NCBI GenBank assembly: GCA_031426555.1 | Contig: JANPLN010000042.1 | Location: 1 to 64,000 of the forward strand | Direction: 5' to 3' | DNA length: 64,000 bases | Origin: Bdellovibrionales bacterium | Lineage (GTDB): Bacteria; Bdellovibrionota; Bdellovibrionia; Bdellovibrionales; JAGQZY01 | Made by a program: the position numbers and the translations under genes | Part shown: positions 1 through 64,000 of the stretch, piece by piece | How positions within the stretch are numbered: position 1 is the first letter of the stretch | Layout: every line of letters begins with the position of its first letter | Notes under the pieces: generated by a model | What the model was told of the DNA's origin: nothing | Database searches by the model: none | What the model saw: the letters and a program-made list of their open reading frames with translations, nothing else

Positions 1-161
1 GCGTAGGTGCCGCCCATTTCCATTCCTGCTTTTAAGTGGATATCAAAGAAAAATTTGAAGTAGGCAAAAAACAGAAGGAACACGATGGCGATGGGTATTA
101 TGGCCTCGTAGCGGATAATTCCCTTTTTTTTCTTTTTTTTAATTTTTACTTCTTTACTCAT
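1..161 (-). CDS. TIGR03545-family protein, N-terminal part (runs off window start)
   Basis: Manual translation MSKEVKIKKKKKKGIIRYEAIIPIAIVFLLFFAYFKFFFDIHLKAGMEMGGTY; ATG overlaps the TGA of the upstream TIGR03546-like gene (ATGA); the two families normally occur as a pair. Confidence 0.7.
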   Translation of the reverse strand, partial: MSKEVKIKKKKKKGIIRYEAIIPIAIVFLLFFAYFKFFFDIHLKAGMEMGGTY

Positions 162-691
162 TCGACACCTCCGTACAAGTTGTCGTAACTGACGTACCAT
201 TTATAAAATGTTGTGGCCTTAAAGAACTTCCAAGCTTTGGTTTCCTTGACCCGGGCGACAACGGTGGTTCGATATTTACTGACGGCAATTTTTGACCCGT
301 AAAAGACAAACGGAATGAGAGCAATGGAGACCACTCCGGAGCCCATGACGATGCTGTTGTAAAAACGGGTCCACGGCACAACAGGCATGTTGTAAAGAGT
401 AGTGAATAGTGGTTCCAAAGAACCCAAGGTGAGAACCGCGGCACCCACTGAGTGAAAAACTGGATCGAGAAAAAACGCGAGGAACTTAAAGAAAAAAGCC
501 GCTAAAAAAGCAGCGCCAATTTGGATCCGAAAAATAAACAGCAGAAAAAACACCAGTACACTTTGCAGCGAAAAAGCCGGTGTCATCCCGAGCACAAAGC
601 CCAAGGAGATGCCCCAGGCAACAGGGGTGGTTTCGTTTTCGGAATGAAGAAGTTTTACAAGCTCGAAAAGCTGTTTTAACAAAACGGTCAT
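158..691 (-). CDS. TIGR03546-family membrane protein (DUF2062-like)
   Basis: MTVLLKQLFELVKLLHSE...LGFVLGMTP...LYNMPVVPWTRFYNSIVMGS; AAAAGGA SD before ATG 691. Confidence 0.75.
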   Translation of the reverse strand: MTVLLKQLFELVKLLHSENETTPVAWGISLGFVLGMTPAFSLQSVLVFFLLFIFRIQIGAAFLAAFFFKFLAFFLDPVFHSVGAAVLTLGSLEPLFTTLYNMPVVPWTRFYNSIVMGSGVVSIALIPFVFYGSKIAVSKYRTTVVARVKETKAWKFFKATTFYKWYVSYDNLYGGVE

Positions 692-880
692 AGGCATCCT
701 TTTTGGTTTTGAGAAATGATACCAGGGTTTTTGAGCAGAGAGCAACCGGTGCATTGTTTGCAGTGGCAAACAGGGCGCGAGGCGTCTGAGAATCTAGCTT
801 GTGAGCACAGGCTTTCATCAGATATAAATAGCCCTAAGAAGATTGTATTAGATTCGCCGCAAATTTTCTGAGGAGAAGTT

Positions 881-1978
881 ATGTCCATTCCGTATCTCGA
901 TTTGGCCGTTCAGTACAAAAAGATTCAGGCTCAGATAGAACCCAAGGTTTTACAAATATTAGCTAGTGGGCAATATGTTTTAGGCCCCGAAGTTGTCGCC
1001 TGCGAAACAGAATTGGCCCAGTTCACCGGAGCCACGTTTGCGTCTGCTGTTTCAAACGGCACAGTGGCCCTTTTGAATGCTCTGCTGGCCATCGGTGTGA
1101 AACCAGGTGACGATGTTGTCACCACCGGGTTTTCGTTTTTTGCTACGGCCGGAGTGATCTCCCTTCTAGGAGCCAATCCGGTGTTCGTCGACATCGAAGC
1201 CGACACTTACAATATCAACGTGGATTTGCTCGAAAAAGCGATCACACCTAAAACCAAAGCCATTATGCCGGTTTCTCTTTATGGACAGATTTCCGATATG
1301 GACGAAATCATGAGCATTGCACAAAAACACGGCCTGTTTGTGATCGAAGATGCAGCGCAAAGTTTTGGCGCTCTCTATAAAGGAAAACGAAGCTGTGCTG
1401 TAAGCCATATTGGTTGCACAAGTTTCTTCCCAGCAAAACCATTGGGTTGCGCGGGCGACGGGGGCGCGGTATTTACTTCTGATCCCGAGCTCGCAAAAAA
1501 ATTGGATTGGATTCGCGTGCACGGGCAGACAAAACGCTACCATCACGAATACATCGGCTTTAACGGCAGACTGGATCCCATTCAGTGTGCCGTGGTCCGC
1601 GAAAAGCTTAAATTTTATGATCAAGATTTAGCGGAGCGCCGTGAGATTGGCCAAGCCTACAGCGACGCTTTTGCAGGCTTAAAAGGTGTGAGCATTCCTG
1701 TTGTTCGAGCGGATCGCAACACGGTGTTCGCACAGTACACCTTGGCCGTGGCAGAGCGCGAAAGCTTTATTAAAAAGCTTGAGCAATCGGGTGTGCCGAC
1801 GTCGATTCACTATCCTGCGGGAATGCACGAACAGCCGGTGTATAAACATTTACAAAAAGTATCTTTGCCAGTGACTGAAAAGTTGTCGAAACAAGTATTC
1901 AGTCTTCCGCTTTATCCCGGAATGCCAAAAGCCCATGTGAAAACTGTGATTGAGGCTGTTCAGAAGGCTGCTCAATAA
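881..1978 (+). CDS. DegT/DnrJ/EryC1/StrS PLP-dependent sugar aminotransferase (WbpE/GnnB-like)
   Basis: IEDAAQSFGA, SFFPAKPLGCAGDGGA (PLP Lys), GFNGRLD; GAGGAG SD. Confidence 0.9.
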   Translation: MSIPYLDLAVQYKKIQAQIEPKVLQILASGQYVLGPEVVACETELAQFTGATFASAVSNGTVALLNALLAIGVKPGDDVVTTGFSFFATAGVISLLGANPVFVDIEADTYNINVDLLEKAITPKTKAIMPVSLYGQISDMDEIMSIAQKHGLFVIEDAAQSFGALYKGKRSCAVSHIGCTSFFPAKPLGCAGDGGAVFTSDPELAKKLDWIRVHGQTKRYHHEYIGFNGRLDPIQCAVVREKLKFYDQDLAERREIGQAYSDAFAGLKGVSIPVVRADRNTVFAQYTLAVAERESFIKKLEQSGVPTSIHYPAGMHEQPVYKHLQKVSLPVTEKLSKQVFSLPLYPGMPKAHVKTVIEAVQKAAQ

Positions 1979-2998
1979 ATGTATGTGATTGCCTTTGCAG
2001 CATCGCTGAGTTTTGTCTTGTCGCTCCTATTGACGATTTATTATCGTCGAGTGGCCATGAGGTACGGCATTATGGACGTGCCCAACGAACGCAGTTCCCA
2101 CAAGATGCCCATTCCGCGGGGCTCGGGGATCACCTTTTTTTTGAGTTTCAACCTGGTCCTTGCCGTGTTGGTGCAGCAGGGAATTTTAACTCTCAAATAC
2201 ACGTTTCCAGTTTTTCTTGGCGGCCCGGTTATTATGCTTCTTGGTTATTGGGATGATATAAGTTCCATTCCCGCAGGCGTGCGCTTGTCTGTTCACATGT
2301 TGGTGTCATTTTTCGTTTTTATTTTAATTTCTTCGGGCTTTTCGAAAGATATTACAATTTCCTTTCTGCCAGAATGGCCATGGCTAACAACGGCATTTTG
2401 TATTCTGTTTATTGCATGGTTTATTAATCTCTACAATTTTATGGATGGCTGTGATGGCCTTGCAACCAGTGTGGGGATGGTGGGGTCGGGATTGATATCA
2501 TTGCTGTCGTACATCTCCGGACACCAAGATTTGGCTGTAACCTATCTTATTTTGGCCTACGCCTTGGCGGGTTTTTTAGTTTTTAATTGGCATCCGGCGA
2601 AGGTTTTTATGGGCGACGCGGGCGCGTATTTTTTGGGTTACGTTTTTGGTGCCCTGGCTCTAGTATCTAAAATGTATTACGACAGTTCGCTATATATTCA
2701 TCTTATTATTTTTGGTTTGATGATCGTGGATGCGACGTGGACCCTGTTTCGGCGAGCCACTCGAAGAGAGCGAATTTTTAATGCCCATCGCCAGCATGGC
2801 TTTCAAAAATTAATGCAAAAGGGCTGGGGACATGCTCGCGTGACGTCGCTGTACGTTCTTATCACGGTTTTATGGCTGTTTCCCATGGCCGCTTTTTGCA
2901 TAACCTATCCTACAAAGAGTTTCGTATTTTTAGTGGCAGCCTACGTGCCGGTGTTCGGTTTTATTTTATATCTGAAAGCGGGCGAGGCCGACGCATGA
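1979..2998 (+). CDS. MraY/WecA-like undecaprenyl-phosphate N-acetylhexosamine-1-phosphate transferase (WbpL/WbcO-like)
   Basis: DVPNERSSH...PRGSG, GYWDD, NLYNFMDGCDG, FNWHPAKVFMGDAG, AHRQH; many TM segments. Confidence 0.9.
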   Translation: MYVIAFAASLSFVLSLLLTIYYRRVAMRYGIMDVPNERSSHKMPIPRGSGITFFLSFNLVLAVLVQQGILTLKYTFPVFLGGPVIMLLGYWDDISSIPAGVRLSVHMLVSFFVFILISSGFSKDITISFLPEWPWLTTAFCILFIAWFINLYNFMDGCDGLATSVGMVGSGLISLLSYISGHQDLAVTYLILAYALAGFLVFNWHPAKVFMGDAGAYFLGYVFGALALVSKMYYDSSLYIHLIIFGLMIVDATWTLFRRATRRERIFNAHRQHGFQKLMQKGWGHARVTSLYVLITVLWLFPMAAFCITYPTKSFVFLVAAYVPVFGFILYLKAGEADA

Positions 2999-3921
2999 CC
3001 CTTGGTTACACAATTGATAAAACAGTGACCGAGGTTTTAAAAGCAAAAGCCTTTACGGTTTCGGCCGAAGTTGTTCCACCTCGAAACGGCGAGGATCAAA
3101 CTCAGACGTTTAGCAAACTCAAAAAAATTATTGATTCGGGTGTTGATTTTTTGTCGGTGACTAAGGGCGCCGGTGGGAGTTTGCGCGGGGGAAGTTTGCC
3201 CATCGCCCAAGCCATCAAGGAAAAGTTAAATCGACCGTGCATTGCCCACTTTACCTGTCGTGATTTGGTGCCAGAGGAAGTTGAGAATCAGCTGATGGAT
3301 CACCACTACTTTGGCATTCGCAATATTTTAGCGTTGCGCGGGGATCCGCCCATGGGGCAAACCGATTGGAAGCCCCGCGAGGGCGGTTATTCCTATGCCT
3401 ACGAGCTCGTCGATCATGTGGTAAAAATGAATCGCGGTGAGTTTTTAAAGCGTAAAGATTTTAATGTGGAATCCCGCGAACGAACGCAGTTTTGCGTTGG
3501 CGTGGCGGCTTATCCCGAGCATCAGGACGCCACAGAACGGCGCGAATACACTCGCGTGAAGTTTGCCGCAGGTGCAGAGTACGGCATTACGCAAATGCTC
3601 TTTGATCCCGACAAATATGAACGCTTTATAAATGAAGTCCGCTCCATGGGCTTTGCGCAGCCAGTGTTACCTGGTTTAAGGATTTTGAAGTCGAAAAAGC
3701 AAGCCAAAGTCATGGAGCAACGCTTTCAATGCTCAGTGCCTGCTTGGTACCTCAATCAATTGCCTGACGAGGGGCAAGAAGCTTCGGTGGATAACCTTTT
3801 GCAGCCCTTCTTTCGGCTGGTTGAGTCTTTAAAAACGACGGGCGCCCACGGCGTGCATCTGTTTGTCCTTGCCGACACAGACATAAATTGTGAAGCTATT
3901 TCTAGGCTCTGTAGTAAGTAG
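2995..3921 (+). CDS. metF: Methylenetetrahydrofolate reductase
   Basis: EVVPPR, SVTKGAGGS, AHFTCRD, NILALRGDPP, GVAAYPE, ITQMLFD; ATGA overlap with upstream gene. Confidence 0.85.
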   Translation: MTLGYTIDKTVTEVLKAKAFTVSAEVVPPRNGEDQTQTFSKLKKIIDSGVDFLSVTKGAGGSLRGGSLPIAQAIKEKLNRPCIAHFTCRDLVPEEVENQLMDHHYFGIRNILALRGDPPMGQTDWKPREGGYSYAYELVDHVVKMNRGEFLKRKDFNVESRERTQFCVGVAAYPEHQDATERREYTRVKFAAGAEYGITQMLFDPDKYERFINEVRSMGFAQPVLPGLRILKSKKQAKVMEQRFQCSVPAWYLNQLPDEGQEASVDNLLQPFFRLVESLKTTGAHGVHLFVLADTDINCEAISRLCSK

Positions 3922-3960
3922 GGCGCGGGCCCCTCGGGCCGCTTTTCAACAGGAGAAATA

Positions 3961-5355
3961 ATGATTCCAGTGATTCTTTCGGGCGGCTCGGGCAGTCGGC
4001 TGTGGCCCATTTCGCGTTCGTCATATCCCAAACAATTTTGTGATATTTTTGATGAACCATTGCTGGAAAAAACTCTCAAGCGTTTAATGGGTCTTGGGGC
4101 ACCCTACGTGATCACTGTGGAATCTTTGCGTGTACTTACCGATAAATGCGTGACCGATTTAGGAATGAAAAGCGAGCAAGTGATTTATGAGCCGCTGGTC
4201 AAAAACACCGCGCCGGCCATTGCTTTGATTTGCCAAAAAATGCTCTTAGAAAATAAAGAAAACGAGATTTTGGGAGTTTTCCCAGCCGATCATTTAATCA
4301 GCGACGAAGCTGAATTTAAAAAAGTTATTGAATTTGCCAAACGCTGCGCCGAAAAAAATCAAATTGTGACTGTGGGCATACAGCCTGACTATCCCGCAAC
4401 TGGCTTCGGCTACATTGAATGCACCGAAACAGAGTTTCAAAAAGAAGGGTCGCTGACGGCCAAGCAGGTCAAAGGGTTTCGTGAAAAGCCCAATTTAGCC
4501 ACTGCCGAAAAATTTTTGAGCGAGAAGAGATATTATTGGAATGCCGGGATGTTTATTTTTAAAGTTTCCACCATGGTGAAGGAACTGCAAACTCACATGC
4601 CCGATCTGTGGAAAACGGTTTCCACTTTAAAAGGCGATCTTTCCAATCTCCAAGATGTATACGAACAAGTACCTTCTATCAGTATCGATTATGGCATTAT
4701 GGAAAAAGCCACAAACCAGGTTTGCATTCCTTGCAGTATCGGTTGGAGCGATTTGGGATCTTGGGATGATTTTGCTAAACTTTTTAAAAGCCAGCCGCAC
4801 TTTGGTGCCGCAGCCTCTGATGTCCATGAAGTTCAAAGCAAAAACAATTTTGTTTTTGCCCTCAAACAAAAGCTTGTAGGCTTAGTGGGAGTGGAGGATT
4901 TAATTATCATCGATACACCGGATGCTTTGTTGATTTCAAAAAAAGGCTCTACTCAGGAAATTAAAACCCTCGTTGAGGATTTGAATAAAAAGAAAAGTAA
5001 AAAAACCTCGGAACACTCCTTTGATTTTCGGCCATGGGGACAATACGAAGTGCTTTCGGACACTTCTGATTTCAAAATCAAGGTGATCAAAGTGAATCCC
5101 GGTGCGCAGTTGTCCTACCAGTCCCACGAACATCGCAGTGAACATTGGGTGGTGATCGAGGGCGAAGGGGATGTGATCATTAACGAACAGGCGCTGAGCG
5201 TCCTTCCTGGAAGCTCCATCGTGATTCCCGAAAACTCTAAACATCGAATAAAAAATACAGGAACCAAAGTCCTGCGCTTTGTGGAAGTGCAAACTGGGGA
5301 TTATTTTGGCGAGGACGATATCAAGCGCTACCAGGACGATTACAAACGGGTTTAG
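3961..5355 (+). CDS. manC: Mannose-1-phosphate guanylyltransferase / mannose-6-phosphate isomerase
   Basis: ILSGGSGSRLWPISR..PKQF, NTAPAI, PADH, WNAGMF, SIDYGIME, WSDLGSW, C-terminal cupin RPWG..LSYQSHEHRSEHW. Confidence 0.93.
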   Translation: MIPVILSGGSGSRLWPISRSSYPKQFCDIFDEPLLEKTLKRLMGLGAPYVITVESLRVLTDKCVTDLGMKSEQVIYEPLVKNTAPAIALICQKMLLENKENEILGVFPADHLISDEAEFKKVIEFAKRCAEKNQIVTVGIQPDYPATGFGYIECTETEFQKEGSLTAKQVKGFREKPNLATAEKFLSEKRYYWNAGMFIFKVSTMVKELQTHMPDLWKTVSTLKGDLSNLQDVYEQVPSISIDYGIMEKATNQVCIPCSIGWSDLGSWDDFAKLFKSQPHFGAAASDVHEVQSKNNFVFALKQKLVGLVGVEDLIIIDTPDALLISKKGSTQEIKTLVEDLNKKKSKKTSEHSFDFRPWGQYEVLSDTSDFKIKVIKVNPGAQLSYQSHEHRSEHWVVIEGEGDVIINEQALSVLPGSSIVIPENSKHRIKNTGTKVLRFVEVQTGDYFGEDDIKRYQDDYKRV

Positions 5356-5444
5356 GCCCATACGAAGCTAGATAAGACCGACGTAGCCCTATTTCAGCAG
5401 CGATTAATTGAAGACAAGCCCGTTGATTTTCGCTATAAAAAAGT

Positions 5445-7280
5445 ATGTTCAAAAATGTGCTGAAGCTGATGCAATTTATCCGCCCTTTTAAGGGCGAAGT
5501 GATCTTCGTTTTTATTTCTGGATTTGTTTTAGGCATCGTCTCCTCATTTCCAACGGTATTGATTGGAATTATCACGAATTCACTTCAGAAAAAAAGCCTT
5601 GTAACCAAATTGCCGGTGAGTGTTTTGAATTTTCTCGAAAACCAGTTCGGTCGTGAATTAATTACGAGGTTGACAGTCGACTACTATTTTCAGTTGCTGA
5701 TTGGAGCCATCGGCTTCCCTGTGGTTTTTCTGATTTTGGGTAGTGTTCGATACATTAATCAGTATCGTGCCCGCTTTTTAGCGGAGAAAATCAGCAACGA
5801 AATGCGATTTGAGTTATTGAACCGCCTCGTAACATTAAACCATCAATTTTTTCTCAATCTACACGCGGGTTCAGGAAGTCTTCTAAGCCGCACGCTGAAC
5901 GATACGTTGGTTATCCAGCAGGGGCTGAACCTTTACACGGATTTGATTCGTGAGCCATTTATTGCAATTATTAGCTTAGCCCTCATGTTGTGGGTTGATT
6001 GGAAGTTGACGGCAATTTGCTTAGTTTTTGCGCCCCTTGTAGTTTTTGTTACTCAAAGCGTGAGTCGTCGACTGCGAAAGCTTTCTGGAGAGAGCCAAGA
6101 AAATTTGGATATGCTCACTAAAATTTTTAAAGAGTCCATCGATGGGATGCGCGTGATTCATGCTTACAATCTCGAGGATTACGTTCGTGTCCGGTTTCGC
6201 CACAAAGTAAACCAGTACAACAGCGTTCGTAAAAAGGTTTCGAAGCGCATGGAGGTGTCGAGCCCCATAAACGAATTTTTGGTATCATTTGTTGTGTGTG
6301 GAATCTGCTTGTATGTGGGCAGAAAGATTCTAAGGGATGAATCTGATCTATCCTCATTTCTTATGTTTCTAGCGTTGGCGGCGAATCTCATAAAACCCAT
6401 TAAAAAAATTGAGCAAGCGATCGTTGGAATTCAGCAAACCGAAGTGAGTATTCAACGAGTGATGCAAATTATCGATAGCCAGGACGTGATCACCGAAAGA
6501 CCAAGCCATCTCCTCAAAGACTTTCCATCGAATTGGAGCACCATCGAGTTTAAAAATGTAGCCTTTAATTACGGCGAAAAACGAATTTTACAAGATATAA
6601 ACCTCACTATTCGCCGCGGCCAAACCATCGCTCTCGTCGGTGAAAGTGGAGGTGGAAAATCCACCATGGTGAATTTGTTGGAAAGATTCTTTGATCCCAC
6701 CGAAGGTGCGATACTCATTGACGGTGTGGATATTCGCGAGTTTTCTTTGAAGCGATTGAGAGATGAAATCGCCTACGTCTCGCAAGACACCTTTATTTTC
6801 GACGAAACCATCGAAGAAAACATTCGCTTCAGCAATCAGACAAAGTCCCACGAAAAATTAGTGGAGGCCGCACAAAAAGCCAACGCGCTGCCATTTATTC
6901 AAGATAAACCCGAGAGCTTCAACGCCCGCACCGGCGAGCGCGGAGCCCAACTTTCCGGCGGCCAAAAGCAGCGCCTTAGCATCGCCCGCGCCCTGTTCAA
7001 AGACACCCCAATTCTGATCTTAGATGAAGCCACCAGCGCCTTAGACTCGGCGAGCGAAGCCGAAGTTCAAAAAGGGATCTCTTCACTCCTCATGAACAGA
7101 ACATCCTTCGTGGTGGCTCACAGGCTGTCGACAATACAATCCGCAGATATCATCGTCGTCCTCGAAAAGGGAAAAATCGTCGAAATGGGCAAACACAGCG
7201 ATCTCATAAAAATCGATAACCACTACGCCCGCTACTACAAACTCCAAGAAATCTCCAGCCAAGCCCAACAGCCGAGTTAA
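5445..7280 (+). CDS. msbA: MsbA-like ABC exporter (TMD+NBD), probable lipid A-core flippase
   Basis: N-terminal TM domain; GESGGGKS, LSGGQKQR, LILDEATSALD, AHRLSTI; LPS context. Confidence 0.75.
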   Translation: MFKNVLKLMQFIRPFKGEVIFVFISGFVLGIVSSFPTVLIGIITNSLQKKSLVTKLPVSVLNFLENQFGRELITRLTVDYYFQLLIGAIGFPVVFLILGSVRYINQYRARFLAEKISNEMRFELLNRLVTLNHQFFLNLHAGSGSLLSRTLNDTLVIQQGLNLYTDLIREPFIAIISLALMLWVDWKLTAICLVFAPLVVFVTQSVSRRLRKLSGESQENLDMLTKIFKESIDGMRVIHAYNLEDYVRVRFRHKVNQYNSVRKKVSKRMEVSSPINEFLVSFVVCGICLYVGRKILRDESDLSSFLMFLALAANLIKPIKKIEQAIVGIQQTEVSIQRVMQIIDSQDVITERPSHLLKDFPSNWSTIEFKNVAFNYGEKRILQDINLTIRRGQTIALVGESGGGKSTMVNLLERFFDPTEGAILIDGVDIREFSLKRLRDEIAYVSQDTFIFDETIEENIRFSNQTKSHEKLVEAAQKANALPFIQDKPESFNARTGERGAQLSGGQKQRLSIARALFKDTPILILDEATSALDSASEAEVQKGISSLLMNRTSFVVAHRLSTIQSADIIVVLEKGKIVEMGKHSDLIKIDNHYARYYKLQEISSQAQQPS

Positions 7281-7297
7281 TGGTTTGTTAGAGTATT

Positions 7298-7510
7298 TGA
7301 AAAACTTCTGATTCTTTTTTAAATTTTGTTTCCTCAAATTCTTTAGATATGTGTTTTACGAACTCACGTGCGAACGGGGCGTATCCGTGGGGCGGCATGT
7401 ACTCATGACGAGCCCACGAAGACGACCCGTGTCCGCGAGTGCTGTGAGATAAAACATATATCTAAAGAATTTGAGGAAACAAAATTTAAAAAAGAATCAG
7501 AAGTTTTTCA
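7298..7510. repeat. 213-nt palindromic element: 61-bp inverted arms (7298-7358 / 7450-7510, 1 mismatch) around a GC-rich, partly self-complementary core
   Basis: Left arm TGAAAAACTTCTGATTCTTTTTTAAATTTTGTTTCCTCAAATTCTTTAGATATGTGTTTTA matches the reverse complement of 7450-7510 at 60 of 61 positions; lies between convergent genes. Confidence 0.95.
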
Positions 7511-8489
7511 GTTGCCGAACATGTTGCAACACCCTCTGTGCGCGAACAATGTCGGTGTGGAACTGCTTCAAGTGGTTTTGCCCTGCTTGGGCGATGGTTT
7601 CGCGTTCGGTTTCATTTTTTAAATAGTAGTGGCACAGGTCCACAAGATCTGAGAGATCGTCTTTGCAATGAATCACGTGTTGGCCGTGGATCAAGTCGTT
7701 GGGGATTTGGATTCCTGGTTTTTGCGTGATCATCAGGCTTCCCATGGCGGGGACTTCCCAGTAGCGCATGGTGTCCCAGCCGCCGCCGCGGAGATTTAAG
7801 ACGATTTTGCAGCGGGCGAGTTCTTCAAGGTAGAAAAGTCCTTTTCGTTTGTAATAATGAAAACGTTGATTTTGAACGGTTCCGTTTTTTGCGCAATCGA
7901 ATTCTGTTTCGAGAAGTTGCAGTGCTTTTGTGCGAATAGGGTGGCTTTCCACGGCCCAGAAGCTGACGTCGTATTTTTTTTCTGTTGGTATCTGCTTTGG
8001 CAAGCGATCGAGGTTCATGCAAAAAGGAAGCGGTACCAGGCGAGAGTCTTTTGCATATTCCGGCAGGAATTCGCGTTTGAAGATCAGATCAAAACGCCGC
8101 TTTTGTTCGATGTTTGGCAAAATGTGGGGCGATTTGTAATAGACCAGATCGCCGCCGACGGCGGTTTGGTCGCCACCGTCGATGAGAACGACCGGTGTTT
8201 TTTGCGGGATAAGATGTAAAATGGAGTGATAGCTTTCGAGGGTTTTATTTTTACACGAGCCCACAACCACCAGATCCCAGTCTTTTCCTAAGGGTTGGAC
8301 CCAGCGTTTCAGGCTTTGCCAACGGCGATTCAGCCCCAGATTTCGCGGGTATTTCTTATTTACAAAATGGTAGCGCAGATTCATGGGAAAGTCGTAAACC
8401 TGATCGGCGCCGCAGACTTTGACCAGCCCCGAGTAGAGCAGATCTTGCATATAGTCGCATTCTGGAGAGTTTATATATAAGACTTTCAT
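7497..8489 (-). CDS. Glycosyltransferase, GT-B fold (Glyco_trans_1_2 / CgeB-like C-terminus)
   Basis: KIVLNLRGGGWDTMRYWE, HGQHVI, ETERETIAQAGQ...HT. Confidence 0.75.
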   Translation of the reverse strand: MKVLYINSPECDYMQDLLYSGLVKVCGADQVYDFPMNLRYHFVNKKYPRNLGLNRRWQSLKRWVQPLGKDWDLVVVGSCKNKTLESYHSILHLIPQKTPVVLIDGGDQTAVGGDLVYYKSPHILPNIEQKRRFDLIFKREFLPEYAKDSRLVPLPFCMNLDRLPKQIPTEKKYDVSFWAVESHPIRTKALQLLETEFDCAKNGTVQNQRFHYYKRKGLFYLEELARCKIVLNLRGGGWDTMRYWEVPAMGSLMITQKPGIQIPNDLIHGQHVIHCKDDLSDLVDLCHYYLKNETERETIAQAGQNHLKQFHTDIVRAQRVLQHVRQLKNF

Positions 8490-8587
8490 GGAGGCCTTCG
8501 GTTATAGGATGAGATGTGGCCCATGGCAACATGCGCTGTGCTTGGTGGTTGCTATCCACCTCCTATTTTCGTAGAAAAACGCAGGCC

Positions 8588-9490
8588 ATGGATATACTCG
8601 ATTACGAAATTTACACGAATAAAAATGAGCATTTAGCGGCTCACCCTCACTTTGATCCCAAGGTGTCCATCGTCGTTGCTTTTTACAACAGTCAGCGCTT
8701 TTTCGACCTTCAAATGACCAGCCTTGAAAGCCAAACGTATAAAAATTTCGAAGTGATCATTTGCGATGATGGTTCGCGCCCCGAGGTGGTGGCCCATGTG
8801 CAAAGATACATGAAGAGCGCTCGGCTATTGATGCATCATCTCTGGCACAAAGACGATGGCTGGCGAAAAGTGGAGATGCTGAACAAAGCCATCGTCAATT
8901 GCCAAACAGATTATCTGATTATGGTGGATCAAGACTGTGTGCTTCATCCGGAATTTGTGCGTGAACATATGGAGGCCAAGGCTCCCAATGTGGCGCTCGC
9001 GGGCCGACGTGTGGAACTGACGCCGTGGCTGTCCAGCTTGGTGACGGTGGAGCGTGCGCGTGGTGGATTTTTACAAACGCAGTACTGGTGGATGATGTTC
9101 TTTTTAATGTTCAAACGGAATTCCCAGTGGCGCCGAGCTATTTACATCAAAAACAAATTTTTGCGACGGCTTTTAAATCAGAAAACTCGCAGCATCCTGG
9201 GCTGCAATGTTTCTTACAACAAGTCAGACCTCCTTCGAATCAATGGAATTGATATGAGTTTTAAAGAGTCTTGCGGTGCCGAGGACTCGGACATCGACAC
9301 GCGCTTGCGAAATGCAGGGGTTGAAATCCGCTCGCTCTGCAATACGGCCGTGCAGTACCATCTTTATCATCCCATCCGAAAGTTCGATGGAGAGCTTCCC
9401 GAAATTTTTGCCGGTCACATTCGCGAGCGAACGGTGAAAACTGCAAAGGGATTAAATTTGATTCAAGCTACCGACTGGAAAAACCTATGA
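8588..9490 (+). CDS. Glycosyltransferase family 2
   Basis: VSIVVAFYN, EVIICDDGS, LNKAI, DQD, GCNVS, AEDSD. Confidence 0.88.
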   Translation: MDILDYEIYTNKNEHLAAHPHFDPKVSIVVAFYNSQRFFDLQMTSLESQTYKNFEVIICDDGSRPEVVAHVQRYMKSARLLMHHLWHKDDGWRKVEMLNKAIVNCQTDYLIMVDQDCVLHPEFVREHMEAKAPNVALAGRRVELTPWLSSLVTVERARGGFLQTQYWWMMFFLMFKRNSQWRRAIYIKNKFLRRLLNQKTRSILGCNVSYNKSDLLRINGIDMSFKESCGAEDSDIDTRLRNAGVEIRSLCNTAVQYHLYHPIRKFDGELPEIFAGHIRERTVKTAKGLNLIQATDWKNL

Positions 9491-10557
9491 AGACATCCAT
9501 CGTGGTTGCCTGCTTTTCAAATAACAAAGGCGGCATGGAGTTAAACTCCCTGGGCCTGGCACGACTTCTCCACCGCGAACACGACGTAACCGTGGTTTGC
9601 CGCGAAGGCAGCTATATCGAGACCTTTCGTAAAAGTTTACTAAAAGACGGCATCGAGCTTGTGAGTATACCCTTTGCGGGAAATTTAAGCTTACGCTGTG
9701 TTTTTGCATTAAGAAAGATTCTCAAAAAGAAAAATATCAAAAATCTTATATTTTTTGGAGCCTCGGAGCTCAAGTCCATCGTCCTCGCAAAAATAGGTTT
9801 GCCGGTGCGGATTCTAAATTTTCATGGCACTAATAAAACCCATAGCAAAAAAGATCCTTTGCATGCACTGATTTATAAACGTGTTCGTTTTCACATTGCG
9901 GTGAGTGAACATCTTAAAAAAAATGTTCTCAAAATCATCCCTGGAGCTTCGGAAGAAAACGTCAAAGTGGTTTATTTATCCTGCGATCACACAAACTTAG
10001 CACCAAAGACACTGACGTCGCCTTTGCAACTTGTCCATGTGGGTCGCATTGCCAAGGGCAAAGGGCATGAGGACTGCCTTGAAATGGTAGAGACCATTGC
10101 AAAAAATCTTGCAGTTCGAGCGACCTTTGTGGGTGGGGTTGAGGATGAGGAGATTAGCGAAAGGCTGCAAAACAAAATGTACAAGCACCCTGAGTTATCT
10201 CAGATCGTGCACTTTGCTGGATTTCAAACCAACGTTCAGAGCTACTTAACTCCAGCGCATTTTTTAGTATTTCCTTCCCGCGGAGAAGGGCTACCAAATA
10301 CTTTGATAGAGGCCTTCCTCGCCAAAGTGCTTCCCATCACCTACGACAACACTGTCTTTCCAGAATTTCTCAAGCTGGGGTTTGAATTTCCGCAGGTGTC
10401 AGATGGGAATTTGGAAGCTTTAAAAGTTATGTGCCAAACCACCTTCACCATGGGCCCCGAACACTTTTCGCAAAAAGTAGAAAACAACTACAAACTTGCG
10501 GAAAAATATTTTTCAGGGGATAGTGTGCTTAAATCCTACAATGAGCTTTTGCAATGA
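9487..10557 (+). CDS. Glycosyltransferase family 4
   Basis: GGME, AVSEHL, VGRIAKGKGH, FPSRGEGLPNTLIEA. Confidence 0.88.
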   Translation: MKTSIVVACFSNNKGGMELNSLGLARLLHREHDVTVVCREGSYIETFRKSLLKDGIELVSIPFAGNLSLRCVFALRKILKKKNIKNLIFFGASELKSIVLAKIGLPVRILNFHGTNKTHSKKDPLHALIYKRVRFHIAVSEHLKKNVLKIIPGASEENVKVVYLSCDHTNLAPKTLTSPLQLVHVGRIAKGKGHEDCLEMVETIAKNLAVRATFVGGVEDEEISERLQNKMYKHPELSQIVHFAGFQTNVQSYLTPAHFLVFPSRGEGLPNTLIEAFLAKVLPITYDNTVFPEFLKLGFEFPQVSDGNLEALKVMCQTTFTMGPEHFSQKVENNYKLAEKYFSGDSVLKSYNELLQ

Positions 10558-11492
10558 ACGAAAAAAGAAATACTAAACCGTTAAATATTTTGATCACCGG
10601 CGGAGCGGGGTTTATCGGAACACACCTTTCGCGAATTTTATTAATGCAGAATCACCAGGTGACCTCCTGGGATATTCGTGAGCCCTTACACGTTGTTACT
10701 GGCGTGAATTATCAACAGCGGGACATGCGAAAGCTCGAGGAATTTAAAAGCGAAATCGCAAACTTTGATTTAATCTATCATTTTGCTGCCATTGTCAGTG
10801 TTCCCCTTTGTCAGGCTGATCCAGTGGGAACTTTCGCAACCAACGTGTCCGCCACCCTTCGCCTTTGCGAGGCCATCCAAAAGAGCGGTCAAAACATTCC
10901 TCTGATCTTTGCCAGCAGCAGTGCTGTGTACGGAGATTTGGGAGAAAAAATCGCCAGCGAAAAAGAACTGCTGGGGCCTTCGTTAAGTTTGTATTCGACA
11001 CACAAGCGCAGTTGCGAAGATTTAATCAATAACTATCGATCCTTTCATCAATTGCCGTTTTTGAACCTGCGTTTTTTTAATGTCTACGGCCACGGGCAAG
11101 ACCCAAAGTCCACCTACAGTGGTGTGATGACGTTGTTTTCGCTTGCGGCGAAAAACAATCAGCCGCTGCAAATTTTTGGTGATGGCACAGCGACTCGAGA
11201 CTTTGTGCGTGTGGAAGATGTTGCTGAGGTTTGTTTAGAGGCTGGTTTAGGACTTGTTGAAAAACAAGACCATTGGCTTTCGCTAAAAGCCATGAACGTG
11301 GCCACGGGACTTCCTCTCACTATTGGTCAGCTTGCCAAATTTTATATTATTAAAGAAAAAAAAGATCCGTCGCTCATCAAAAATATCACTCCTCGCGGGG
11401 GAGATATCCACTACTCCTGCGCAGATGTTTCGCTGCTAAAAAAGATGGTGGGTCGGGTGCTTAAGCCTGTGTCTGCGGAAACGCTCACATGA
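10554..11492 (+). CDS. NAD-dependent sugar epimerase/dehydratase (extended SDR)
   Basis: ITGGAGFIG, ASSSAVYG, YSTHK (YxxxK), RFFNVYG, GDGTATRDF. Confidence 0.9.
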   Translation: MNEKRNTKPLNILITGGAGFIGTHLSRILLMQNHQVTSWDIREPLHVVTGVNYQQRDMRKLEEFKSEIANFDLIYHFAAIVSVPLCQADPVGTFATNVSATLRLCEAIQKSGQNIPLIFASSSAVYGDLGEKIASEKELLGPSLSLYSTHKRSCEDLINNYRSFHQLPFLNLRFFNVYGHGQDPKSTYSGVMTLFSLAAKNNQPLQIFGDGTATRDFVRVEDVAEVCLEAGLGLVEKQDHWLSLKAMNVATGLPLTIGQLAKFYIIKEKKDPSLIKNITPRGGDIHYSCADVSLLKKMVGRVLKPVSAETLT

Positions 11493-11555
11493 CAAATTGC
11501 ATTATGGCGTTGTGTGCTTGATTTCAAGCTAGCACCGCACCTAGTGTGACCAACT

Positions 11556-12287
11556 ATGCATAAAGACAATTTACCCAAAGTCATCAGTGCGATCAAAGAA
11601 AGCGATCTGTTGCTCGACATCGGGGGTTGGGCCCATCCGCTCGAACGGGCCGACTATGTCATAGATGCCATGCCCTACAGCACTCGGGGTAAAACAGGGC
11701 AACTTGGTATTCCCGAGCGGTTCACAAAAGACACTTGGATTGAGTTTGATATTTGTGGCCGCGAGCCGTGGCCCTTTAAAGATAAACAATTTGATTTTGT
11801 GATTTGCTCCCATGTTTTAGAAGACATTCGCGATCCGCTTTGGGTTTGCAGTGAAATGATTCGAGTTTCGAAGGCAGGGTATATTGAAACACCCTCACGA
11901 GCCGCGGAGTACCTGTACGGGGTCCAGGCTTACGATTACACGGGTTTTCAACATCATCGCTGGTTTGTGGAGGCCAAAGACAAGGGGCTCTACTTTACAC
12001 AAAAAACACCGCTCGTGTCCTCAAAGCAAAGAGGGTACTATCTGATTCATACGCCTTCGATTTTGAGCTTTTTTTGGAAAGATAGTTTTCGGTTCGAAGA
12101 GATCTTTGCCGGTGTGGACATGCACCTTACGGGCGATAAAATGAAAAAATGGCAACAGCAGTACGAACAAACAATGCCCACCAAAATCAAAATCGTAAAT
12201 TCGATTTGCCGTTGGTTGCCCTTTAGCTTTTTAAAGAAGAACGTACAAAAAACGTTTCGTTCTTTTTGGAAGCTAGCGCGTATTTAG
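11556..12287 (+). CDS. Class I SAM-dependent methyltransferase-like protein
   Basis: LLDIGG, PWPFKDKQFDFVICSHVLED, RVSKAGYIETP. Confidence 0.78.
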   Translation: MHKDNLPKVISAIKESDLLLDIGGWAHPLERADYVIDAMPYSTRGKTGQLGIPERFTKDTWIEFDICGREPWPFKDKQFDFVICSHVLEDIRDPLWVCSEMIRVSKAGYIETPSRAAEYLYGVQAYDYTGFQHHRWFVEAKDKGLYFTQKTPLVSSKQRGYYLIHTPSILSFFWKDSFRFEEIFAGVDMHLTGDKMKKWQQQYEQTMPTKIKIVNSICRWLPFSFLKKNVQKTFRSFWKLARI

Positions 12288-12289
12288 CT

Positions 12290-13384
12290 ATGAGAATCGC
12301 CGAAGTTTGCCTCAATTCATCACTCGGCGGCCTAGAGCTTTATTACTTTTGGTGCTGTCGGTATTTTAAAAATACAAAACACGAATTAACCGCCATCACC
12401 GTTCCGCAGAGTCGTCTGGAAACACTTTTAAACGACGAAAATATTCAACCCACATTAGTTGCAAAAACAGGCATTTTAGGAAGTGTGCGGGCGGCGTACA
12501 GATTAGCACGAGTGTTCGAGCAAAAAAAAATCGATGTGGTGCATGTGCATTTTGCAAAGGACCTTCCCATCGTCGCTCTGGCAAAATCAATCAGTCGTCA
12601 GCCGGTGCGTTTGGTGCACTCCCGACAAATGGAGATGCCAGCTCACAAAAAAGATCCTTACCATCGCTGGGTATACTCTCAGGTGGATCATTTACTTTGT
12701 GTGACAGAGAAGTTAACTCGAGAGGTGAGAGATCGGGTGCCGCTGGCGAGCGAAAAAATTTCGCGTCTGTACTACGGCGTACCAAAGTCGTCGGTCAATC
12801 TCGGCGCGCAAAAAGCGTTTCTCGAAAAATTTCCTTCGAACAAACTCAAAGTAGCCATGTTTTCCCGTTTGGAGGAGTGCAAAGGACAGTGGCGGTTGCT
12901 CGAAGCACTGCGTGTTCTAAAAAACCAGGGTCTAGATTTTCAAATCTACTTTTTTGGTCATTTTATGGGCGGCGACGGATACGAGGAAAAGTTAAAAGCA
13001 CTGATCGAAAACTACGAGCTAGCAGCTTCTGTTTTTTGGTGCGGATTTCAAAAAAATCCAGGCGAACTCATGCCGTGCTTCGATTTGATTCTTTTACCCA
13101 GCGATCAGGAAACCTTTGGTTTAGTGCTGATCGAAGCCATGGCGGCAGGAGTGGCGATCATGGGTTCCAACACCGGTGGAGTTCCAGAAATTATCGACAA
13201 TGGCGCCAACGGCTTTACCTTCAGTCCGAACGACGTCGAAGAACTGAGCGAGAAAATAAAAACTATTTTAACAGACCACCAGCTTCGCAAAACGTTTATC
13301 GATGCGGGTTTGCTAAAATACGAAAAGTACTTTCGCGCCGATCAGCATTTTTCGCGGTTGGAAGAGATCTTAAAAAATTCCTGA
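12290..13384 (+). CDS. Glycosyltransferase family 4
   Basis: GGLE, SRLEECKGQ, LPSDQETFGLVLIEAMAAG, GGVPEII. Confidence 0.9.
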   Translation: MRIAEVCLNSSLGGLELYYFWCCRYFKNTKHELTAITVPQSRLETLLNDENIQPTLVAKTGILGSVRAAYRLARVFEQKKIDVVHVHFAKDLPIVALAKSISRQPVRLVHSRQMEMPAHKKDPYHRWVYSQVDHLLCVTEKLTREVRDRVPLASEKISRLYYGVPKSSVNLGAQKAFLEKFPSNKLKVAMFSRLEECKGQWRLLEALRVLKNQGLDFQIYFFGHFMGGDGYEEKLKALIENYELAASVFWCGFQKNPGELMPCFDLILLPSDQETFGLVLIEAMAAGVAIMGSNTGGVPEIIDNGANGFTFSPNDVEELSEKIKTILTDHQLRKTFIDAGLLKYEKYFRADQHFSRLEEILKNS

Positions 13385-14619
13385 ACTGTTACCAAGGTCA
13401 GCGCATTGGCAAAGGGCACATATACGATGTACCAGAGGATATGATTGATGTGCGTGTGGATGTAAGAATGGCCTTTGCCCAGCACAAACCAAGAGATTGG
13501 TCCCAAAAAGCTCAGCAACGTTGTGAGGATGAGGGCGCGGTACTTGCTCCAGAGTTGATTCTTTTTAAGGTAGTAAAGACTCAAGCCCATCAGTACTGGA
13601 AAGACTAAAAACCCTTTTTTAAAGTAGAGTAGAATTACATACAGAACGTTGGCGCTGAGGCTTTCGGCGTACACACCGTAGGTTTGCGAATCGAGGGCAT
13701 GGGTCCTTTTAAAAATATGATACGTCATGGTTTTTAAAGCTTCGTCGGAGGACGAGTAGTAGTTCTCAAGCTGCAAAAACCAAAGGCCAAGCATGCAGAA
13801 AAAAGCGAGGACTCCCAGACTTCCAACTCCGATAAGGCGAAAAATTATGGATTTCCATGGACGGTGTTGTTTGAGCGAAAAGTATAAAACCGGAACCAAA
13901 CTTGCGATCACAATAGTGGACGTGTATTCAAAACCCGAGGCAAAGCGTAAACAGAGAGAGGCAAAAAGCAGCAAAATACCCCACCACGTGGGCGAGGTGG
14001 AAAACAGCCAGTAAGAGATCACGAAAGGCAAATAAGAACTCCACAGGCTCCAGTACAAATTGCGTCCAAAATAAGTCATCCAACTGGAATAGAAAAGGGG
14101 AAACACAGCGCCCAGGGCCACGAGGGCGTTGAACTCTTTGCTGAACTGCCAAAAAATAAAAACAACAATCAGCGCGAGCAAAAGACTATTGATGCCGTAC
14201 AGGAAGTCGACGCTTAAAGAGTGCCCAAAAGCTTTATCAATGGCCGAAAAAAGCAGGCCCTGAAAACCAATTTGCGAGGTGTAGACAAAAAATTTATTTT
14301 GCTCGATGGAATTTTTGGCAAACAGTTCGTACTGGTATTCTACCCAAGGTGTTGAGGTGTCTAGCTGAATATGTTCATCCAGGGGTTCAAAGCGACCGAG
14401 TAAAGTGCCTTCGCTCGTTATGCCCTGATGGCGGGAGAGCTTTAAGCGCGAAACTACCAGGGATTCTGACGAATGTTCGAACTGTGCGAAATCCTCCGGG
14501 GCCACCCGATGGAAGGGGTTTTTCCAGTAAATCCAGCAGCTTAATATCAGTATGAGGACGGCGAGAAGCACTTTGTTGCTGTTGCTAAATTGGGTCAGTT
14601 TTAGTATTAAGTTCTTCAT
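13342..14619 (-). CDS. Polytopic membrane protein, putative GT-C-type (GtrII/GtrC-like) lipid-phosphate-sugar transferase
   Basis: One N-terminal TM, a periplasmic loop (EHSSESLVV...YTSQIGFQG), then many TM segments; adjacent to a GtrB-like GT2. Confidence 0.55.
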   Translation of the reverse strand: MKNLILKLTQFSNSNKVLLAVLILILSCWIYWKNPFHRVAPEDFAQFEHSSESLVVSRLKLSRHQGITSEGTLLGRFEPLDEHIQLDTSTPWVEYQYELFAKNSIEQNKFFVYTSQIGFQGLLFSAIDKAFGHSLSVDFLYGINSLLLALIVVFIFWQFSKEFNALVALGAVFPLFYSSWMTYFGRNLYWSLWSSYLPFVISYWLFSTSPTWWGILLLFASLCLRFASGFEYTSTIVIASLVPVLYFSLKQHRPWKSIIFRLIGVGSLGVLAFFCMLGLWFLQLENYYSSSDEALKTMTYHIFKRTHALDSQTYGVYAESLSANVLYVILLYFKKGFLVFPVLMGLSLYYLKKNQLWSKYRALILTTLLSFLGPISWFVLGKGHSYIHTHINHILWYIVYVPFANALTLVTVQEFFKISSNREKC

Positions 14620-15592
14620 GCCACACTCTTTGTTTTTATCGGTAATAGTACCAGTCCGCGATGTCCAAGGTTCTATAGACGGCATCTTGCAAGAATTGCA
14701 AGCTGAACTCAACGAGATTGTCGCAGATCACGAGATTATTGTTGTGGATAATTGCTCCCAGGATACGACGTTAAGTATTTTAAAAAAACTGACGATGCCA
14801 AAAGGTCTTAGCAATCTTGTGGTGTTTTCACTCACGTCGCGCGTTCGCAAAGAAATCGCCGCGTGGGTGGGTGTTGAAGCATCGCTCGGTGACTACGTCG
14901 TGGTGTTTGATCCGAGGTATCATCAGCTGAGTTTAATTCGCGAGATGTTGAGCGGCGCTCTTGAGGGAAATGATATTGTTCTTGCACAAAATATGTTTAC
15001 GCCAAAACAAACTCAGTTTTATAATTTTGCGAAGCGTTTTTTTAAAAAACTGTATTTTTTATTCGAACATGTTGAGCTTGGGAAAGACGATTCCCATTTT
15101 CGGTTGATGTCGCGCAAAACCATTAACTTTATGTTGCAGCACTTACGGCCCGAAATCACCTATCGCAATCTTCCAAGCACGTCGGGCTTTAGCAAAAAAG
15201 TAATTCAGTTCACTAAAAACTACGTTATTCCCGAGGGGAGTAAAGGTTTTTGGGAATCCGTGGATCAGGGGATGGAGCTTTTAGTGTCCAACAACCGCGT
15301 CCCCATGCGAATAGTCACTGGCCTTTCGATGTTCGGGGCTTTTGCCAACGTATTTTATTCCTTCTACGTCATTTTGGTCGCCATATTCAAAGAAAACATT
15401 CAGCCGGGCTGGGTGACTATTTCCTTACAGCTTTCAGGGATGTTTTTTTTGATTTCGTTAGTGCTGTTAGTGATGGGTGAGTATCTTCTTCGGGTTGCGA
15501 GCACAAACAACAATCCTCGTTACCACGTGGGCCAGGAGTTCACGAGCGCCAAGATGACCCGTTTTGAAAAAATCAACGTGGTCGAAAAGTGA
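14618..15592 (+). CDS. GT2, GtrB/ArnC-like bactoprenol glycosyltransferase with two C-terminal TM helices
   Basis: LSVIVPV, EIIVVDNCSQD, FRLMSR, PGWVT...VMGEYLLRV; the DxD motif appears degenerate (VVFDPRY). Confidence 0.8.
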   Translation: MPHSLFLSVIVPVRDVQGSIDGILQELQAELNEIVADHEIIVVDNCSQDTTLSILKKLTMPKGLSNLVVFSLTSRVRKEIAAWVGVEASLGDYVVVFDPRYHQLSLIREMLSGALEGNDIVLAQNMFTPKQTQFYNFAKRFFKKLYFLFEHVELGKDDSHFRLMSRKTINFMLQHLRPEITYRNLPSTSGFSKKVIQFTKNYVIPEGSKGFWESVDQGMELLVSNNRVPMRIVTGLSMFGAFANVFYSFYVILVAIFKENIQPGWVTISLQLSGMFFLISLVLLVMGEYLLRVASTNNNPRYHVGQEFTSAKMTRFEKINVVEK

Positions 15593-16725
15593 AACACTAT
15601 AGTGCTGTTGTTGTTGGCGGGGGGTTTTACGGTTGTGCCCTGGCTATATATCTGAAGCAAAAAAAAAAGTTTTCCTCTGTTCGATTGATTGAAAAAGAAG
15701 ACGAACTGTTGGCGCGAGCCTCCTATAACAACCAAGCCCGGGTTCACAACGGCTATCACTATCCTCGCAGCTTTACGACGGCCTACCGAAGTCGAATTAA
15801 CTTTCCGCAATTTTTAGGGGATTTTCCCGACTGCATCGATCAACAGTTTACTAAAATTTACGCAGTGGCTCGCCAGCATTCCAAGGTGAATGCCAAACAG
15901 TATTACCGTTTTTGCCATCAGATCGGTGCGACAATTAAAAAGCCCACTGCGCAGGAGCGATCCCTTTTTAACTCCCACCTGATCGAGGATATTTTTGTGG
16001 TTGAAGAGGCCGCCTTTGACGCTCTGGCCTTGCGCGCTCATTTTACGCAGAAGTTACAGGATTGTGACGTTGAGGTAAGTTTGCAAACCTCAATCAACCA
16101 GGTCGCGGCAGGGAGCCCGTTCCTTTTGACCTTAGGTAAAGAAGAGCGCAGCGACCAACCTACCGACGAGCCCGACGCCCAACTTACAGACGAGATTTCT
16201 TCGGACTATGTTTTTAATTGCACCTACAGTGGATTAAATCATATCAGCACCGAACTGGTTTTACAGACTCAGCTCAAGCAGGAGATGACCGAATTGGCTC
16301 TGGTTGAAGTTCCTGATGACTTAAAAAATTATGGCCTAACGGTGATGGATGGGCCTTTCTTTTCTTTAATGCCCTTTCCTGCCGAAAAATTATTTTCTCT
16401 TTCCCATGTGCGCTACACACCGCATTTTCAATGGCTGGATCGCCAGGGAGAAAATCCCTATCAGAAAATGCGAGACTACGAGTTTATAACTCGGTTCGAA
16501 CGCATGCGCCGGGACTCCATGCGCTTTGTTCCCAAGGTGTCGGAGGTGGTTTACAAAAAATCCCTTGTCGAAGTAAAAACGGTCCTCGTACTCAACGAGG
16601 TCGATGATGGACGGCCGATTTTGCTCGAAAAAAATCAAAAGCACCCGCGGTTTGTATCTATTTTAGGCGGTAAACTGGATAACATTTATGATATTATCGA
16701 AAAACTAGATCGGGAGATTTCATGA
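15589..16725 (+). CDS. FAD-dependent oxidoreductase (DAO-like)
   Basis: VVGGGFYG, RASYNNQARVHNGYHYPRS, TVMDGPF, ILGGK; GTGA overlap. Confidence 0.85.
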   Translation: MKHYSAVVVGGGFYGCALAIYLKQKKKFSSVRLIEKEDELLARASYNNQARVHNGYHYPRSFTTAYRSRINFPQFLGDFPDCIDQQFTKIYAVARQHSKVNAKQYYRFCHQIGATIKKPTAQERSLFNSHLIEDIFVVEEAAFDALALRAHFTQKLQDCDVEVSLQTSINQVAAGSPFLLTLGKEERSDQPTDEPDAQLTDEISSDYVFNCTYSGLNHISTELVLQTQLKQEMTELALVEVPDDLKNYGLTVMDGPFFSLMPFPAEKLFSLSHVRYTPHFQWLDRQGENPYQKMRDYEFITRFERMRRDSMRFVPKVSEVVYKKSLVEVKTVLVLNEVDDGRPILLEKNQKHPRFVSILGGKLDNIYDIIEKLDREIS

Positions 16726-17525
16726 ATCAAAGTCAGCCACCAACCCACAAACGCGCCCTCATCGGTCACTCTGGTTTTGTGGGAAGCACTTTAAAAAAGC
16801 AAACCACCTTCACAGATCTTTATCGCTCAAACAATATTCAAGATATTCGCAATCAAACTTTTGATCTGGTTGTTTGTGCAGGAATTTCTGCAAAAAAATG
16901 GCTGGCCAATAAAGATCCCGAAGCTGATTTAAAAGCGATCCAGACTTTGCAAGAACACTTAAAGTCTATCCAAACAAAACAATTTATTTTAATTAGCACC
17001 GTGGATGTTTTTAAAAAACCCTTGGGTGTGAACGAAGATACGGCCGTGGACACACAAAACCTTCATGCTTACGGTTTGCATCGTTATCAGTTTGAGCAGT
17101 TTGTGCGAAAGCAATTTCCGCAAGCTTTGATTGTTCGTCTTCCAGGGCTGGTGGGTCCGGGTTTACAAAAAAATATTATTTTTGATTTCCTCAACAACAA
17201 CAATCTTGCGCAGATCGATAGTCGTCATCAGTTTCAGTTTTACCCGATGGTCAACCTTTGGTGGGATTTGCAGATTGCCGTGCAACATAATATTTCTTTA
17301 CTTCACCTCACAGCCGAGCCGGTGGAGGTGGGAGAGATGATTAAAAAAACTCTGTCTCGTGAGTTTCAGCAAGCGGTGAGTGAGTCTGTTTTGCGCTATG
17401 ATTTTCGTACCAAGCATGGCGCCTTGTTTGGATCGTCCACGGACTATCAATACTCCCTGGCGGAAATTTGTTTAGCGGTCCGGGCCTATTTTCAATCAGA
17501 GCAGCCTGCCGAGGTCAAATCATGA
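16722..17525 (+). CDS. NAD(P)-dependent epimerase/reductase (SDR-like)
   Basis: ALIGHSGFVG, ISTVDV, YGLHR, RLPGLVG; ATGA overlap. Confidence 0.75.
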   Translation: MNQSQPPTHKRALIGHSGFVGSTLKKQTTFTDLYRSNNIQDIRNQTFDLVVCAGISAKKWLANKDPEADLKAIQTLQEHLKSIQTKQFILISTVDVFKKPLGVNEDTAVDTQNLHAYGLHRYQFEQFVRKQFPQALIVRLPGLVGPGLQKNIIFDFLNNNNLAQIDSRHQFQFYPMVNLWWDLQIAVQHNISLLHLTAEPVEVGEMIKKTLSREFQQAVSESVLRYDFRTKHGALFGSSTDYQYSLAEICLAVRAYFQSEQPAEVKS

Positions 17526-18340
17526 GACTTTCGATTTCCAACATTGCCTGGGATCCGCAAGACGATGAGGCCATGGCCAAACTTTTAAAATCGTTGGGAA
17601 TCGCCAATATAGATATTGCTCCAGGCAAATATTTTAAAAACTTTCAACAAACGACCACCGCCGAAATCTTACTGGTCAAAAAATGGTGGAACGATCGGGG
17701 AATCGATATTGTTGGCATGCAGGCGCTGCTATTTGGCACCGAAGGCTTAAATCTTTTTAGCTCCACGGCACATAAAATGCGCGAGCACTTGCAAGAGGTG
17801 ATGCGCATCGCGGGCGAACTCGGTGCCACTCAACTGGTGTTTGGTTCTCCTAAAAACCGCGACCGGAGTGGACTCACAGATTTAGAGACTCAGAAAAAAG
17901 CCGATGATTTTTTTTCGCAGCTTGCAGATTACGCCAAAGACAAAGGCGTTGTTTTGAATCTCGAAACAAATCCCACGGCGTATCAGTGCAATTTTATGAC
18001 AAGCATGGATGAGACCGCGGCCGTCGTACGGCGAATCAACCACCCCAGCCTTCGGCTGCAGCTGGACACCGGAGCCATGCTCATGAATCAAGAGTCGGAG
18101 ATGTTAATACTCAAACATGCCCCGATCATAGGGCATATTCACTTGAGCGAACCACACCTTAAACCGCTGGGGTCCATGAATTCGGACCATGCGAAGCTGG
18201 CTCAGCAGTTTTCGGTGTTTGCTAAAGAGAAAATTGCCACCATCGAAATGGTAAAACCAACAGAGATATTGGAGCCCCTGAAGCAGATTGAAAAATCCCT
18301 GCGCTGGGCTTTGGAAAACTACGGACAAAAAGGGCACTAG
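17522..18340 (+). CDS. Sugar phosphate isomerase/epimerase (xylose-isomerase-like TIM barrel)
   Basis: SISNIAW, LVFGSPKNR, LNLETNP, LQLDTG, HIHLSEP, IEM metal-binding pattern. Confidence 0.82.
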   Translation: MRLSISNIAWDPQDDEAMAKLLKSLGIANIDIAPGKYFKNFQQTTTAEILLVKKWWNDRGIDIVGMQALLFGTEGLNLFSSTAHKMREHLQEVMRIAGELGATQLVFGSPKNRDRSGLTDLETQKKADDFFSQLADYAKDKGVVLNLETNPTAYQCNFMTSMDETAAVVRRINHPSLRLQLDTGAMLMNQESEMLILKHAPIIGHIHLSEPHLKPLGSMNSDHAKLAQQFSVFAKEKIATIEMVKPTEILEPLKQIEKSLRWALENYGQKGH

Positions 18341-18341
18341 C

Positions 18342-19145
18342 ATGAACACTGACATGAACACTGAATCTAAACAAGTTCCAGCCTACGAAGTAATTTTAAC
18401 AAACCAAAGGCACCACCAATACATGCTGGTAATCCCCGTGATCAATGAAGGCCTGAGAATCCACTCTTTGATTAAAAAAATGCAGATGTTAGATGTGATG
18501 CAAAAGTTAGATATCTGTATCGTGGACGGTGGAAGTACTGATGGTTCCCTGGACAAAACATTTTTGCAAAGCAAGGGCATGCATAGTTTTTTGCTCAAAA
18601 AAGGCCCTGGCAAACTGAGCGCCCAGCTCCGCTGCGCCTACGACCATGTTTTAAAGCAAGGCTACGCGGGTGTGATCACCATCGACGGAAACGACAAGGA
18701 CGACGCCGAATCAATACCACTATTTATCAAAGCTCTCGAAGATGGCGTGGATTTTGTGCAAGCTTCGCGCTTTATACCGGGCGGTAAAATGGAAAACACA
18801 CCGTGGACTCGCTTGTTTGCCATTCGCTATATCCATGCTCCGCTCTTGTCGTTGTTTTCGGGCTTTCGTTGGACAGACACCACTCAGGGTTACCGGGCCT
18901 ACAGTTCTCGCTTGCTCAACGATAAAAGAATAAATATTTTCCGCGACATTTTTTTGAACTACGAGTTGCTGGCCTATCTTTCCTACCGAGCCCCGCGCTT
19001 AGGTTATAAATGCCTCGAGGTGCCCACCTCGCGAATTTACCCGCCGGGCGAAGTGCCCACTAAGATCTCAAGCATTGGTGGCAATTGGGATGTTTTAAAA
19101 ACGTTGTTTAAAGCCTGCCTAGGTTTTTACAATCCTAAGGTCTAA
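18342..19145 (+). CDS. GT2, polyprenol-phosphate glycosyltransferase (DPM1-like)
   Basis: VIPVINEG, IVDGGSTDG, TIDGND, QASRFIPGG, DTTQGYRAYS. Confidence 0.85.
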   Translation: MNTDMNTESKQVPAYEVILTNQRHHQYMLVIPVINEGLRIHSLIKKMQMLDVMQKLDICIVDGGSTDGSLDKTFLQSKGMHSFLLKKGPGKLSAQLRCAYDHVLKQGYAGVITIDGNDKDDAESIPLFIKALEDGVDFVQASRFIPGGKMENTPWTRLFAIRYIHAPLLSLFSGFRWTDTTQGYRAYSSRLLNDKRINIFRDIFLNYELLAYLSYRAPRLGYKCLEVPTSRIYPPGEVPTKISSIGGNWDVLKTLFKACLGFYNPKV

Positions 19146-20359
19146 ACTGGAAAGTCTTGCTGCCGAAGGTATTCCACCAGAGCAATGTACAAAATGTACT
19201 GATGAGTCAGTTCGATATCTTCAAAGTTGCACTCCGTGATACCACCGATCAGCAGCACCATTTGCGCCCCAAGGGCCCCAATGTAGAGGGTTCGGTGGAG
19301 TGCATGGGGACTGTGACGAATGCCTTGAATCGTGTGCTTTAGGTTAACACCCACAAGCAGCAAAAAGAAAAGTAAACCGAACGAACCCAAGCCCGCTAAG
19401 AAATTTAAATAGGTATTGTGGGGGTGATTTCTCATCACTTCGGGTTTATCAAAAACATCCAGGTAGTGATCAATATTTTTTACGTTTTCGTTAAAGCCAA
19501 TTCCCACCCATGGATTTTCCTTAAAAATATTCCAGTTGGCCTTCCAAAGATAAATGCGGTTGTGATTGGCGATATAATTGAGGTCGAAGATGGAGTCGAT
19601 TCGACTTTTAAAGTCGGGCATACTGGAATACAAAACGCCGATACTGATAAGAAGCGCTAAAACGATTCGCAGACAAAGCTTTTTGTTCACAATGTAAAGC
19701 AAGGTTGTGACACTCGCAAAAAACGCGATCCAGGCAGCACGTGTAAACGAGAGAAGAATATTCAGGGCAGATATAAAAAAATAAAATTGCGTTACTTTCG
19801 ACCCTCGAGTTGCAGGATTTCGAATGTGCAGCCAATTGGCCAGACTCATACAAAAAAACATCGCACTGGCGTAGGCGTAGGTCGTGGGCAAGCCGAAGAA
19901 AGCATTGGGGCGCCAAAGTTGCGATCCTTCATAGATGCGGTGGAAGGTGGCGTGGGAGCGAAACAAATCATGGGCAGTGAAAAACTGATAAATCGAATAA
20001 AAACCAGCCACGATGAGCACACACTGAACGATAAAAAAAATCTTTTCAAAATTGATATGTTTGTAGGCAAGATTAAAAAATTGAACAAAACCTAAATAAG
20101 AAATCATCCATCGAAACTCGCCGATGTAATCTAAAAAACTCGCGAGTGGTAGTGAGTTGCTAAAAAAACTCGCTATAGCTACGAGCAATAAGCCCACAAA
20201 ACAGGCAAGTATCCAGCGAGAGGGCCAAACCCATTTATTTTCATAGAGGGCGATACCAGCACCGGAAAGAAAAACAAGAGGGGCAAGAGTTTCCATGGCT
20301 GCAACAGAGAGGAAGGCGCTGCAAAAATATGCATAAAAAATAAAAACAAGCACTTGCAA
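19142..20359 (-). CDS. waaL: O-antigen ligase family protein (Wzy_C)
   Basis: SFTRAAW, RIYLWK...NPWVGIG, HPHNTYL; many TM segments; TTG start chosen from the GGGGG SD (ORF is open to 20383). Confidence 0.8.
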   Translation of the reverse strand: MQVLVFIFYAYFCSAFLSVAAMETLAPLVFLSGAGIALYENKWVWPSRWILACFVGLLLVAIASFFSNSLPLASFLDYIGEFRWMISYLGFVQFFNLAYKHINFEKIFFIVQCVLIVAGFYSIYQFFTAHDLFRSHATFHRIYEGSQLWRPNAFFGLPTTYAYASAMFFCMSLANWLHIRNPATRGSKVTQFYFFISALNILLSFTRAAWIAFFASVTTLLYIVNKKLCLRIVLALLISIGVLYSSMPDFKSRIDSIFDLNYIANHNRIYLWKANWNIFKENPWVGIGFNENVKNIDHYLDVFDKPEVMRNHPHNTYLNFLAGLGSFGLLFFLLLVGVNLKHTIQGIRHSPHALHRTLYIGALGAQMVLLIGGITECNFEDIELTHQYILYIALVEYLRQQDFPV

Positions 20360-20391
20360 GAATTCGCCCCCTGTACCGAACAATCACGATA

Positions 20392-21285
20392 TCAAAGTTG
20401 TGCGGAATGCAAAACAGAATTGTGAGCAGGAGACTGCGATTTTTTTTGTTTGAGGTCGTAGTAACCAACTTGCTTGTTGAGAGCTTCTCTTAGAGGATCG
20501 CGAACCCAACCCCACTTATTGAAGTAGCGAACCATACTTTGCAGAAAAATAAAGAAGAGAGTCAAATTGCGGTAAGCTCCGCGGGACCAATGATGATAGG
20601 CCGTCAGGTCGGAGAAAACGACGGTTTTGTACTGCTCGGAAATACGCCGAGAAAGATCGGTGTCTTCTAAATACAAAAAGTAGCGCTCATCAAACCCATT
20701 ATTTTCGACAAAGGCATCTGCCCGAAAAAACATAAAACAGCCCGAAATTGTTGGGCACAGAAAGGTTTTACTTTTTTCCACGTCTTTCAGCTGATACCAA
20801 TTGTAACTTTCAGTTTTAAAAAGCTCAGTTTTAAATTTGCAGCTTAAAAAATTTACTAGCAAATCTGTTGGTCGAGGAGCGCGGCGATTGATCAGCTGCA
20901 TCTTTCCTGATGGATGGCAAATCTGTGGAATACAAAGCCCAATGTCAGGATCCTGCTGCATGCGGATTAAGAGTTCGGAAATCAGCTGGCCGTCAAAATA
21001 GACATCGGGATTTAACACCAAAAAGTAGCCATGGGACTGTGCTTGCGGCAACGACAGTAAGTTTTGGTTGTGGGCACGGCCGAATCCAAGATTTTTCCAG
21101 TTGAAAGTGTATTTTAAGGGCTTACTGCAAGTGAGCAGCGACATATCTAAAGGGCTTGGCGAATTATCAGAAAGAAGGATTTGCAGTTTGATTGGCGTCT
21201 TGCAGAGGCTTGTCAGTGTTTGCTGGAGCTGCTCCAGGTTCGGCTTATAAATGACAATGGAAACCGTGAGTTCGAAATGAGTCAT
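20392..21285 (-). CDS. GT2, probable rhamnosyltransferase (WbbL-like)
   Basis: SIVIYK, DNS, NLGFGRAHN, LNPD, SGCFM, GFDERYFLYLEDTDL. Confidence 0.85.
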   Translation of the reverse strand: MTHFELTVSIVIYKPNLEQLQQTLTSLCKTPIKLQILLSDNSPSPLDMSLLTCSKPLKYTFNWKNLGFGRAHNQNLLSLPQAQSHGYFLVLNPDVYFDGQLISELLIRMQQDPDIGLCIPQICHPSGKMQLINRRAPRPTDLLVNFLSCKFKTELFKTESYNWYQLKDVEKSKTFLCPTISGCFMFFRADAFVENNGFDERYFLYLEDTDLSRRISEQYKTVVFSDLTAYHHWSRGAYRNLTLFFIFLQSMVRYFNKWGWVRDPLREALNKQVGYYDLKQKKSQSPAHNSVLHSAQL

Positions 21286-21391
21286 TTTTAGCTTAACCTC
21301 TAATTGAGATTTATTTTAATGCGATGCAAAAAGCAATCAAATTTTACATTGCGGACCGTCGATTTGGCCCTAAAAGGTGTATAAACCAAAT

Positions 21392-22249
21392 ATGGGTAAG
21401 GCCGTGTCTTTGATGAAGAAACTAGTTCAGTTATTAGCTTGGGGTTATGGCAACTGGGTGATTTATCGCACACTCAGATACGCGCGGTCTTTTTTAGTCC
21501 CGCGAAGGGTTCCATTGCAATCTGAAGAAAAGATTTCTCACGATCAAGCGCAAAATTTAATCCGCGAATTAAACGGGGCGTTTAAGGCTTCGAACCGTAA
21601 GGCCCTGTGTCTGCATTTATACTACACCGACGTTTTGCAGGAAATCCTCACCAGTGAAATTTTTCTCCAAGAAAAATGCGATTTGTATATTTCGATTGGG
21701 CCCAATATAGACACCCAGTTTTTTAAACATTTGCAACCGCTCAAAGGCAGGGTGAAGGTTTATCAGTTTGCCAATAAAGGCCGCGATATTTATCCCTTCC
21801 TCAAAATCTATCCAGAGCTACTAGATGGTGATTATGAATGGGTTTGCAAACTTCACAGTAAGCGTTCGCCACAGATGCGCGATGGTGAATTGTGGCGGCA
21901 AGACATCTTTGCAGATCTTCTGTCGCTCGACGGCCTGCGACGCCTCAATGAGGAGAGCTCCAGTGCGATAATCGCGCCGAAGCACAGTTTATTGCCAGTG
22001 CCACTATTTTTGGGAGCCAATGGACCCACGATGCTTAAACTTTTAGAAGACATGGGAACTGTACGCAAGGATTGCGAGTTTCTGTTCGTGTCGGGAACTA
22101 TGTTTTGGTTTCGCCCAGCAAGTTTGAAAAAACTTTTAAAACTCAAAAATGTGGAAGATGACTTCAATAAGAGTTATCAAATTGATGGAAACACCGAACA
22201 CGCCTTTGAACGACTTTTTTATTTTTTGGCCACCGAATCAAGTGATTGA
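21392..22249 (+). CDS. Rhamnan synthesis F (RgpF) family protein
   Basis: HLYYTD, NKGRDIYPF, KLHSKRS, GTMFWFRP, DGNTEHAFER. Confidence 0.85.
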   Translation: MGKAVSLMKKLVQLLAWGYGNWVIYRTLRYARSFLVPRRVPLQSEEKISHDQAQNLIRELNGAFKASNRKALCLHLYYTDVLQEILTSEIFLQEKCDLYISIGPNIDTQFFKHLQPLKGRVKVYQFANKGRDIYPFLKIYPELLDGDYEWVCKLHSKRSPQMRDGELWRQDIFADLLSLDGLRRLNEESSSAIIAPKHSLLPVPLFLGANGPTMLKLLEDMGTVRKDCEFLFVSGTMFWFRPASLKKLLKLKNVEDDFNKSYQIDGNTEHAFERLFYFLATESSD

Positions 22250-23245
22250 ACTGAGCATCGTTAACCACTCATTATTTTTTGCGTACCAGTTCACGGTTTG
22301 ATGCAGTCCTTCTTCGAACGACACCGAAGGCGACCAACCGAGTTCCGTGTGGGCTTTTGTAAAATCAATGGCATAGCGCCAGTCATGCCCTTTACGGTCT
22401 TGCACGTATTCAATCAGCGAATCGGGCTTTTTAAGAATCGAAAGAATTGTTTTTACCACATCGATGTTGCGTCGTTCTGACTGTCCACCAAAATTGTAAA
22501 CAGAACCTGCCGTACCTTTTTCGAACACCGACCATATGCCACGGTTGTGGTCATCCACAAAAATCCAGTCGCGAATATTTTTGCCGTTTCCATACACAGG
22601 CAGAGGTTTGTCTTGCATGGCATTGAGGGTCATCAGGGGAATTAATTTTTCGGGAAACTGATAGGGCCCATAGTTGTTCGAGCAGCGGGTGATGCACGCG
22701 TTGAGTTTGAACGTTTCAAAGTAGGCGCGCACTAAGAGGTCGGAGCCCGCTTTACTGGCGCTGTAAGGGCTGTTCGGCGCAAGGGGTGTGGTTTCGGTGA
22801 ACGCAGGAGAGTCTTCTTCGAGGGTCCCATAAACTTCGTCAGTGCTCACGTGCACAAATTTGAAGGCGGGATTGGATTCCGCAGCCTTTAAAGAGGCGTT
22901 GAGCAAATTGAGTGTTCCCAGAACATTTGTTTCGACAAAAATATTCGGAGAATCTATGGAGCGATCAACGTGCGACTCCGCCGCAAAGTGAATGACACCT
23001 GCAGGTTGAAAATCGTTAAAAACTTTTTGCACCGCTTCGGCGCGACGGATATCCAGTTTTTGAAACTTAAGGTGAGAGAAAGCATCCAGTTCGGGTTGAA
23101 TGGTTTGCAATCGTCCCGCATAGGTGAGGGCATCTACAATCACAAAGTTGTATTGGTTTCGAACGGCATCGCTGCAGGTAATTTTTTTTACAAAGTTGCT
23201 GCCGATGAAACCAGCGCAGCCAGTGAGTAGAATGGTTGGTTTCAT
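22238..23245 (-). CDS. rfbB: dTDP-glucose 4,6-dehydratase
   Basis: TGCAGFIGSN, DALTYAG, FAAESHVDRSI, VSTDEVYG, SPYSASKA, CSNNYGPYQFPEKLIP. Confidence 0.96.
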   Translation of the reverse strand: MKPTILLTGCAGFIGSNFVKKITCSDAVRNQYNFVIVDALTYAGRLQTIQPELDAFSHLKFQKLDIRRAEAVQKVFNDFQPAGVIHFAAESHVDRSIDSPNIFVETNVLGTLNLLNASLKAAESNPAFKFVHVSTDEVYGTLEEDSPAFTETTPLAPNSPYSASKAGSDLLVRAYFETFKLNACITRCSNNYGPYQFPEKLIPLMTLNAMQDKPLPVYGNGKNIRDWIFVDDHNRGIWSVFEKGTAGSVYNFGGQSERRNIDVVKTILSILKKPDSLIEYVQDRKGHDWRYAIDFTKAHTELGWSPSVSFEEGLHQTVNWYAKNNEWLTMLSSIT

Positions 23246-23802
23246 GTTGGTTCTCTTTTTTCTTTGAGCAAAAACTCACTCAATGATGGCAGGGCTTTGT
23301 CTTTGTCGGATAAAATTAATTCTTCAGTTGGCATTTTCCAATCGATAGAAAGGTCAGCATCATTAAAGATAATTCCGCCTTCACTTTCCTTGTTATAAAA
23401 ATTGTCCACTTTATAAAAAAACTCAGCCGTCTCGCTTAAGACGACAAAGCCGTGGGCAAAGCCGCGTGGAATATATAACGACGTCGGGTCGTCGGCTTTA
23501 AGCTCAAGCCCATACCATTGGCCGAAGGTGGACGAGTGGCTTCGCAAATCCACAGCCACGTCGTACACGTGGCCACTGAGTACGGTGACCAATTTTGCCT
23601 GTGCATGTTCTCCGCGTTGCAAGTGGAGACCGCGAAGTGTTCCGCGCTGGGAAAAGGAGCGGTTGTCTTGAACAAAAGGTCGCGAGAATCCACGCTGTTG
23701 AAAATGCAATGCGTTAAAGCTTTCGAAAAAATATCCCCTCGAGTCGTTGAAGACTTTGGGGCGATAAATCAAAAGATCTTTTAAAGGCGTCTCAGTGAAC
23801 AT
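23242..23802 (-). CDS. rfbC: dTDP-4-dehydrorhamnose 3,5-epimerase
   Basis: DSRGYFFE, VQDNRSFS..GTLRGLH, DVAVDLR, PRGFAHGF. Confidence 0.96.
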   Translation of the reverse strand: MFTETPLKDLLIYRPKVFNDSRGYFFESFNALHFQQRGFSRPFVQDNRSFSQRGTLRGLHLQRGEHAQAKLVTVLSGHVYDVAVDLRSHSSTFGQWYGLELKADDPTSLYIPRGFAHGFVVLSETAEFFYKVDNFYNKESEGGIIFNDADLSIDWKMPTEELILSDKDKALPSLSEFLLKEKREPT

Positions 23803-23891
23803 CTTGGGCCTTTGGTTTTATTACTTTAAGAGTTTTTTGCAATGAGAAAGTAATAGGGTTATACGTCATTTCTTTACCATAAAGAGGATCT

Positions 23892-24761
23892 ATGAAGGGT
23901 ATTATTTTAGCAGGTGGCAGCGGGACTCGTTTATTTCCAACAACTCTCGCCGTGAGCAAGCAGCTTTTGCCTGTTTACGACAAACCGACAATTTATTACC
24001 CGTTATCCACGCTCATGATTGCTGGCATTCGAGAAATCATGATTATCAGCACACCCCGCGATGTGCCCATGATTCGCTCCTTGCTCGGAGATGGAAAAAA
24101 ACTGGGTCTCGAAATCAGCTATGCCGTTCAAGAAAAACCAGACGGTATTGCCCAGGCATTTGTTATTGCCGATGAATTTATTCGTGGCTCGTCGGTATGT
24201 TTAATTCTTGGCGATAATATTTTTTACGGCGAGAACATGCCGACCATGCTGCAGGAAGCGACGCAACTCAAAACCGGAGCCGCAGTGTTTGCTTACCGCG
24301 TGAATGATCCAGAACGCTACGGCGTGGTTGAATTTGATGAATCAGGTAAAGCGGTGAGCATCGAGGAAAAGCCCGCTGTGCCGCGATCGAGCTGGGCGGT
24401 GACCGGGCTTTACTTTTACGACAGCAATGTCACTCAGTTAGTTCGTGGCTTGAAGCCCTCTAAGCGTGGAGAAATCGAAATCACGGATCTCAATTCGCTG
24501 TATCTTAAAGCGCAAGATTTAAAAGTTTTCACCTTGGGTCGCGGAGTGGCGTGGCTTGACACGGGCACCGATGATTCACTTTTGGACTCCGCTCAGTTTG
24601 TCCATACCATCGAAAAACGCCAAGGCCTTAAGATTGCGTGTCTTGAAGAGATTTCGCTAGAAAAAGGATATATTTCGAAAACTCAGTTTACAAAACTTGC
24701 CGAGGAAGCTCCCATGAGTGGCTACGGGCAGTACTTAAAAAAAATCGCATCGCATCTTTAA
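23892..24761 (+). CDS. rfbA: Glucose-1-phosphate thymidylyltransferase
   Basis: MKGIILAGGSGTRLFP, SKQLLPVYDKP, LGDNIF, EEKP, WLDTGT. Confidence 0.97.
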   Translation: MKGIILAGGSGTRLFPTTLAVSKQLLPVYDKPTIYYPLSTLMIAGIREIMIISTPRDVPMIRSLLGDGKKLGLEISYAVQEKPDGIAQAFVIADEFIRGSSVCLILGDNIFYGENMPTMLQEATQLKTGAAVFAYRVNDPERYGVVEFDESGKAVSIEEKPAVPRSSWAVTGLYFYDSNVTQLVRGLKPSKRGEIEITDLNSLYLKAQDLKVFTLGRGVAWLDTGTDDSLLDSAQFVHTIEKRQGLKIACLEEISLEKGYISKTQFTKLAEEAPMSGYGQYLKKIASHL

Positions 24762-25828
24762 TCGAGAACGCTAAAAATGTGTTTGGCGGCATTCATTTTA
24801 ATTTCTGTTCGGCGAAAAAACTCTTGGCTCTTTAAAATGGCAGGCGATGGGTCCTGAGAGTAAGTCTGGATGGCGTCGATCCATTCCTGTGATTTAGTAA
24901 GCGCGATCAAGGGTTTGTAATTTTCCGAAAGACTATCGTAATCCACCAGCAGCACAGGCAAATTCATGGCCGCTGCATCCACGGCTGTCGTCGAGGGGGT
25001 GGTGATTACCAGATCCGAGATTTTGGCAATGGCTGGAGCTGTGAAAGGCTCCCACAGCGGATCTTGCGGATTTAAAATCATCACATTTTCGGCTTTGCGG
25101 ATTTGTTTTTGTTGGGTAAACCAACGACCATCATGATGGGGCTTTAATAAAAAACAAAAATCCCTGAAGTGGTTTGCTGCTGCAAAAAGATCCTCGATAA
25201 AGTGCTCACGATAGGATGAAGAGTATCGATGCCAGTGCAAGTTTTCAAAAACTGAAATCACGAAGGAAGCCGTCTTGCGAGGAGCAGCAAGGCGCGAATT
25301 ATCTTTTGTGCAACCAAACTCTATGCACTTTTGCAACGTATGCGCAGGTATGTTCGCATGCAAATGGCTTTTGTTGGACCAAATCAGAATCTTTTCCGAA
25401 GCGAATTTGACATTTTTGATGTTGTGAACCGAATCGCTGTAGGTGAGGCCAATATTCTCGAAGCCATGCTGGAGCGTCACGGTTTTTAGTCCCATAAGGC
25501 GGGCCAGACGGGTGAGTCGGTGGGCCCAGCGATGGGCGCGAGTGGAGCTTTCCGAAGCCGTGAGAAGATGTGTCGCCGTTTGGAAGCTTGCAACAATTCG
25601 CAAGAAATCCCAAGGCAGGCGAAGCGCTGTCCAGGGGATGTGGTACTTTTTTAAAAAAACAGCAATTCTGGGGGAACGGCGTAGAAGCCTATGGTGTAGC
25701 AGAACTTTAAAGCGTGTGTTATTGGACTGTAGCTGAAGGATGATCGGCGCGAGAAGGTCCAAATCCTGAGGGAGATGGATGAAGATCACGACGACATATA
25801 GAGACGCGGATAACGCCTTGAGTTGCAT
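24758..25828 (-). CDS. Hypothetical GT-B-fold protein (CDP-glycerol glycerophosphotransferase / capsule synthesis-like)
   Basis: TLQHG, LKPHH, DLVITTPSTTAVDAAAMNLPV resemble that family. Confidence 0.5.
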   Translation of the reverse strand: MQLKALSASLYVVVIFIHLPQDLDLLAPIILQLQSNNTRFKVLLHHRLLRRSPRIAVFLKKYHIPWTALRLPWDFLRIVASFQTATHLLTASESSTRAHRWAHRLTRLARLMGLKTVTLQHGFENIGLTYSDSVHNIKNVKFASEKILIWSNKSHLHANIPAHTLQKCIEFGCTKDNSRLAAPRKTASFVISVFENLHWHRYSSSYREHFIEDLFAAANHFRDFCFLLKPHHDGRWFTQQKQIRKAENVMILNPQDPLWEPFTAPAIAKISDLVITTPSTTAVDAAAMNLPVLLVDYDSLSENYKPLIALTKSQEWIDAIQTYSQDPSPAILKSQEFFRRTEIKMNAAKHIFSVLD

Positions 25829-25890
25829 GGTTTTTGTTTACAGAACATACGCATAAAAGACAATAGGCTTTTGTGAGAGTTGAGGGTGGC

Positions 25891-26742
25891 ATGTCCAAAC
25901 GAAAAATCTTTGTGGGAACCGATACAAGCCAACGGCTTGCAGTGAAAGTTCTTGAGCATTCAATCAAAAAGTATGCTTCCGAAGACGTGGAAGTTGTTGC
26001 GATGTGCGATTTACCCGTTCCAGTCCCGCGCTCCACAACCAATCAGCAAAGAACTGGATTTTCTTTTAGTCGCTTTTGTATTCCTCAGTTTATGGATTAC
26101 ACAGGAACTGCTATTTACCTCGATGCCGATATGCTTGTTTTCTCCGATATCATGGAACTGTTTCGTTGGCCCATGAAAGAACATCACATGGTGATTCAAA
26201 AACCTTTGCCTGGTAAAAGACGAATCCGTCAGTGTTCGGTGATGATCATTGATTGTGAAAAATGTCGTTGGAATATCAACACCATCGTCGCCGATTTAGA
26301 TAACGGAAAATATAACTATCAACAGCTGATGCAGAACATGTGTATCGTCGACGACGCCCATGTGGGCGAAGAGCTGCCGTTTTCGTGGAACAGTCTGGAG
26401 CATTACGATAACGACACGAAGTTAATTCATTACACAGACATGAACACTCAACCATGGGTGAGTACCCGCAATAAACACGCCGGCGTTTGGTTCGAAGCCG
26501 TCTTAGAAATGCTAAGCAATGGAAAATTGACCGAAGACGATATTCGAGCGGAAATCCAAGCGGGATTTTTTCGACCGTCGCTTCTTGTGGATATACACAA
26601 TTATGCTAAGATGCCAAAGATCCTGGCGCCATTTTGGAGATTTTCGTTGGTGCTGATGGACCTCTCAAAGGGCTACAGGAAGCATAAAGAAGTGATAACG
26701 CGGTCGAATCAAATCAAAAAAGCCATGGCAGTTAAAACGTAA
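25891..26742 (+). CDS. GT8-like glycosyltransferase
   Basis: KIFVG, TGFSFSRF, AIYLDADML, SVM, WNSLE, HYTDMNTQPW. Confidence 0.75.
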   Translation: MSKRKIFVGTDTSQRLAVKVLEHSIKKYASEDVEVVAMCDLPVPVPRSTTNQQRTGFSFSRFCIPQFMDYTGTAIYLDADMLVFSDIMELFRWPMKEHHMVIQKPLPGKRRIRQCSVMIIDCEKCRWNINTIVADLDNGKYNYQQLMQNMCIVDDAHVGEELPFSWNSLEHYDNDTKLIHYTDMNTQPWVSTRNKHAGVWFEAVLEMLSNGKLTEDDIRAEIQAGFFRPSLLVDIHNYAKMPKILAPFWRFSLVLMDLSKGYRKHKEVITRSNQIKKAMAVKT

Positions 26743-27653
26743 TGCAAATTTTAAAAAAAATATCGCTCTCACTTATGATTCGCTATGCCCTTGCCCTGGG
26801 CATTTTGCTTTACTTGATTCGCAGTGATTCGTTTTCCTTCTTAACAGAATTGTACCGCTTAAGCCTCGCCACAGTGCTCGGTGCGGTGGCCATTAAATTA
26901 TTGGTCTACGCCTCAGTTTCCTGGCGCTGGTGGTTTATTTTGCAAAAGGCCAGCGTGCCGATAAAATACTGGGATGTTTTTTTTCTGAATGCCACAGGTC
27001 TGCTCACCAGTTACGTCTTGCCCAGTGCCGTATCTGCAGATGTGGGACGGTTTTACTATATGCGGGGATTCAAAATCCCCCTGGAAAAAGTAAGTCTTTC
27101 GATTTTTATGGATCGCCTGTTTGGCTTAGTTTCGCTGTTGTTAATGTTAATGGTCGGCTTGTTGCTGAATCCTGAGATTTGGACAAAACTCGATTTTTTA
27201 ATTCGCGCCGATCGAGTCTATGTGTTGAGCGCCGTACTCGTCGTCATTATCATTGGGCTTTTAGTAGCTGCCAGATTTAAACATCGTTTAAAAAAGCTTC
27301 ATTTTCTATCGGCCTTCGCCGATTGGAAACTTTGGGGCGTAGCCACAGTGGTGGGGATTTTTAGTCATGGGCTGTATGTTCTTTGCATTTGTTGGATAGC
27401 TTTTATGGAAAGTTTAAATCAAGTGACTCTCGCGAATACCCTAGTCGTATTTCCGCTGTCGGCGCTGTCGATGATTGTTCCAACCACTCCCGGCGCGCTT
27501 GGAGTGGGCCAGGTGATTTACAAATTTCTCTACGATTTTATGAGTTCCTCCGTTGGCAGTGACGGGGTTCTTATCTTTACAGTATTACAGTTGTCTGATT
27601 TACCGTTTTTAGGAATTGGTTTTTATTTTTTACTCAAAAAGAAGCGTCTATGA
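26742..27653 (+). CDS. Lysylphosphatidylglycerol synthase TM-domain (flippase-like, YbhN/AglD2) protein
   Basis: RWWFIL, LPSAVSADVGR, SIFMDRLFGL, PTTPGALGV. Confidence 0.8.
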   Translation: MQILKKISLSLMIRYALALGILLYLIRSDSFSFLTELYRLSLATVLGAVAIKLLVYASVSWRWWFILQKASVPIKYWDVFFLNATGLLTSYVLPSAVSADVGRFYYMRGFKIPLEKVSLSIFMDRLFGLVSLLLMLMVGLLLNPEIWTKLDFLIRADRVYVLSAVLVVIIIGLLVAARFKHRLKKLHFLSAFADWKLWGVATVVGIFSHGLYVLCICWIAFMESLNQVTLANTLVVFPLSALSMIVPTTPGALGVGQVIYKFLYDFMSSSVGSDGVLIFTVLQLSDLPFLGIGFYFLLKKKRL

Positions 27654-28528
27654 CTCCCTTTGCAAAAATACTAGTTTTTGGAAAAAACGGTCAATTGGCT
27701 CATTCCATTGCCCAGACTTTTACAAATTCCAACATCCATTTTGTTTCGCAACACGATTTAGACTTGCGCCTTTCTGCAGCCATTGTGCCTTTTGTAAAGG
27801 ATCAACAACCCACCCTCGTAATCAATGCGGCGGCTTACACTCAAGTGGACTTGGCGGAGACACAAAAGAGTGATGCCGAAAGCGTCAATGTTGAGGCTCC
27901 CAAAATGCTGGCCATGGCCTGCGAGGCTCTCAAAATTCCGTTGATTCATTTTTCGACAGACTACGTGTTTGATGGTGCGAAGACTGTTCCTTACACGGAA
28001 ACAGACATTCCCGGTCCTCTCAACTTTTACGGTGAAACAAAGCTGCTGGGAGAAAAAGCGGTTCAAGAGCATTGTGAAAAACATCTTATTTTTCGCGTGA
28101 GCTGGCTGTATTCCGAGCACGGCAAAAACTTTTTCCTCACGATGATGAAGTTGGGAACAGAGCGTCAGCAGTTAAAGATCGTGCACGATCAGGTGGGAGC
28201 GCCCACTTACACTTTGGAAATCGCAAAAATGTTGGCTCATACACTGCCCGAAATAGATAATAAATGGGGGCTCTATCACTTCGCAAATCAAGGGACTGCC
28301 ACGTGGTATGAATTCGCCATGGAAATATTTAAGCAAGCACGCCTGAACGGCCTTCCGCTGCGTGTGGATACAGTGGAGCCCATCGCAACCAGCCAGTATC
28401 CAACTCCCGCCCTTCGCCCTGCTAATTCAAGGCTCAGCACCAGCAAATTTGAAAGCGCTTTTAGCTACCGACCGGCTATGTGGAGCAACGCACTAAGCTC
28501 TTGTTTTTCGGCCTATATGCGAAGATAA
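27650..28528 (+). CDS. rfbD: dTDP-4-dehydrorhamnose reductase
   Basis: GKNGQL, INAAAYTQVD, HFSTDYVFDG, YGETKLLGE, DQVGAPT, TPALRP. Confidence 0.95.
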   Translation: MTPFAKILVFGKNGQLAHSIAQTFTNSNIHFVSQHDLDLRLSAAIVPFVKDQQPTLVINAAAYTQVDLAETQKSDAESVNVEAPKMLAMACEALKIPLIHFSTDYVFDGAKTVPYTETDIPGPLNFYGETKLLGEKAVQEHCEKHLIFRVSWLYSEHGKNFFLTMMKLGTERQQLKIVHDQVGAPTYTLEIAKMLAHTLPEIDNKWGLYHFANQGTATWYEFAMEIFKQARLNGLPLRVDTVEPIATSQYPTPALRPANSRLSTSKFESAFSYRPAMWSNALSSCFSAYMRR

Positions 28529-28537
28529 CTATCCGTC

Positions 28538-29875
28538 ATGCAAAAAGAGAAAAAGCTGCAAAGAGTTGCCTGGAAATTATCGCGCCTGACGTCGAATGTG
28601 GCGAGTGTGCGTTATCGCTGCCTATTGCCGGCAAAGTTTTTAGAAAATTATGGCGTTCAATCTACCTTTTTTCAGTCTTCTGATGCCATCGACTTTTCCT
28701 GCTTTGATGCCATTGTTTTTGTAAAATGTTTTACAGAGTACGACTACCACTTGGCGCAAAAGGCCCAGGCCAACGGAGTTAAGGTTTTTTTAGATATTTG
28801 CGACAATTTGTTTTTTGTAAACCACGAAACTAAAAAATATACGACACATTATAAGTATTTCGTAAAAATGGGGCAAATTGCCGAAAAAATTTTCTGCCCC
28901 ACTGAGGAGCTCAAGTGCGTTCTTGCGAAAAAACTTTCCGCGGTTAAGGTATACGTTTTGCCAGATCCCATCGAAGAGAAGCATCACAGTTACGAATTCG
29001 CAAAAAAAATTCCGCGCTTTTATTTTTCGCGAATGTTCCACAGCGGGCGACTTTCCATTCCGTTTTTGTATTTTTTGCGTTTGACCAAGGTAGCCAGCTT
29101 TCGTTTGCGGGTGCGGCCCCTCGTTATGCGAGTGATGGACCTTTTGTTTGCCGCCATCGACACTGTGATCGGACTTTTGACGTCGCTCCTGGCGCGATTG
29201 ATTGTCTGGACTCTTCCTGGTTCTGTGGCCCATGCCTTTCGGTCTGAGATTTCCGACTCTGGTGGAGCAAAAAAAATCCGCTGGATCGACGAAAACGATT
29301 TAAAAAAACCGGTGATCGGTTGGTTTGGTAACAGCGGCACAGCGGGAATTTTTGGGCTTACAGATTTGCAGCTTTTAGAGCAGGATCTACAAAAATTATG
29401 TCAGCAGCGACAAGCCACACTTCTGGTTGTGAGCGACAGCCCAGCACAGTTGGAGTGCCTGTCCCAGTTAGCACTCAACGTTTGCTTTGTGAAGTGGGAT
29501 GCGACCATCATTTACGACGCTGTCGAAAAAATGGATGTGGTGTTACTTCCCAATCGAAAGAACGAATTTAGCATTTGCAAGTCTCCAAACCGTGCGGTGT
29601 TTTCGCTGTTGTTAGGCAAACCCGTCGTGCTGACATCCAATCAATCCAATCAGTTTTTGGGCGAAAACGTGAAAAGAGCGGGGGATTGGTTCTCGGCAGT
29701 GTGCGAGTACTTGGATAACCCGCAAAAGGTGAAGGACCATGTGGAAGGTTCACGACGCTTGATACTGCAAACACTGGCGCCCGAAATTTTGGGACAGAAA
29801 TGGTTTGATCAACTGTCTATGGCAAAAAAGCAGCAGGAATTCAATTCTCAGGCGGTTCATGTTGTTCACCCGTGA
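28538..29875 (+). CDS. Putative glycosyltransferase (GT4-like)
   Basis: ASVRYRC, DICD, IGWFG, KSPNR...LGKPVV. Confidence 0.6.
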   Translation: MQKEKKLQRVAWKLSRLTSNVASVRYRCLLPAKFLENYGVQSTFFQSSDAIDFSCFDAIVFVKCFTEYDYHLAQKAQANGVKVFLDICDNLFFVNHETKKYTTHYKYFVKMGQIAEKIFCPTEELKCVLAKKLSAVKVYVLPDPIEEKHHSYEFAKKIPRFYFSRMFHSGRLSIPFLYFLRLTKVASFRLRVRPLVMRVMDLLFAAIDTVIGLLTSLLARLIVWTLPGSVAHAFRSEISDSGGAKKIRWIDENDLKKPVIGWFGNSGTAGIFGLTDLQLLEQDLQKLCQQRQATLLVVSDSPAQLECLSQLALNVCFVKWDATIIYDAVEKMDVVLLPNRKNEFSICKSPNRAVFSLLLGKPVVLTSNQSNQFLGENVKRAGDWFSAVCEYLDNPQKVKDHVEGSRRLILQTLAPEILGQKWFDQLSMAKKQQEFNSQAVHVVHP

Positions 29876-30647
29876 ATCCTTTAAATTTGGTTACTATTTA
29901 GCCAAGCGAGATATTTCCTCCACGTACTCCCGCTCTCTCTTCGGCATGTCGTGGCTGTTTGTAAGCCCTTTGGTGGCTCTGGCGATTTACGGGTTTGTCT
30001 ATGGACGGGTGCTTCGAGTGGGGTGGTCCGATCCGTCGACGGGCGAAGCCCTTGGGTTTATTCTGCCGTTTTTTTGTGGTTTTGCTCCGTACATGTTATT
30101 TAGCGAAGCACTGGCCAATTCCACCAATGCTTTGCTCTCCAAGCGCGGATTGATCACCACGAGTAAAATCCCGTTGATTTCTTTTATCGCCTCCACGCTT
30201 TTGCGGACCGGATTCAGCGCCATCCTTCAGCTGTGTGTTTTGCTCTCGCTCAGTCTGTTTTATCAACGATTTTACTATTATACTCTTCCTGGCTTTTTGC
30301 TTGGATTTCTCACTTTATTTATTTTTATCACCCCGATCAGTATTATTTTTGCGATTCTCGCGCCTTTCGTTGCCGACCTTAAAGATACAACTCGCGTGAT
30401 TGTGCGTTTTGCTTTTTATCTAACCCCAATTGCTTACCCACTTTCGTTGGTCTCCGAAACATTTCAAAAAATACTGTTTCTCAATCCTTTGACGTCCCTT
30501 GTGGAATTGTTTCGTTTTCCCATTTATTCTAATCCCTTTGTGTTTCAAACGTGGATGCTCTCCTTTTTGGTGATTTGCTTATTGCTGTGGGCAGTGGCTG
30601 CTTTTTTATTTTCGAAACTTTCGCCAGCGGTGACCGATGTTCTCTAA
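29859..30647 (+). CDS. wzm: O-antigen ABC transporter permease
   Basis: RDISSTYSRSLFGMSWLFVSPL, FYLTPIAYP, LNPLTSLVELFR. Confidence 0.88.
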   Translation: MLFTRESFKFGYYLAKRDISSTYSRSLFGMSWLFVSPLVALAIYGFVYGRVLRVGWSDPSTGEALGFILPFFCGFAPYMLFSEALANSTNALLSKRGLITTSKIPLISFIASTLLRTGFSAILQLCVLLSLSLFYQRFYYYTLPGFLLGFLTLFIFITPISIIFAILAPFVADLKDTTRVIVRFAFYLTPIAYPLSLVSETFQKILFLNPLTSLVELFRFPIYSNPFVFQTWMLSFLVICLLLWAVAAFLFSKLSPAVTDVL

Positions 30648-31806
30648 AGACGAAATTCTCGTAGCGAAAAACATTGGTAAGAATTTTTTAATTTCGTCGT
30701 CGACGTTGGGAAATCTGTACCTTGCGCTCTTTAATAGAAAGCGCAAGGCGGATAAGATTGTTTCGGTTTTGAAGAATATTTCTTTTTCGGTCAAGCGGGG
30801 AGAAACCGTGGGAATCATGGGGCGAAACGGGGCTGGAAAAAGCACGCTTCTTTCCATCATCTGTGGAGTGATTCCTCCCACCTCGGGCGAAGTGGTTAGC
30901 AATTGTTCAATTTCGGCGTCGCTCAATGTGGCGTCTGGATTTAGCCCAGACTTTACTGGGCGTCAGAACGCCCACGTGTTTTGCAATTTACATAACATTC
31001 CTGCAAACGAAGTGAACGACGTGGTTGCTAAGATTTATGATTTCTCAGAACTTAAAAGTTATTTTGAGATGCCTGTTCGAACTTACTCTTCCGGAATGCG
31101 TGCGCGGTTGTCGTTTGCCTGCAGTGCTTTTGTTAAGGCGGATCTGATCATTGTTGATGAGACACTGTCTGTTGGCGATGCCGCATTTAAGATTAAATGT
31201 TTAGATCAAATTCGCAAAATGCAAATGGCGGGGCAAAGTTTTTTGATCGTGAGCCATAGCCCCAATATGATTTCGGCCTATTGCTCGCGAGTCATGGTAT
31301 TAGATAGAGGCAGCATTGTTCACGACGGTGACGCCTTAGAGGGCGTGCGGATGTACAAACAAGTGACGTCGCAACAGCTCAGTCAAAGCCCCGTGGGCCA
31401 TCAAAAGTCCGAAGATTTTTTCGAGACGGCGAAAGTCTCGTTCAGCGGCAATCAGGCCCGGCTTAAGTTTAGTTGCACCTACAAAAGTGGGGGCCACTAT
31501 CGATTGAGCATTGCTCTCAAAAACATGGAGGGCATTACCATTTCGGGGTTCTCGGTGGATGATCTTATCGAAGCCAAGGACCTGTCGCGTCCAATCGCCT
31601 ATGAGTTTAGTTTTTCCAATTGTTTATCCGATGGTCAGTATTTTTTCGACGGAAACCTCTATATTTTTGCCAACGATGAAAAATCACTGGTTAAAATTTA
31701 TCCTAACTTTTTTGGCTTTAACCAAGCGGTGGCGCAGACAAGTGAGCAGAGCAAGCACGCGGGACTCATGAATATATTTACCAACGCAAGTCGGACAACC
31801 ACTTAA
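30637..31806 (+). CDS. wzt: O-antigen ABC transporter ATPase with C-terminal extension
   Basis: GRNGAGKST, YSSGMRARL, IIVDETLSVGD, VSH; about 140 aa C-terminal beta-rich domain. Confidence 0.9.
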   Translation: MFSKDEILVAKNIGKNFLISSSTLGNLYLALFNRKRKADKIVSVLKNISFSVKRGETVGIMGRNGAGKSTLLSIICGVIPPTSGEVVSNCSISASLNVASGFSPDFTGRQNAHVFCNLHNIPANEVNDVVAKIYDFSELKSYFEMPVRTYSSGMRARLSFACSAFVKADLIIVDETLSVGDAAFKIKCLDQIRKMQMAGQSFLIVSHSPNMISAYCSRVMVLDRGSIVHDGDALEGVRMYKQVTSQQLSQSPVGHQKSEDFFETAKVSFSGNQARLKFSCTYKSGGHYRLSIALKNMEGITISGFSVDDLIEAKDLSRPIAYEFSFSNCLSDGQYFFDGNLYIFANDEKSLVKIYPNFFGFNQAVAQTSEQSKHAGLMNIFTNASRTTT

Positions 31807-31815
31807 AGGATTCAC

Positions 31816-32823
31816 ATGATTGGCTATTTAAGATTCTTTTTAGCTTCTCTGGTGATTTATTCGCATCTCGATTTTCCTTTGTGGAGTTTTTTAGGATTAA
31901 AAATCAATCAGGGTGTGTTTGCTGTATTTTGTTTCTATATCATCTCTGGCTATTTTACCGGGTTGATTTATGACCGTTTTAAAAATAGTAAAAACCAAAT
32001 GATTGAATTCTACTTCGACCGGGTTTTGCGGCTGGTCCCATTGTTTTGCGTGGTCATGTGCCTTGTTTTTATTGTAAATCGTTTCCACTATGAGCCGAGT
32101 TTGGGTATAGACCCAGAGCGAGCAGGAAGATTGAAAGAGCTCTTTCGTTCATTCCTTCAGCCATTAAACGGGCTGGTTGGGTTCTTGTTGGGCGGAGATT
32201 TCGCATTTGGCGCCTATTCGCGAGTCACGCCGGCTCCTTCTTTGGCCCTCGAAGTGAAATATTTTATAATGTTCCCGTTTCTTGAAAAGTTAAAAAGCTC
32301 CCATTTAAAAATAATATCGGCGCTCGTCGTGGCCTACACCATCTACTGTATACACCGCCGATGGGAGGATGAGGTCGAGAACTATACGTACCGATTTCTA
32401 TTAGGAACATTTCCGTTATTTCTCACCGGCTTTTTAATTTACCGGCAAAAAAAGGGACTCGAACCGTCTCAACTTTTTAAAGCGGAGTACATCGCAGCGG
32501 GCATTGGTGTTCTGTACTATTTGATAATGTTTGCAAAGAACCTCGTACACGCACCTTGGGTTGGCGAAACAGCACTGGCTCTGTTGCTTTGCCCAGCAGC
32601 TTTAATCTATTTTCTTAGATTTAAACCAGGGAAAATGGATCATTTGGCAGGATATTTGTCCTATGGAATATTTTTAGTACATGTTCCGATTATTCATTTT
32701 TTACAGATCAGACAAAGCAAGGTGGAGTATTTATTAACGGTTCTTGTTTTGGCGTCACTTCTTTCCTTTGTTCTTCACCATGTGATTGAACGACCCGTAT
32801 TAAAGATTCGCCACCGTCTCTAG
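31816..32823 (+). CDS. Acyltransferase-3 family O-acyltransferase
   Basis: LRFFLA..VIYSH, FYIISGY, RVLRLVP, SLALEVKY, LSYGIFLVH, IERP. Confidence 0.85.
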   Translation: MIGYLRFFLASLVIYSHLDFPLWSFLGLKINQGVFAVFCFYIISGYFTGLIYDRFKNSKNQMIEFYFDRVLRLVPLFCVVMCLVFIVNRFHYEPSLGIDPERAGRLKELFRSFLQPLNGLVGFLLGGDFAFGAYSRVTPAPSLALEVKYFIMFPFLEKLKSSHLKIISALVVAYTIYCIHRRWEDEVENYTYRFLLGTFPLFLTGFLIYRQKKGLEPSQLFKAEYIAAGIGVLYYLIMFAKNLVHAPWVGETALALLLCPAALIYFLRFKPGKMDHLAGYLSYGIFLVHVPIIHFLQIRQSKVEYLLTVLVLASLLSFVLHHVIERPVLKIRHRL

Positions 32824-33729
32824 CTCTCGCATAATATCAGGGCGCACGAAGCCGCGCTCAATGTTGTGCTGAACGTATTTTTCATCAAATACTTTTTCGT
32901 TTAAACATTCCAGCAATAGCTGAAAAAAGAATTTTTGTTGGTTTGGGTCTGGATGGGGTTTATAAAAATTCCCGGATTCAAAATCAACCCAACCCATTTG
33001 CTGTTTAAATTTCCTCAACATAAAAGCTGGCGAAATTGCCTTTGTCCCAAGCTTTAACGTCAACTCTCCTGTGGTGTCGAAGTCGCGCGCCAGGCCGGTT
33101 TTCCACGGCTGGGTTGAGCGCTCAGTCATATGTAAAAGTTTTGTATTTGCATCCAGGTAATCAAATGAATTCCACTCGTCGGGCAAAATGCCAATGCTTG
33201 ATTGATCTTCGAGTTTTAAACCAATCCAATCGCCGTAATCAAATTTTTTGGCAAACATGTCTTCAATCACTTGGTCCCACTTCCAGTGGGTGAGCTTGGC
33301 GCAATTTAATAACATCACGCTGGTGCCAAAAAATGATTTTGCATAGCCTGTGTATTTACCGGAGTTCACTTGACGAGCCCAAATAGGTTTTTGATGAAAA
33401 TCAAACACCTCACCGAGCTTTGCGATGTCGGCACTGACTGCAAAAACATCGGGATCGGTGACGATGGCGATGCCTTGGTACGACATTAACTGCGGTGGTA
33501 GAAACCGAAGAGGCGAAAAGGATTGAAGATCAGAATTAATCCACGTAGCCTTGCGGCCCTTACGTAGATAAGTCTGCCCTTCTTTAGCGGTCAAAACAGG
33601 ATGGTCTTTGAGCTCGATCAAGTCGGCTGCGACTTTACCACCGGAAAGTTTGCGAAAGGAGTAAGCGGCCACTTTTGCGCCCAGCAATTGCGATTCGTTG
33701 GTATGGATAAAAACTCTCATATTTGACAT
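32800..33729 (-). CDS. GT8-like glycosyltransferase (paralog of 25891..26742)
   Basis: RVFI, SFSPLRF, DPDVF, TSVMLL, WNSFD, HMTERSTQPW. Confidence 0.65.
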   Translation of the reverse strand: MSNMRVFIHTNESQLLGAKVAAYSFRKLSGGKVAADLIELKDHPVLTAKEGQTYLRKGRKATWINSDLQSFSPLRFLPPQLMSYQGIAIVTDPDVFAVSADIAKLGEVFDFHQKPIWARQVNSGKYTGYAKSFFGTSVMLLNCAKLTHWKWDQVIEDMFAKKFDYGDWIGLKLEDQSSIGILPDEWNSFDYLDANTKLLHMTERSTQPWKTGLARDFDTTGELTLKLGTKAISPAFMLRKFKQQMGWVDFESGNFYKPHPDPNQQKFFFQLLLECLNEKVFDEKYVQHNIERGFVRPDIMRELETVANL

Positions 33730-33738
33730 AAATTTTCC

Positions 33739-34749
33739 TTACAATTTTTTTACAATCACATGAAAGCGATCACCGCGGCCCAGTTTTGCAGCCAAGAATG
33801 TGAAAGGTATGGCCAAAAAATTAAGGAGACGAGAGTTCATAAAAAACTGACTTTCGCGTTTTTCAAAAAATCCCCAGCTTTTGAGCTGATAACCGATACT
33901 ACGAGAAAAATCTTTGGTGATAGATTCGAAATGAAGTTTCTGAACACTGAATCCGTAGGCAGAAAGTTTTTTAGTCAGTTGTGTTGGATTGTGGAGTATG
34001 ATGTGTCGAGGAGCTTCCAGGCCATACCAGTTTGCGCCAAAGAGAGAAGCGCTGATACCCGCTGGATTGGGGAGTACAAAGTACATCGTTGCACCCGGTT
34101 TTAATTTTTTCATAAAAACTGCGAGTAAATCATCGGGCGTGTAAATATGCTCAAACACATGATTCAACAAAATACAGTCCACGCTTTGATCTTCGATGGC
34201 ATTGAGTTGCGGATCTTCGAGAGTGAGAATTCCGCGATGACCCAGAAAACGAATATTCTCGATGGTCTTGGTGGAAAAATCAGCACCAATGGTTTGCCAA
34301 TCGAGCGAATGCATCAAATCCAAATGGGCAGCAGAGCCACAACCATAATCCAAAAAAACACGTTTATTATTTGCAGAGGCTGTTGTGCCTATTTCGTAAA
34401 GAGTTTTTTTAACCAGTGGCCACCGAAGTAAATCCTGCGGTCTGATTTTTTTTACCACTTTCCGGACCTGTGGTTGGTGGTGTGGAACATAGCTCGATGG
34501 GTAAAACTGACCAATAGATTGTGCGGAAACCTGTGGGTTTAAAAAAACCGCCTCGCAGTTTTTGCAGGAATCATAACTAAAAACATTTTCCGTTTTTTGA
34601 AAATCTTTGTCATTGGATGAAGCCCAAAATGAAAAGTCACTGGATTGACAATTTGGGCATACATTTAGCTGGGTCGCTTCGATGGAACTCACAATTTTAG
34701 AAATGCGCTGACACAGGCGAAATGTCAAAATGTACTGGAATATCTGCAC
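33739..34749 (-). CDS. Class I SAM-dependent methyltransferase with N-terminal CxxC...CxxC
   Basis: CPNC...CKNC, LDYGCGS, HVFEH, LKPGA, PRH. Confidence 0.85.
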   Translation of the reverse strand: MQIFQYILTFRLCQRISKIVSSIEATQLNVCPNCQSSDFSFWASSNDKDFQKTENVFSYDSCKNCEAVFLNPQVSAQSIGQFYPSSYVPHHQPQVRKVVKKIRPQDLLRWPLVKKTLYEIGTTASANNKRVFLDYGCGSAAHLDLMHSLDWQTIGADFSTKTIENIRFLGHRGILTLEDPQLNAIEDQSVDCILLNHVFEHIYTPDDLLAVFMKKLKPGATMYFVLPNPAGISASLFGANWYGLEAPRHIILHNPTQLTKKLSAYGFSVQKLHFESITKDFSRSIGYQLKSWGFFEKRESQFFMNSRLLNFLAIPFTFLAAKLGRGDRFHVIVKKL

Positions 34750-34820
34750 GTCGCGCGTTTCGCATGGCGTCTATTTCCCAAGAGATGGACGATGTTCCAC
34801 CGCGCTGTTAAAAAAGTACA

Positions 34821-35618
34821 ATGAAACTCGTTACCGAACTTTACAACACTCATCTTGGGCAAGACATCTACATTTTAGGCACCGGCACCAGTGCACGGGT
34901 TTTTCCATTGGGTTTTTTGGATAATAAAATCACCATCGGTTTAAATCTTGCTTGGCAGATTCGTCCAGTCACGTATTGCATTACCATGCGCCCTGACCTC
35001 AATATTCCCGAAATCATCAATTGGCCGCAAAAAATCAATACCACATGGATCACCAAGCGCGAAAAGTTGCAAGTCGAGCAAAAGCCCTATGGTGATGAAA
35101 ATTTTTATTATTTTGAAACCAAAGGGCAAAAAAATACAGCCGCTGATGGCGAACCAAGCAATCAGGGGCGTATGCCGCAATGGGTGGAAAAACCATCGGG
35201 TGAATTCCTTTATTTATGGTCGTCGATTTCGCAATCGGCGATCAATCTTGCCGCCAATATGGGTGCCAAAAACATTTTTCTGGTGGGTTGTGACAACAGT
35301 GCAATTGGTGGAAACCATCACGCGCAAAAGCAGCACACGTTTTGGAAGGGCGCTTCGCCGGAGCACAGATATCATCAGTATTACGAGGGATTGGTGGAAG
35401 TGCGCCGTGCGCTTCGCAAGAGAGATATTAATTTGATCAGTATGACGCCTTTTGTGGGTTTGAGTTTTCTTGACGAAGATCTGCAGGAACTCTGCTCAGA
35501 AATGCAGGTTCCCAAATACATTCACAATGAAGATATCAGTTGGAAAATGAAGGACACTTTCGTGCTTAATAAGCTGCGAAAACTGTATCGAAATTTGAAG
35601 AGCCTTTACAGCTCCTAA
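34821..35618 (+). CDS. MptE-like / MAF_flag10 (DUF115) domain protein
   Basis: IYILGTGTS, TIGLN, AINLAANMGAKNIFLVGCD. Confidence 0.7.
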   Translation: MKLVTELYNTHLGQDIYILGTGTSARVFPLGFLDNKITIGLNLAWQIRPVTYCITMRPDLNIPEIINWPQKINTTWITKREKLQVEQKPYGDENFYYFETKGQKNTAADGEPSNQGRMPQWVEKPSGEFLYLWSSISQSAINLAANMGAKNIFLVGCDNSAIGGNHHAQKQHTFWKGASPEHRYHQYYEGLVEVRRALRKRDINLISMTPFVGLSFLDEDLQELCSEMQVPKYIHNEDISWKMKDTFVLNKLRKLYRNLKSLYSS

Positions 35619-36520
35619 CGAGGCTTCCAAGCTAAAATGGACGTGGCGTTATTCATTAGACTCGAGCAGTAGTACTTTTTCTGTTCGGTGATCTCAATAG
35701 TGCCCTGTTTTTCCAAATCTTTGAGGACGGCGTAAAGGTTTCCGTTTTGACCGCGCTTCTCGGCAAACTTTTTATTGCCAGCGTCTATTTCGGCCATGAG
35801 CTTTTTGTCTTTTTGTTTAAGCCACAAATCATCTTTCCATTGAAAGCCTACAGGTTCAAGGTGAAGAACCTCTGTGAGGCCTGGAATTTTAGCGATGCGT
35901 TCAAACAATTCTTTCGGTGCATTGGTGATTTGCTCGAGACTGTGATGGGTGAATACAATTGTTGGAACGTTGTCGGTAAGCGCCGAAAAATCAGCATCAT
36001 AATAATCAAACTCGTAGGTTTTCAAATTCATCTGCGGAGCTGCATGGTTGGCAATTTTTCGAAACAGATCACGACCTGAATCGGTGAGTTCAAACGAGCT
36101 GTATTCAGCCTTCACCGGAGCGCCATAGAGCCATAATTTAAAAAGGTTTTTCCCCCAGCCGGCTCCCAGTTCGATAATGCGTTGAGCGCCTTGGCTTTTT
36201 TCGACGATGTAGCGATTTTTTAGGGATTCCACAAGCAGACTGTAAATGTTAACCGAGCACGATTCTGGCTTTACAACCTGGCCATCAAAAATAAAACCAG
36301 AGACTTTTCGGTCTTTGTCGCGGTCTTGATTCTTTTTGATGAGGGCGGCGTCGTTGTAATCGGGGCCGAAATCACGGCGCATTAGCAATGTGATGCGACT
36401 GAGATCGGTTTCACCTTCCGCAATGAGTTTTTCGGCTTTTAGACGGGTTTCCGTCCAAAGGTGCTCGTAGGTGTCTTTAACATAAACTTTGCGCTCGTTC
36501 AGGTCCGAATGCGGAATCAT
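35615..36520 (-). CDS. Hypothetical protein with SAM-methyltransferase-like motif
   Basis: IIELGAGWGKN, FDYY, THHSLEQI, HLEP. Confidence 0.55.
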   Translation of the reverse strand: MIPHSDLNERKVYVKDTYEHLWTETRLKAEKLIAEGETDLSRITLLMRRDFGPDYNDAALIKKNQDRDKDRKVSGFIFDGQVVKPESCSVNIYSLLVESLKNRYIVEKSQGAQRIIELGAGWGKNLFKLWLYGAPVKAEYSSFELTDSGRDLFRKIANHAAPQMNLKTYEFDYYDADFSALTDNVPTIVFTHHSLEQITNAPKELFERIAKIPGLTEVLHLEPVGFQWKDDLWLKQKDKKLMAEIDAGNKKFAEKRGQNGNLYAVLKDLEKQGTIEITEQKKYYCSSLMNNATSILAWKPR

Positions 36521-36615
36521 AAAACCTCCAAAGATTCATTGATAACTGAAGTCTCTAATTGAAGTCTTTAAAATTAACATGGAAGCATAATGCTATGAGC
36601 CAAGGGTGCCTGTAC

Positions 36616-36644
36616 TTGCAAGGGGTGCCTTGTGAGAGTAAAAA
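36616..36644 (+). promoter_or_regulatory. Sigma70-like promoter for kdsA, leaderless geometry
   Basis: TTGCAA-N17-TAAAAA-N6-ATG; no SD. Confidence 0.45.
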
Positions 36645-36650
36645 AATCTG

Positions 36651-37502
36651 ATGTATAAATTTAAGCCTCTCGCAAAGCCGTTTTCTTACACATATCAAGA
36701 TCAAACCTTTACCTGGGGCGATTGCAAAAAGTGGTCTCTTTTTTCGGGACCCGACATCATCGAAGATGAGGGGATGGTGGTCGAGGTGGGTCAAGAGCTC
36801 AAAAAACTCGCGGCCAAACACAATGTGAATTGGTTTTTAAAGTGCTCCTTCGACAAAGCTAATCGCACCAGCGGCACAAGCTTTCGTGGTCACGGCGTGA
36901 AAGAGAGCCTGCAGATGCTCGCCAGAATTAAAGCCAAGGTAGGGGCTCCCGTCCTGACGGATGTTCACGAAACTTGGCAGGTGCCTTTAGTGGCCGAAGT
37001 GGCCGACGTGATTCAAATCCCAGCATTTTTGTGTCGCCAAACAGATCTTGTGGTTGCGGTGGGCGAAACGCAAAAAATCGTGCACGTCAAAAAAGGCCAG
37101 TTTTTAGCACCGTGGGATATGAAGTCCGTTGTGGATAAAATCAAAAGCACCGGGAACGATAAAATACTTCTCTGCGAGCGCGGAACGACCTTTGGTTACA
37201 ATCGCCTCGTCAACGACATGATGGGCTTGGTGGACATGCGATCTTTGGGTGTTCCGGTGATTATGGATGCCTCTCATTCGACGCAACTCCCAGGAGCCTC
37301 GGGTGTGGCCAGCGGTGGACGCTCCGACATGATCCCCGTGCTCGCGAAAGCGGCCATGGCTGTAGGTGTGGATGGATTGTTTATCGAAACGCACCCAAAC
37401 CCCGACAAAGCCCTTTGCGATGGTCCAAGCAGTCTTCCACTCAATCAAATGGATGATTTGCTAACCACTCTCAATCAGCTTTGGAAAACCCATTTTAATT
37501 AA
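36651..37502 (+). CDS. kdsA: 3-deoxy-8-phosphooctulonate (KDO8P) synthase
   Basis: FDKANRTS..SFRG, TDVHE, QIPAFLCRQTDL, KKGQF, CERG, DASHS, ETHP. Confidence 0.93.
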   Translation: MYKFKPLAKPFSYTYQDQTFTWGDCKKWSLFSGPDIIEDEGMVVEVGQELKKLAAKHNVNWFLKCSFDKANRTSGTSFRGHGVKESLQMLARIKAKVGAPVLTDVHETWQVPLVAEVADVIQIPAFLCRQTDLVVAVGETQKIVHVKKGQFLAPWDMKSVVDKIKSTGNDKILLCERGTTFGYNRLVNDMMGLVDMRSLGVPVIMDASHSTQLPGASGVASGGRSDMIPVLAKAAMAVGVDGLFIETHPNPDKALCDGPSSLPLNQMDDLLTTLNQLWKTHFN

Positions 37503-37532
37503 ACTCATTCACAGGGAATAATCTTGCCTAGC

Positions 37533-39473
37533 ATGAAGAGAGCTACCGTTATTTTTATAATTGGTGCAGTTCTCTTCCTGGGGCAAAGATTCTTTATGAT
37601 TGGAGTGTCCTATTCTGTAATGGGTATTCCACGCCTGGGAGATGATGCATTTTTTTACGTCTCAAAAGGTATAGGTGTTTTTAAAAACTACAATCACGAT
37701 ACTCAGCTGCAAAAAGACATAAGAAAACAAATCTCGCAACAAACTTTACTTGATCCTACCCAAGTGCAGCAAAATCTAAGAGCGGAATATCAGGCTTACG
37801 GCGGACCCACTGTTTTTTACGATCTCCTCATGGGGGCAATCTACAAAATGGCGGGAAGTGTTAACAAGAGTTTTATGATCAGCGAAATTGTGGTTTCTTT
37901 ATGCATGTTTTTCTGCTTCTCGTACTTTTTTATCGCGCTCGCAGGGGTAGAGGTCGCAGGGTTCGGTTTAGCTTTACTGAGCCTACTTTTTTTACCAGGC
38001 CAAGGAATTCATTACTTGATACCAAGCACACTCGCTCTTTCGTTAGGAATCGCCTTTATTGCCTTTTGCCTTCGTGGAAAGAGGGTGGCTGTAGTTTTCT
38101 TACTGTCCGCTGCTACAGTAATGATTCATTTGATGGGGATCGTTTGGGTTTGCTTTGGAGTTTGTCTTCTAATACTCAGGTTTTTTAACTTCCAGAAAAA
38201 ACTTGATAGCAATGTAAAACAACTTCTACTATTAGTAGCGGCGGCGTTACTGCCAATTTTAATTAAAATTGTTCTGCTTCAAACGACAATTTATTTTTCG
38301 CTCCCCTACGCAACTGTGAGTTTTCCAAATAACCTTCAGGAAACGGTTCTTGTTAATCTAAATGTATTCATTGAACATTTGCTTGCTATGAAACTGCCAA
38401 CACAACTCATTCTTTTGTTTTCTGCGTGCAATGTACTTTACTTAGTTGTTTCGAAAAAACTTGAGCAGAGGGAGAACTCATTACTTCTCGTTTTTTTTCT
38501 GCTTCTGTTCACTTCAATATTTGTTTATGTTCCATTTATCCCGGCCGAGGTTTCTATCCGTGTTTTTTCGGCAATGAGTTTATTTTTGATTCTTTTGATG
38601 GCAAAACGCTTGGCTTATTCATCTGGAAATCTAAAAGCCTTTGCTGGTTTTGGGTTATTTTTCATTGCCTTCTCAGTTTGGACTTTTAGTGACCTGCAAA
38701 TTTATATGAAAGAGAATTTCGGACGACGCTATGTGATCAATTCCGAATTATTTAAGGAAGAAATTAATAGGTTTGATCTTGGAAAAGAAGTTTTGTTTTA
38801 TCTGGATACGGAGTATACCTTTCGGCAGGCGGTCCTTGCTGGCTTGGAAGTTTATCCGTCTTATCTTTATCCATTGATAGATCGACAACCAAACAAAGAA
38901 GAGTTTTTTTACAAATCGCCAACTTTGTTTATGTTTCCAGTATTTAACTCACTCAATACCCGAGTCGATGGCAATAAAAACTACTCTCGTGCCCACGAGT
39001 ATGGCTTAGATTTATCGATCTTGAGAGGTCTGAAAATTGAAAGCTCGAGTCAGATTAAAAAGATTTATCTAAAGTTAAAAAATTATGGAAACGCCACAAA
39101 ATTAAACTTACTCGTGAACGGTGAAGCCGTCTCATTTGATTTGAAAGCGAATGAAGAAATTTGGACTACTATTGATCTTCGTACGGTTGTTTCAAGTGTT
39201 GAAGTAAAAAATAATGTCGGAGATGTTTTAATTAGTGGCTTGCATTTGAATGACTTAAATAAATCCGAAAAGGTAAACTGGCCTTGGGGTGAGGATGTAA
39301 CATTAAATATCATGTTTATTGCAAACGACTCCGAAGATCATAAAATATTAGATTTTTCTATTTCGGGCATTTTTACGAGCCAAGAAATGAATACGTTTTC
39401 CAAGATTCAAAAAATAGAGGCCCTTTCTGACAATTCGGGGATCGTAGTCGCAAGGATTCATTCGTGGCTGTAG
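37533..39473 (+). CDS. Large membrane protein, putative GT-C-type transferase with C-terminal soluble domain
   Basis: Acidic PRLGDDAFFY motif after TM1, many TM segments, then a periplasmic domain; AT-rich. Confidence 0.55.
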   Translation: MKRATVIFIIGAVLFLGQRFFMIGVSYSVMGIPRLGDDAFFYVSKGIGVFKNYNHDTQLQKDIRKQISQQTLLDPTQVQQNLRAEYQAYGGPTVFYDLLMGAIYKMAGSVNKSFMISEIVVSLCMFFCFSYFFIALAGVEVAGFGLALLSLLFLPGQGIHYLIPSTLALSLGIAFIAFCLRGKRVAVVFLLSAATVMIHLMGIVWVCFGVCLLILRFFNFQKKLDSNVKQLLLLVAAALLPILIKIVLLQTTIYFSLPYATVSFPNNLQETVLVNLNVFIEHLLAMKLPTQLILLFSACNVLYLVVSKKLEQRENSLLLVFFLLLFTSIFVYVPFIPAEVSIRVFSAMSLFLILLMAKRLAYSSGNLKAFAGFGLFFIAFSVWTFSDLQIYMKENFGRRYVINSELFKEEINRFDLGKEVLFYLDTEYTFRQAVLAGLEVYPSYLYPLIDRQPNKEEFFYKSPTLFMFPVFNSLNTRVDGNKNYSRAHEYGLDLSILRGLKIESSSQIKKIYLKLKNYGNATKLNLLVNGEAVSFDLKANEEIWTTIDLRTVVSSVEVKNNVGDVLISGLHLNDLNKSEKVNWPWGEDVTLNIMFIANDSEDHKILDFSISGIFTSQEMNTFSKIQKIEALSDNSGIVVARIHSWL

Positions 39474-40288
39474 TTAAGCTATCTCCAGATCTCGTAAAAA
39501 AGTTTATTCATCTCAAAAAAGGCGAGATATATCTTAACGAAGCTCAATTTGGTTTATCTCATGTTTTTGAAAATCTCCGCAGTCTTCCACCGGGCTCCAG
39601 GGTATTAGAAGTGGGTTCGGGTCCTGGAATTTTGCTAGCTGAACTATCAAAACTTTTTCCAGATTTGCACATAGAAGGTATCGAGCCAAACAGTCAAGGC
39701 TTTGAGTTTTTTTCGGACTTCCAGTCAAATTTGGAAAACCAAATTAAAATCCATTGTGGGGGATATGAAACCTTCGATAGTAATAAGTCCTGGGACTTTA
39801 TATTTTCGGTAAATGTTTTTGAGCATTTGCCTGATTGGAAAAATTTTATTGGTTTTCTCAAGCAAAACCTCTCTTCTCGAGGCACGGCTATGATTCTTTG
39901 TCCTAACTATAGTTTTCCATATGAGTCACATTTTGGTTTGCCAATTATTTTCACAAAACGACTGACGTATTTTTTTTTTCAAAACTACATCAGGGCTTTT
40001 GAAAAAAAAAATGAGTGCGCTGGACTTTGGCAAAGTCTTAACTTTGTTAAATACCGTGAAGTTGCACGCTGTCTCAAAAGCAATAAAATGGAGCTAATTA
40101 GTCATTTACGAATCGTTGAGGAGATGGTTCAAAGACTTTCCTATGATAAACAATTCGCGCAGCGACAGATGTTTTTGTCACTGCCTGCACGTTTTTTGAT
40201 GCGCACAAATTTGCTTACGAAAATTTTAAAGTTTCCAGGGATTCGATATTATGTTCCCTACATGCATTTAGAAATTAAACCAGGATAG
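39464..40288 (+). CDS. Class I SAM-dependent methyltransferase
   Basis: VLEVGSGPG, GIEP, NVFEHL, CPNY.FPYESH. Confidence 0.85.
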   Translation: MAVVKLSPDLVKKFIHLKKGEIYLNEAQFGLSHVFENLRSLPPGSRVLEVGSGPGILLAELSKLFPDLHIEGIEPNSQGFEFFSDFQSNLENQIKIHCGGYETFDSNKSWDFIFSVNVFEHLPDWKNFIGFLKQNLSSRGTAMILCPNYSFPYESHFGLPIIFTKRLTYFFFQNYIRAFEKKNECAGLWQSLNFVKYREVARCLKSNKMELISHLRIVEEMVQRLSYDKQFAQRQMFLSLPARFLMRTNLLTKILKFPGIRYYVPYMHLEIKPG

Positions 40289-40298
40289 TTTCAGAACT

Positions 40299-41432
40299 TT
40301 AACAATTTTTACGTATCCAATATGTTGTGCTTTCAAGGACAAAATCTTGGTTTTCATCTGTCAAATTGTAAAAAATTGGCAATCGGACTAAGCAATCTGA
40401 GAGGCGCTCACACTGTGGCAAAGATTCATTGCCCGCATATCGCAAACCGTAGGGAGACTTGTGCAGGGATACATAATGAAAGGTGCAGCATATTCCTGCG
40501 CCTTTCTGATCCAAAATAAACTGATCGCGTAGTTTTTTATTTGCAAAGATAAGTGCGAAAATGTGGTGGTTGGATGTGTTATAGCTTGGTGACTCAAGAA
40601 TCTGCACGCCGTGCTTTTCACAAATGGACTTTAAACTTTCATAATACTTATGCCAAACCTGTTTTCTGCGGTCTTGAATCACCGATAATTGTTCGAGCTG
40701 TGGTAAAAGATAAGCGGCATTCAAATCACTTAGGACATAACTGGAGCCCAAGTCCACCCATGTGTACTTGTCGGCCAATCCCATCATAAACTGTTTGCGA
40801 TTGGTGCCCTTCTGACGGAGGACATCAGACCGATCTACAAAATTTGGATTATTAATGATCAAACAGCCGCCCTCTCCAGATCCAACATTTTTTGTCTCAT
40901 GAAAGCTGTAACAACCCAGATCCCCGATAGTTCCTAAGGCCTGTCCTTTATATAAGCTGCCAATAGATTGTGCGGCATCTTCGAAAAGGAAAACATTGTT
41001 CTTCAAACAAATCGCCTTGAGTTCGTCCATGGGCGCAGAATTACCGCCGTAGTGGACAGTCACAACTGCTTTTGTCTTGGAGTTCAAAAGCCTCTCTACT
41101 TCCGATATTTTGAGATTTCCATACTCATCGACGTCAGCAAAACGAATACGAGCTTCGCGCAAGGCGAAAGCGTTGGCGGTGGACACAAAAGTGAAGGCGG
41201 GAATGATGACCTCATCATCTTTTCCGATATGGCCAAGCAGTGCCATCATTTCCAAGGCATGAGTCGCTGATGTCACAATAGAGTTTCTAGAGCCATTGAG
41301 CAGATCCAGACGTTTTTCGCATTCTAGAGTAAACGGTCCAACCCCTGAAAGGTGCTTCGAAAGTAAGGCCTTTTGTAAAATGGCCTTATGTTCTTCGAGG
41401 TAGATGGGTTCGTTAAAAGGAACTCTGTACAT
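40299..41432 (-). CDS. rffA: dTDP-4-amino-4,6-dideoxygalactose transaminase
   Basis: SATHALEM, FTFVSTANAF, EDAAQ, SFHETKN..GEGG, KGTNR..F...DKYTWVDLGSSY (WecE signature). Confidence 0.9.
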   Translation of the reverse strand: MYRVPFNEPIYLEEHKAILQKALLSKHLSGVGPFTLECEKRLDLLNGSRNSIVTSATHALEMMALLGHIGKDDEVIIPAFTFVSTANAFALREARIRFADVDEYGNLKISEVERLLNSKTKAVVTVHYGGNSAPMDELKAICLKNNVFLFEDAAQSIGSLYKGQALGTIGDLGCYSFHETKNVGSGEGGCLIINNPNFVDRSDVLRQKGTNRKQFMMGLADKYTWVDLGSSYVLSDLNAAYLLPQLEQLSVIQDRRKQVWHKYYESLKSICEKHGVQILESPSYNTSNHHIFALIFANKKLRDQFILDQKGAGICCTFHYVSLHKSPYGLRYAGNESLPQCERLSDCLVRLPIFYNLTDENQDFVLESTTYWIRKNC

Positions 41433-41522
41433 GCTGAGTAAGTTAGCCGTTCTTTGGGGATTTCACAGCCAGTAGCTCTGTGCGTTATTTTCAGGTGATG
41501 CGGTTTACGGTAAGGTGCACGG

Positions 41523-42491
41523 ATGGCTTATATTTCCGCAGTAGTTCCAGTTTACAAAGGTGAATCCTGTTTTGAAGAGCTTTTGCGTCGACTCGTTTCC
41601 GAAATGGAGATCATTTCGAAAGATTATGAAATTGTCTTCGTAGAAGATTGTGGCGGCGATGGTTCCTGGAAATTGATTTGTGATGCTGCAAAAAAGAACC
41701 CGCGGATCAAAGGTATCCAGTTGAGTCGGAACAGTGGAGAACATCATGCGCTTTCTGCAGGTTTAGATCTTTGCGATGGAGAGTGGGTGGTCCTTTTGGC
41801 GTGTGATTTACAAGATCCTCCCGAGGTTATCGGCGACCTCTACCGTAAGGCCAAAGAAGGCTTCGATATTGTTGTGGCCTCGAGGATGAATCGCAAGGAC
41901 AGCTTTGGAAAAATTTTGTTCTCGATGATTTACAATCGTTTAATTTCTTGGCTGGCCGATGGGAAGTTTGATACCAAAGTCGCTAATTTTCGAATTGTGA
42001 GCCGCAAAGTTGTTTTGAGTTTTCGAAAATACCGAGAAAGCATTCGCTCAATTCCTGGCATCATGAATGTGATGGGATTCCGAGCCACAGTCCTCCCCAT
42101 CGAGCATGCGGAGCGCTTTGCTGGGAAAAGCAGCTACAACTTTTACCGATCCTTACGACTCGCACTTCACAACATTATTGCATATTCTGACAAACCCCTA
42201 AAGCTGGCTGTATATTTAGGCTTTTTTATTGCGAGCAGTTCTTTTTTGTATGGAGCTTTTTTGATTTTGAGAATGTTTGTCGTCGGAGGCACGCTGCCGG
42301 GGTGGACAAGCCTCATTGTTTCGGTTTTTTTCGTGGGCGGAGTGAATCTTTCCATGATGGGTGTGCTAGGTGTGTATCTTGGAAAGGTGTTTAACCAAGT
42401 CAAAGGACGGCCCAATTATTTAATCAGCGAGGCGACTTTTGATGCTGCTTCGGCCATAAATGATAAAAGATTACATCCGAACCGGTCTTAA
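41523..42491 (+). CDS. GT2, GtrB/ArnC-like bactoprenol glycosyltransferase
   Basis: SAVVPVY, VEDCGGD, LSRNSG, CDLQDPPE, RFAGKSSY, SDKPL, GWTSL, GVYLGKV..RPNY. Confidence 0.88.
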   Translation: MAYISAVVPVYKGESCFEELLRRLVSEMEIISKDYEIVFVEDCGGDGSWKLICDAAKKNPRIKGIQLSRNSGEHHALSAGLDLCDGEWVVLLACDLQDPPEVIGDLYRKAKEGFDIVVASRMNRKDSFGKILFSMIYNRLISWLADGKFDTKVANFRIVSRKVVLSFRKYRESIRSIPGIMNVMGFRATVLPIEHAERFAGKSSYNFYRSLRLALHNIIAYSDKPLKLAVYLGFFIASSSFLYGAFLILRMFVVGGTLPGWTSLIVSVFFVGGVNLSMMGVLGVYLGKVFNQVKGRPNYLISEATFDAASAINDKRLHPNRS

Positions 42492-43170
42492 CAAATCCAA
42501 GCTGGTTGAAAAAACGTTTAGATTCTTGGTTATGGGAGTAGATTGAAGTTCGAAGCTCTAATGGGGGCGATGCTTGTGTGGCGCTGCTCATAAGGTGCTT
42601 TACCAGCTGAAGTGAAACGAACCCCATACGAAATTGTGGTGCCACGAGCAGTTCGTAGAGATTCCAAACTGAGTCCTTCATATAGCCAACGTGAAAGCCG
42701 ATGAGTCTGTTTTCTGCATCGACAGCTACACAGCCATTGTTCGTTGATTTTGCTAAATGTGTCTTCAACATTTCTAGCTTATGGAACTGAACGGATTCCT
42801 TTGATAAATGCGCATCTGCTGAGAATCGAGTTGTGGAAGAAAACTCAAGCAGTCCTTTTATTGCGGGCCAATCGTTTGGCTGGAGATTTCGCGTTTTAAA
42901 TTTAGATGGAACTTTTGCAAGACGCGAGACTGCCGACGCCGGTAAAGCGGTCCAGGTTTCAAGGCCGCCAACAAACTGACAAAAGCGCGGTTCATTTATC
43001 CTTAGGGCAGCACGAATGACAACAAGATCAATTTCCGAAGCCAGAGCCTGAGAATATATTTTTTCTCCGATTTCTACATCTACACACATCTCTGGGGTTA
43101 AGACGACTTCAGCCACACGAATGGAAAATAACTTTGAATTAAATTCGTTCGTGCTGAAGTGAATTTTCAA
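42424..43170 (-). CDS. GNAT acyltransferase, WecD/RffC-like
   Basis: TRF..D.HL, LLVAPQFRMG, HNQESKRFFNQLGF, C-terminal YHLW; TTG start overlaps asnB stop. Confidence 0.7.
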   Translation of the reverse strand: MKIHFSTNEFNSKLFSIRVAEVVLTPEMCVDVEIGEKIYSQALASEIDLVVIRAALRINEPRFCQFVGGLETWTALPASAVSRLAKVPSKFKTRNLQPNDWPAIKGLLEFSSTTRFSADAHLSKESVQFHKLEMLKTHLAKSTNNGCVAVDAENRLIGFHVGYMKDSVWNLYELLVAPQFRMGFVSLQLVKHLMSSATQASPPLELRTSIYSHNQESKRFFNQLGFVKTGSDVIFYHLWPKQHQKSPR

Positions 43171-45134
43171 AGTCGCACGACCTTTTTAATTAAATGGCTC
43201 ACATCTTTAACTTGCAGGGGCCGTTTAAACTCTTCCTGAAGAATCAACGAAGAAAGCACAACAAAAAATGCGGTGTTGTCCCTGCGGGAAAGAGGCTTGT
43301 TATTCTGTATGGTCGCCTGAATTCTTCTTAAAAAGTTGAGAACCCCTTGTTCATCAAAAACGCCTGAGTTTTTAAGACTTGAAGAATTGATGTAGTCTTG
43401 CACCGGCCATTGCTCTGTAAAGAATATCTCTGCATCGAGGGATAAAAATGGCTTCTTTCGTTTTTCGAACAAAAAATCAGGAATATCTTTTTTAAATGCA
43501 TCATACAGGATCTGTTTTTCCTTCAGGCCGTCCATGAATTCGGTCACGGAATGCGAAAATGCATAGTTAAGTACGTCACGGTCTAAAAATGGCAATCGGG
43601 TTTCGATAGAGTGTGCAGATGCCATTCGATCGCCTTGGGAAGAAAGAAGGTAGCCATGAAGAAGCGTTAAGCACTCAACGGCGCGTGTTTGATCAAGAGT
43701 ATTTAGCTGCGCAAGTTCCGGAAAGTCGCGCGAAAGTGAATCGTTGACCTCAGGAAAAGTGTCTTTGTTGAGTAAGGAAAGATGACCTGTAACTTGCGAC
43801 CATCGGGTGAGGTGTCCAGCAAATGGTTGACTCATCTGCGGTAAAAAACTCTTATAAAACGGGAGCATCAACTTGGCCGACGTTCCCTGAAATTGTGGTA
43901 GATAACTGTATATTTTTAAAATGTCGGAAAAATGTGGACCGTCGGGTTCCTTTGACCACTGCGAAAGGATCTGTGCCTCTTTGTAGATGTCGTACCCACC
44001 GAAGAGTTCATCAGAGCCTTCGCCCGTGAGAACAACCTTCACCCCTTCTCTCTGCGCGAGCTGAGACAGGAGGAACATAGGTACCGCGGCAGAACGAAAC
44101 GTTATGCTTTCGGCGGATAAAACAGACGGAACAAAGTTTTCGAGAATGTCGTTTTGGGAAATTCGCACCTTATGATGTTCAGACCCAATCATCTTTTGGA
44201 CGATTGCTTGGGATGAACTTTCATCGAACTGCAAATTCTCAAATTCTATCGAAAAAGATTTTAGAGGGAGTGTGGTATTGCGTGCGGCGAGCAAGCTCAC
44301 TACGGTACTATCAAGGCCGCCACTCAAATAAACACCAACTGGCACGTCCGCAACCATTCGGCGGGAGACAGCACGAGATAAAAGCTCGCGCACTTCAGCA
44401 CTCGACGGTTGAGAATGGGGTTTCTGCGGGGCAAAAGTCCAATGGCGCGTTTCCACCATTTGTGTGGAGCTGATTTTTAGAAAAGATCCGGGTTTTAGTT
44501 GAAGGATATTTTTAAATGATGTTTGCGGAGGAATAGGGGTCCACGTTTCAAGCGACTGTGTAACGGCCAAACTATTGATCTCTGGAGATTGAGAACCGGT
44601 GGCCCAGAGCAAAGGTTTAATTTCGGATGAGAATAAAATAGCATTGTTTTCGAGAATTCTATAATAAAGCGGCTTTATTCCTATTGGGTCTCGAAACAGA
44701 TAGCTCTCGTTCTTTAAGGAATCAAAAATTGCAAACGCATACTCACCATTAAGATGCTCGGTCAATTTTGTCCCGTACTTTTCGAACAAATTAACAATTG
44801 TTTCTGTGTCAGAAGTTGTCTGGAATTCCATCCCAGCGCTTTGTAGCTGACCCCGTAACATCGAATTATCGTAAATTTCACCGTTATAGACAATCCAATA
44901 TCTTTTTGAGTGGCTTGCAATGGGTTGTGTTCCTGTCAGCAGATCAATAATTTTTAACCGAGCATTTGCAAAAAAACTCTGGCCAGAGGTGAGAATTCCC
45001 ATCTCATCGGGACCTCGGTGTTCTATAAGACTTAACATTCCCTCTGCAAGTGCGAGGACGTCATTTTTAGGGCTCACGCCGAGGCTTTTAAGCTCTTTAT
45101 TCTGGGGATTAAAAAGTCCTACAATGCCACACAT
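43167..45134 (-). CDS. asnB: Asparagine synthase (glutamine-hydrolyzing)-like amidotransferase
   Basis: MCGI (Cys2 nucleophile), HRGPD, NGEIY, LSGGLDS, TGEGSDELFGGY, ETRLPFLD. Confidence 0.9.
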   Translation of the reverse strand: MCGIVGLFNPQNKELKSLGVSPKNDVLALAEGMLSLIEHRGPDEMGILTSGQSFFANARLKIIDLLTGTQPIASHSKRYWIVYNGEIYDNSMLRGQLQSAGMEFQTTSDTETIVNLFEKYGTKLTEHLNGEYAFAIFDSLKNESYLFRDPIGIKPLYYRILENNAILFSSEIKPLLWATGSQSPEINSLAVTQSLETWTPIPPQTSFKNILQLKPGSFLKISSTQMVETRHWTFAPQKPHSQPSSAEVRELLSRAVSRRMVADVPVGVYLSGGLDSTVVSLLAARNTTLPLKSFSIEFENLQFDESSSQAIVQKMIGSEHHKVRISQNDILENFVPSVLSAESITFRSAAVPMFLLSQLAQREGVKVVLTGEGSDELFGGYDIYKEAQILSQWSKEPDGPHFSDILKIYSYLPQFQGTSAKLMLPFYKSFLPQMSQPFAGHLTRWSQVTGHLSLLNKDTFPEVNDSLSRDFPELAQLNTLDQTRAVECLTLLHGYLLSSQGDRMASAHSIETRLPFLDRDVLNYAFSHSVTEFMDGLKEKQILYDAFKKDIPDFLFEKRKKPFLSLDAEIFFTEQWPVQDYINSSSLKNSGVFDEQGVLNFLRRIQATIQNNKPLSRRDNTAFFVVLSSLILQEEFKRPLQVKDVSHLIKKVVRL

Positions 45135-45997
45135 TTTGTAATGTCCTCATTGGTAGTCATGGAAAAACAAGGTTTTGTGCGCATGTAAAACAACATTTTT
45201 TTTAATTGGTCGCCTTGACCACATTCAAGAAAGTGGGTTGTGCCAAACTGAACAAGGGTTTGGATCGATTTGTGCCAAAGAACGGGAGAACACATATGAC
45301 CAAGAAGGTTGCTCTTGATAATTTCAGGATCCGTCTCGCCGGCACCACTGTAGTTGCATACATAAAAACAGGTTGGAGGGTGAAACTCGTAGCGATCAAG
45401 CAGCTGTTGATATTCCTCAATTGAGTCTTTTAAAAATGGACTGTGCCAAGATCCTTCAACATCAAGCAACTGTACCTGAAAGTTTAATTTCGTAAGTTGC
45501 TGGGAGAATGCGTTTAAATTTTCTTTAAGGCCGCAAAGGGTATGATTAAAAAGTGAATTGATCGTCGAAAAGAAAATCTTTTGATTTAGTTTTGCTTCCG
45601 CTAGTAGAGTTTTAATATCGTCGTGAGTGGGACCAATCACACTGAGCATTCCGTGGTCCAGCGGCATATACTTTTTCATGAGCAGAGAGCGTTTAACAGC
45701 GAGCTCCAAGGCTGAGCGCCAGTCAAGTATTCCGGCAGAGTAAAGTGCCGCCATTTGTCCCACCGAGTAGCCACTCACTGCGGCGTAGGAGCCTCCATGG
45801 GCCTTGTAAAGTTGTGCGCAGGCAATGCCCTCGGCGACAGAAAACGAAGAAACAATGGTGTGGGAAGAATTGCTATCCAAATTTTCAGCCGTTACCAAAT
45901 CCTTTACATATTGAAAACATTCACTTTTAGATTGGGAATAGTTTGAAAATTGTTCGACAGTAACTTTACCAAGGCCAGCGAAAAGAAGTGTTTTCAC
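45119..45997 (-). CDS. FabD-like ACP S-malonyltransferase (standalone AT)
   Basis: GYSVG (catalytic Ser), conserved Arg (VKRS), GSWHS (catalytic His), SPVLW, FLECG. Confidence 0.82.
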   Translation of the reverse strand: MKTLLFAGLGKVTVEQFSNYSQSKSECFQYVKDLVTAENLDSNSSHTIVSSFSVAEGIACAQLYKAHGGSYAAVSGYSVGQMAALYSAGILDWRSALELAVKRSLLMKKYMPLDHGMLSVIGPTHDDIKTLLAEAKLNQKIFFSTINSLFNHTLCGLKENLNAFSQQLTKLNFQVQLLDVEGSWHSPFLKDSIEEYQQLLDRYEFHPPTCFYVCNYSGAGETDPEIIKSNLLGHMCSPVLWHKSIQTLVQFGTTHFLECGQGDQLKKMLFYMRTKPCFSMTTNEDITKCVAL

Positions 45998-46986
45998 GTG
46001 AACCTGTTAAGTTTCTTTTCGATAGGGGCTGTATCAACGGCTTTGAATTTCATTTTATCCAAGCCCTCTTGTCTAGAGATCGTTCCTCTGCGGACCATCA
46101 CTGCGGTTTCTGCTACGTAAGGATGAAACCGCCATTTTTCGAGGTGTTTTTGGATGGCGTAGTCATTGAGGAGACAATTCGAAGAGGACTTTCCGGTGTC
46201 GGGAGGGCGCACCCAGCCGAGAGTTTGAATCTCCTTGATAATGGCATCTTCGTGCAAATTTAAGTATGTCATAGGATTTAAAATCCATACTTCTCGCATT
46301 TCGGGAGAATCTTTTTGCTGGAAATACGCAAGGGTATCATTCTGAAAATAATTTTTAAAATTTTCCAGTGTTTGGGTGCGTGATTTCATCGAAGCCGCTA
46401 AGTTTTGCTTCATAAAACCAGTCTCTGAGGGAATTTGACCACCAAGGTAGCCGCCTGAAATCACTGGAATTTTTTGTTCGATGGCGAAGTTAACAACTTG
46501 GTTGTTAATGAGTTGAATACAGCTGTTACAGACAGAGCTAGCTCTTTTGCTCGCTGCTGCAGAATAGATATCTTGCTTGAGGGAAGTTCTATAAACTTCC
46601 ATCATGACTTTGGCGTTAGGTTTAAAGAAAATGTGATCGACGCCAAGTTCAGACGTCACGGTTTCGCAATTTTGTTTTGCAGTTTCAGAGATGAAATCAT
46701 TGTTAATCGTGTAAGCAAGAATTTTGGTGTCGAAATTTTCAGTTAGATATTTTAATGTGTAACAAGAGTCTTTGCCGCCGCTAAATGCTAAAATGATTCC
46801 GTAATGATTTTTTTCAACATTATTAAGTTTTACTTTAACTTGAGTTTCAACGTCGATCCGTACGCGCTCGAAATCAACATTCTTTTTTTCAAAATCGGTA
46901 CAGTAATTACAAATGCCTTCAGGGCTGAAAGAAATTCCTGGGAAAGTTGCAGGCAGTACGCATCGGGTGCAGATTTCTACAGTCAT
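45994..46986 (-). CDS. PP-loop (N-type) ATP pyrophosphatase with Zn finger, N-acetyl-sugar amidotransferase (WbuX)/QueC-like
   Basis: CTRCVLP...GICNYC, AFSGGKDS, CNSC, SSNC, HPY, VRRGTISR. Confidence 0.8.
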   Translation of the reverse strand: MTVEICTRCVLPATFPGISFSPEGICNYCTDFEKKNVDFERVRIDVETQVKVKLNNVEKNHYGIILAFSGGKDSCYTLKYLTENFDTKILAYTINNDFISETAKQNCETVTSELGVDHIFFKPNAKVMMEVYRTSLKQDIYSAAASKRASSVCNSCIQLINNQVVNFAIEQKIPVISGGYLGGQIPSETGFMKQNLAASMKSRTQTLENFKNYFQNDTLAYFQQKDSPEMREVWILNPMTYLNLHEDAIIKEIQTLGWVRPPDTGKSSSNCLLNDYAIQKHLEKWRFHPYVAETAVMVRRGTISRQEGLDKMKFKAVDTAPIEKKLNRFT

Positions 46987-47237
46987 TGTAGTTTCTTTTT
47001 TTCAATTAACTGTGTAAGCCCCGAAATTGTTTGCATGTGAATAGAGACAAGATCCTGTTCGTCAAAAGTGATGGAGAATTCGGATTCGACCTCAGTGACT
47101 AGCTCCATAAAGCCGTACGAATCCATACCAATAACAAATAAATTTTTGTCTGCCATTTGGCTGGAAATGGGGGTTGCCATAATGACAGTAAGTTTCTGAA
47201 TTAGATATTCCTGTACAGGATTTTTTGCGGGAGTCAT
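46983..47237 (-). CDS. Acyl carrier protein (84 aa)
   Basis: Acidic; LFVIGMDSYGFMELVTEVESEFSI (GxDS phosphopantetheine site); ATGA coupling to next gene. Confidence 0.85.
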   Translation of the reverse strand: MTPAKNPVQEYLIQKLTVIMATPISSQMADKNLFVIGMDSYGFMELVTEVESEFSITFDEQDLVSIHMQTISGLTQLIEKKKLQ

Positions 47238-47527
47238 AAGCCTTATTTGCGGTTTGAGTAGAGTCATAGTCAAGACCAAAAGGGCTGTTTTAAGCAGGCG
47301 GGAACGCGTTGTGTTGCCGCGCAGCAAGAGATGAGGCCAGTCAAGTTTGAGAAAGACTCTGGTCGGTCTTAATTCTTCCTCGAATGAGGCTAAGCTTAAA
47401 GGTGATATTTTTGCCTTCGTAAGTGCGCCCGTAATTGATTGCCTAATATTAGGCACGAGGAAGGGAATTGCTGGTGTCGTTAGAACATTCTTATCTCACT
47501 TAGAAATTAGATTTCTAAAAAACCTAC

Positions 47528-49390
47528 CTAGCGATACTTTTGTAAAGTTGTTTTCGAAAAAAGAAGTTCCCCAATATATTTTGCTCCAGATTGCGTAACA
47601 TGGTGGGCGTCCTCTGATAGAAGTGCTCCATCAGGGGTATACACAATACAAGTCGACGAGTTTTTGCCGCAGATCATGTCGTGCATGGAAATATAATTCG
47701 CTTTTTTAACATTTTTTTCGAGAGATACTTCGATTTGTAAAAAATCAGCAAAATAATTTCCTCCGAGTGGTTTACGATAGTCTGCATCAGCCTGATTAAA
47801 GTCTCCTATTTTTGCGGTTCCAAAAATCTTTTTTCCAATGACGTAGACGACTGCATCTTTCTTTTTGGGGATGTTCTCAATTGTTTCATCAATTCTTTCC
47901 GCAGCCCACTGCCGCCATGAGCTTGCAAGAAGAATTACATCTGCCTCTTCACTCAGTCTTAAGAATCTCGTTGTAGAATCTTTGGAACAAAGATTTTTAT
48001 CCTCTGATGCAATAAATTGCGTAACGTTCACTTTGCCGTAGTAAATTTGGCAACGTGCAGGAATTGTGTGGGTGAGAATTTCATACCCTGGAAAAGCTTT
48101 ATTTTCAAAAATCATATTCGTTAGATCCTCGGCAAAGCTATCGCCAACAATCAGTAATTTTGGCTGTTGGGTCGAAAATTTTTCTAAATAACTGAACTGT
48201 TCAAATTGTTTCTTTCGGTATACGCTTGTTTTGTAAGGGTCTGGCAGTCGGTGAATGGTGTAATCGGAAAAACGTTGTGGGTGACCGTTTTCCAATGTCA
48301 GATAGTGCGCAATGCCAGCAAGAAGAATGGTTGATGTAATGAAAAATACGAAGACTGACGATTGGGATATCAGTTTTCGATTGCGAAACGGTTGTTCAAT
48401 AAATTTCCAACTCAGGTAGGATAAAATAAACGTTAAAAATATTAGTATGGAAAATTCACTGCAGGAAGGGTGCTCTTTGTATAGCTTTAAGTAGGCAAAA
48501 AGCGGCTGGTGCCATAAGTAGGCACTATAGCTAACAAGTCCAATTGAAACAAAAAAAGTATGAGATAAAAAACGTCCAACCAAGCTTGCAGAATTTGAAC
48601 ATAAAATGATCAAACCAGCACCGCAAGTTGGTATGAGTGTGGTTAAGCCTGGTGTGGGTGTGTGTTTTGAGAATAGAAAAACGGATGCTAAGATAAAAAC
48701 CAGGCCAAATGCTTCCCCGAATTTTAAATACAAGGAGGAAATTTTTGTACTTTTTATCGTTGTCCGATACAGCCCGAGAAAACAGCCAAGTAAAAGTTCC
48801 CAAATACGTCCACGCATTAGAAAAAAATTGGCGTCCATGTTGGAGCGCCAGCCTAATTCTGCCCAAACGAGACCAAGAACAAATAAAATTGAGAGAAGCA
48901 GAGTTAAAAATAATCGAGACCGTTTATAGAGAACAAGCAGAAGAAGTGGAAAAAGAACATAAAATTGTTCCTCTACGCTAAGACTCCATGTGTGGAGCAG
49001 AGGTTTTTCTTCAGCCGTGGCAAGAAAGTAACCAGACTCTTTCCAAAACAAAAGATTTGAACAGAAGGCAAGAACAGCAAGAATGCTTCGTCCAAAATCT
49101 ACAAGTTGGTAGGGAAACATCCACGCCCAAGCAGGAGGTATCGTAGCTAAGATGACAAAGAACAATGCTGGCGATATTCTACGAATTCGACGCTCATAAA
49201 AGTTTAAAATTGTAAAAGAGCCTTTTTGAATTTCTGAAAGTATATTGGACGTTATCAGATATCCACTTATGACAAAAAAAATATCGACGCCGACAAATCC
49301 ACCACCGAAGATCGTAAACCCAGCGTGAAAAAAAATAACCGGAAGAACGGCAATTGCACGGAGGCCGTCGATCTCTCTACGATAAACCAA
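47528..49390 (-). CDS. Acyltransferase-3 + SGNH fusion O-acetyltransferase (OafA/OatA-like)
   Basis: YRREIDGLRAIAV, GVDIFFVISGYLI, HTWSLSVEEQFY, SYSAYLWHQP; SGNH GDSFA and DAHH. Confidence 0.92.
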   Translation of the reverse strand: MVYRREIDGLRAIAVLPVIFFHAGFTIFGGGFVGVDIFFVISGYLITSNILSEIQKGSFTILNFYERRIRRISPALFFVILATIPPAWAWMFPYQLVDFGRSILAVLAFCSNLLFWKESGYFLATAEEKPLLHTWSLSVEEQFYVLFPLLLLVLYKRSRLFLTLLLSILFVLGLVWAELGWRSNMDANFFLMRGRIWELLLGCFLGLYRTTIKSTKISSLYLKFGEAFGLVFILASVFLFSKHTPTPGLTTLIPTCGAGLIILCSNSASLVGRFLSHTFFVSIGLVSYSAYLWHQPLFAYLKLYKEHPSCSEFSILIFLTFILSYLSWKFIEQPFRNRKLISQSSVFVFFITSTILLAGIAHYLTLENGHPQRFSDYTIHRLPDPYKTSVYRKKQFEQFSYLEKFSTQQPKLLIVGDSFAEDLTNMIFENKAFPGYEILTHTIPARCQIYYGKVNVTQFIASEDKNLCSKDSTTRFLRLSEEADVILLASSWRQWAAERIDETIENIPKKKDAVVYVIGKKIFGTAKIGDFNQADADYRKPLGGNYFADFLQIEVSLEKNVKKANYISMHDMICGKNSSTCIVYTPDGALLSEDAHHVTQSGAKYIGELLFSKTTLQKYR

Positions 49391-49455
49391 AAAACCACTC
49401 CATTCGTGTGTACTTCAGACTTATGCCTTCGAATCCACAAGTTAGGCTTTGAGAC

Positions 49456-50247
49456 TTACGAATACAAACGCACATTTTGCGCCGAGTCATTGGCGATGTG
49501 CGTGTCGTTAAGACGCTTGCGAATCACGGCGATCTCATTCGCGCACTTTGGCTGATAAAAATACCACAGATTAAAATAAAAAATATACCAGATGGCCTCG
49601 AGGCCATCTTTAAAAGCTACCTTTTTACCTTCGTCGTAGGTGCGGCCGTAATAGGAAATGGGGACTTCGTAAACTCGAGCAGAGACTTTGCTCACCAGCG
49701 CCGTGATTTCGATCTCCATGCCAAAGCCCTGGGCGGTGAGGCCCATGTCTTTGATGATGTGCGTGCGGAAAGCTTTATAGCCGGTTTCAATATCGGTCAT
49801 GTTGAGGTTTGTTAGCAGGTTGGACAAAAAGGTTAAAAATTTATTAGCCAGGTAATGATAAAAATAAAGCACGCGGGATTCTTTGCGCACTAAAAATCGA
49901 CTGCCATAAACCACATCGGCTCTGCCGCTCAGGATTGGCGCCAGCACCGCGGGGATTTCTTCGGGGTTGTACTCCAAATCGGCATCTTGAATTATACACA
50001 CGTCTCCCGAGGCTTGCTCGAGCGCCGTTTGAATGGCTGCGGTTTTCCCTTTGTTTTTTGCATGAAAAAAAGTTTTCACGCGTGCATGGCTGTAGGTTTT
50101 TAAAAACTCCGTCGTTCCATCGGTGGAGCCATCATCCACCACGATGATCTCCGTGATTTGTTCCACCGCCAATAGCTTTTGAATCACTTGGGGGATGGTG
50201 CGGGATTCATTGTATGCGGCGACAAGAGCGCTAACTGTTAATGGCAT
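49456..50247 (-). CDS. GT2, DPM1-like polyprenol-phosphate glycosyltransferase
   Basis: AYNE, VDDGSTDGT, IQDADLEY, VYGSRF, TDIETGYKAFR, EVPISYYGR. Confidence 0.9.
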   Translation of the reverse strand: MPLTVSALVAAYNESRTIPQVIQKLLAVEQITEIIVVDDGSTDGTTEFLKTYSHARVKTFFHAKNKGKTAAIQTALEQASGDVCIIQDADLEYNPEEIPAVLAPILSGRADVVYGSRFLVRKESRVLYFYHYLANKFLTFLSNLLTNLNMTDIETGYKAFRTHIIKDMGLTAQGFGMEIEITALVSKVSARVYEVPISYYGRTYDEGKKVAFKDGLEAIWYIFYFNLWYFYQPKCANEIAVIRKRLNDTHIANDSAQNVRLYS

Positions 50248-50252
50248 TACAC

Positions 50253-50282
50253 ATGGTAATGAAGGTTTCTGAGATGTGTCAA
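50253..50282 (-). promoter_or_regulatory. Sigma70-like promoter for GT2 (50247), leaderless geometry
   Basis: TTGACA-N18-TACCAT-N5-ATG on the minus strand. Confidence 0.5.
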
Positions 50283-50302
50283 TAAACAGGGGCCAAACTT
50301 CT

Positions 50303-50330
50303 TTGCACCGAGGGAAAGACCTAATAGAAT
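50303..50330 (+). promoter_or_regulatory. Sigma70-like promoter for the DUF1504 gene, leaderless geometry
   Basis: TTGCAC-N16-TAGAAT-N7-ATG; no SD. Confidence 0.45.
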
Positions 50331-50337
50331 AAAACCC

Positions 50338-51645
50338 ATGAATCCAACATCGCTCGAACTTATAGCCACTGTCCTCTTCGGGATCGCCATTTTGCACACC
50401 TTTTCGGTGGGATACTTTCAGAAGTGGGCCCATAAATTCCCCAGTGGCTCTGTTGGCGAAAACCTCTGTCATATGTTGGGCGAAGTGGAAGCCGTCTTTG
50501 GAATTTGGGCGGCGGTGTTTATCGCCTGTTACGGTTTCATCGACGGCTTTGCCGTCTATGACGGAAACCACGCTGTGGCGGGAGCGCTTCACTATCTCGA
50601 ATCAAAAAACTTCACCGAGCCGCTATTTGTTTTTGTGATCATGTGCATGGCGGGAACTAGGCCCATTGTGATGTTGGCAGAGACCTGTATCGAACTGGCT
50701 TCGAAGATTCTCCCGCTGCCGCGAAAGATGGCGTTTTATATTTCGGCGCTGGTGTTGGGGCCCATTCTTGGCTCCTTTATCACCGAGCCTGCCGCCATGA
50801 CTGTGACGGCTTTGATCTTACTGAACCTCTTTTTTAAGCAGCCCATGTCGGAGCGTTTTAAATACGCCACCATCGGTTTACTTTTCGTTAACGTCTCGGT
50901 GGGTGGAACTCTCACCCATTTTGCAGCACCGCCTGTATTGATGGTGGCCTCTAAGTACGGTTGGGGTGTGGAGCATATGCTTTTTAATTTTGGCTGGAAG
51001 GCCATCGTTGCCATTTTACTTTCTACCGCTCTTTACGCTGTGATTTTTCGCAAGGAGCTTTCTAAGCCCTTGCCAAAGTTCAAATCCACGAAGAGCCTGA
51101 TGGCCCCCCCGTGGTGGTTGTACGTTTTGCATTTAATTTTCTTAGGCGTCGTCGTTTTAACCGCTCATCACGCCGTATTCTTTATTGGCGTATTCTTGTT
51201 TTTCGTCGGCTTCGTCAATGTGACAAAAGAATATCAGGACGAGCTCAAACTGAAAGAGTCGTTGATGGTCGGATTTTTTCTCGCAGGCCTCGTTGTATTA
51301 GGCTCCATGCAAAAATGGTGGCTGCAGGAATTACTCCTCAGCATGAGCGACCTGACGCTTTATTTCGGCGCCACAGCATTAACTGCCATAACTGACAACG
51401 CCGCACTAACGTATCTGGGCTCGCTGGTAAATTTGTCAGAAACTGCAAAGTACTACCTCGTCGCCGGCGCAGTCTCCGGCGGTGGACTCACAGTCATCGC
51501 CAACGCTCCCAACCCCGCAGGATATGGAATCTTGAAAGAAGCATTCAAAGACGGCTCCATCAGCCCATTGATGCTTTTTATAGCAGCAGTACCGCCGACA
51601 GTAATTGTTTGTCTGTGTTACCTTTTTCTGCCATCGTTTACTTAA
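50338..51645 (+). CDS. Putative Na+/H+ antiporter (DUF1504 family)
   Basis: LHTF, LGEVEAVFGIWA, FTEPLFV, GSFITEPAAMT, FAAPPVLMVA, TDNAALTYL, GGGLTVIANAPNPAG. Confidence 0.88.
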   Translation: MNPTSLELIATVLFGIAILHTFSVGYFQKWAHKFPSGSVGENLCHMLGEVEAVFGIWAAVFIACYGFIDGFAVYDGNHAVAGALHYLESKNFTEPLFVFVIMCMAGTRPIVMLAETCIELASKILPLPRKMAFYISALVLGPILGSFITEPAAMTVTALILLNLFFKQPMSERFKYATIGLLFVNVSVGGTLTHFAAPPVLMVASKYGWGVEHMLFNFGWKAIVAILLSTALYAVIFRKELSKPLPKFKSTKSLMAPPWWLYVLHLIFLGVVVLTAHHAVFFIGVFLFFVGFVNVTKEYQDELKLKESLMVGFFLAGLVVLGSMQKWWLQELLLSMSDLTLYFGATALTAITDNAALTYLGSLVNLSETAKYYLVAGAVSGGGLTVIANAPNPAGYGILKEAFKDGSISPLMLFIAAVPPTVIVCLCYLFLPSFT

Positions 51646-51664
51646 CAAATCCCCAGGAGGAAAT

Positions 51665-52156
51665 ATGAAGTTTTTAGTGATGATGTTGATTGCGGTAATG
51701 GCTGTATCTTGTGCGCACAAACACGATGGAAAATGCCATGACGGTGCGAAGATGGAGTGCGGTCACGATAAAGATAAAACAGCAAATAAAGATGGTGAGT
51801 GTTCTGCGTGCGATGCTCATAAAGACCACGGCGCAGGCCATGGAGATGCTGCAACTCACGGACATGATCACAGCGCCATGGAAACTCCGGCCGCGGTGAT
51901 GATGAGCGATAAAGTGACACAACAAATGTCGCAAGAAGAGTTCACAAAAATGTACACAAAAAACAAAACCAAACTTGGCAAAAGCTGCACCAATCCAGCC
52001 ATGAGCTACTGCGGGAAAACCACTAAAGACATGATGGTTTCAGAAACCGAAGCGAGCTGCCTGTACACCAAAGTTTTTCGCGCCACTCGCGAGTCCTTGC
52101 CCGAGCTTGATGGCACCTCGTGCGCAAAAATGATTAAGGGCTTTGTTAAAAAATAA
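51665..52156 (+). CDS. His/Cys-rich lipoprotein, hypothetical
   Basis: GGAGG SD; signal peptide with lipobox MAVSC; His-rich N-terminal half with CSAC; 4-Cys C-terminal domain. Confidence 0.75.
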   Translation: MKFLVMMLIAVMAVSCAHKHDGKCHDGAKMECGHDKDKTANKDGECSACDAHKDHGAGHGDAATHGHDHSAMETPAAVMMSDKVTQQMSQEEFTKMYTKNKTKLGKSCTNPAMSYCGKTTKDMMVSETEASCLYTKVFRATRESLPELDGTSCAKMIKGFVKK

Positions 52157-52182
52157 GATCCTAAGAAGTCATATCCGCTTGT

Positions 52183-52216
52183 AGTAGAAGGGTGGCTGCA
52201 AAACTGCCCTTTACTT
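52183..52216 (+). terminator. Possible intrinsic terminator hairpin
   Basis: AGTAGAAGGGTGG / CTGCCCTTTACT stem with G-U pairs; weak U tract. Confidence 0.35.
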
Positions 52217-52347
52217 CGCTTGTATTCGTTACACCCCTAGCTGATAACTCTATCGACAGGTCTGTCATTTTTTCCAACTCTCTGTAAATACTGTATTATC
52301 AACGTTAAATCCCTTAATTTAATCCGAACTAATAATAGGGGTTTGTT

Positions 52348-53205
52348 ATGAATGTATTGGGGTTTCTTTTTGTTATTCTATTTTCAATATCTGGCCATGC
52401 GATGCAGTGCCAAGATCTATTTGTGAAGCCAGTGAGCGAGCAAAGTTTCGAATCCCTCCCCGAAAATTTTACCCAAATGAATATCAACGAGCGCTTGGAA
52501 ACTCTCGACTACATGACCATTTATCTCAAGGGTGCGCTTTCTCAAAATCCTCAACCAGGCTTTTTGGGTCGCTACCTCTCTCGCGATGGAGCGCAACAAA
52601 ACCGTGAGCATCTTCGGCTCCGCAAACTTTACGCCGAAGCTAAAAAGCTGAAAGATAATTATCATGTGGTGCAAAGCCTTTTACACGGCGAAGTTAAACG
52701 TCACGAGCTTGAAAGAGGCGACGAGATTCAGTTGTTAAATCGCTTGATGGAAGATTCGGAAGTTCTCAACGCTCTTAAATTTTTAAATCAACGTCAGCTC
52801 GATTTGCACGGGTCGGATAAATTGGAACAATATTTTATCGATTCCGTGGTGATGTATCTGGCTTGGGGTCCAAATCCAAAATTGTTCCCGGTGGCCATCA
52901 ACCATTGGCTGATCTTTGATATTTTTCTAGGTCACGAAGATCCTAAATACATGATCGTCGTGTCCCATCGCTTTCGCGATGGCGCAAAAATGTATCGAAG
53001 TGAAAAAGAGGGTTTAACTCCCAACGAAGCGGCCATCGAAGATTATCGTTTGCTCGCACAAGATCCAGTTTTGGACATGATTGAAAAAACAGAACAAAAG
53101 AGCCCGCACATTATCGATCGCTTGATCGAGCAAGAAATTGATAAAGGACACCTTATTTACGATGACTCCACTGGTGCCTTACGTATTGTCGATGAGTCGC
53201 TTTAA
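52348..53205 (+). CDS. Hypothetical secreted protein
   Basis: Signal peptide (..SGHA) followed by MQCQDLF; no recognisable domain. Confidence 0.65.
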   Translation: MNVLGFLFVILFSISGHAMQCQDLFVKPVSEQSFESLPENFTQMNINERLETLDYMTIYLKGALSQNPQPGFLGRYLSRDGAQQNREHLRLRKLYAEAKKLKDNYHVVQSLLHGEVKRHELERGDEIQLLNRLMEDSEVLNALKFLNQRQLDLHGSDKLEQYFIDSVVMYLAWGPNPKLFPVAINHWLIFDIFLGHEDPKYMIVVSHRFRDGAKMYRSEKEGLTPNEAAIEDYRLLAQDPVLDMIEKTEQKSPHIIDRLIEQEIDKGHLIYDDSTGALRIVDESL

Positions 53206-53220
53206 AACATTTCTTCAAAA

Positions 53221-54192
53221 TCAATGACGTGTGAGGTAGCGCTCCGCACGCTGATCAATAATAAGGTCTGGAGCTCCAGAGTCTCTAAAGGCTCTGGGAA
53301 GGTATTTTTGGGTGTCGAAAAAGCGCATGTATACGATTTTACGAAAGTACGGAGCTAAATAAAACTGCAACTTGTCGCTAAAAGAATCTCGTACAACCCA
53401 AATCACTTTTTGCGCCGAGTGGTTTTCGTAGACGACATAATTTCCATCCGAAATAACAGGAATCTGGCAGCAGGCACCTTGCAGATTCACTTTTAGGTGA
53501 GGCCGCGACACTTCTTCAAAGCCGATGATTTTATCCAACCCGTTTAACATTAAAAAGATATCGTGCGGATTCTGCCGCGCAAGGACTTCTTCCCTCGGTG
53601 GCAGCGGCACTGTTTGCGTTGCTAAGAGGTTGTCGACGGCTTTGAGAATGGCAAGATGTGCGGTGTACGCCCCCCAATCGTTCCAATGGGTGTCGGTGGC
53701 GTGGTACAACTGGCGTTCGCCCTTAGCGCGGAGAAGCGGCTCGTACAGCGAAAGGACGTGAGGTTCTAATTCTTTGGCAGCGGCAAGAATTTGCTGCAGA
53801 TATTTATTTTCGGCGGGACGGTAGTCTGCAAATAAGTAGTTGGTGAATTCGAGGTACACGGTTTCTTTGTTGGGAGCAATTACCAAAAGGTACTTGGCCG
53901 CGAAACCGTAGGGCGCCTTTACAAATTGGCGAATTCGCTGGGCGCTTTCTTGAATTGTGACGGGGAAGGAAACGCCCCAAAAATCCTCCCAAGCAGTGCC
54001 ATCACTTTTGTTAAAATAAAACAGCCAACCGTCTCGCCCCAGATGAACATTGCCGGTATTTGTGTGGTGCAAGACGTTGACTTGCCAGAGAGCGTTTAAA
54101 TTATAAGCCTGCTCGCGCAGATAGCCTTTTACCGAAAACACTCCGGGGGCTGCAATCAGAAAAAAATAAATAAAGACCAGAAACTTTTTCAT
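53221..54192 (-). CDS. AlgJ/AlgX-like SGNH O-acetyltransferase partner
   Basis: N-terminal TM; GRDGWLF, APNKETVY, TDTHWNDWGAY (DxHW), RDSF. Confidence 0.85.
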   Translation of the reverse strand: MKKFLVFIYFFLIAAPGVFSVKGYLREQAYNLNALWQVNVLHHTNTGNVHLGRDGWLFYFNKSDGTAWEDFWGVSFPVTIQESAQRIRQFVKAPYGFAAKYLLVIAPNKETVYLEFTNYLFADYRPAENKYLQQILAAAKELEPHVLSLYEPLLRAKGERQLYHATDTHWNDWGAYTAHLAILKAVDNLLATQTVPLPPREEVLARQNPHDIFLMLNGLDKIIGFEEVSRPHLKVNLQGACCQIPVISDGNYVVYENHSAQKVIWVVRDSFSDKLQFYLAPYFRKIVYMRFFDTQKYLPRAFRDSGAPDLIIDQRAERYLTRH

Positions 54193-54195
54193 TTG

Positions 54196-55563
54196 TTAAA
54201 ACCTAAAGTAGATAAAAGGGTTGTACTCTTGGCCACAGAGAAAGATGCAGGAAATCAAAAAGACACTCATAGACCAGAGGTGGCTCTGGCAATCTAGTTT
54301 GTAAACCACCGGTGTACAAAATAAAACAGCTATTAAAAAATAAACGTAGAAATGCGGGGTGGAAACGAATTGCAAAGTGTCGTTGGAGATCAAATGACCG
54401 TGCAAGCCGGCCATACTTGAGTACATGGCGCAGATTTGCGCAAACGATTCTGCGCGAAAAATAACCCAACTCAAAACAATCACAAGCAAGGCGTAGGTGT
54501 GCTGAAGCCACTGCGGAAAGTGAAAATTCATTTTTTTGCCCAAGATTCTTTCGCAGATCAAAAAGAATCCGTGGTAACAACCCCAAAGAAGAAACGTCAC
54601 ATTGGCCCCATGCCAAACTCCACAAAGAATAAACACCAGCATGAGATTTCGATACTCTTTAAAAACTCCCTGTTTGTTGCCTCCGAGGGGAATATACAAG
54701 TAATCGCGAAACCAAAGAGACAGCGTGATGTGCCAGCGGCGCCAAAACTCTTTTATACTTCGGGCTAAATAGGGAGCATTAAAGTTTTCTGGAAGAACAA
54801 TGCCGAACATTTTTGCGAGACCCACGGCCATGTCGGAGTATCCCGAAAAATCAAAATAAATTTGCAGGGTATAAGTACAGGCGGCCACCCACGCGAGAGT
54901 GGTATCCAAGCGGCTACTGTCCAATGTAAAAAGCATGTCGGCGTAGTAACCAAGGGGATTGGCGATGATGACTTTTTTTCCAAGTCCCAGCGAAAACCGT
55001 CGAAAACCCTCGGCAACCTGTTCCCAGCTATGGGTTCGGTTTTCTAATTGGTTTTTAAGATCCACATATCGAATGATAGGCCCCGCCACCAGGTGGGGAA
55101 AAAAGGTAATAAAGGCCCAGTAATCAATAAAGCGGCGCGTGGCTTTGATATGCCCTCTGTACACGTCGATGATATAGCTCATGGATTCGAAAGTATAAAA
55201 ACTGATGCCAATGGGGAGCGCGATGTTTATGTACGGCGTGTATTTAAAAAAGACGAGCAACCCCATGTTCGAAACAATAGATATCAGCAATAAATAAAAA
55301 AGAAATTTTGCATTGGGCGCCGGTTTTTTTTGCTCGGCGTCCATGAGCAAGGCGATACAATAGTCAGTAAGCCCCACCACGAGCATCACCCAAAAGAATT
55401 TTTTTTCTCCAGTTATATAAAAATCCACGCTCGCAGCGAACAGAACAAAATTGAGGGCATTAAAAACTGAGCGCTTGTTTTTAAAAATCGCATGTGTGGC
55501 AAAGTAGAGCGCCAACACAATGGGCAAAAAGCTAAAAATAAATGCCAGCGAACTAAAAACCAT
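54196..55563 (-). CDS. MBOAT O-acyltransferase (AlgI/DltB family)
   Basis: LPIGISFYTF, FFPHLVAGPIIRY, QIYFDFSGYSDMA, FWRRWHITLS.WFRDYLYIPLGGN, GVWHGA. Confidence 0.93.
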   Translation of the reverse strand: MVFSSLAFIFSFLPIVLALYFATHAIFKNKRSVFNALNFVLFAASVDFYITGEKKFFWVMLVVGLTDYCIALLMDAEQKKPAPNAKFLFYLLLISIVSNMGLLVFFKYTPYINIALPIGISFYTFESMSYIIDVYRGHIKATRRFIDYWAFITFFPHLVAGPIIRYVDLKNQLENRTHSWEQVAEGFRRFSLGLGKKVIIANPLGYYADMLFTLDSSRLDTTLAWVAACTYTLQIYFDFSGYSDMAVGLAKMFGIVLPENFNAPYLARSIKEFWRRWHITLSLWFRDYLYIPLGGNKQGVFKEYRNLMLVFILCGVWHGANVTFLLWGCYHGFFLICERILGKKMNFHFPQWLQHTYALLVIVLSWVIFRAESFAQICAMYSSMAGLHGHLISNDTLQFVSTPHFYVYFLIAVLFCTPVVYKLDCQSHLWSMSVFLISCIFLCGQEYNPFIYFRF

Positions 55564-55595
55564 GAATTGGGTTTAGCAAGCTTACAGTGATAAGT

Positions 55596-57236
55596 CTATT
55601 TGCTCTGCTGGATCAAACGGTTCAATAGCGGCCCTTCAATGGTGAGCACCGCGGACTTCGGTAAGCCTTTGCGGTCGGGCCAGGTGCTGGTGGGGTTTTG
55701 CGGATCGGTGGTCGTGGCCCCGGGGTGCTGAACGCATAAAAATAACGTTTTATAATCGTCGGCAAACATGGGTCCCGTAAACTCGGCATCCACCGGCGCT
55801 GTGGCCACGCGGTAAGCTTTTCCTGCAAACTCTCCGCGCAGTGGTACGTAAAACAAACTGTTGTTTCCGCAACCTTTATAGGGCCCCTTGTGGTTGTCCT
55901 CGTCGGCGATGTCGCTGGTTACCCAAAGATTTCCATTTTTATCAAACACCATATTATCTGGACAGGCGATGCCTGACTCTGGGCCGCCGCTCATCCACGT
56001 GCTGGCGGTAAATTCCAGGGACTCACAGTCGTTGTCTTTTTCGGAAATTTTTAAAAGGGCGCCGTAAAAGTTTTTGCGATCGTAATTATTTGTCAGCGCC
56101 ACAAAAACATCGCCGGTGAGCGGATCGATTTCGATATCCTCGGGGCGATCTTGCGGAGTACCGCCGGCCAGTGTGGCGGCCAAGCGCGTGTAGGTGAGCA
56201 CGTCGGTTTGCGAATCAAAATGCGGTTTTAAAAGTGGATTTTGTTTTAAATCCAAAGGCAGCCAACGGCCTTTTACAGTGTCGGCCACATAAAGCGTTCC
56301 CGCCTCCAAAGACCCCGGTTTGTTGCCAATAAATTTAAACAAGAAGCCCGATCTGCGATCTTCGCCCATGTACACCACAGGTTTTTTACTTTTGCTCAAT
56401 TTAACTGTCGCGCATTCGTGTTCAAAACGGCCTAGAGCCACGCGTTTGACGGCTTTGCCGGTAAAAGGCTCAATCTCCACCACCCAACCGTAATGCTCGG
56501 GGGGGAGGGGAAAGTGATCAAACCAGCGGTATTTATCCACCGGTACAAACTGGCGGTTTTTATTTTCGAAAGTGGCGTCGCCGTAAACGTTGTCGTAGTT
56601 TTCTTCGCAGGTAAGAACCGTTCCCCACGGTGTTTGCCCGCCCGCGCAGTTCATCAGGGTGCCAATGGCCACATCGGAGCCAAAAATTTTATAACCTTTT
56701 TGAAACGGAATGGGCGTGCGCGCGGTGATGCGACGGTTGTACTTGGAGGATGGAATCCAGCTCCAGCCGTTGTCGGTTTTTTTAATATGCAACAGCGAAC
56801 AGCCCATGGACAGCTGCTCTTTCACAACTTCTGCGCGCGTGCGCTTTCCGTCTTCGATCTTGCGACCATGCATAAGCACCGGGTGCATGTACTCGTGATT
56901 GACGAGCAAAACACCCTCGTCGGTTTTTCCAGGCAAGAGAGTGAGTGCGAGAAAATCATTGTGCGTGCCAAAGGTGTCGCGCTCGCTGATGGCGTCGTTG
57001 TACTTAATAAATATTTTTGCGGAAAGGCCGTCTGCTAAGGAGACGTCGTCTTTGTTGCTGGGCTTCAACAGGGGGAACGGAGACTTGGACGTCGAACTGA
57101 ATGGCGAACTCGTTGACGCGCAAGACAGCGTGCTAGCAAGAGGCAATAGCGACCCCGCCAGAGGAAGAAGGGAACTGGAGGCAGAAACGCGCCCCATAAA
57201 CTGTATAAAATCTCTGCGGTCGGTTTTGTTTGTCAT
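55596..57236 (-). CDS. phoX: PhoX-family alkaline phosphatase (DUF839), Tat-exported
   Basis: DRRDFIQF Tat motif; VNHEY, NCAGGQTPWGTVLTCEEN, GRFEHE, DRPED, PDN, EFTGP, VQHPG. Confidence 0.92.
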   Translation of the reverse strand: MTNKTDRRDFIQFMGRVSASSSLLPLAGSLLPLASTLSCASTSSPFSSTSKSPFPLLKPSNKDDVSLADGLSAKIFIKYNDAISERDTFGTHNDFLALTLLPGKTDEGVLLVNHEYMHPVLMHGRKIEDGKRTRAEVVKEQLSMGCSLLHIKKTDNGWSWIPSSKYNRRITARTPIPFQKGYKIFGSDVAIGTLMNCAGGQTPWGTVLTCEENYDNVYGDATFENKNRQFVPVDKYRWFDHFPLPPEHYGWVVEIEPFTGKAVKRVALGRFEHECATVKLSKSKKPVVYMGEDRRSGFLFKFIGNKPGSLEAGTLYVADTVKGRWLPLDLKQNPLLKPHFDSQTDVLTYTRLAATLAGGTPQDRPEDIEIDPLTGDVFVALTNNYDRKNFYGALLKISEKDNDCESLEFTASTWMSGGPESGIACPDNMVFDKNGNLWVTSDIADEDNHKGPYKGCGNNSLFYVPLRGEFAGKAYRVATAPVDAEFTGPMFADDYKTLFLCVQHPGATTTDPQNPTSTWPDRKGLPKSAVLTIEGPLLNRLIQQSK

Positions 57237-57336
57237 GCAAATATTATCAGTGACGGCGTTATCTGAAGGCAAGTCTGGATATGGTTTGATGTAAGAGGTT
57301 CATGGTGTTAATTCGGCACTCTCATCGGGGTGAACA

Positions 57337-59148
57337 ATGAAAAAAATGTTATTTTTGGGGTTGGTTTTTATTTCTTTGGTCGGCGGAGCCAAAATTGGCG
57401 CTGCGCAAACAGACACGGGGCTGAAAGCCATAGCGGATCGCTATAATCAAGAGCTGATGTACTTCGAATACGAACTGCACTCCTTTGACCAGCAAACCGA
57501 GTGGGCCGAAAACGCAAAATCTGATTACGAAAATTTGCAGTTATTAAACCCTTCGGTTCAACAAACATCGTTGTGGAAAAATTTGAATTTTTATTTAAAG
57601 GCACAAACATCGCAGGAGCTCGCGTGCAAACCCTACTACTGGATGAACGATGGGCTGTATCAACTTTCAGGGGCGTTTTACATGCAAGAGTGGCTGCAGA
57701 GCTCAGAATCACCAAAAACCATGGACGAGTTTAATAAACTCGTTGATGAGGGTGTGGCGAAAGTTCAGTTGCAGTTAAAATATGCCCAAGAAAAATTAAT
57801 TAAAATTCAAGCGGATGGGGTGATTCCGCCCCGGTCGTCCACGTATGCTTATCTTTCTATGATCGATCGTCCCGAGTCTGGCAGCCCGCAGCGCTTGGGA
57901 CTGACGTACTCGGTCTCCGAACTTCCAAATTTCACAAATTGCGCGATTTGCTCCCAGATCGAGGGGCAAAAATTGATAGAAAGATATGATCTCGAAGTTG
58001 CGCCGATCATGGCCGAGGTGGCGGCAGAGTTTGATAAAGTCAATTTGCTGCTCAAAGACGACACTCCTATAAACATGCCACCAAGTTTGCGTGAGGAGTG
58101 TTACAAGACCGTGCTCTCAGGAATCTATTCTGACCTCACGGGCCCCATGGTTTTAAAAAAGGGAGACAGCGAATTGCTGCGCGCGGAAAAATCCATGCTC
58201 GAGCTTCTGGTAAAAATGGGCAAGCCTCTCACGCCGCCTTTAAGCATCGCCGCATTTATCGAGCAAGAGTACAACCTCATGGCCGCCAATACAAAATATC
58301 ATTTAAAAACTCAAGACGATTACCAAAAAATTTACGATGTATTATTTCAACGATTTCAAAACAAAAAAGATTTGATCACGTCACGACCTCTCAACTATCC
58401 GCTAGAGTACAATTACACTCTAGAACCTGGGTATCCAAAATCTGGGGGCTTTTATTTTAATGATGATGAAGGGAAAGGGTACTTCTCTACCGTTTCAGGC
58501 TTGGAGCCCGGATATCTTTCGTTTGAAGTGGCTTGGCTATTTATTCATGAGGGTTTGCCTGGCCATCATATGGAACAGTCCATCGATTATGACTTTAGAA
58601 AATCGGCAGATAATTCGTTTGATCAGTTTAAAAGTTTTTCTCCCTACACCGAGGGATGGGGCCTTTACACCGAGGAATTGGCCTTTGATTTAGATCTTTA
58701 CCAAAATCTCGAAGAGCAATTTGCCTATTACGATGGGCTTCGCTTGCGAGCCCTTCGCATGATCAACTCCTATCGTTTCTATGTTGATGGTTGGGACGAA
58801 GCCAAGGTGGTGGCGTTTACCGATGAGCATTTGTTTGGCGGAGACAACGACGCAAAGGACGCTGTGGGACGAGCCAAACGCTGGGACGCCCAAGGTGTGG
58901 GTTACATGACCGGAAAAACGATGCTGATGAGTATGAAAAATTCGGCTGATAAAATTCTCGGCTCAGGCTGTTTTACCCTGGCGGAATACCACGATTCATT
59001 TTTAATCAAAGGCTCAACACACTTGGACACATTGGTGTGGCAAACCGCCCAGTGGATTAAAATCAATCAATGCTACCGGGGAGAATTGACTCGTGACGAA
59101 ATTGAGAGCGTGCTTCGCAAAGATATCGTCGACGCCTTTAACATTTAA
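57337..59148 (+). CDS. DUF885-family secreted protein (metallopeptidase-like)
   Basis: Signal peptide; HEGLPGHH, EGWGLYTE, RALR, QGVGYMTG. Confidence 0.85.
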   Translation: MKKMLFLGLVFISLVGGAKIGAAQTDTGLKAIADRYNQELMYFEYELHSFDQQTEWAENAKSDYENLQLLNPSVQQTSLWKNLNFYLKAQTSQELACKPYYWMNDGLYQLSGAFYMQEWLQSSESPKTMDEFNKLVDEGVAKVQLQLKYAQEKLIKIQADGVIPPRSSTYAYLSMIDRPESGSPQRLGLTYSVSELPNFTNCAICSQIEGQKLIERYDLEVAPIMAEVAAEFDKVNLLLKDDTPINMPPSLREECYKTVLSGIYSDLTGPMVLKKGDSELLRAEKSMLELLVKMGKPLTPPLSIAAFIEQEYNLMAANTKYHLKTQDDYQKIYDVLFQRFQNKKDLITSRPLNYPLEYNYTLEPGYPKSGGFYFNDDEGKGYFSTVSGLEPGYLSFEVAWLFIHEGLPGHHMEQSIDYDFRKSADNSFDQFKSFSPYTEGWGLYTEELAFDLDLYQNLEEQFAYYDGLRLRALRMINSYRFYVDGWDEAKVVAFTDEHLFGGDNDAKDAVGRAKRWDAQGVGYMTGKTMLMSMKNSADKILGSGCFTLAEYHDSFLIKGSTHLDTLVWQTAQWIKINQCYRGELTRDEIESVLRKDIVDAFNI

Positions 59149-59254
59149 GCAGGGCGCGATGTCATTATAATTGCTGAAAATGCCCTGTTGTTTTCTGTAA
59201 TGAGCTGGTGTATCAAAACTCTCCAATCCAATCATATTTATAGAGGAGGCCTTT

Positions 59255-60790
59255 TTGGGACTTTTTACCAAGAAAACCATGGCGGATTTCGCAGCTGAAG
59301 CGAACGATCAAAATGTGGAAGGTGGTCACTCCCTTAAAAGACACTTAGGTGCATTCAATTTAACGATGCTCGGCATTGGTGCCATCGTTGGGGCTGGAAT
59401 TTTTTCTCTCACCGGCACAGCGGCAGCGTACTACGCGGGCCCCGCCATTGTTTATAGCTTTATTATAGGTGGTATTTTGTGCGCCCTGGCTGGGCTTTGT
59501 TATTCCGAAATGGCCTCAATGGTTCCTGTGGCGGGCTCGGCCTACGCTTACTCCTACGCCACCATGGGCGAACTTGTGGCGTGGATTATCGGGTGGGATT
59601 TGGTTTTAGAATACGCCTTTGGATCCATCACTGTGGCGGCTTCGTGGTCGGGATATTTTGTTTCCTTAGTCACAAAAACTTTGGGAGTTCACTGTTCAGA
59701 CACCGTGCTGCTTTTTACCAAGGGCCCGTGGGAACAGGTCACCCTCTCCGATGGCGCTTTGCACTATGGATATTGGAACGCGCCTGCGTCTTTTATCGCC
59801 CTTTTAGTTTCGTTTATTCTTTACCGCGGTATTAAAGAGAGCGCCTCGGTGAACAACGTGATTGTGGCCTTAAAAGTTCTCATTATTCTTTTGTTTATTA
59901 TTATTGGCTGGGGAGTGATCGACCCACAAAACTGGGTGGCCAATCCCAGTGCCAGTGGCTTGATGCAACTCATTCCGCCCACGGGCCCCAGCATGCGCCA
60001 TGGTGTGGAGTTTGAAAGTTTTGGTCTGGCAGGTGTTCTCACTGCGGCGGGTGTGGTGTTCTTTTCGTACATCGGTTTTGATTCCATCTCCACCATGGGG
60101 CAGGAGTCTAAAAATCCACAACGCGATTTACCCATTGGAATGTTAGGCTCCCTGGTTATCTGCACAACCATCTATATTTTAATGTCGCTCACCATGACCG
60201 GCGTGGTGAATTACAAAGAGCTCGGCGTGGCAGATCCGGTAGCCGTGGGCGTGGATAAAATCGTACAGCTCCGACAGTGGAGTCCAATTTGGCAAACCGT
60301 GCTGTCGTTCTTCGTAAAGTTTGGGGCTCTGTGTGGCTTGTCGTCGGTGATTCTTGTGATGATGATTGGTCAGACGCGCGTGTTCTATGCCATCGGGCGC
60401 GACGGGCTTTTACCGTGGTTTGATAAAGTTCATCCTAAGTACTCCACTCCATATATTGCAACCGCTGTGAACGGCATTTTTGTGGCTTTGTGCGGAGGCA
60501 TCATGCCCATGAGTTTAGTGGGGGAGTTAACATCCATCGGAACCCTTCTCGCCTTTGTCTTGGTTTGCGCGGGTGTATTTATTCTTCGTCATACCAATCC
60601 CGAAATTCCTCGACCATTTAAGACTCCTGTTTACTGGTTGGTTTGCCCGCTCGGAGCACTTTCCTGTTTGTGGGTGATGTCGGGACTGCCGCACGACACG
60701 TGGATCAGGCTCTTTGTCTGGTTGGCCATCGGCTTTGTGATCTATTTTGGATATGGCAAAAAACATAGCAAGCTGAGAGCCCGACCTTAG
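59255..60790 (+). CDS. APC-family amino acid permease
   Basis: LGIGAIVGAGIF, CYSEMASMVPVAGSAY, GWDLVLEY, FFSYIGFD, RPFKTP; GAGGAGG SD with TTG start. Confidence 0.93.
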   Translation: MGLFTKKTMADFAAEANDQNVEGGHSLKRHLGAFNLTMLGIGAIVGAGIFSLTGTAAAYYAGPAIVYSFIIGGILCALAGLCYSEMASMVPVAGSAYAYSYATMGELVAWIIGWDLVLEYAFGSITVAASWSGYFVSLVTKTLGVHCSDTVLLFTKGPWEQVTLSDGALHYGYWNAPASFIALLVSFILYRGIKESASVNNVIVALKVLIILLFIIIGWGVIDPQNWVANPSASGLMQLIPPTGPSMRHGVEFESFGLAGVLTAAGVVFFSYIGFDSISTMGQESKNPQRDLPIGMLGSLVICTTIYILMSLTMTGVVNYKELGVADPVAVGVDKIVQLRQWSPIWQTVLSFFVKFGALCGLSSVILVMMIGQTRVFYAIGRDGLLPWFDKVHPKYSTPYIATAVNGIFVALCGGIMPMSLVGELTSIGTLLAFVLVCAGVFILRHTNPEIPRPFKTPVYWLVCPLGALSCLWVMSGLPHDTWIRLFVWLAIGFVIYFGYGKKHSKLRARP

Positions 60791-60831
60791 TGGGGCTCTT
60801 CGGCCAAAGAGCCCGCCCTGAGTCGGGTTCT
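60777..60831. repeat. GC-rich stem-loop at the permease 3' end (REP-like or terminator)
   Basis: GAGCCCGAC..GGGCTCTT-loop-AAGAGCCC..GTCGGGTTC nested inverted repeat. Confidence 0.55.
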
Positions 60832-60892
60832 TCAAACTAAAGTCGATTTTTCAGACACAAAGTTTAAAATTTGTAAAAAAAATGACACCTCA

Positions 60893-60905
60893 TCTCAAAT
60901 TGAGA
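60893..60905. promoter_or_regulatory. TCTCA-N3-TGAGA palindrome, possible protein-binding site
   Basis: TCTCAAATTGAGA in the intergenic region upstream of 61031. Confidence 0.4.
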
Positions 60906-61030
60906 GCTCAGATGTAAATAAGCCCCTGGCTGGAAAAGTTATTTTTGTCTCACCAGCTAAGTGTTGAAATTTTCAGTGGGACCTCCGAAGAGTCATTTAA
61001 GAAATAAATGATGATAAAGGAGAGGTTCCT

Positions 61031-61996
61031 ATGGCAACAGCGAGAAAACTATCAATGATCGTGGCGATGGCTGCATTCTGTGTGCAGACGGCCCAAGCAG
61101 AAGATCCCACAGAGCTCCAAAGCGAAATGATGGAAGTAGAAGAGGCCATTGCCGACTCCGAAGCCGCAAAAGCGGAACAAGTGGAGACAGGAAAGCGTCT
61201 CGAAAAAGAAAAGAAGGACGCTGCCTCGATGAAAGAGAAAGCGGGCGGAGAGCTTAAAAAAGCCCGTCGCGATGAAGATCGTTCCCGTGAGCGCATCGCC
61301 ATGAACGAAAAGAAAATCTTGGAAGCGCAAGACGAAATCGAAAAAGCTAAAAAAGCGATCGAAGACGCCAAAGAAAAAATGGATAAAAACCGTCTCGATG
61401 TTGAGAAGTCTGTCGCCGAGCTAGAAAAAGTTAAAAAAGAAGCTCAGCACCACGCGGATCTTAAGCGAGAAGCCATGGCCGAGAAAGAAGCTGTCGAAAA
61501 GAGCATGCTAAAAGCTCAAGCCAAACTCGAAGATATGAAGCGCACAGAAAAGTCGGCCCTCAAAGAGTTGGCCCGTTCTGAGCAAGAATTAAAATATGTT
61601 CGTGAAAAGGCAAAAAAATCTATGGAAAAGAACGGCGGCGAAAGCAAAGAGTATTTGCGCATTGTTCAAGACCATAGAGACTCTTTAAAAAAGATCGCGA
61701 AGAAACTTGATGAAATCGAAGTGGAACTCGAAGTGGATAAAGCTTACGAAGAAAAGCAGGAACGTAAACAAGCTTCTATGGAGCGCTCACGAAGTGTTTC
61801 CAGCATGAACTCTGCGAAGTTTGCAAAGATCACGTCGCCCACTTGTAGCATGCGCACGTTTCCATCTTCCGATTCTAAAATCATCGGAAGCTACAAAGCC
61901 GGTCGCAAGGTGCAAGTTAAGTTGCACGACAAAGCCTGGTACTCTACGATTTATAACGGTGAAAAAGTATTTTTAGGAACCGGTTGCTTCGAGTAG
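61031..61996 (+). CDS. Secreted long coiled-coil protein with C-terminal SH3b-like domain
   Basis: Signal peptide (AQA); E/K-rich heptads for about 230 aa; MRTFPSSDSKIIG..AG..V....WY C-terminus. Confidence 0.75.
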   Translation: MATARKLSMIVAMAAFCVQTAQAEDPTELQSEMMEVEEAIADSEAAKAEQVETGKRLEKEKKDAASMKEKAGGELKKARRDEDRSRERIAMNEKKILEAQDEIEKAKKAIEDAKEKMDKNRLDVEKSVAELEKVKKEAQHHADLKREAMAEKEAVEKSMLKAQAKLEDMKRTEKSALKELARSEQELKYVREKAKKSMEKNGGESKEYLRIVQDHRDSLKKIAKKLDEIEVELEVDKAYEEKQERKQASMERSRSVSSMNSAKFAKITSPTCSMRTFPSSDSKIIGSYKAGRKVQVKLHDKAWYSTIYNGEKVFLGTGCFE

Positions 61997-62001
61997 CTCT
62001 C

Positions 62002-62102
62002 AGGTACCAAGTTCCTTTTTGGAACGCATTGAATAAAAAAAAGCCAAGGTTTCTACCTTGGCTTTTTTTATTCAATGCGTTCCAAAAAGGAACTTGGTAC
62101 CT
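62002..62102. terminator. Near-perfect 101-nt palindrome, bidirectional terminator with repeat-like outer arms
   Basis: 49/48-nt arms (AGGTACCAAGTTCCTTTTTGGAACGCATTGAATA8GCCAAGGT), TTCT loop, single-base bulge; fills the gap between convergent genes. Confidence 0.9.
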
Positions 62103-62853
62103 AGAAGTCAGCAATTTGATCCACGTACTCAGGATGATCAATAAAGGGATTGCGATTCTTTTGAATCTCAAAGATTTGCTCATTGAGCTCGATTTCGCGC
62201 GCGTCTGGCGGATCCATCTCGTGCCACTCACGAAGCGACATCTCTTGATTTTTATCCACTTTGGATTTGTAACGAACAGAGAAATAAAAAATAGCTCGCG
62301 CCATATCACCTTTAATCACGTCGTCTGGTTCAAACACTCTTTCTCCAGAGGAATTGAGTCCCAGGACAGCTTCCTCACAAGGAGCTTGTAGAGTGGTCAC
62401 CGTATCTCCAAAGGGGTAGTTGCCGCGAATGGAATTGATGTGACTCTCTGTCGGGAACAAAATATGCAGATCGGCTTTCTGAGTAGCTTTAGGAAACTGA
62501 CTTGTAAAATGACTTTGCGGCCATGAGTGCTCCACATTAAGAATGTTATTGTCGGGAATTTTCATGGGCCCCAGTTGACTGCCTTTTGCAAAGTCAGCAT
62601 TGGTAAAAGTACCATTGCAGTAATAGGTGTCGATTTCGTAGGTTTGCTGTGACGAACCTTCGAGGTAAAGAAAGCCAAAAATCAATTCCCGTGCGTTTTT
62701 GTAAGACACCGGAGAATGGAAAGCATTTGTCAGATCAAAAAGAGAATCTTTTGTCGGAGTTCCTTGGACGACGGAGAAGTACTCCGCAGGAACGGCATAA
62801 ACGGACGTTACACAAAACACCAAACACAACACGCTCAAAAGCCTTTTGAACAT
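62101..62853 (-). CDS. Secreted endonuclease I family nuclease (EndA/Bsn-like)
   Basis: Signal peptide; NVEHSWPQS, DLHILFPT...NSIRGNYPFG, KGDMARAIFYF.VRY, QKNRNPFIDHP. Confidence 0.9.
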   Translation of the reverse strand: MFKRLLSVLCLVFCVTSVYAVPAEYFSVVQGTPTKDSLFDLTNAFHSPVSYKNARELIFGFLYLEGSSQQTYEIDTYYCNGTFTNADFAKGSQLGPMKIPDNNILNVEHSWPQSHFTSQFPKATQKADLHILFPTESHINSIRGNYPFGDTVTTLQAPCEEAVLGLNSSGERVFEPDDVIKGDMARAIFYFSVRYKSKVDKNQEMSLREWHEMDPPDAREIELNEQIFEIQKNRNPFIDHPEYVDQIADF

Positions 62854-62978
62854 CGTACCCCCCTCACATCATGTGATGTCTTGTTTTATCTACCGAGATA
62901 TATTGTTACAAGGTGGATTCCGAAATCAGACAGAAAATTAACAAATGAAGCTTTGCGCAAAATATTTAGTGAGCAGTT

Positions 62979-64000
62979 TTAAGGCGAAGCGGGAGTGATC
63001 CAAGGGATATTCAATTTTTGCTCCATGAGAGCTCCTAAAACATAGGCAATAAATGCGGCAAAGATGGCCATCAAGAACGGCGCATCCCACGCAAGCCACA
63101 TGTCGCCCACTTGATAAAAGATCATTCCCGAAATCAATGCCATGGACCCGGCGAGAGCGTTGCCCCAGCGGGTGTAAATTCCAAAAAAGGTAATTATCAA
63201 AAGCCCCGATGTTCCAAAGGAGGAGGCCGCCTCGAGGAGAGAATAGATCCCACTGGAAAAATGCGCGATGGCGTAGGCAAGAAGAGCAAAAAACACGATC
63301 ATCAAGCGAACAACTCTCAGTTTGTACTTTTCGGATTTGTGCTGGACCCATGGGTCCAATACGTTTTGCACAGTGAGCGCGGCCATGGACAGCAAAATGG
63401 TATCAATGGTTGAGAGAATTGCAGAGATCAAGGCGCCCACAAAAATCACATAAATCACCGGAGGGAGGTAATGTTGTGCAATGCTAGTCAAAAACTGTTC
63501 GTTGTGAGTCACATCTGGAAAGATCTGCGGACCGATGAGACCTAAAAACAGCGGGATCACACCGAGAAATAAATAAATAAAACAGGCCCAGTAACTTCCG
63601 CGCTTGGCGATCGTTGGAGACTTTGCAGCCAGGGTGCGAGAGATCAGCTCCTGCGCCACCAGGGAACCTAAAATCGGAATGGCCCAGCGATCCATCCTCT
63701 GCCACAACGTCTCCTCTGTGGCCAAAAAACTCAGCCGTTCATTGGGCATGGTCGAAAAGAGAGACCAACTGAAATCTGCACTGTTGATCACATAGAAAAA
63801 CAAACTCAGCAGACCAAAAAAGATCAATGCGCCTTTGAGCATGTCGGTGATGATGTCGCCCAACAAGCCGCCCAAAAGTGTGTAAACAACCACGGCGAAG
63901 GTGCAAAAGAAGATGGTGGTCTCCACGGGAAGTTGAGTGGTGCTGCTGACAACTTGTCCAAAGGCACGGATCTGCGCGGCTCCCCAAATCAAGGATCCGG
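62979..64000 (-). CDS. Sodium:solute symporter family protein (5' end beyond window)
   Basis: AAQIRAFG, YTLLGGL..DIITD, QELISRTLAAKS, SAILSTIDT. Confidence 0.88.
   Translation of the reverse strand, partial: GSLIWGAAQIRAFGQVVSSTTQLPVETTIFFCTFAVVVYTLLGGLLGDIITDMLKGALIFFGLLSLFFYVINSADFSWSLFSTMPNERLSFLATEETLWQRMDRWAIPILGSLVAQELISRTLAAKSPTIAKRGSYWACFIYLFLGVIPLFLGLIGPQIFPDVTHNEQFLTSIAQHYLPPVIYVIFVGALISAILSTIDTILLSMAALTVQNVLDPWVQHKSEKYKLRVVRLMIVFFALLAYAIAHFSSGIYSLLEAASSFGTSGLLIITFFGIYTRWGNALAGSMALISGMIFYQVGDMWLAWDAPFLMAIFAAFIAYVLGALMEQKLNIPWITPASP

Follow-up and report, generated by a model that had tools for sequence, protein, structure and literature searches.

We describe a cassette of five overlapping genes in the surface-glycan locus of a Bdellovibrionales bacterium, found in a stretch of 64,000 nucleotides that we call the window. 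From its genes, their motifs and homologies and their co-occurrence elsewhere, which are observed directly, we infer a nitrile-forming step and a sugar acceptor: the cassette may build a nitrile-bearing acyl group on an ACP, and a GNAT may place it on the amino sugar made by WecE. As a whole this model is tentative, and we regard it as possible but short of probable. The genes concerned are the following.

46983 to 47237, minus strand: ACP, 84 aa, with GMDS and Ser40 (PP-binding profile, E 2e-7, 31 bits, above cut-off)
45994 to 46986, minus strand: AMDH-like PP-loop ATPase that is predicted to act as an amide dehydratase (nitrile synthetase), 330 aa, with CxxC..CxxC and SGGKDS
45119 to 45997, minus strand: GbnB-type acyltransferase (AT), 292 aa, with GYSVG (76-80), Ser78, Arg103, GSWH (182-185) and His185
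43167 to 45134, minus strand: glutamine-dependent AsnB-type amide synthetase, 655 aa, with Cys2, HRGPD, NGEIY, SGGLDS and GEGSDE
42424 to 43170, minus strand: two-part GNAT, 248 aa, with a C-terminal Acetyltransf_10 domain and the loop VAPQFRMGFVS
41523 to 42491, plus strand: gtrB, a GtrB/ArnC/PgfS-like GT2 (PgfS 204 bits, ArnC 179 bits, both below cut-off)
40299 to 41432, minus strand: wecE, dTDP-4-keto-6-deoxyhexose aminotransferase (NF008687, 439 bits, cut-off 375)
37524 to 39473, plus strand: polytopic membrane protein with about 10 hydrophobic segments, a candidate GT-C and as such a lead only

The five cassette genes are real, intact and mutually overlapping, all on the minus strand (4, 4, 16 and 4 bases at the successive junctions ACP/PP-loop/AT/AsnB/GNAT), and the open reading frames lie where a preliminary description of this DNA had placed them. 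Its naming of the ACP by GMDS, the PP-loop enzyme by SGGKDS and a full AsnB by Cys2 agrees with both motifs and profile scores, the AsnB reaching 420 bits with TIGR01536 (cut-off 267). Chance does not account for the arrangement: of 80 GTDB loci, 6 have ACP, PP-loop enzyme, AT and AsnB together, and 5 of those 6 keep the gene order. A promoter and terminator scan gave a signal no better than chance. No RNA holder was listed, an outcome without bearing on whether the genes are expressed.

By analogy with antibiotic starter units, the acyl group is very probably loaded and amidated on the ACP. The gladiolin starter genes GbnA, GbnB and GbnC, which make a succinamyl unit, have in common with the cassette a stand-alone ACP, an AT, an AsnB homologue and amidation on the carrier, and the MgsC/MgsD malonamyl starter of glutarimides is of the same carrier-amidation type. 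GbnB succinylates its own ACP in vitro, the amide nitrogen coming from glutamine; its AT motifs are GYSVG and GAWH, against GHSLG/GAFH for the malonyl type, and are only partly responsible for a specificity in which the preference for succinyl is marginal (bioRxiv 10.64898/2026.04.24.720606). When compared by these published motifs, GYSVG and GxWH are shared by GbnB and the cassette and recur without change in all 8 cassette ATs, the window AT having GYSVG/GSWH and the host FabD GHSVG/APFH. Of the FabD-like AT described earlier, the intact Ser, Arg and His stand, but the likeness to FabD does not. Judging by sequence, the AT is likely a succinyl/malonyl-CoA:ACP transacylase, and because it carries the succinyl-type motifs of GbnB, succinamyl is somewhat likelier than malonamyl. 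The same motifs weaken malonyl as the default acyl group, so that the earlier proposal of an amide made on the carrier by AT, ACP and AsnB holds with its acyl group shifted toward succinyl.

The substrate of the AsnB is likely acyl-ACP. The AsnB phylogeny, a check named in the preliminary description, clusters the window AsnB with those of AT cassettes (FastTree 0.92); ACP-linked AsnBs, including that of Sinorhizobium meliloti, come next to this cluster, and two general sugar-locus AsnBs lie far away. AT cassettes cluster together in both the AsnB and the PP-loop trees. The S. meliloti operon asnB - ACP SMb20651 - ligase SMb20650 - nadE-like, whose AsnB belongs to a neighbouring clade (35% identity), resembles the cassette in having a dedicated ACP with a loader that acylates it (PMC7232532); it differs in using a ligase instead of an AT, and in having neither AMDH-like enzyme, GNAT nor glycan-locus setting.

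The Gbn and Mgs starters feed the ketosynthase of a trans-AT polyketide synthase, whereas the present genome offers FabF only. As the preliminary description had it, the window is free of ketosynthase (KS) and NRPS genes (none among 57 ORFs scanned). The genome, which is 100% complete, encodes no PKS; its sole full KS is FabF, and contig C5 carries this gene next to FabD and an ACP. No PKS or NRPS that might serve the cassette as a hidden partner is encoded. Only two PP-binding proteins are encoded, the cassette ACP and that of fatty acid synthesis, and one ACPS-family PPTase is present elsewhere in the genome. Viral contigs searched with the AT alignment gave no relative. Compared with the Gbn and Mgs systems, the cassette lacks an amidase, sits in a glycan locus and adds a GNAT and an AMDH-like enzyme.

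The preliminary description had left the modification of the amide by the PP-loop enzyme undefined; sequence identity and trees now fill it in as AMDH-like. The enzyme is homologous to AMDH over its full length, with SGGKD and Cys motifs present, and is 31% identical (133 bits) to the whole insert of an A(insert)-T protein of X. albilineans (L080). BLAST searches from it gave a median of 137 bits to 23 NRPS inserts and of 62 bits to 9 HisH/HisF-linked enzymes. Its closest relatives (P0002-P0012) are 47-55% identical, P0002 and P0005 being assigned to the AT group of the PP-loop tree by tree position only. IQ-TREE joins NRPS AMDH and stand-alone enzymes at 80/86 (FastTree 0.60) and splits off classic WbuX at 100/100; the window enzyme is sister to the NRPS AMDH clade, not nested inside it. 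The AMDH domains of CysH (cystobactamid) and AlbIV (albicidin) share SGGKD, CxxC and NC motifs with the window enzyme and act on a carrier-bound primary amide, as is predicted here. CysH AMDH turns carrier-bound Asn into beta-cyanoalanine in vitro; the embedded domain resisted crystallisation and the authors left its mechanism open (PMC7966384). Carrier-bound Asn has the four-carbon skeleton of succinamate. All AMDH homologues in that study are inserted in an Asn-specific A domain, whereas the window enzyme is a free-standing ORF, and its predicted substrate, built by AT and AsnB, would have no alpha-amino group. Kinship with AMDH thus points to dehydration of the amide to a nitrile, a step that this analogy makes fairly probable. 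Cys153, Cys156 and Cys271 are candidate metal ligands; they are not diagnostic, as they also occur in 3 of 9 HisH/HisF-linked enzymes and in a desulfurase-linked clade.

A less probable outcome, to be taken seriously all the same, is that the module and its sugar acceptor are as proposed but the PP-loop enzyme yields an amidine, an isomer or a cyclic imide, or acts on the N-acyl sugar. The amidine route would be WbuX/PseA-like chemistry with free ammonia, and among solved structures the fold is nearest to that of 8WEX, an N-acetyl sugar amidotransferase (Z 24.4, rmsd 3.6, 307 residues aligned); fold, zinc-finger-like N-terminus, PP-loop and glycan loci are common to WbuX and the window enzyme. 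PseA-like enzymes next to HisH/HisF also have CxxC and the third Cys. Moreover, CysH AMDH isomerises too (PMC7966384), and the AsnB-like PesC can make nitriles itself, so roles could differ. However, WbuX is partnered by HisH/HisF and the window enzyme by an ACP: HisH/HisF genes are missing from all 79 stand-alone GTDB loci, from all 46 well-flanked loci considered below and from the 57 window ORFs scanned, and the near-constant linkage to an ACP indicates a carrier-bound substrate. Classic WbuX members, distant in the tree, are without CxxC/NC, and TIGR03573 gives the window enzyme 133 bits, under its cut-off of 203, but the HisH/HisF-linked L205 and L206 283 and 213. A classic WbuX identity was rejected on these grounds. 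The product first proposed, malonamyl altered further in some undefined way, falls under the amidine or isomer reading.

The next fold matches, at Z 11-13, are TtuA, NcsA and LarE, and the enzyme might accordingly be an iron-sulfur sulfur transferase in the manner of TtuA and LarE, converting the amide or carboxyl to a thioamide or thiocarboxylate. We consider this improbable. A related three-Cys clade does have a carbamoyltransferase and a cysteine-desulfurase-like gene as neighbours, but it is separate in the tree, and no desulfurase-like gene occurs in L001-L160 or among the window ORFs scanned, although a housekeeping desulfurase could still serve. With HisH/HisF and desulfurase-like genes both absent, the partners that would make amidines or thioamides are missing.

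Stand-alone relatives of the PP-loop enzyme belong to a module that spans many phyla; cultured carriers include Syntrophorhabdus aromaticivorans (L008), Methylobacterium nonmethylotrophicum (L014) and Paenibacillus elgii (L043). Among 46 well-flanked loci of these relatives, counted by all-frame searches, an ACP is present in 42, a loader (AT or AMP-ligase) in 43 and an AsnB or NadE-like gene in 38, one locus having both of the latter. The NadE-like gene is not simply a substitute for AsnB, because S. meliloti has both without the PP-loop enzyme. A KS is present in one locus, so homologous cassettes do not always lie beside PKS genes; the preliminary description had named the opposite, cassettes always with PKS genes and never in glycan loci, as refuting. 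NRPS genes are linked in at least 5 of the 46, those of L007 and L014 being found by Pfam and missed by the condensation marker. In L002, and in no other locus, a nitrilase-family gene follows the PP-loop gene.

On the sugar side, the ketosynthase-free trio lies in a glycan locus as described, with RmlA and RmlB in the window to supply the substrate of WecE. WecE likely makes the acceptor amine, and an amino sugar is a reasonably probable acceptor. Fuc4N had been proposed; the aminotransferase is confirmed by NF008687, but the cut-off of TIGR02379 is missed (375 bits, cut-off 435), so that the sugar may be Fuc4N or Qui4N. WecE and WecD belong to the dTDP-Fuc4NAc pathway, and Arn and Gtr are polyprenyl-phosphate modification systems; the window repeats their logic of aminotransferase, N-acyltransferase, GT2 and membrane transferase. 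Their donors are acetyl-CoA or formyl-THF, whereas a tailored acyl-ACP is predicted here. A carrier and loader in an O-antigen locus, with a proposed unusual acyl supply, are also found in the RfbK/RfbL tetronate pathway of Vibrio cholerae O1, which unlike the cassette uses hydroxy-acid chemistry without amidation or dehydration (PMC12208996). The membrane protein has no Pfam or NCBIfam match and one Atlas look-alike cluster, with PMT_2 on 15% of members. A point against the model is that gtrB, read from the opposite strand, separates wecE from the cassette; it shares 68 bases with the end of the GNAT gene.

The GNAT is likely an acyl-ACP:amino-sugar N-acyltransferase. As the exit for the acyl group it keeps the part given to it earlier, but the label WecD-like found no match in NCBIfam or PDB sequence searches. 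Homologue searches returned one relative besides itself (88% identical) and no characterised one, and a single-sequence structure model (pLDDT 39) was too poor for structure search. Instead of a sugar, the acceptor of an amide- or nitrile-bearing acyl group could be a protein, a lipid or a small molecule, or the GNAT could be an ordinary user of acetyl-CoA, with the cassette carried along as a passenger of a variable locus; we hold this to be unlikely, if by no means negligible. Glycan genes accompany 31 of the 46 well-flanked loci, and 15 have none of the glycan markers used. The four-gene set recurs in the neighbourhoods searched, but of five other assessable AT cassettes only two are in glycan loci, two being NRPS-linked and one among housekeeping genes: in L007 and L014 the cassette and a GNAT lie beside an NRPS, an acyl-CoA dehydrogenase and a B12 radical SAM gene, and in L001/L003 the cassette is amid arginine-biosynthesis genes. 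In 25 further genomes from the family, searches turned up neither cassette nor GNAT. On the other hand, the scan of 57 window ORFs gave no second cytoplasmic N-acyltransferase beside the GNAT. The canonical acetyl-CoA motif A is Q/RxxGxG/A, and the CoA-pyrophosphate loop of the GNAT is shortened by a one-residue gap there relative to RimI, which is weak evidence. L006 and L057 repeat the layout of NDP-sugar dehydratase, DegT aminotransferase, GT2, polytopic membrane protein, small GNAT-like gene and cassette; the membrane proteins of these two loci and of the window are without pairwise similarity, and the GNAT-like proteins show no homology to the window GNAT detectable with two-sequence profiles of low power.

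Sister strains retain the block of wecE, gtrB, GNAT and cassette. They are without the adjacent OafA-like gene, which in the window lies 290 bases upstream of the cassette on the same strand: their contigs connect 47382 to 49550 (two runs of study P2, and a weaker joint in one P3 run). Succinyl is the group transferred by AT3 proteins like ExoH, and this AT3-SGNH protein could in principle take the acyl group in place of the GNAT and O-acylate a polymer outside the membrane. Its absence where the cassette is retained largely refutes this, and we give it very little credence.

Together, these data suggest a pathway to an N-cyanoacyl sugar. The AT would charge the ACP with succinyl (or malonyl) taken from CoA, and the AsnB would amidate the free carboxyl with glutamine nitrogen, giving succinamyl-ACP. 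The AMDH-like enzyme would dehydrate this to 3-cyanopropanoyl-ACP, whose acyl group, 3-cyanopropanoyl (or cyanoacetyl), the GNAT would place on the dTDP-4-amino-4,6-dideoxyhexose made by WecE. Transfer of the acylated sugar to a polyprenyl phosphate, presumably undecaprenyl phosphate, is the likely role of the GtrB-like enzyme, and the membrane protein might then join the sugar to LPS or to a different surface glycan.

Our literature searches found neither a nitrile-acylated glycan nor a stand-alone AMDH described. It is possible, though we would not yet expect it, that a widespread, hitherto undescribed module of loader, ACP, amide synthetase and stand-alone AMDH puts omega-cyanoacyl groups on the surface glycans of bacteria and archaea. 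Desulfobacterota, Nitrospirota, Chloroflexota and other groups would then commonly carry nitriles on their LPS and exopolysaccharides, and NRPS and type II PKS products would be primed by the same starter as well. The chemistry is predicted, by analogy, to be borrowed from antibiotic biosynthesis, namely a gladiolin-type starter and the AMDH of albicidin and cystobactamid. If so, the nitrile would join the known substituents of microbial glycans, and a free-standing AMDH would allow its mechanism to be studied. One metal-binding PP-loop scaffold is apparently steered by its neighbours to nitrile, amidine or sulfur chemistry. One may speculate that capping a surface sugar with a neutral cyanoacyl group changes charge or phage recognition. 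The proposal also gives a testable job to the AsnB/ACP/ligase/NadE-like genes that are numerous in exopolysaccharide and PEP-CTERM loci, where their annotation goes no further than ‘QueC’, ‘TilS’ or ‘NAD synthase’.

The cassette is a real and unusual module, probably for carrier-tethered acyl tailoring. Its five genes are all intact, lie on the minus strand, and overlap by 4, 4, 16 and 4 bases at their successive junctions:

47237-46983, minus strand, ACP of the PP-binding family
46986-45994, minus strand, PP-loop protein whose top NCBIfam match, WbuX, scores 133 bits, below the cut-off of 203
45997-45119, minus strand, AT of the Acyl_transf_1 family
45134-43167, minus strand, AsnB, above the TIGR01536 cut-off
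43170-42424, minus strand, GNAT protein with the GNAT domain at its C-terminus

The cassette sits in a long stretch of surface-glycan genes, among them rmlABCD, an O-antigen ligase gene, ABC genes of the wzm/wzt type, a member of the DAHP/KdsA family and numerous glycosyltransferase genes. The family scan covered 57 of the 73 ORFs of at least 120 amino acids in the window, while the others were overlapping frames or genes at the flanks. FabF, within the fab operon, is the single full ketosynthase of the 100% complete genome, which also encodes two PP-binding proteins and one PPTase. Strand switching among the glycan genes is unusually frequent at 881-36520, and the ORFs at 28538-29875, 24758-25828, 32800-33729 and 13342-14712 have no family. 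The AlgI-type MBOAT and AlgX/AlgJ-type SGNH pair at 53221-55563 is a separate polymer O-acylation system.

The AT carries the motifs GYSVG and GSWH, and GYSVG with GxWH is found in all eight aligned cassette ATs. Malonyl ATs have GHSLG and G(A)AFH, and GbnB, the AT of the gladiolin starter system, has GYSVG and GAWH; GbnB puts succinyl onto the ACP GbnA with a marginal preference over malonyl, and amidation has been ascribed to the AsnB homologue GbnC by genetics and labelling, GbnC not being assayable in vitro (2026 preprint, 10.64898/2026.04.24.720606). The likeness of the AT motifs to GbnB rather than to the FabD of the host (GHSVG/APFH), and the combination in both systems of an ACP, an AT with GYSVG/GxWH and an AsnB homologue, suggest that the trio would work like GbnABC, with succinamyl-ACP a somewhat likelier product than malonamyl-ACP.

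In the AsnB tree, the window AsnB groups with those of other AT cassettes (0.92). AsnBs of cassettes with a ligase as loader, including that of the S. meliloti asnB-ACP-ligase-nadE operon, adjoin this group, and two second AsnBs from glycan loci are distant. SMb20650 of S. meliloti acylates the ACP SMb20651 in vivo (PMC7232532). The S. meliloti operon uses a ligase and lacks a PP-loop enzyme, whereas the window cassette has an AT and a PP-loop enzyme; as the operon contains both AsnB and a NadE-like protein, caution is needed in treating these two as plain alternatives.

A GTDB scan with a 38-sequence alignment provided, among the best 80 of 121 confirmed loci, a 941-aa A(insert)-T protein of Xanthomonas albilineans, which we take to be AlbIV because of this architecture and because its insert, by eye, is closely like the amide dehydratase domain (AMDH) of CysH. 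The window PP-loop protein aligns with the whole length of this insert (31% identity, E 1e-38). The CysH AMDH dehydrates carrier-bound Asn to beta-cyanoalanine, isomerises as well, and is brown when purified; the same source reports homologues inside A domains only (PMC7966384). When 1.84 billion representatives were searched with a profile, stand-alone proteins ranked first, followed by many long, NRPS-sized proteins. The AlphaFold model (pLDDT 95.6) has the fold of the N-acetyl sugar amidotransferase 8WEX (Z 24.4), with TtuA, NcsA and LarE far lower (Z 11-13). IQ-TREE (39 rows) placed AT-type stand-alone enzymes in one group (99/97), all stand-alone enzymes together (88/85), these joined to NRPS AMDHs (80/86), and classic WbuX separately (100/100). 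FastTree (164 rows) was in agreement, but with just 0.60 for the join between stand-alone enzymes and NRPS AMDHs.

Cys153, Cys156 and Cys271 are present in 76 of 76 stand-alone rows (where Cys271 and the PP-loop belonged to the search patterns), in 23 of 23 NRPS inserts, in none of six classic WbuX proteins, and in three of three PseA-like enzymes beside HisH/HisF. As stand-alone, NRPS, PseA-like and desulfurase-linked enzymes share them, these cysteines appear to mark a common amide-activating scaffold, the outcome being suggested by the neighbouring genes. A further three-Cys clade from the window's phylum (loci L191, L192, L193, L196, L197 and L199, in genomes G211, G231, G390, G246, G153 and G240) neighbours a cysteine-desulfurase-like gene and a CmcH/NodU carbamoyltransferase, with tandem PP-loop genes in G153 and G240; it is possibly a sulfur-inserting system (thiocarbamate or thioamide).

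The module would load an acyl group onto the ACP, amidate it and activate the amide. Dehydration is the simplest third step, because neither an ammonia donor nor a sulfur donor is encoded alongside; succinamyl-ACP corresponds to the Asn-carrier minus its amino group. ATP-dependent conversion of an amide to a nitrile via an AMP-imidate is established for PesC, and ArtA/NitB and CalN provide the dehydration step alone (PMC13060819).

Neighbourhoods were counted for the 46 loci with 5 kb on each side, out of 79 stand-alone GTDB loci from the best 80 of 121; these loci are not independent, and the counts carry no statistical claim. Within 5 kb, 42 of these 46 have an ACP, 39 an AMP-ligase and five an AT (both loaders in one, neither in three); 29 have AsnB and ten a NadE-like gene (both in one, neither in eight), and all three roles occur together in 34. 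Over the whole locus, again for these 46, HisH/HisF is found in none, a ketosynthase in one, at least one glycan marker in 31 and at least two in 23; at least five are NRPS-linked. Across L001-L160 no desulfurase-like gene was found, and a nitrilase-family gene lies 3' of the PP-loop gene in L002 alone (8178-11959; order ligase, ACP, PP-loop enzyme, nitrilase-family gene). A module of ACP, ligase, PP-loop and NadE-like genes is also present in the archaeon Methanococcoides (L079) and a related metagenome locus (L144). On a Bacillus thuringiensis plasmid (NZ_CP009349.1; L204, 8843-20740), an ACP and a stand-alone AMDH-like enzyme occur with two AMP-ligases, two ACPs, KS/CLF/DH/KR and AsnB; this is a type II PKS cluster of the highly reducing kind, and its product may be a chain ending in a nitrile. 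L134, near L204 in the tree, has a KS too. On a Bacillus pseudomycoides plasmid (L203, 9938-10960), a stand-alone AMDH-like gene without ACP adjoins an S66 (MccF-like) peptidase and a PLP aminotransferase.

The model is weakest at the exit step. The GNAT has one homologue, 88% identical, and matched no WecD model. Its motif A is one residue shorter than that of RimI, which might weakly fit a donor without the pyrophosphate of CoA. A GNAT or GNAT-like gene adjoins the AT cassette in all five other assessable loci, the assignment being clear for two of them (L007 and L014) and weak for two more (L003 and L057), with that for L006 made solely via 36% identity to the L057 protein. L006 and L057 share the window's layout (sugar dehydratase, DegT aminotransferase, GT2, polytopic membrane protein), L007 and L014 are NRPS clusters, and L003 and the incomplete L001 lie among arginine genes. 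In L007 (2822-18246) and L014 (7972-20463), the AT cassette is accompanied by GNAT, acyl-CoA dehydrogenase and B12 radical SAM genes and by an NRPS that carries a nitroreductase-type domain, and in the Paenibacillus loci L043, L044 and L046 the ligase version occurs with an NRPS; all five are candidate loci for unknown nitrile natural products.

WecE, RmlA/RmlB, a GtrB/ArnC-like GT2 and a 10-segment membrane protein are all encoded in the window, and together would form a complete route to the surface. A second DegT gene (881-1975) is an alternative source of the amine. V. cholerae RfbK/RfbL are a proposed precedent for a carrier that provides an O-antigen acyl group (PMC12208996). The full model, in which a nitrile acyl group made on the ACP is transferred by the GNAT to the WecE sugar and reaches the surface, is one we consider possible, with the odds leaning somewhat against it. 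Its parts are known already; the full texts searched gave no description of their combination, of the predicted product or of how widely the module occurs. Neither a stand-alone AMDH, a cyanoacyl-ACP pathway nor a nitrile-acylated glycan was found in these texts, most subscription journals, home of many glycan structures, lying outside their scope.

Searches of 25 further genomes from the same family did not recover the cassette. It is present in strains with about 90% identity or more, from four runs of two other studies (run X1 was excluded as the possible source). One sister-strain contig covers 43290-47358 and another bridges wecE, gtrB and GNAT; no single piece among those listed spans the whole block. 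Contig joints skip the OafA-like AT3-SGNH gene (47528-49390), which has low GC3 (0.35) and is missing from the sister strains, a difference that is a recent insertion or loss. The membrane protein and methyltransferase at 37524-40288, whose GC (0.36-0.38) is lower than anywhere else in the window and which sister-strain contigs cover poorly, are a candidate swappable acceptor or tailoring part.

Follow-up and report, generated by a model that had tools for sequence, protein, structure and literature searches.

The AMDH domain of the cystobactamid synthetase CysH converts carrier-bound Asn to cyanoalanine in vitro, with a mass change of -18 Da, and deletion of the domain abolishes the reaction. 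AMDH also isomerises carrier-bound Asn, and in cystobactamid the isomer, not the nitrile, is the main product. The CysH AMDH protein is dark brown, its mechanism is stated to be unknown, the domain is described as not crystallised, and all BLAST homologs of AMDH were reported to be inserted in Asn-specific A domains (available part of PMC7966384). CtaC, from closthioamide biosynthesis, is an Fe-S AANH enzyme that thioamidates carrier-bound amides and has the residues D77, S78, C154, C157 and C284 (available part of PMC6772006). WbuX proteins contain an N-terminal tetracysteine and a PP-loop (PMC10607449). ATP-driven amide-to-nitrile chemistry is described for QueC/ToyM, ArtA/NitB, CalN and PesC, of which the AsnB-like PesC reaches the nitrile alone (available part of PMC13060819). 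In oxytetracycline biosynthesis OxyD supplies the malonamyl unit by an AsnB-type amidation of malonyl (available part of PMC13607094).

The window analysed here is a stretch of 64,000 nucleotides from a Bdellovibrionales bacterium; its relevant features are listed in Table 1. By its sequence, the PP-loop enzyme is homologous to the AMDH domain found in the albicidin and cystobactamid synthetases (CysH/AlbIV), but is encoded as a protein of its own; it would work like AMDH, but is not an AMDH member by architecture.

Table 1. Features of the surface-glycan region around the PP-loop enzyme
Feature	Position	Strand	Basis
rmlB	22238-23245	minus	TIGR01181 over cut-off
rmlA	23892-24761	plus	TIGR01207 over cut-off
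Polytopic membrane protein, 649 aa, 11 hydrophobic windows	37524..39473	plus	
Class I SAM methyltransferase	39464..40288	plus	Pfam
WecE-type dTDP-4-amino-4,6-dideoxygalactose transaminase	40299..41432	minus	NF008687, 438.6 bits (cut-off 375)
ArnC/GtrB-like GT2, two C-terminal hydrophobic stretches	41523..42491	plus	Profile matches
GNAT-fold acyltransferase, 248 aa, last cassette gene	42424..43170	minus	PF13673/PF00583 over cut-off
AsnB-type glutamine-hydrolysing amidotransferase, 655 aa	43167..45134	minus	TIGR01536, 420 bits (cut-off 267)
FabD-like acyltransferase, dedicated subfamily, likely malonyl-CoA:ACP	45119..45997	minus	Family, motifs
Stand-alone AMDH-type PP-loop enzyme, 330 aa	45994..46986	minus	Motifs, homology, model
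Acyl carrier protein (ACP), 84 aa, DS attachment motif	46983..47237	minus	Pfam PF00550, 31.4 bits, over cut-off
Acyltransferase-3/SGNH gene, just upstream of cassette	47528-49390		
MBOAT pair	53221-55563		

The motifs that an earlier, sequence-only reading had given for this gene (CxxC..CxxC, SGGKDS, CxxC) are all present in the open reading frame. The tetracysteine C6xxC9...C26xxC29 is likely a Zn ligand, the PP-loop motif is S69GGKDS, and the third CxxC (C153xxC156) forms with C271 a Cys triad that is likely a [4Fe-4S] site. A DTGxSxNCLLND loop is also present. All motif residues are unchanged in a 95% identical relative (P0001), which argues that the reading frame is under selection. The structure model of the enzyme (pLDDT 95) has its best fold match in 8WEX (Z 24.2, 311 aligned, rmsd 3.8), followed by NcsA/TtuA (Z 12-13), ArtA (11.5) and QueC (10.7); no AMDH structure was found by sequence in the structure bank, and the ESM Atlas offers automatic PP-loop names only. 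The host genome (3.14 Mb, rated 100% complete) contains a single WbuX-like gene, which is this one. A metagenome scan with the single protein as query gave no matches, while a scan with an alignment gave 23 loci, mostly short or distant.

BLASTP against the insert of the albicidin synthetase (locus L076, so identified from cluster names) aligned residues 2-313 at 31% identity with an E-value of 1e-38. Among 1.84 billion representatives, 1,112 matched a profile of the family at E<=1e-30; in the best 150 of these 1,112, on which the ranking rests, NRPS-length proteins come right after the stand-alone family. L076 and 22 random NRPS-length matches were taken as a set of 23 AMDH domains, with seven distant proteins left outside the groups. 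Nine residues of the PP-loop enzyme (C153, C156, G183, Q184, S268, N270, C271, N274 and Y290) are invariant in all 23 domains, nearly invariant in 113 stand-alone members and mostly absent from 32 WbuX proteins. Profile scores of the enzyme were 194 for AMDH, below 119 for WbuX and 78 for the CtaC type. It shares 22 residues with both AMDH and the CtaC type, 19 with AMDH only and three with CtaC only, a count biased towards AMDH, as the CtaC-type group has just three sequences. In quick trees it falls on the AMDH side of a branch with 95-97% support, outside the AMDH clade itself (100%). One of the trees joins family and AMDH in a clade with 92% support, a grouping that the others do not settle. 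The residues shared with AMDH may reflect ancestry rather than chemistry.

Likeness to AMDH extends over the full length and includes the tetracysteine, SGGKDS, CxxC, GQ, W-x-x-P-x-DTG-x-S-x-NC-x-x-ND, H, Y and R motifs. In both cases the presumed substrate is a carrier-bound primary amide and a glutaminase partner is missing, although the operon AsnB does carry a glutaminase domain. Unlike AMDH, which is inserted in an Asn-specific A domain, the PP-loop enzyme is encoded as a free protein between the ACP and acyltransferase genes; its partners are ACP, acyltransferase and AsnB in a glycan locus, not an NRPS. It belongs to a clade of its own with GGYxGGQ, NP and FHPY, and its presumed substrate is malonamyl rather than Asn.

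The sequence-only reading had called the architecture WbuX-like. Tetracysteine and SGGxDS loop of WbuX are indeed both present, but TIGR03573 (WbuX), still the best NCBIfam match, scores 133 bits against a cut-off of 203.2, and the third CxxC with C271 is not a WbuX feature: the full Cys triad is found in 23/23 NRPS AMDH domains versus 2/32 WbuX proteins. The latter were the over-cut-off genes of 301 same-phylum genomes (30 loci, 32 proteins). Both triad-bearing WbuX proteins (L104, L111) have HisH/HisF, which means that the presence of the triad is not enough to assign a chemistry. The acidic D-D motif of WbuX is replaced by N-C in the PP-loop enzyme, which with AMDH domains reaches a median identity of 29%, compared with 19% for WbuX. 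Tree tests (28 rows, LG+G4 quick tree, 20 of 48 sequences dropped, the long branches among them) rejected a grouping of the enzyme with WbuX (p-AU 9e-7) and of its clade with WbuX (p-AU 0.004). Membership in WbuX was ruled out by the TIGR03573 score, the residue columns and the tree test. What is shared with WbuX/WbpG (TIGR03573; PDB 8WEX) is the fold, the N-terminal tetracysteine, the PP-loop and the surface-glycan setting; the PP-loop enzyme differs by its separate clade, its ACP cassette and the absence of HisH/HisF, and WbuX proteins mostly do not have the Cys triad.

HisH and HisF were located within 1.5 kb at 24 of the 30 WbuX loci. The best 80 of at least 114 family loci confirmed in a genome scan contained HisH in no case and a HisF-like gene in one, within flanks of up to 10 kb, many of them incomplete; the co-occurrence of orthologs with HisH/HisF, proposed as a check by the sequence-only reading, was thereby examined. 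Its statement that the window has no HisH/HisF held, and extends to the 100%-complete genome, where the best scores were 22 and 21 bits against cut-offs of 105 and 300; our own HisH/HisF profiles likewise found none in the genome, which has no WbuZ either. A position among WbuX proteins whose HisH/HisF partners lie at other sites of the genome, which that reading had set against its own proposal, was looked for and did not appear. The nitrile from malonamyl-ACP that it had derived from QueC is now the best-supported product, with the AMDH homology as its basis. The QueC analogy was dropped: PF06508 (QueC) did not match the enzyme at E<=0.01, QueC and ArtA resemble it at the fold level only, and in the comparison with QueC/ToyM the relatives of the enzyme carry an NCBI name only. 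No 7-deazapurine pathway neighbours were seen among 16 scanned genes.

The cassette is ordered ACP, PP-loop enzyme, acyltransferase, AsnB and GNAT, with gene overlaps of 4, 4, 16 and 4 nt. The first of these, between the ACP stop and the PP-loop start, bears out the direct coupling to the ACP gene noted before, and the cassette is translationally coupled. The acyltransferase has a GYSVGQ active site, the conserved Arg and GxWHS/T; the housekeeping FabD of the genome is located apart from it on contig C5. AsnB has an intact glutaminase domain of the Ntn type (Pfam GATase_7, 132 bits), in which position 2 is Cys, and likely amidates malonyl-ACP. It lies two genes downstream of the PP-loop gene and is an ammonia source in the same operon; the earlier view that the enzyme has no glutaminase partner, and with it the argument from a missing ammonia donor, was overstated. 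The GNAT (Atlas GNAT clusters 0.96) likely transfers the ACP-bound acyl group to an amine; it has one close relative only, and its single-sequence model reaches pLDDT 39. In enterobacteria, WecD is the GNAT that acetylates dTDP-Fuc4N. The identification of the window GNAT as WecD was dropped, as TIGR02382 did not match it and gave just two weak matches at E<=1 in the genome, both to other genes.

The WecE-type transaminase, which scores 375 bits with TIGR02379 (below the cut-off of 435), likely makes the acceptor amine. The rmlA and rmlB genes lie within the same 50-kb surface-glycan region as the cassette and supply dTDP-4-keto-6-deoxyglucose, the WecE substrate. GNAT and GT2 stand on opposite sides of a convergent junction; the GT2 likely transfers the sugar to undecaprenyl phosphate. 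The 649-aa membrane protein had no match among the family models and is a candidate periplasmic sugar transferase. Strains about 90% alike from two other studies contain pieces that cover WecE through ACP, with AsnB to ACP on one contig. Three other runs covered the acyltransferase-3 gene poorly, a gap that is no proof of absence. A promoter and terminator scan gave chance-level results (9 vs 13, 7 vs 9). No comparable AsnB was found in 30 relatives (best 228 bits, where the ACP-linked type scores about 400); the cassette is therefore patchy. For the closest relatives of the PP-loop enzyme (P0002-P0012), an indirect hint of linkage is that the contigs of four of the top AsnB matches have the same lengths as those of four top PP-loop matches.

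Seventy-nine stand-alone loci of the family were compared, 44 of them visible for 8 kb on both sides; these loci are akin and not independent draws. ACP is present in 41 of the 44, and an acyltransferase or acyl-AMP ligase likewise in 41. AsnB occurs in 26, an NH3-type NAD-synthase-like (NadE-like) gene in 12, both in one and neither in seven, so that an amide-forming partner is found at 37/44 loci and missing at 7/44. At the 11 loci with the NadE-like gene alone, AsnB, HisH and a nitrilase-family gene were looked for and none was seen. The PP-loop enzyme is thus accompanied by a carrier, an enzyme to load it and a single amide-forming partner, which would be expected if it acts on a carrier-bound primary amide. 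The acyltransferase-type cassette (the window, L001, L003, L008, L009, L016 and L054) has all five genes in 7/7 cases and is found in several phyla (Myxococcota and Pseudomonadota among the titles). In each of the seven, the acyltransferase shows the GYSVGQ site, the conserved Arg and, at the specificity position, a bulky residue, and a GNAT-fold gene is adjacent in every case (weak in L001 and L054, by homology in L003 and L008); the GNATs of the other six are unrelated to that of the window. L008 and L054 adjoin genes for GDP-mannose dehydratase, DegT aminotransferase, C-methyltransferase and GT2, and in L009 and L016 the same cassette lies inside NRPS clusters.

We infer the product chemistry of the cassette throughout from its genes. 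The family and motifs of the acyltransferase suggest that it would load malonyl from malonyl-CoA on the dedicated ACP. With OxyD as precedent, AsnB would amidate the free carboxyl with glutamine nitrogen to malonamyl-ACP. By homology to CysH, for which alone the reaction is shown, the SGGKDS loop and ATP would activate the amide oxygen, probably aided by the three-Cys iron-sulfur site, and elimination would give the nitrile, cyanoacetyl-ACP. The aminomutase mode of AMDH would, by our own reasoning, turn the symmetric malonyl unit into the same molecule and thus change nothing. The GNAT would then acylate the 4-amino group of the WecE product dTDP-Fuc4N, and, judging from the neighbourhood, GT2 and membrane protein could deliver the sugar to a surface polymer via undecaprenyl phosphate. 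The dehydration of malonamyl-ACP by the PP-loop enzyme, taken by itself, we regard as reasonably probable; the full sequence, in which the GNAT passes cyanoacetyl from ACP to dTDP-4-amino-4,6-dideoxygalactose for a surface glycan, has a marginally better than even chance. The sugar acceptor is a positional assignment, since the GNAT has no WecD match and is convergent to the GT2, and since the cassette in L009 and L016 serves NRPS. PesC forms its nitrile without a partner, and the division of labour in the cassette could therefore differ. We know of no AMDH-type gene in OxyD-type malonamyl starter modules.

Searches of the open-licence PMC and bioRxiv literature listed no report of a free AMDH homolog accompanied by ACP and AsnB, nor of a cyanoacetylated polysaccharide. 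As a free-standing homolog of 330 aa with a presumed substrate of three carbons on a small ACP, the enzyme makes the AMDH mechanism directly testable, and nitrile versus thioamide would be settled for unassigned members of the clan, some of which are entries of the CtaC homolog table (available part of PMC6772006) but have the AMDH signature. If the glycan prediction is true, the cassette gives ATP-driven access to cyanoacetyl building blocks, cyanoacetyl on an amino sugar is a new kind of sugar decoration, and the nitrile joins the known surface-sugar chemistry of bacteria with a built-in infrared tag.

Two other outcomes of adenylating malonamyl-ACP have to be weighed. In a CtaC-like thioamide synthetase, a [4Fe-4S]-held sulfide would attack the adenylated amide, and thiomalonamyl would go to the amino sugar; we consider this unlikely. 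The CtaC residues match D73/S74/C153/C156/C271 in the sequence alignment, where C153/C156/C271 align with C154/C157/C284, and four accessions of the top-100 CtaC homolog table share a 90% cluster with the Paenibacillus loci L065-L067 (available part of PMC6772006). L184, which was picked up among 399 scored genomes from a single class and has the exact CtaC residue numbers, lies on the same tree side as the PP-loop enzyme, yet the enzyme is closer to the AlbIV domain (30%, 134 bits) than to L184 (20%, 67 bits). CtaC-type proteins have S-G-C-K/R-L where the enzyme and AMDH have S-x-N-C-x-x-N-D, and they are without the DTG loop and H281/Y290; a joint clade of family and CtaC is not rejected (p-AU 0.17). 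The NcsA/TtuA thiolases are the next structural neighbours after 8WEX. Cysteine desulfurases accompany the carbamoyltransferase sister clade in 5/5 long loci, and three desulfurase-type genes lie at other sites of the genome; the family loci have none (0/80), but the CTA cluster is without one too (available part of PMC6772006). CtaC resembles the PP-loop enzyme as a stand-alone AANH enzyme with a PP-loop, three cysteines at positions matching those of the CtaC Fe-S site and carrier-bound amides as substrates, presumed in the case of the PP-loop enzyme; it differs in acting on internal secondary amides and in having no AsnB-type amide-forming partner described in the available part of its report. 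Still less probable is an amidine synthase like WbuX/WbpG, which would adenylate malonamyl-ACP or an N-acyl sugar and add ammonia, from the AsnB glutaminase or from solution, to give malonamidine or an acylamidino sugar. The modelled fold, shared with the Legionella N-acetyl sugar amidotransferase (8WEX), the best NCBIfam match (WbuX), the surface-glycan setting and the Cys triad kept in two WbuX proteins with HisH/HisF would fit this, as opposed to the sub-cut-off score, the rejected WbuX grouping, the D-D to N-C replacement, the genome without HisH/HisF and the 11 complete loci in which the NH3-type NadE-like gene is the only partner and no glutaminase was seen. The amidine, which the sequence-only reading had offered alongside the nitrile, is weakened yet alive because AsnB could supply the ammonia inside the operon.

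Nitrile or other chemistry could also be directed elsewhere: the acyl group might not be malonyl, the enzyme might act once the group is on the sugar or on a sugar uronamide, the nitrile might be an intermediate only, or a protein, lipid or small molecule might be acylated instead of Fuc4N. Taken together, such variants seem improbable. An acyl-AMP ligase loads the ACP at 37/44 loci, but the carboxylate-binding Arg and the bulky residue at the specificity position in 7/7 acyltransferases speak for malonyl, and ACP in 41/44 loci argues for a carrier-bound substrate. Acceptors other than Fuc4N are suggested by the mutually unrelated GNATs, by L009 and L016, which feed NRPS, and by the acyltransferase-3/SGNH gene and MBOAT pair near the cassette; against them, related strains hold WecE, GT2 and GNAT together with the cassette.

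The cyanoacetyl reading may be extended, tentatively and at somewhat less than an even chance, to a widespread stand-alone family of ACP-dependent nitrile synthetases that feeds cyano-acyl groups to surface glycans and NRPS products. The product here would be a cell-surface 4-(cyanoacetamido)-4,6-dideoxygalactose, with which a nitrile would for the first time decorate a bacterial glycan; in Desulfobacterota and Nitrospirota, exopolysaccharide loci would act likewise. Ligase-type loci are often of the exopolysaccharide/PEP-CTERM kind, with a priming sugar transferase cluster in 18/80 and a deacetylase in 13/80. In a single case (L002), a nitrilase with the CWE motif is located 37 bp downstream of the family gene.

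The five-gene cassette (ACP, PP-loop enzyme, FabD-like acyltransferase, AsnB and GNAT) is contained in the NRPS clusters of two loci from the genome scans, L009 and L016; a module of the condensation-adenylation-carrier-oxidase type accompanies it there, as do an acyl-CoA dehydrogenase and a B12 radical SAM enzyme. The host of L016 is a cultured Methylobacterium, and its cluster is a candidate source of an unknown nitrile natural product. A plasmid cluster of Bacillus thuringiensis combines a family PP-loop gene, annotated as 7-cyano-7-deazaguanine synthase, with ACPs, two adenylate-forming enzymes, type II ketosynthases, FabZ, FabG, AsnB, a PPTase and a radical SAM enzyme. An NH3-type NAD-synthase-like gene (PRK00876) was found in 17 family loci (among the best 80 of 114 confirmed) and takes over the place of AsnB in the cassette almost completely, which suggests that this subfamily amidates acyl-ACPs instead of making NAD.

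In L035, MBOAT and GDSL-like genes are followed by the family PP-loop gene and ACP, an arrangement that would, by analogy, resemble acyl-group export in DltB/AlgI style. The acyltransferase-3/SGNH gene and the MBOAT pair of the window are regarded as alternative acyl-transfer systems. The KdsA gene sits within the surface-glycan region.

Coordinates of cassette-associated and window features
Feature	Location	Strand	Remark
KdsA (KDO8P synthase)	window 36651-37502	+	match over cut-off
Acyltransferase-3/SGNH gene	window 47528-49390	-	directly upstream of ACP gene
MBOAT + partner gene	window 53221-55563	-	further upstream of ACP gene
MBOAT, GDSL-like, PP-loop and ACP genes	L035:286-4362
NH3-type NAD-synthase-like gene, example	L038:7620-8600
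B. thuringiensis plasmid cluster	L158, NZ_CP039722.1, 10843-24912

Further PP-loop subgroups have other partners. On the AMDH side of the tree, L115-L119 (G231, G153, G211, G240, G246) and the short L114 form one sister clade (100% support). In all five long loci the neighbours include a cysteine desulfurase as well as a carbamoyltransferase of the CmcH/NodU type, two loci of the clade carry tandem copies, and the neighbourhood survey found no HisH/HisF at L115-L119. Such enzymes could convert carbamoyl to cyano groups, by analogy with HypF/HypE logic, or form thiocarbamoyl groups. Also on this side, the L130/L133 subgroup adjoins or is fused to a fatty acyl reductase (NAD_binding_4) and an AMP-binding enzyme. 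On the WbuX side fall L120-L127 and L132, fusion proteins of approximately 650 aa in which an Ntn glutaminase is joined to a WbuX-like PP-loop domain (motif SGGRDS); the fusion is a candidate self-sufficient amidine synthase.

A ligase, a PP-loop gene and a KamA-type radical SAM aminomutase occur together in L065-L067 (Paenibacillus) and in one clostridial locus (L171), the former with AsnB and NRPS in addition. Proteins of the L065-L067 type appear as CtaC homologs in a published table (PMC6772006); despite this listing, the AMDH signature is present in the PP-loop proteins of L065-L067 and L171.
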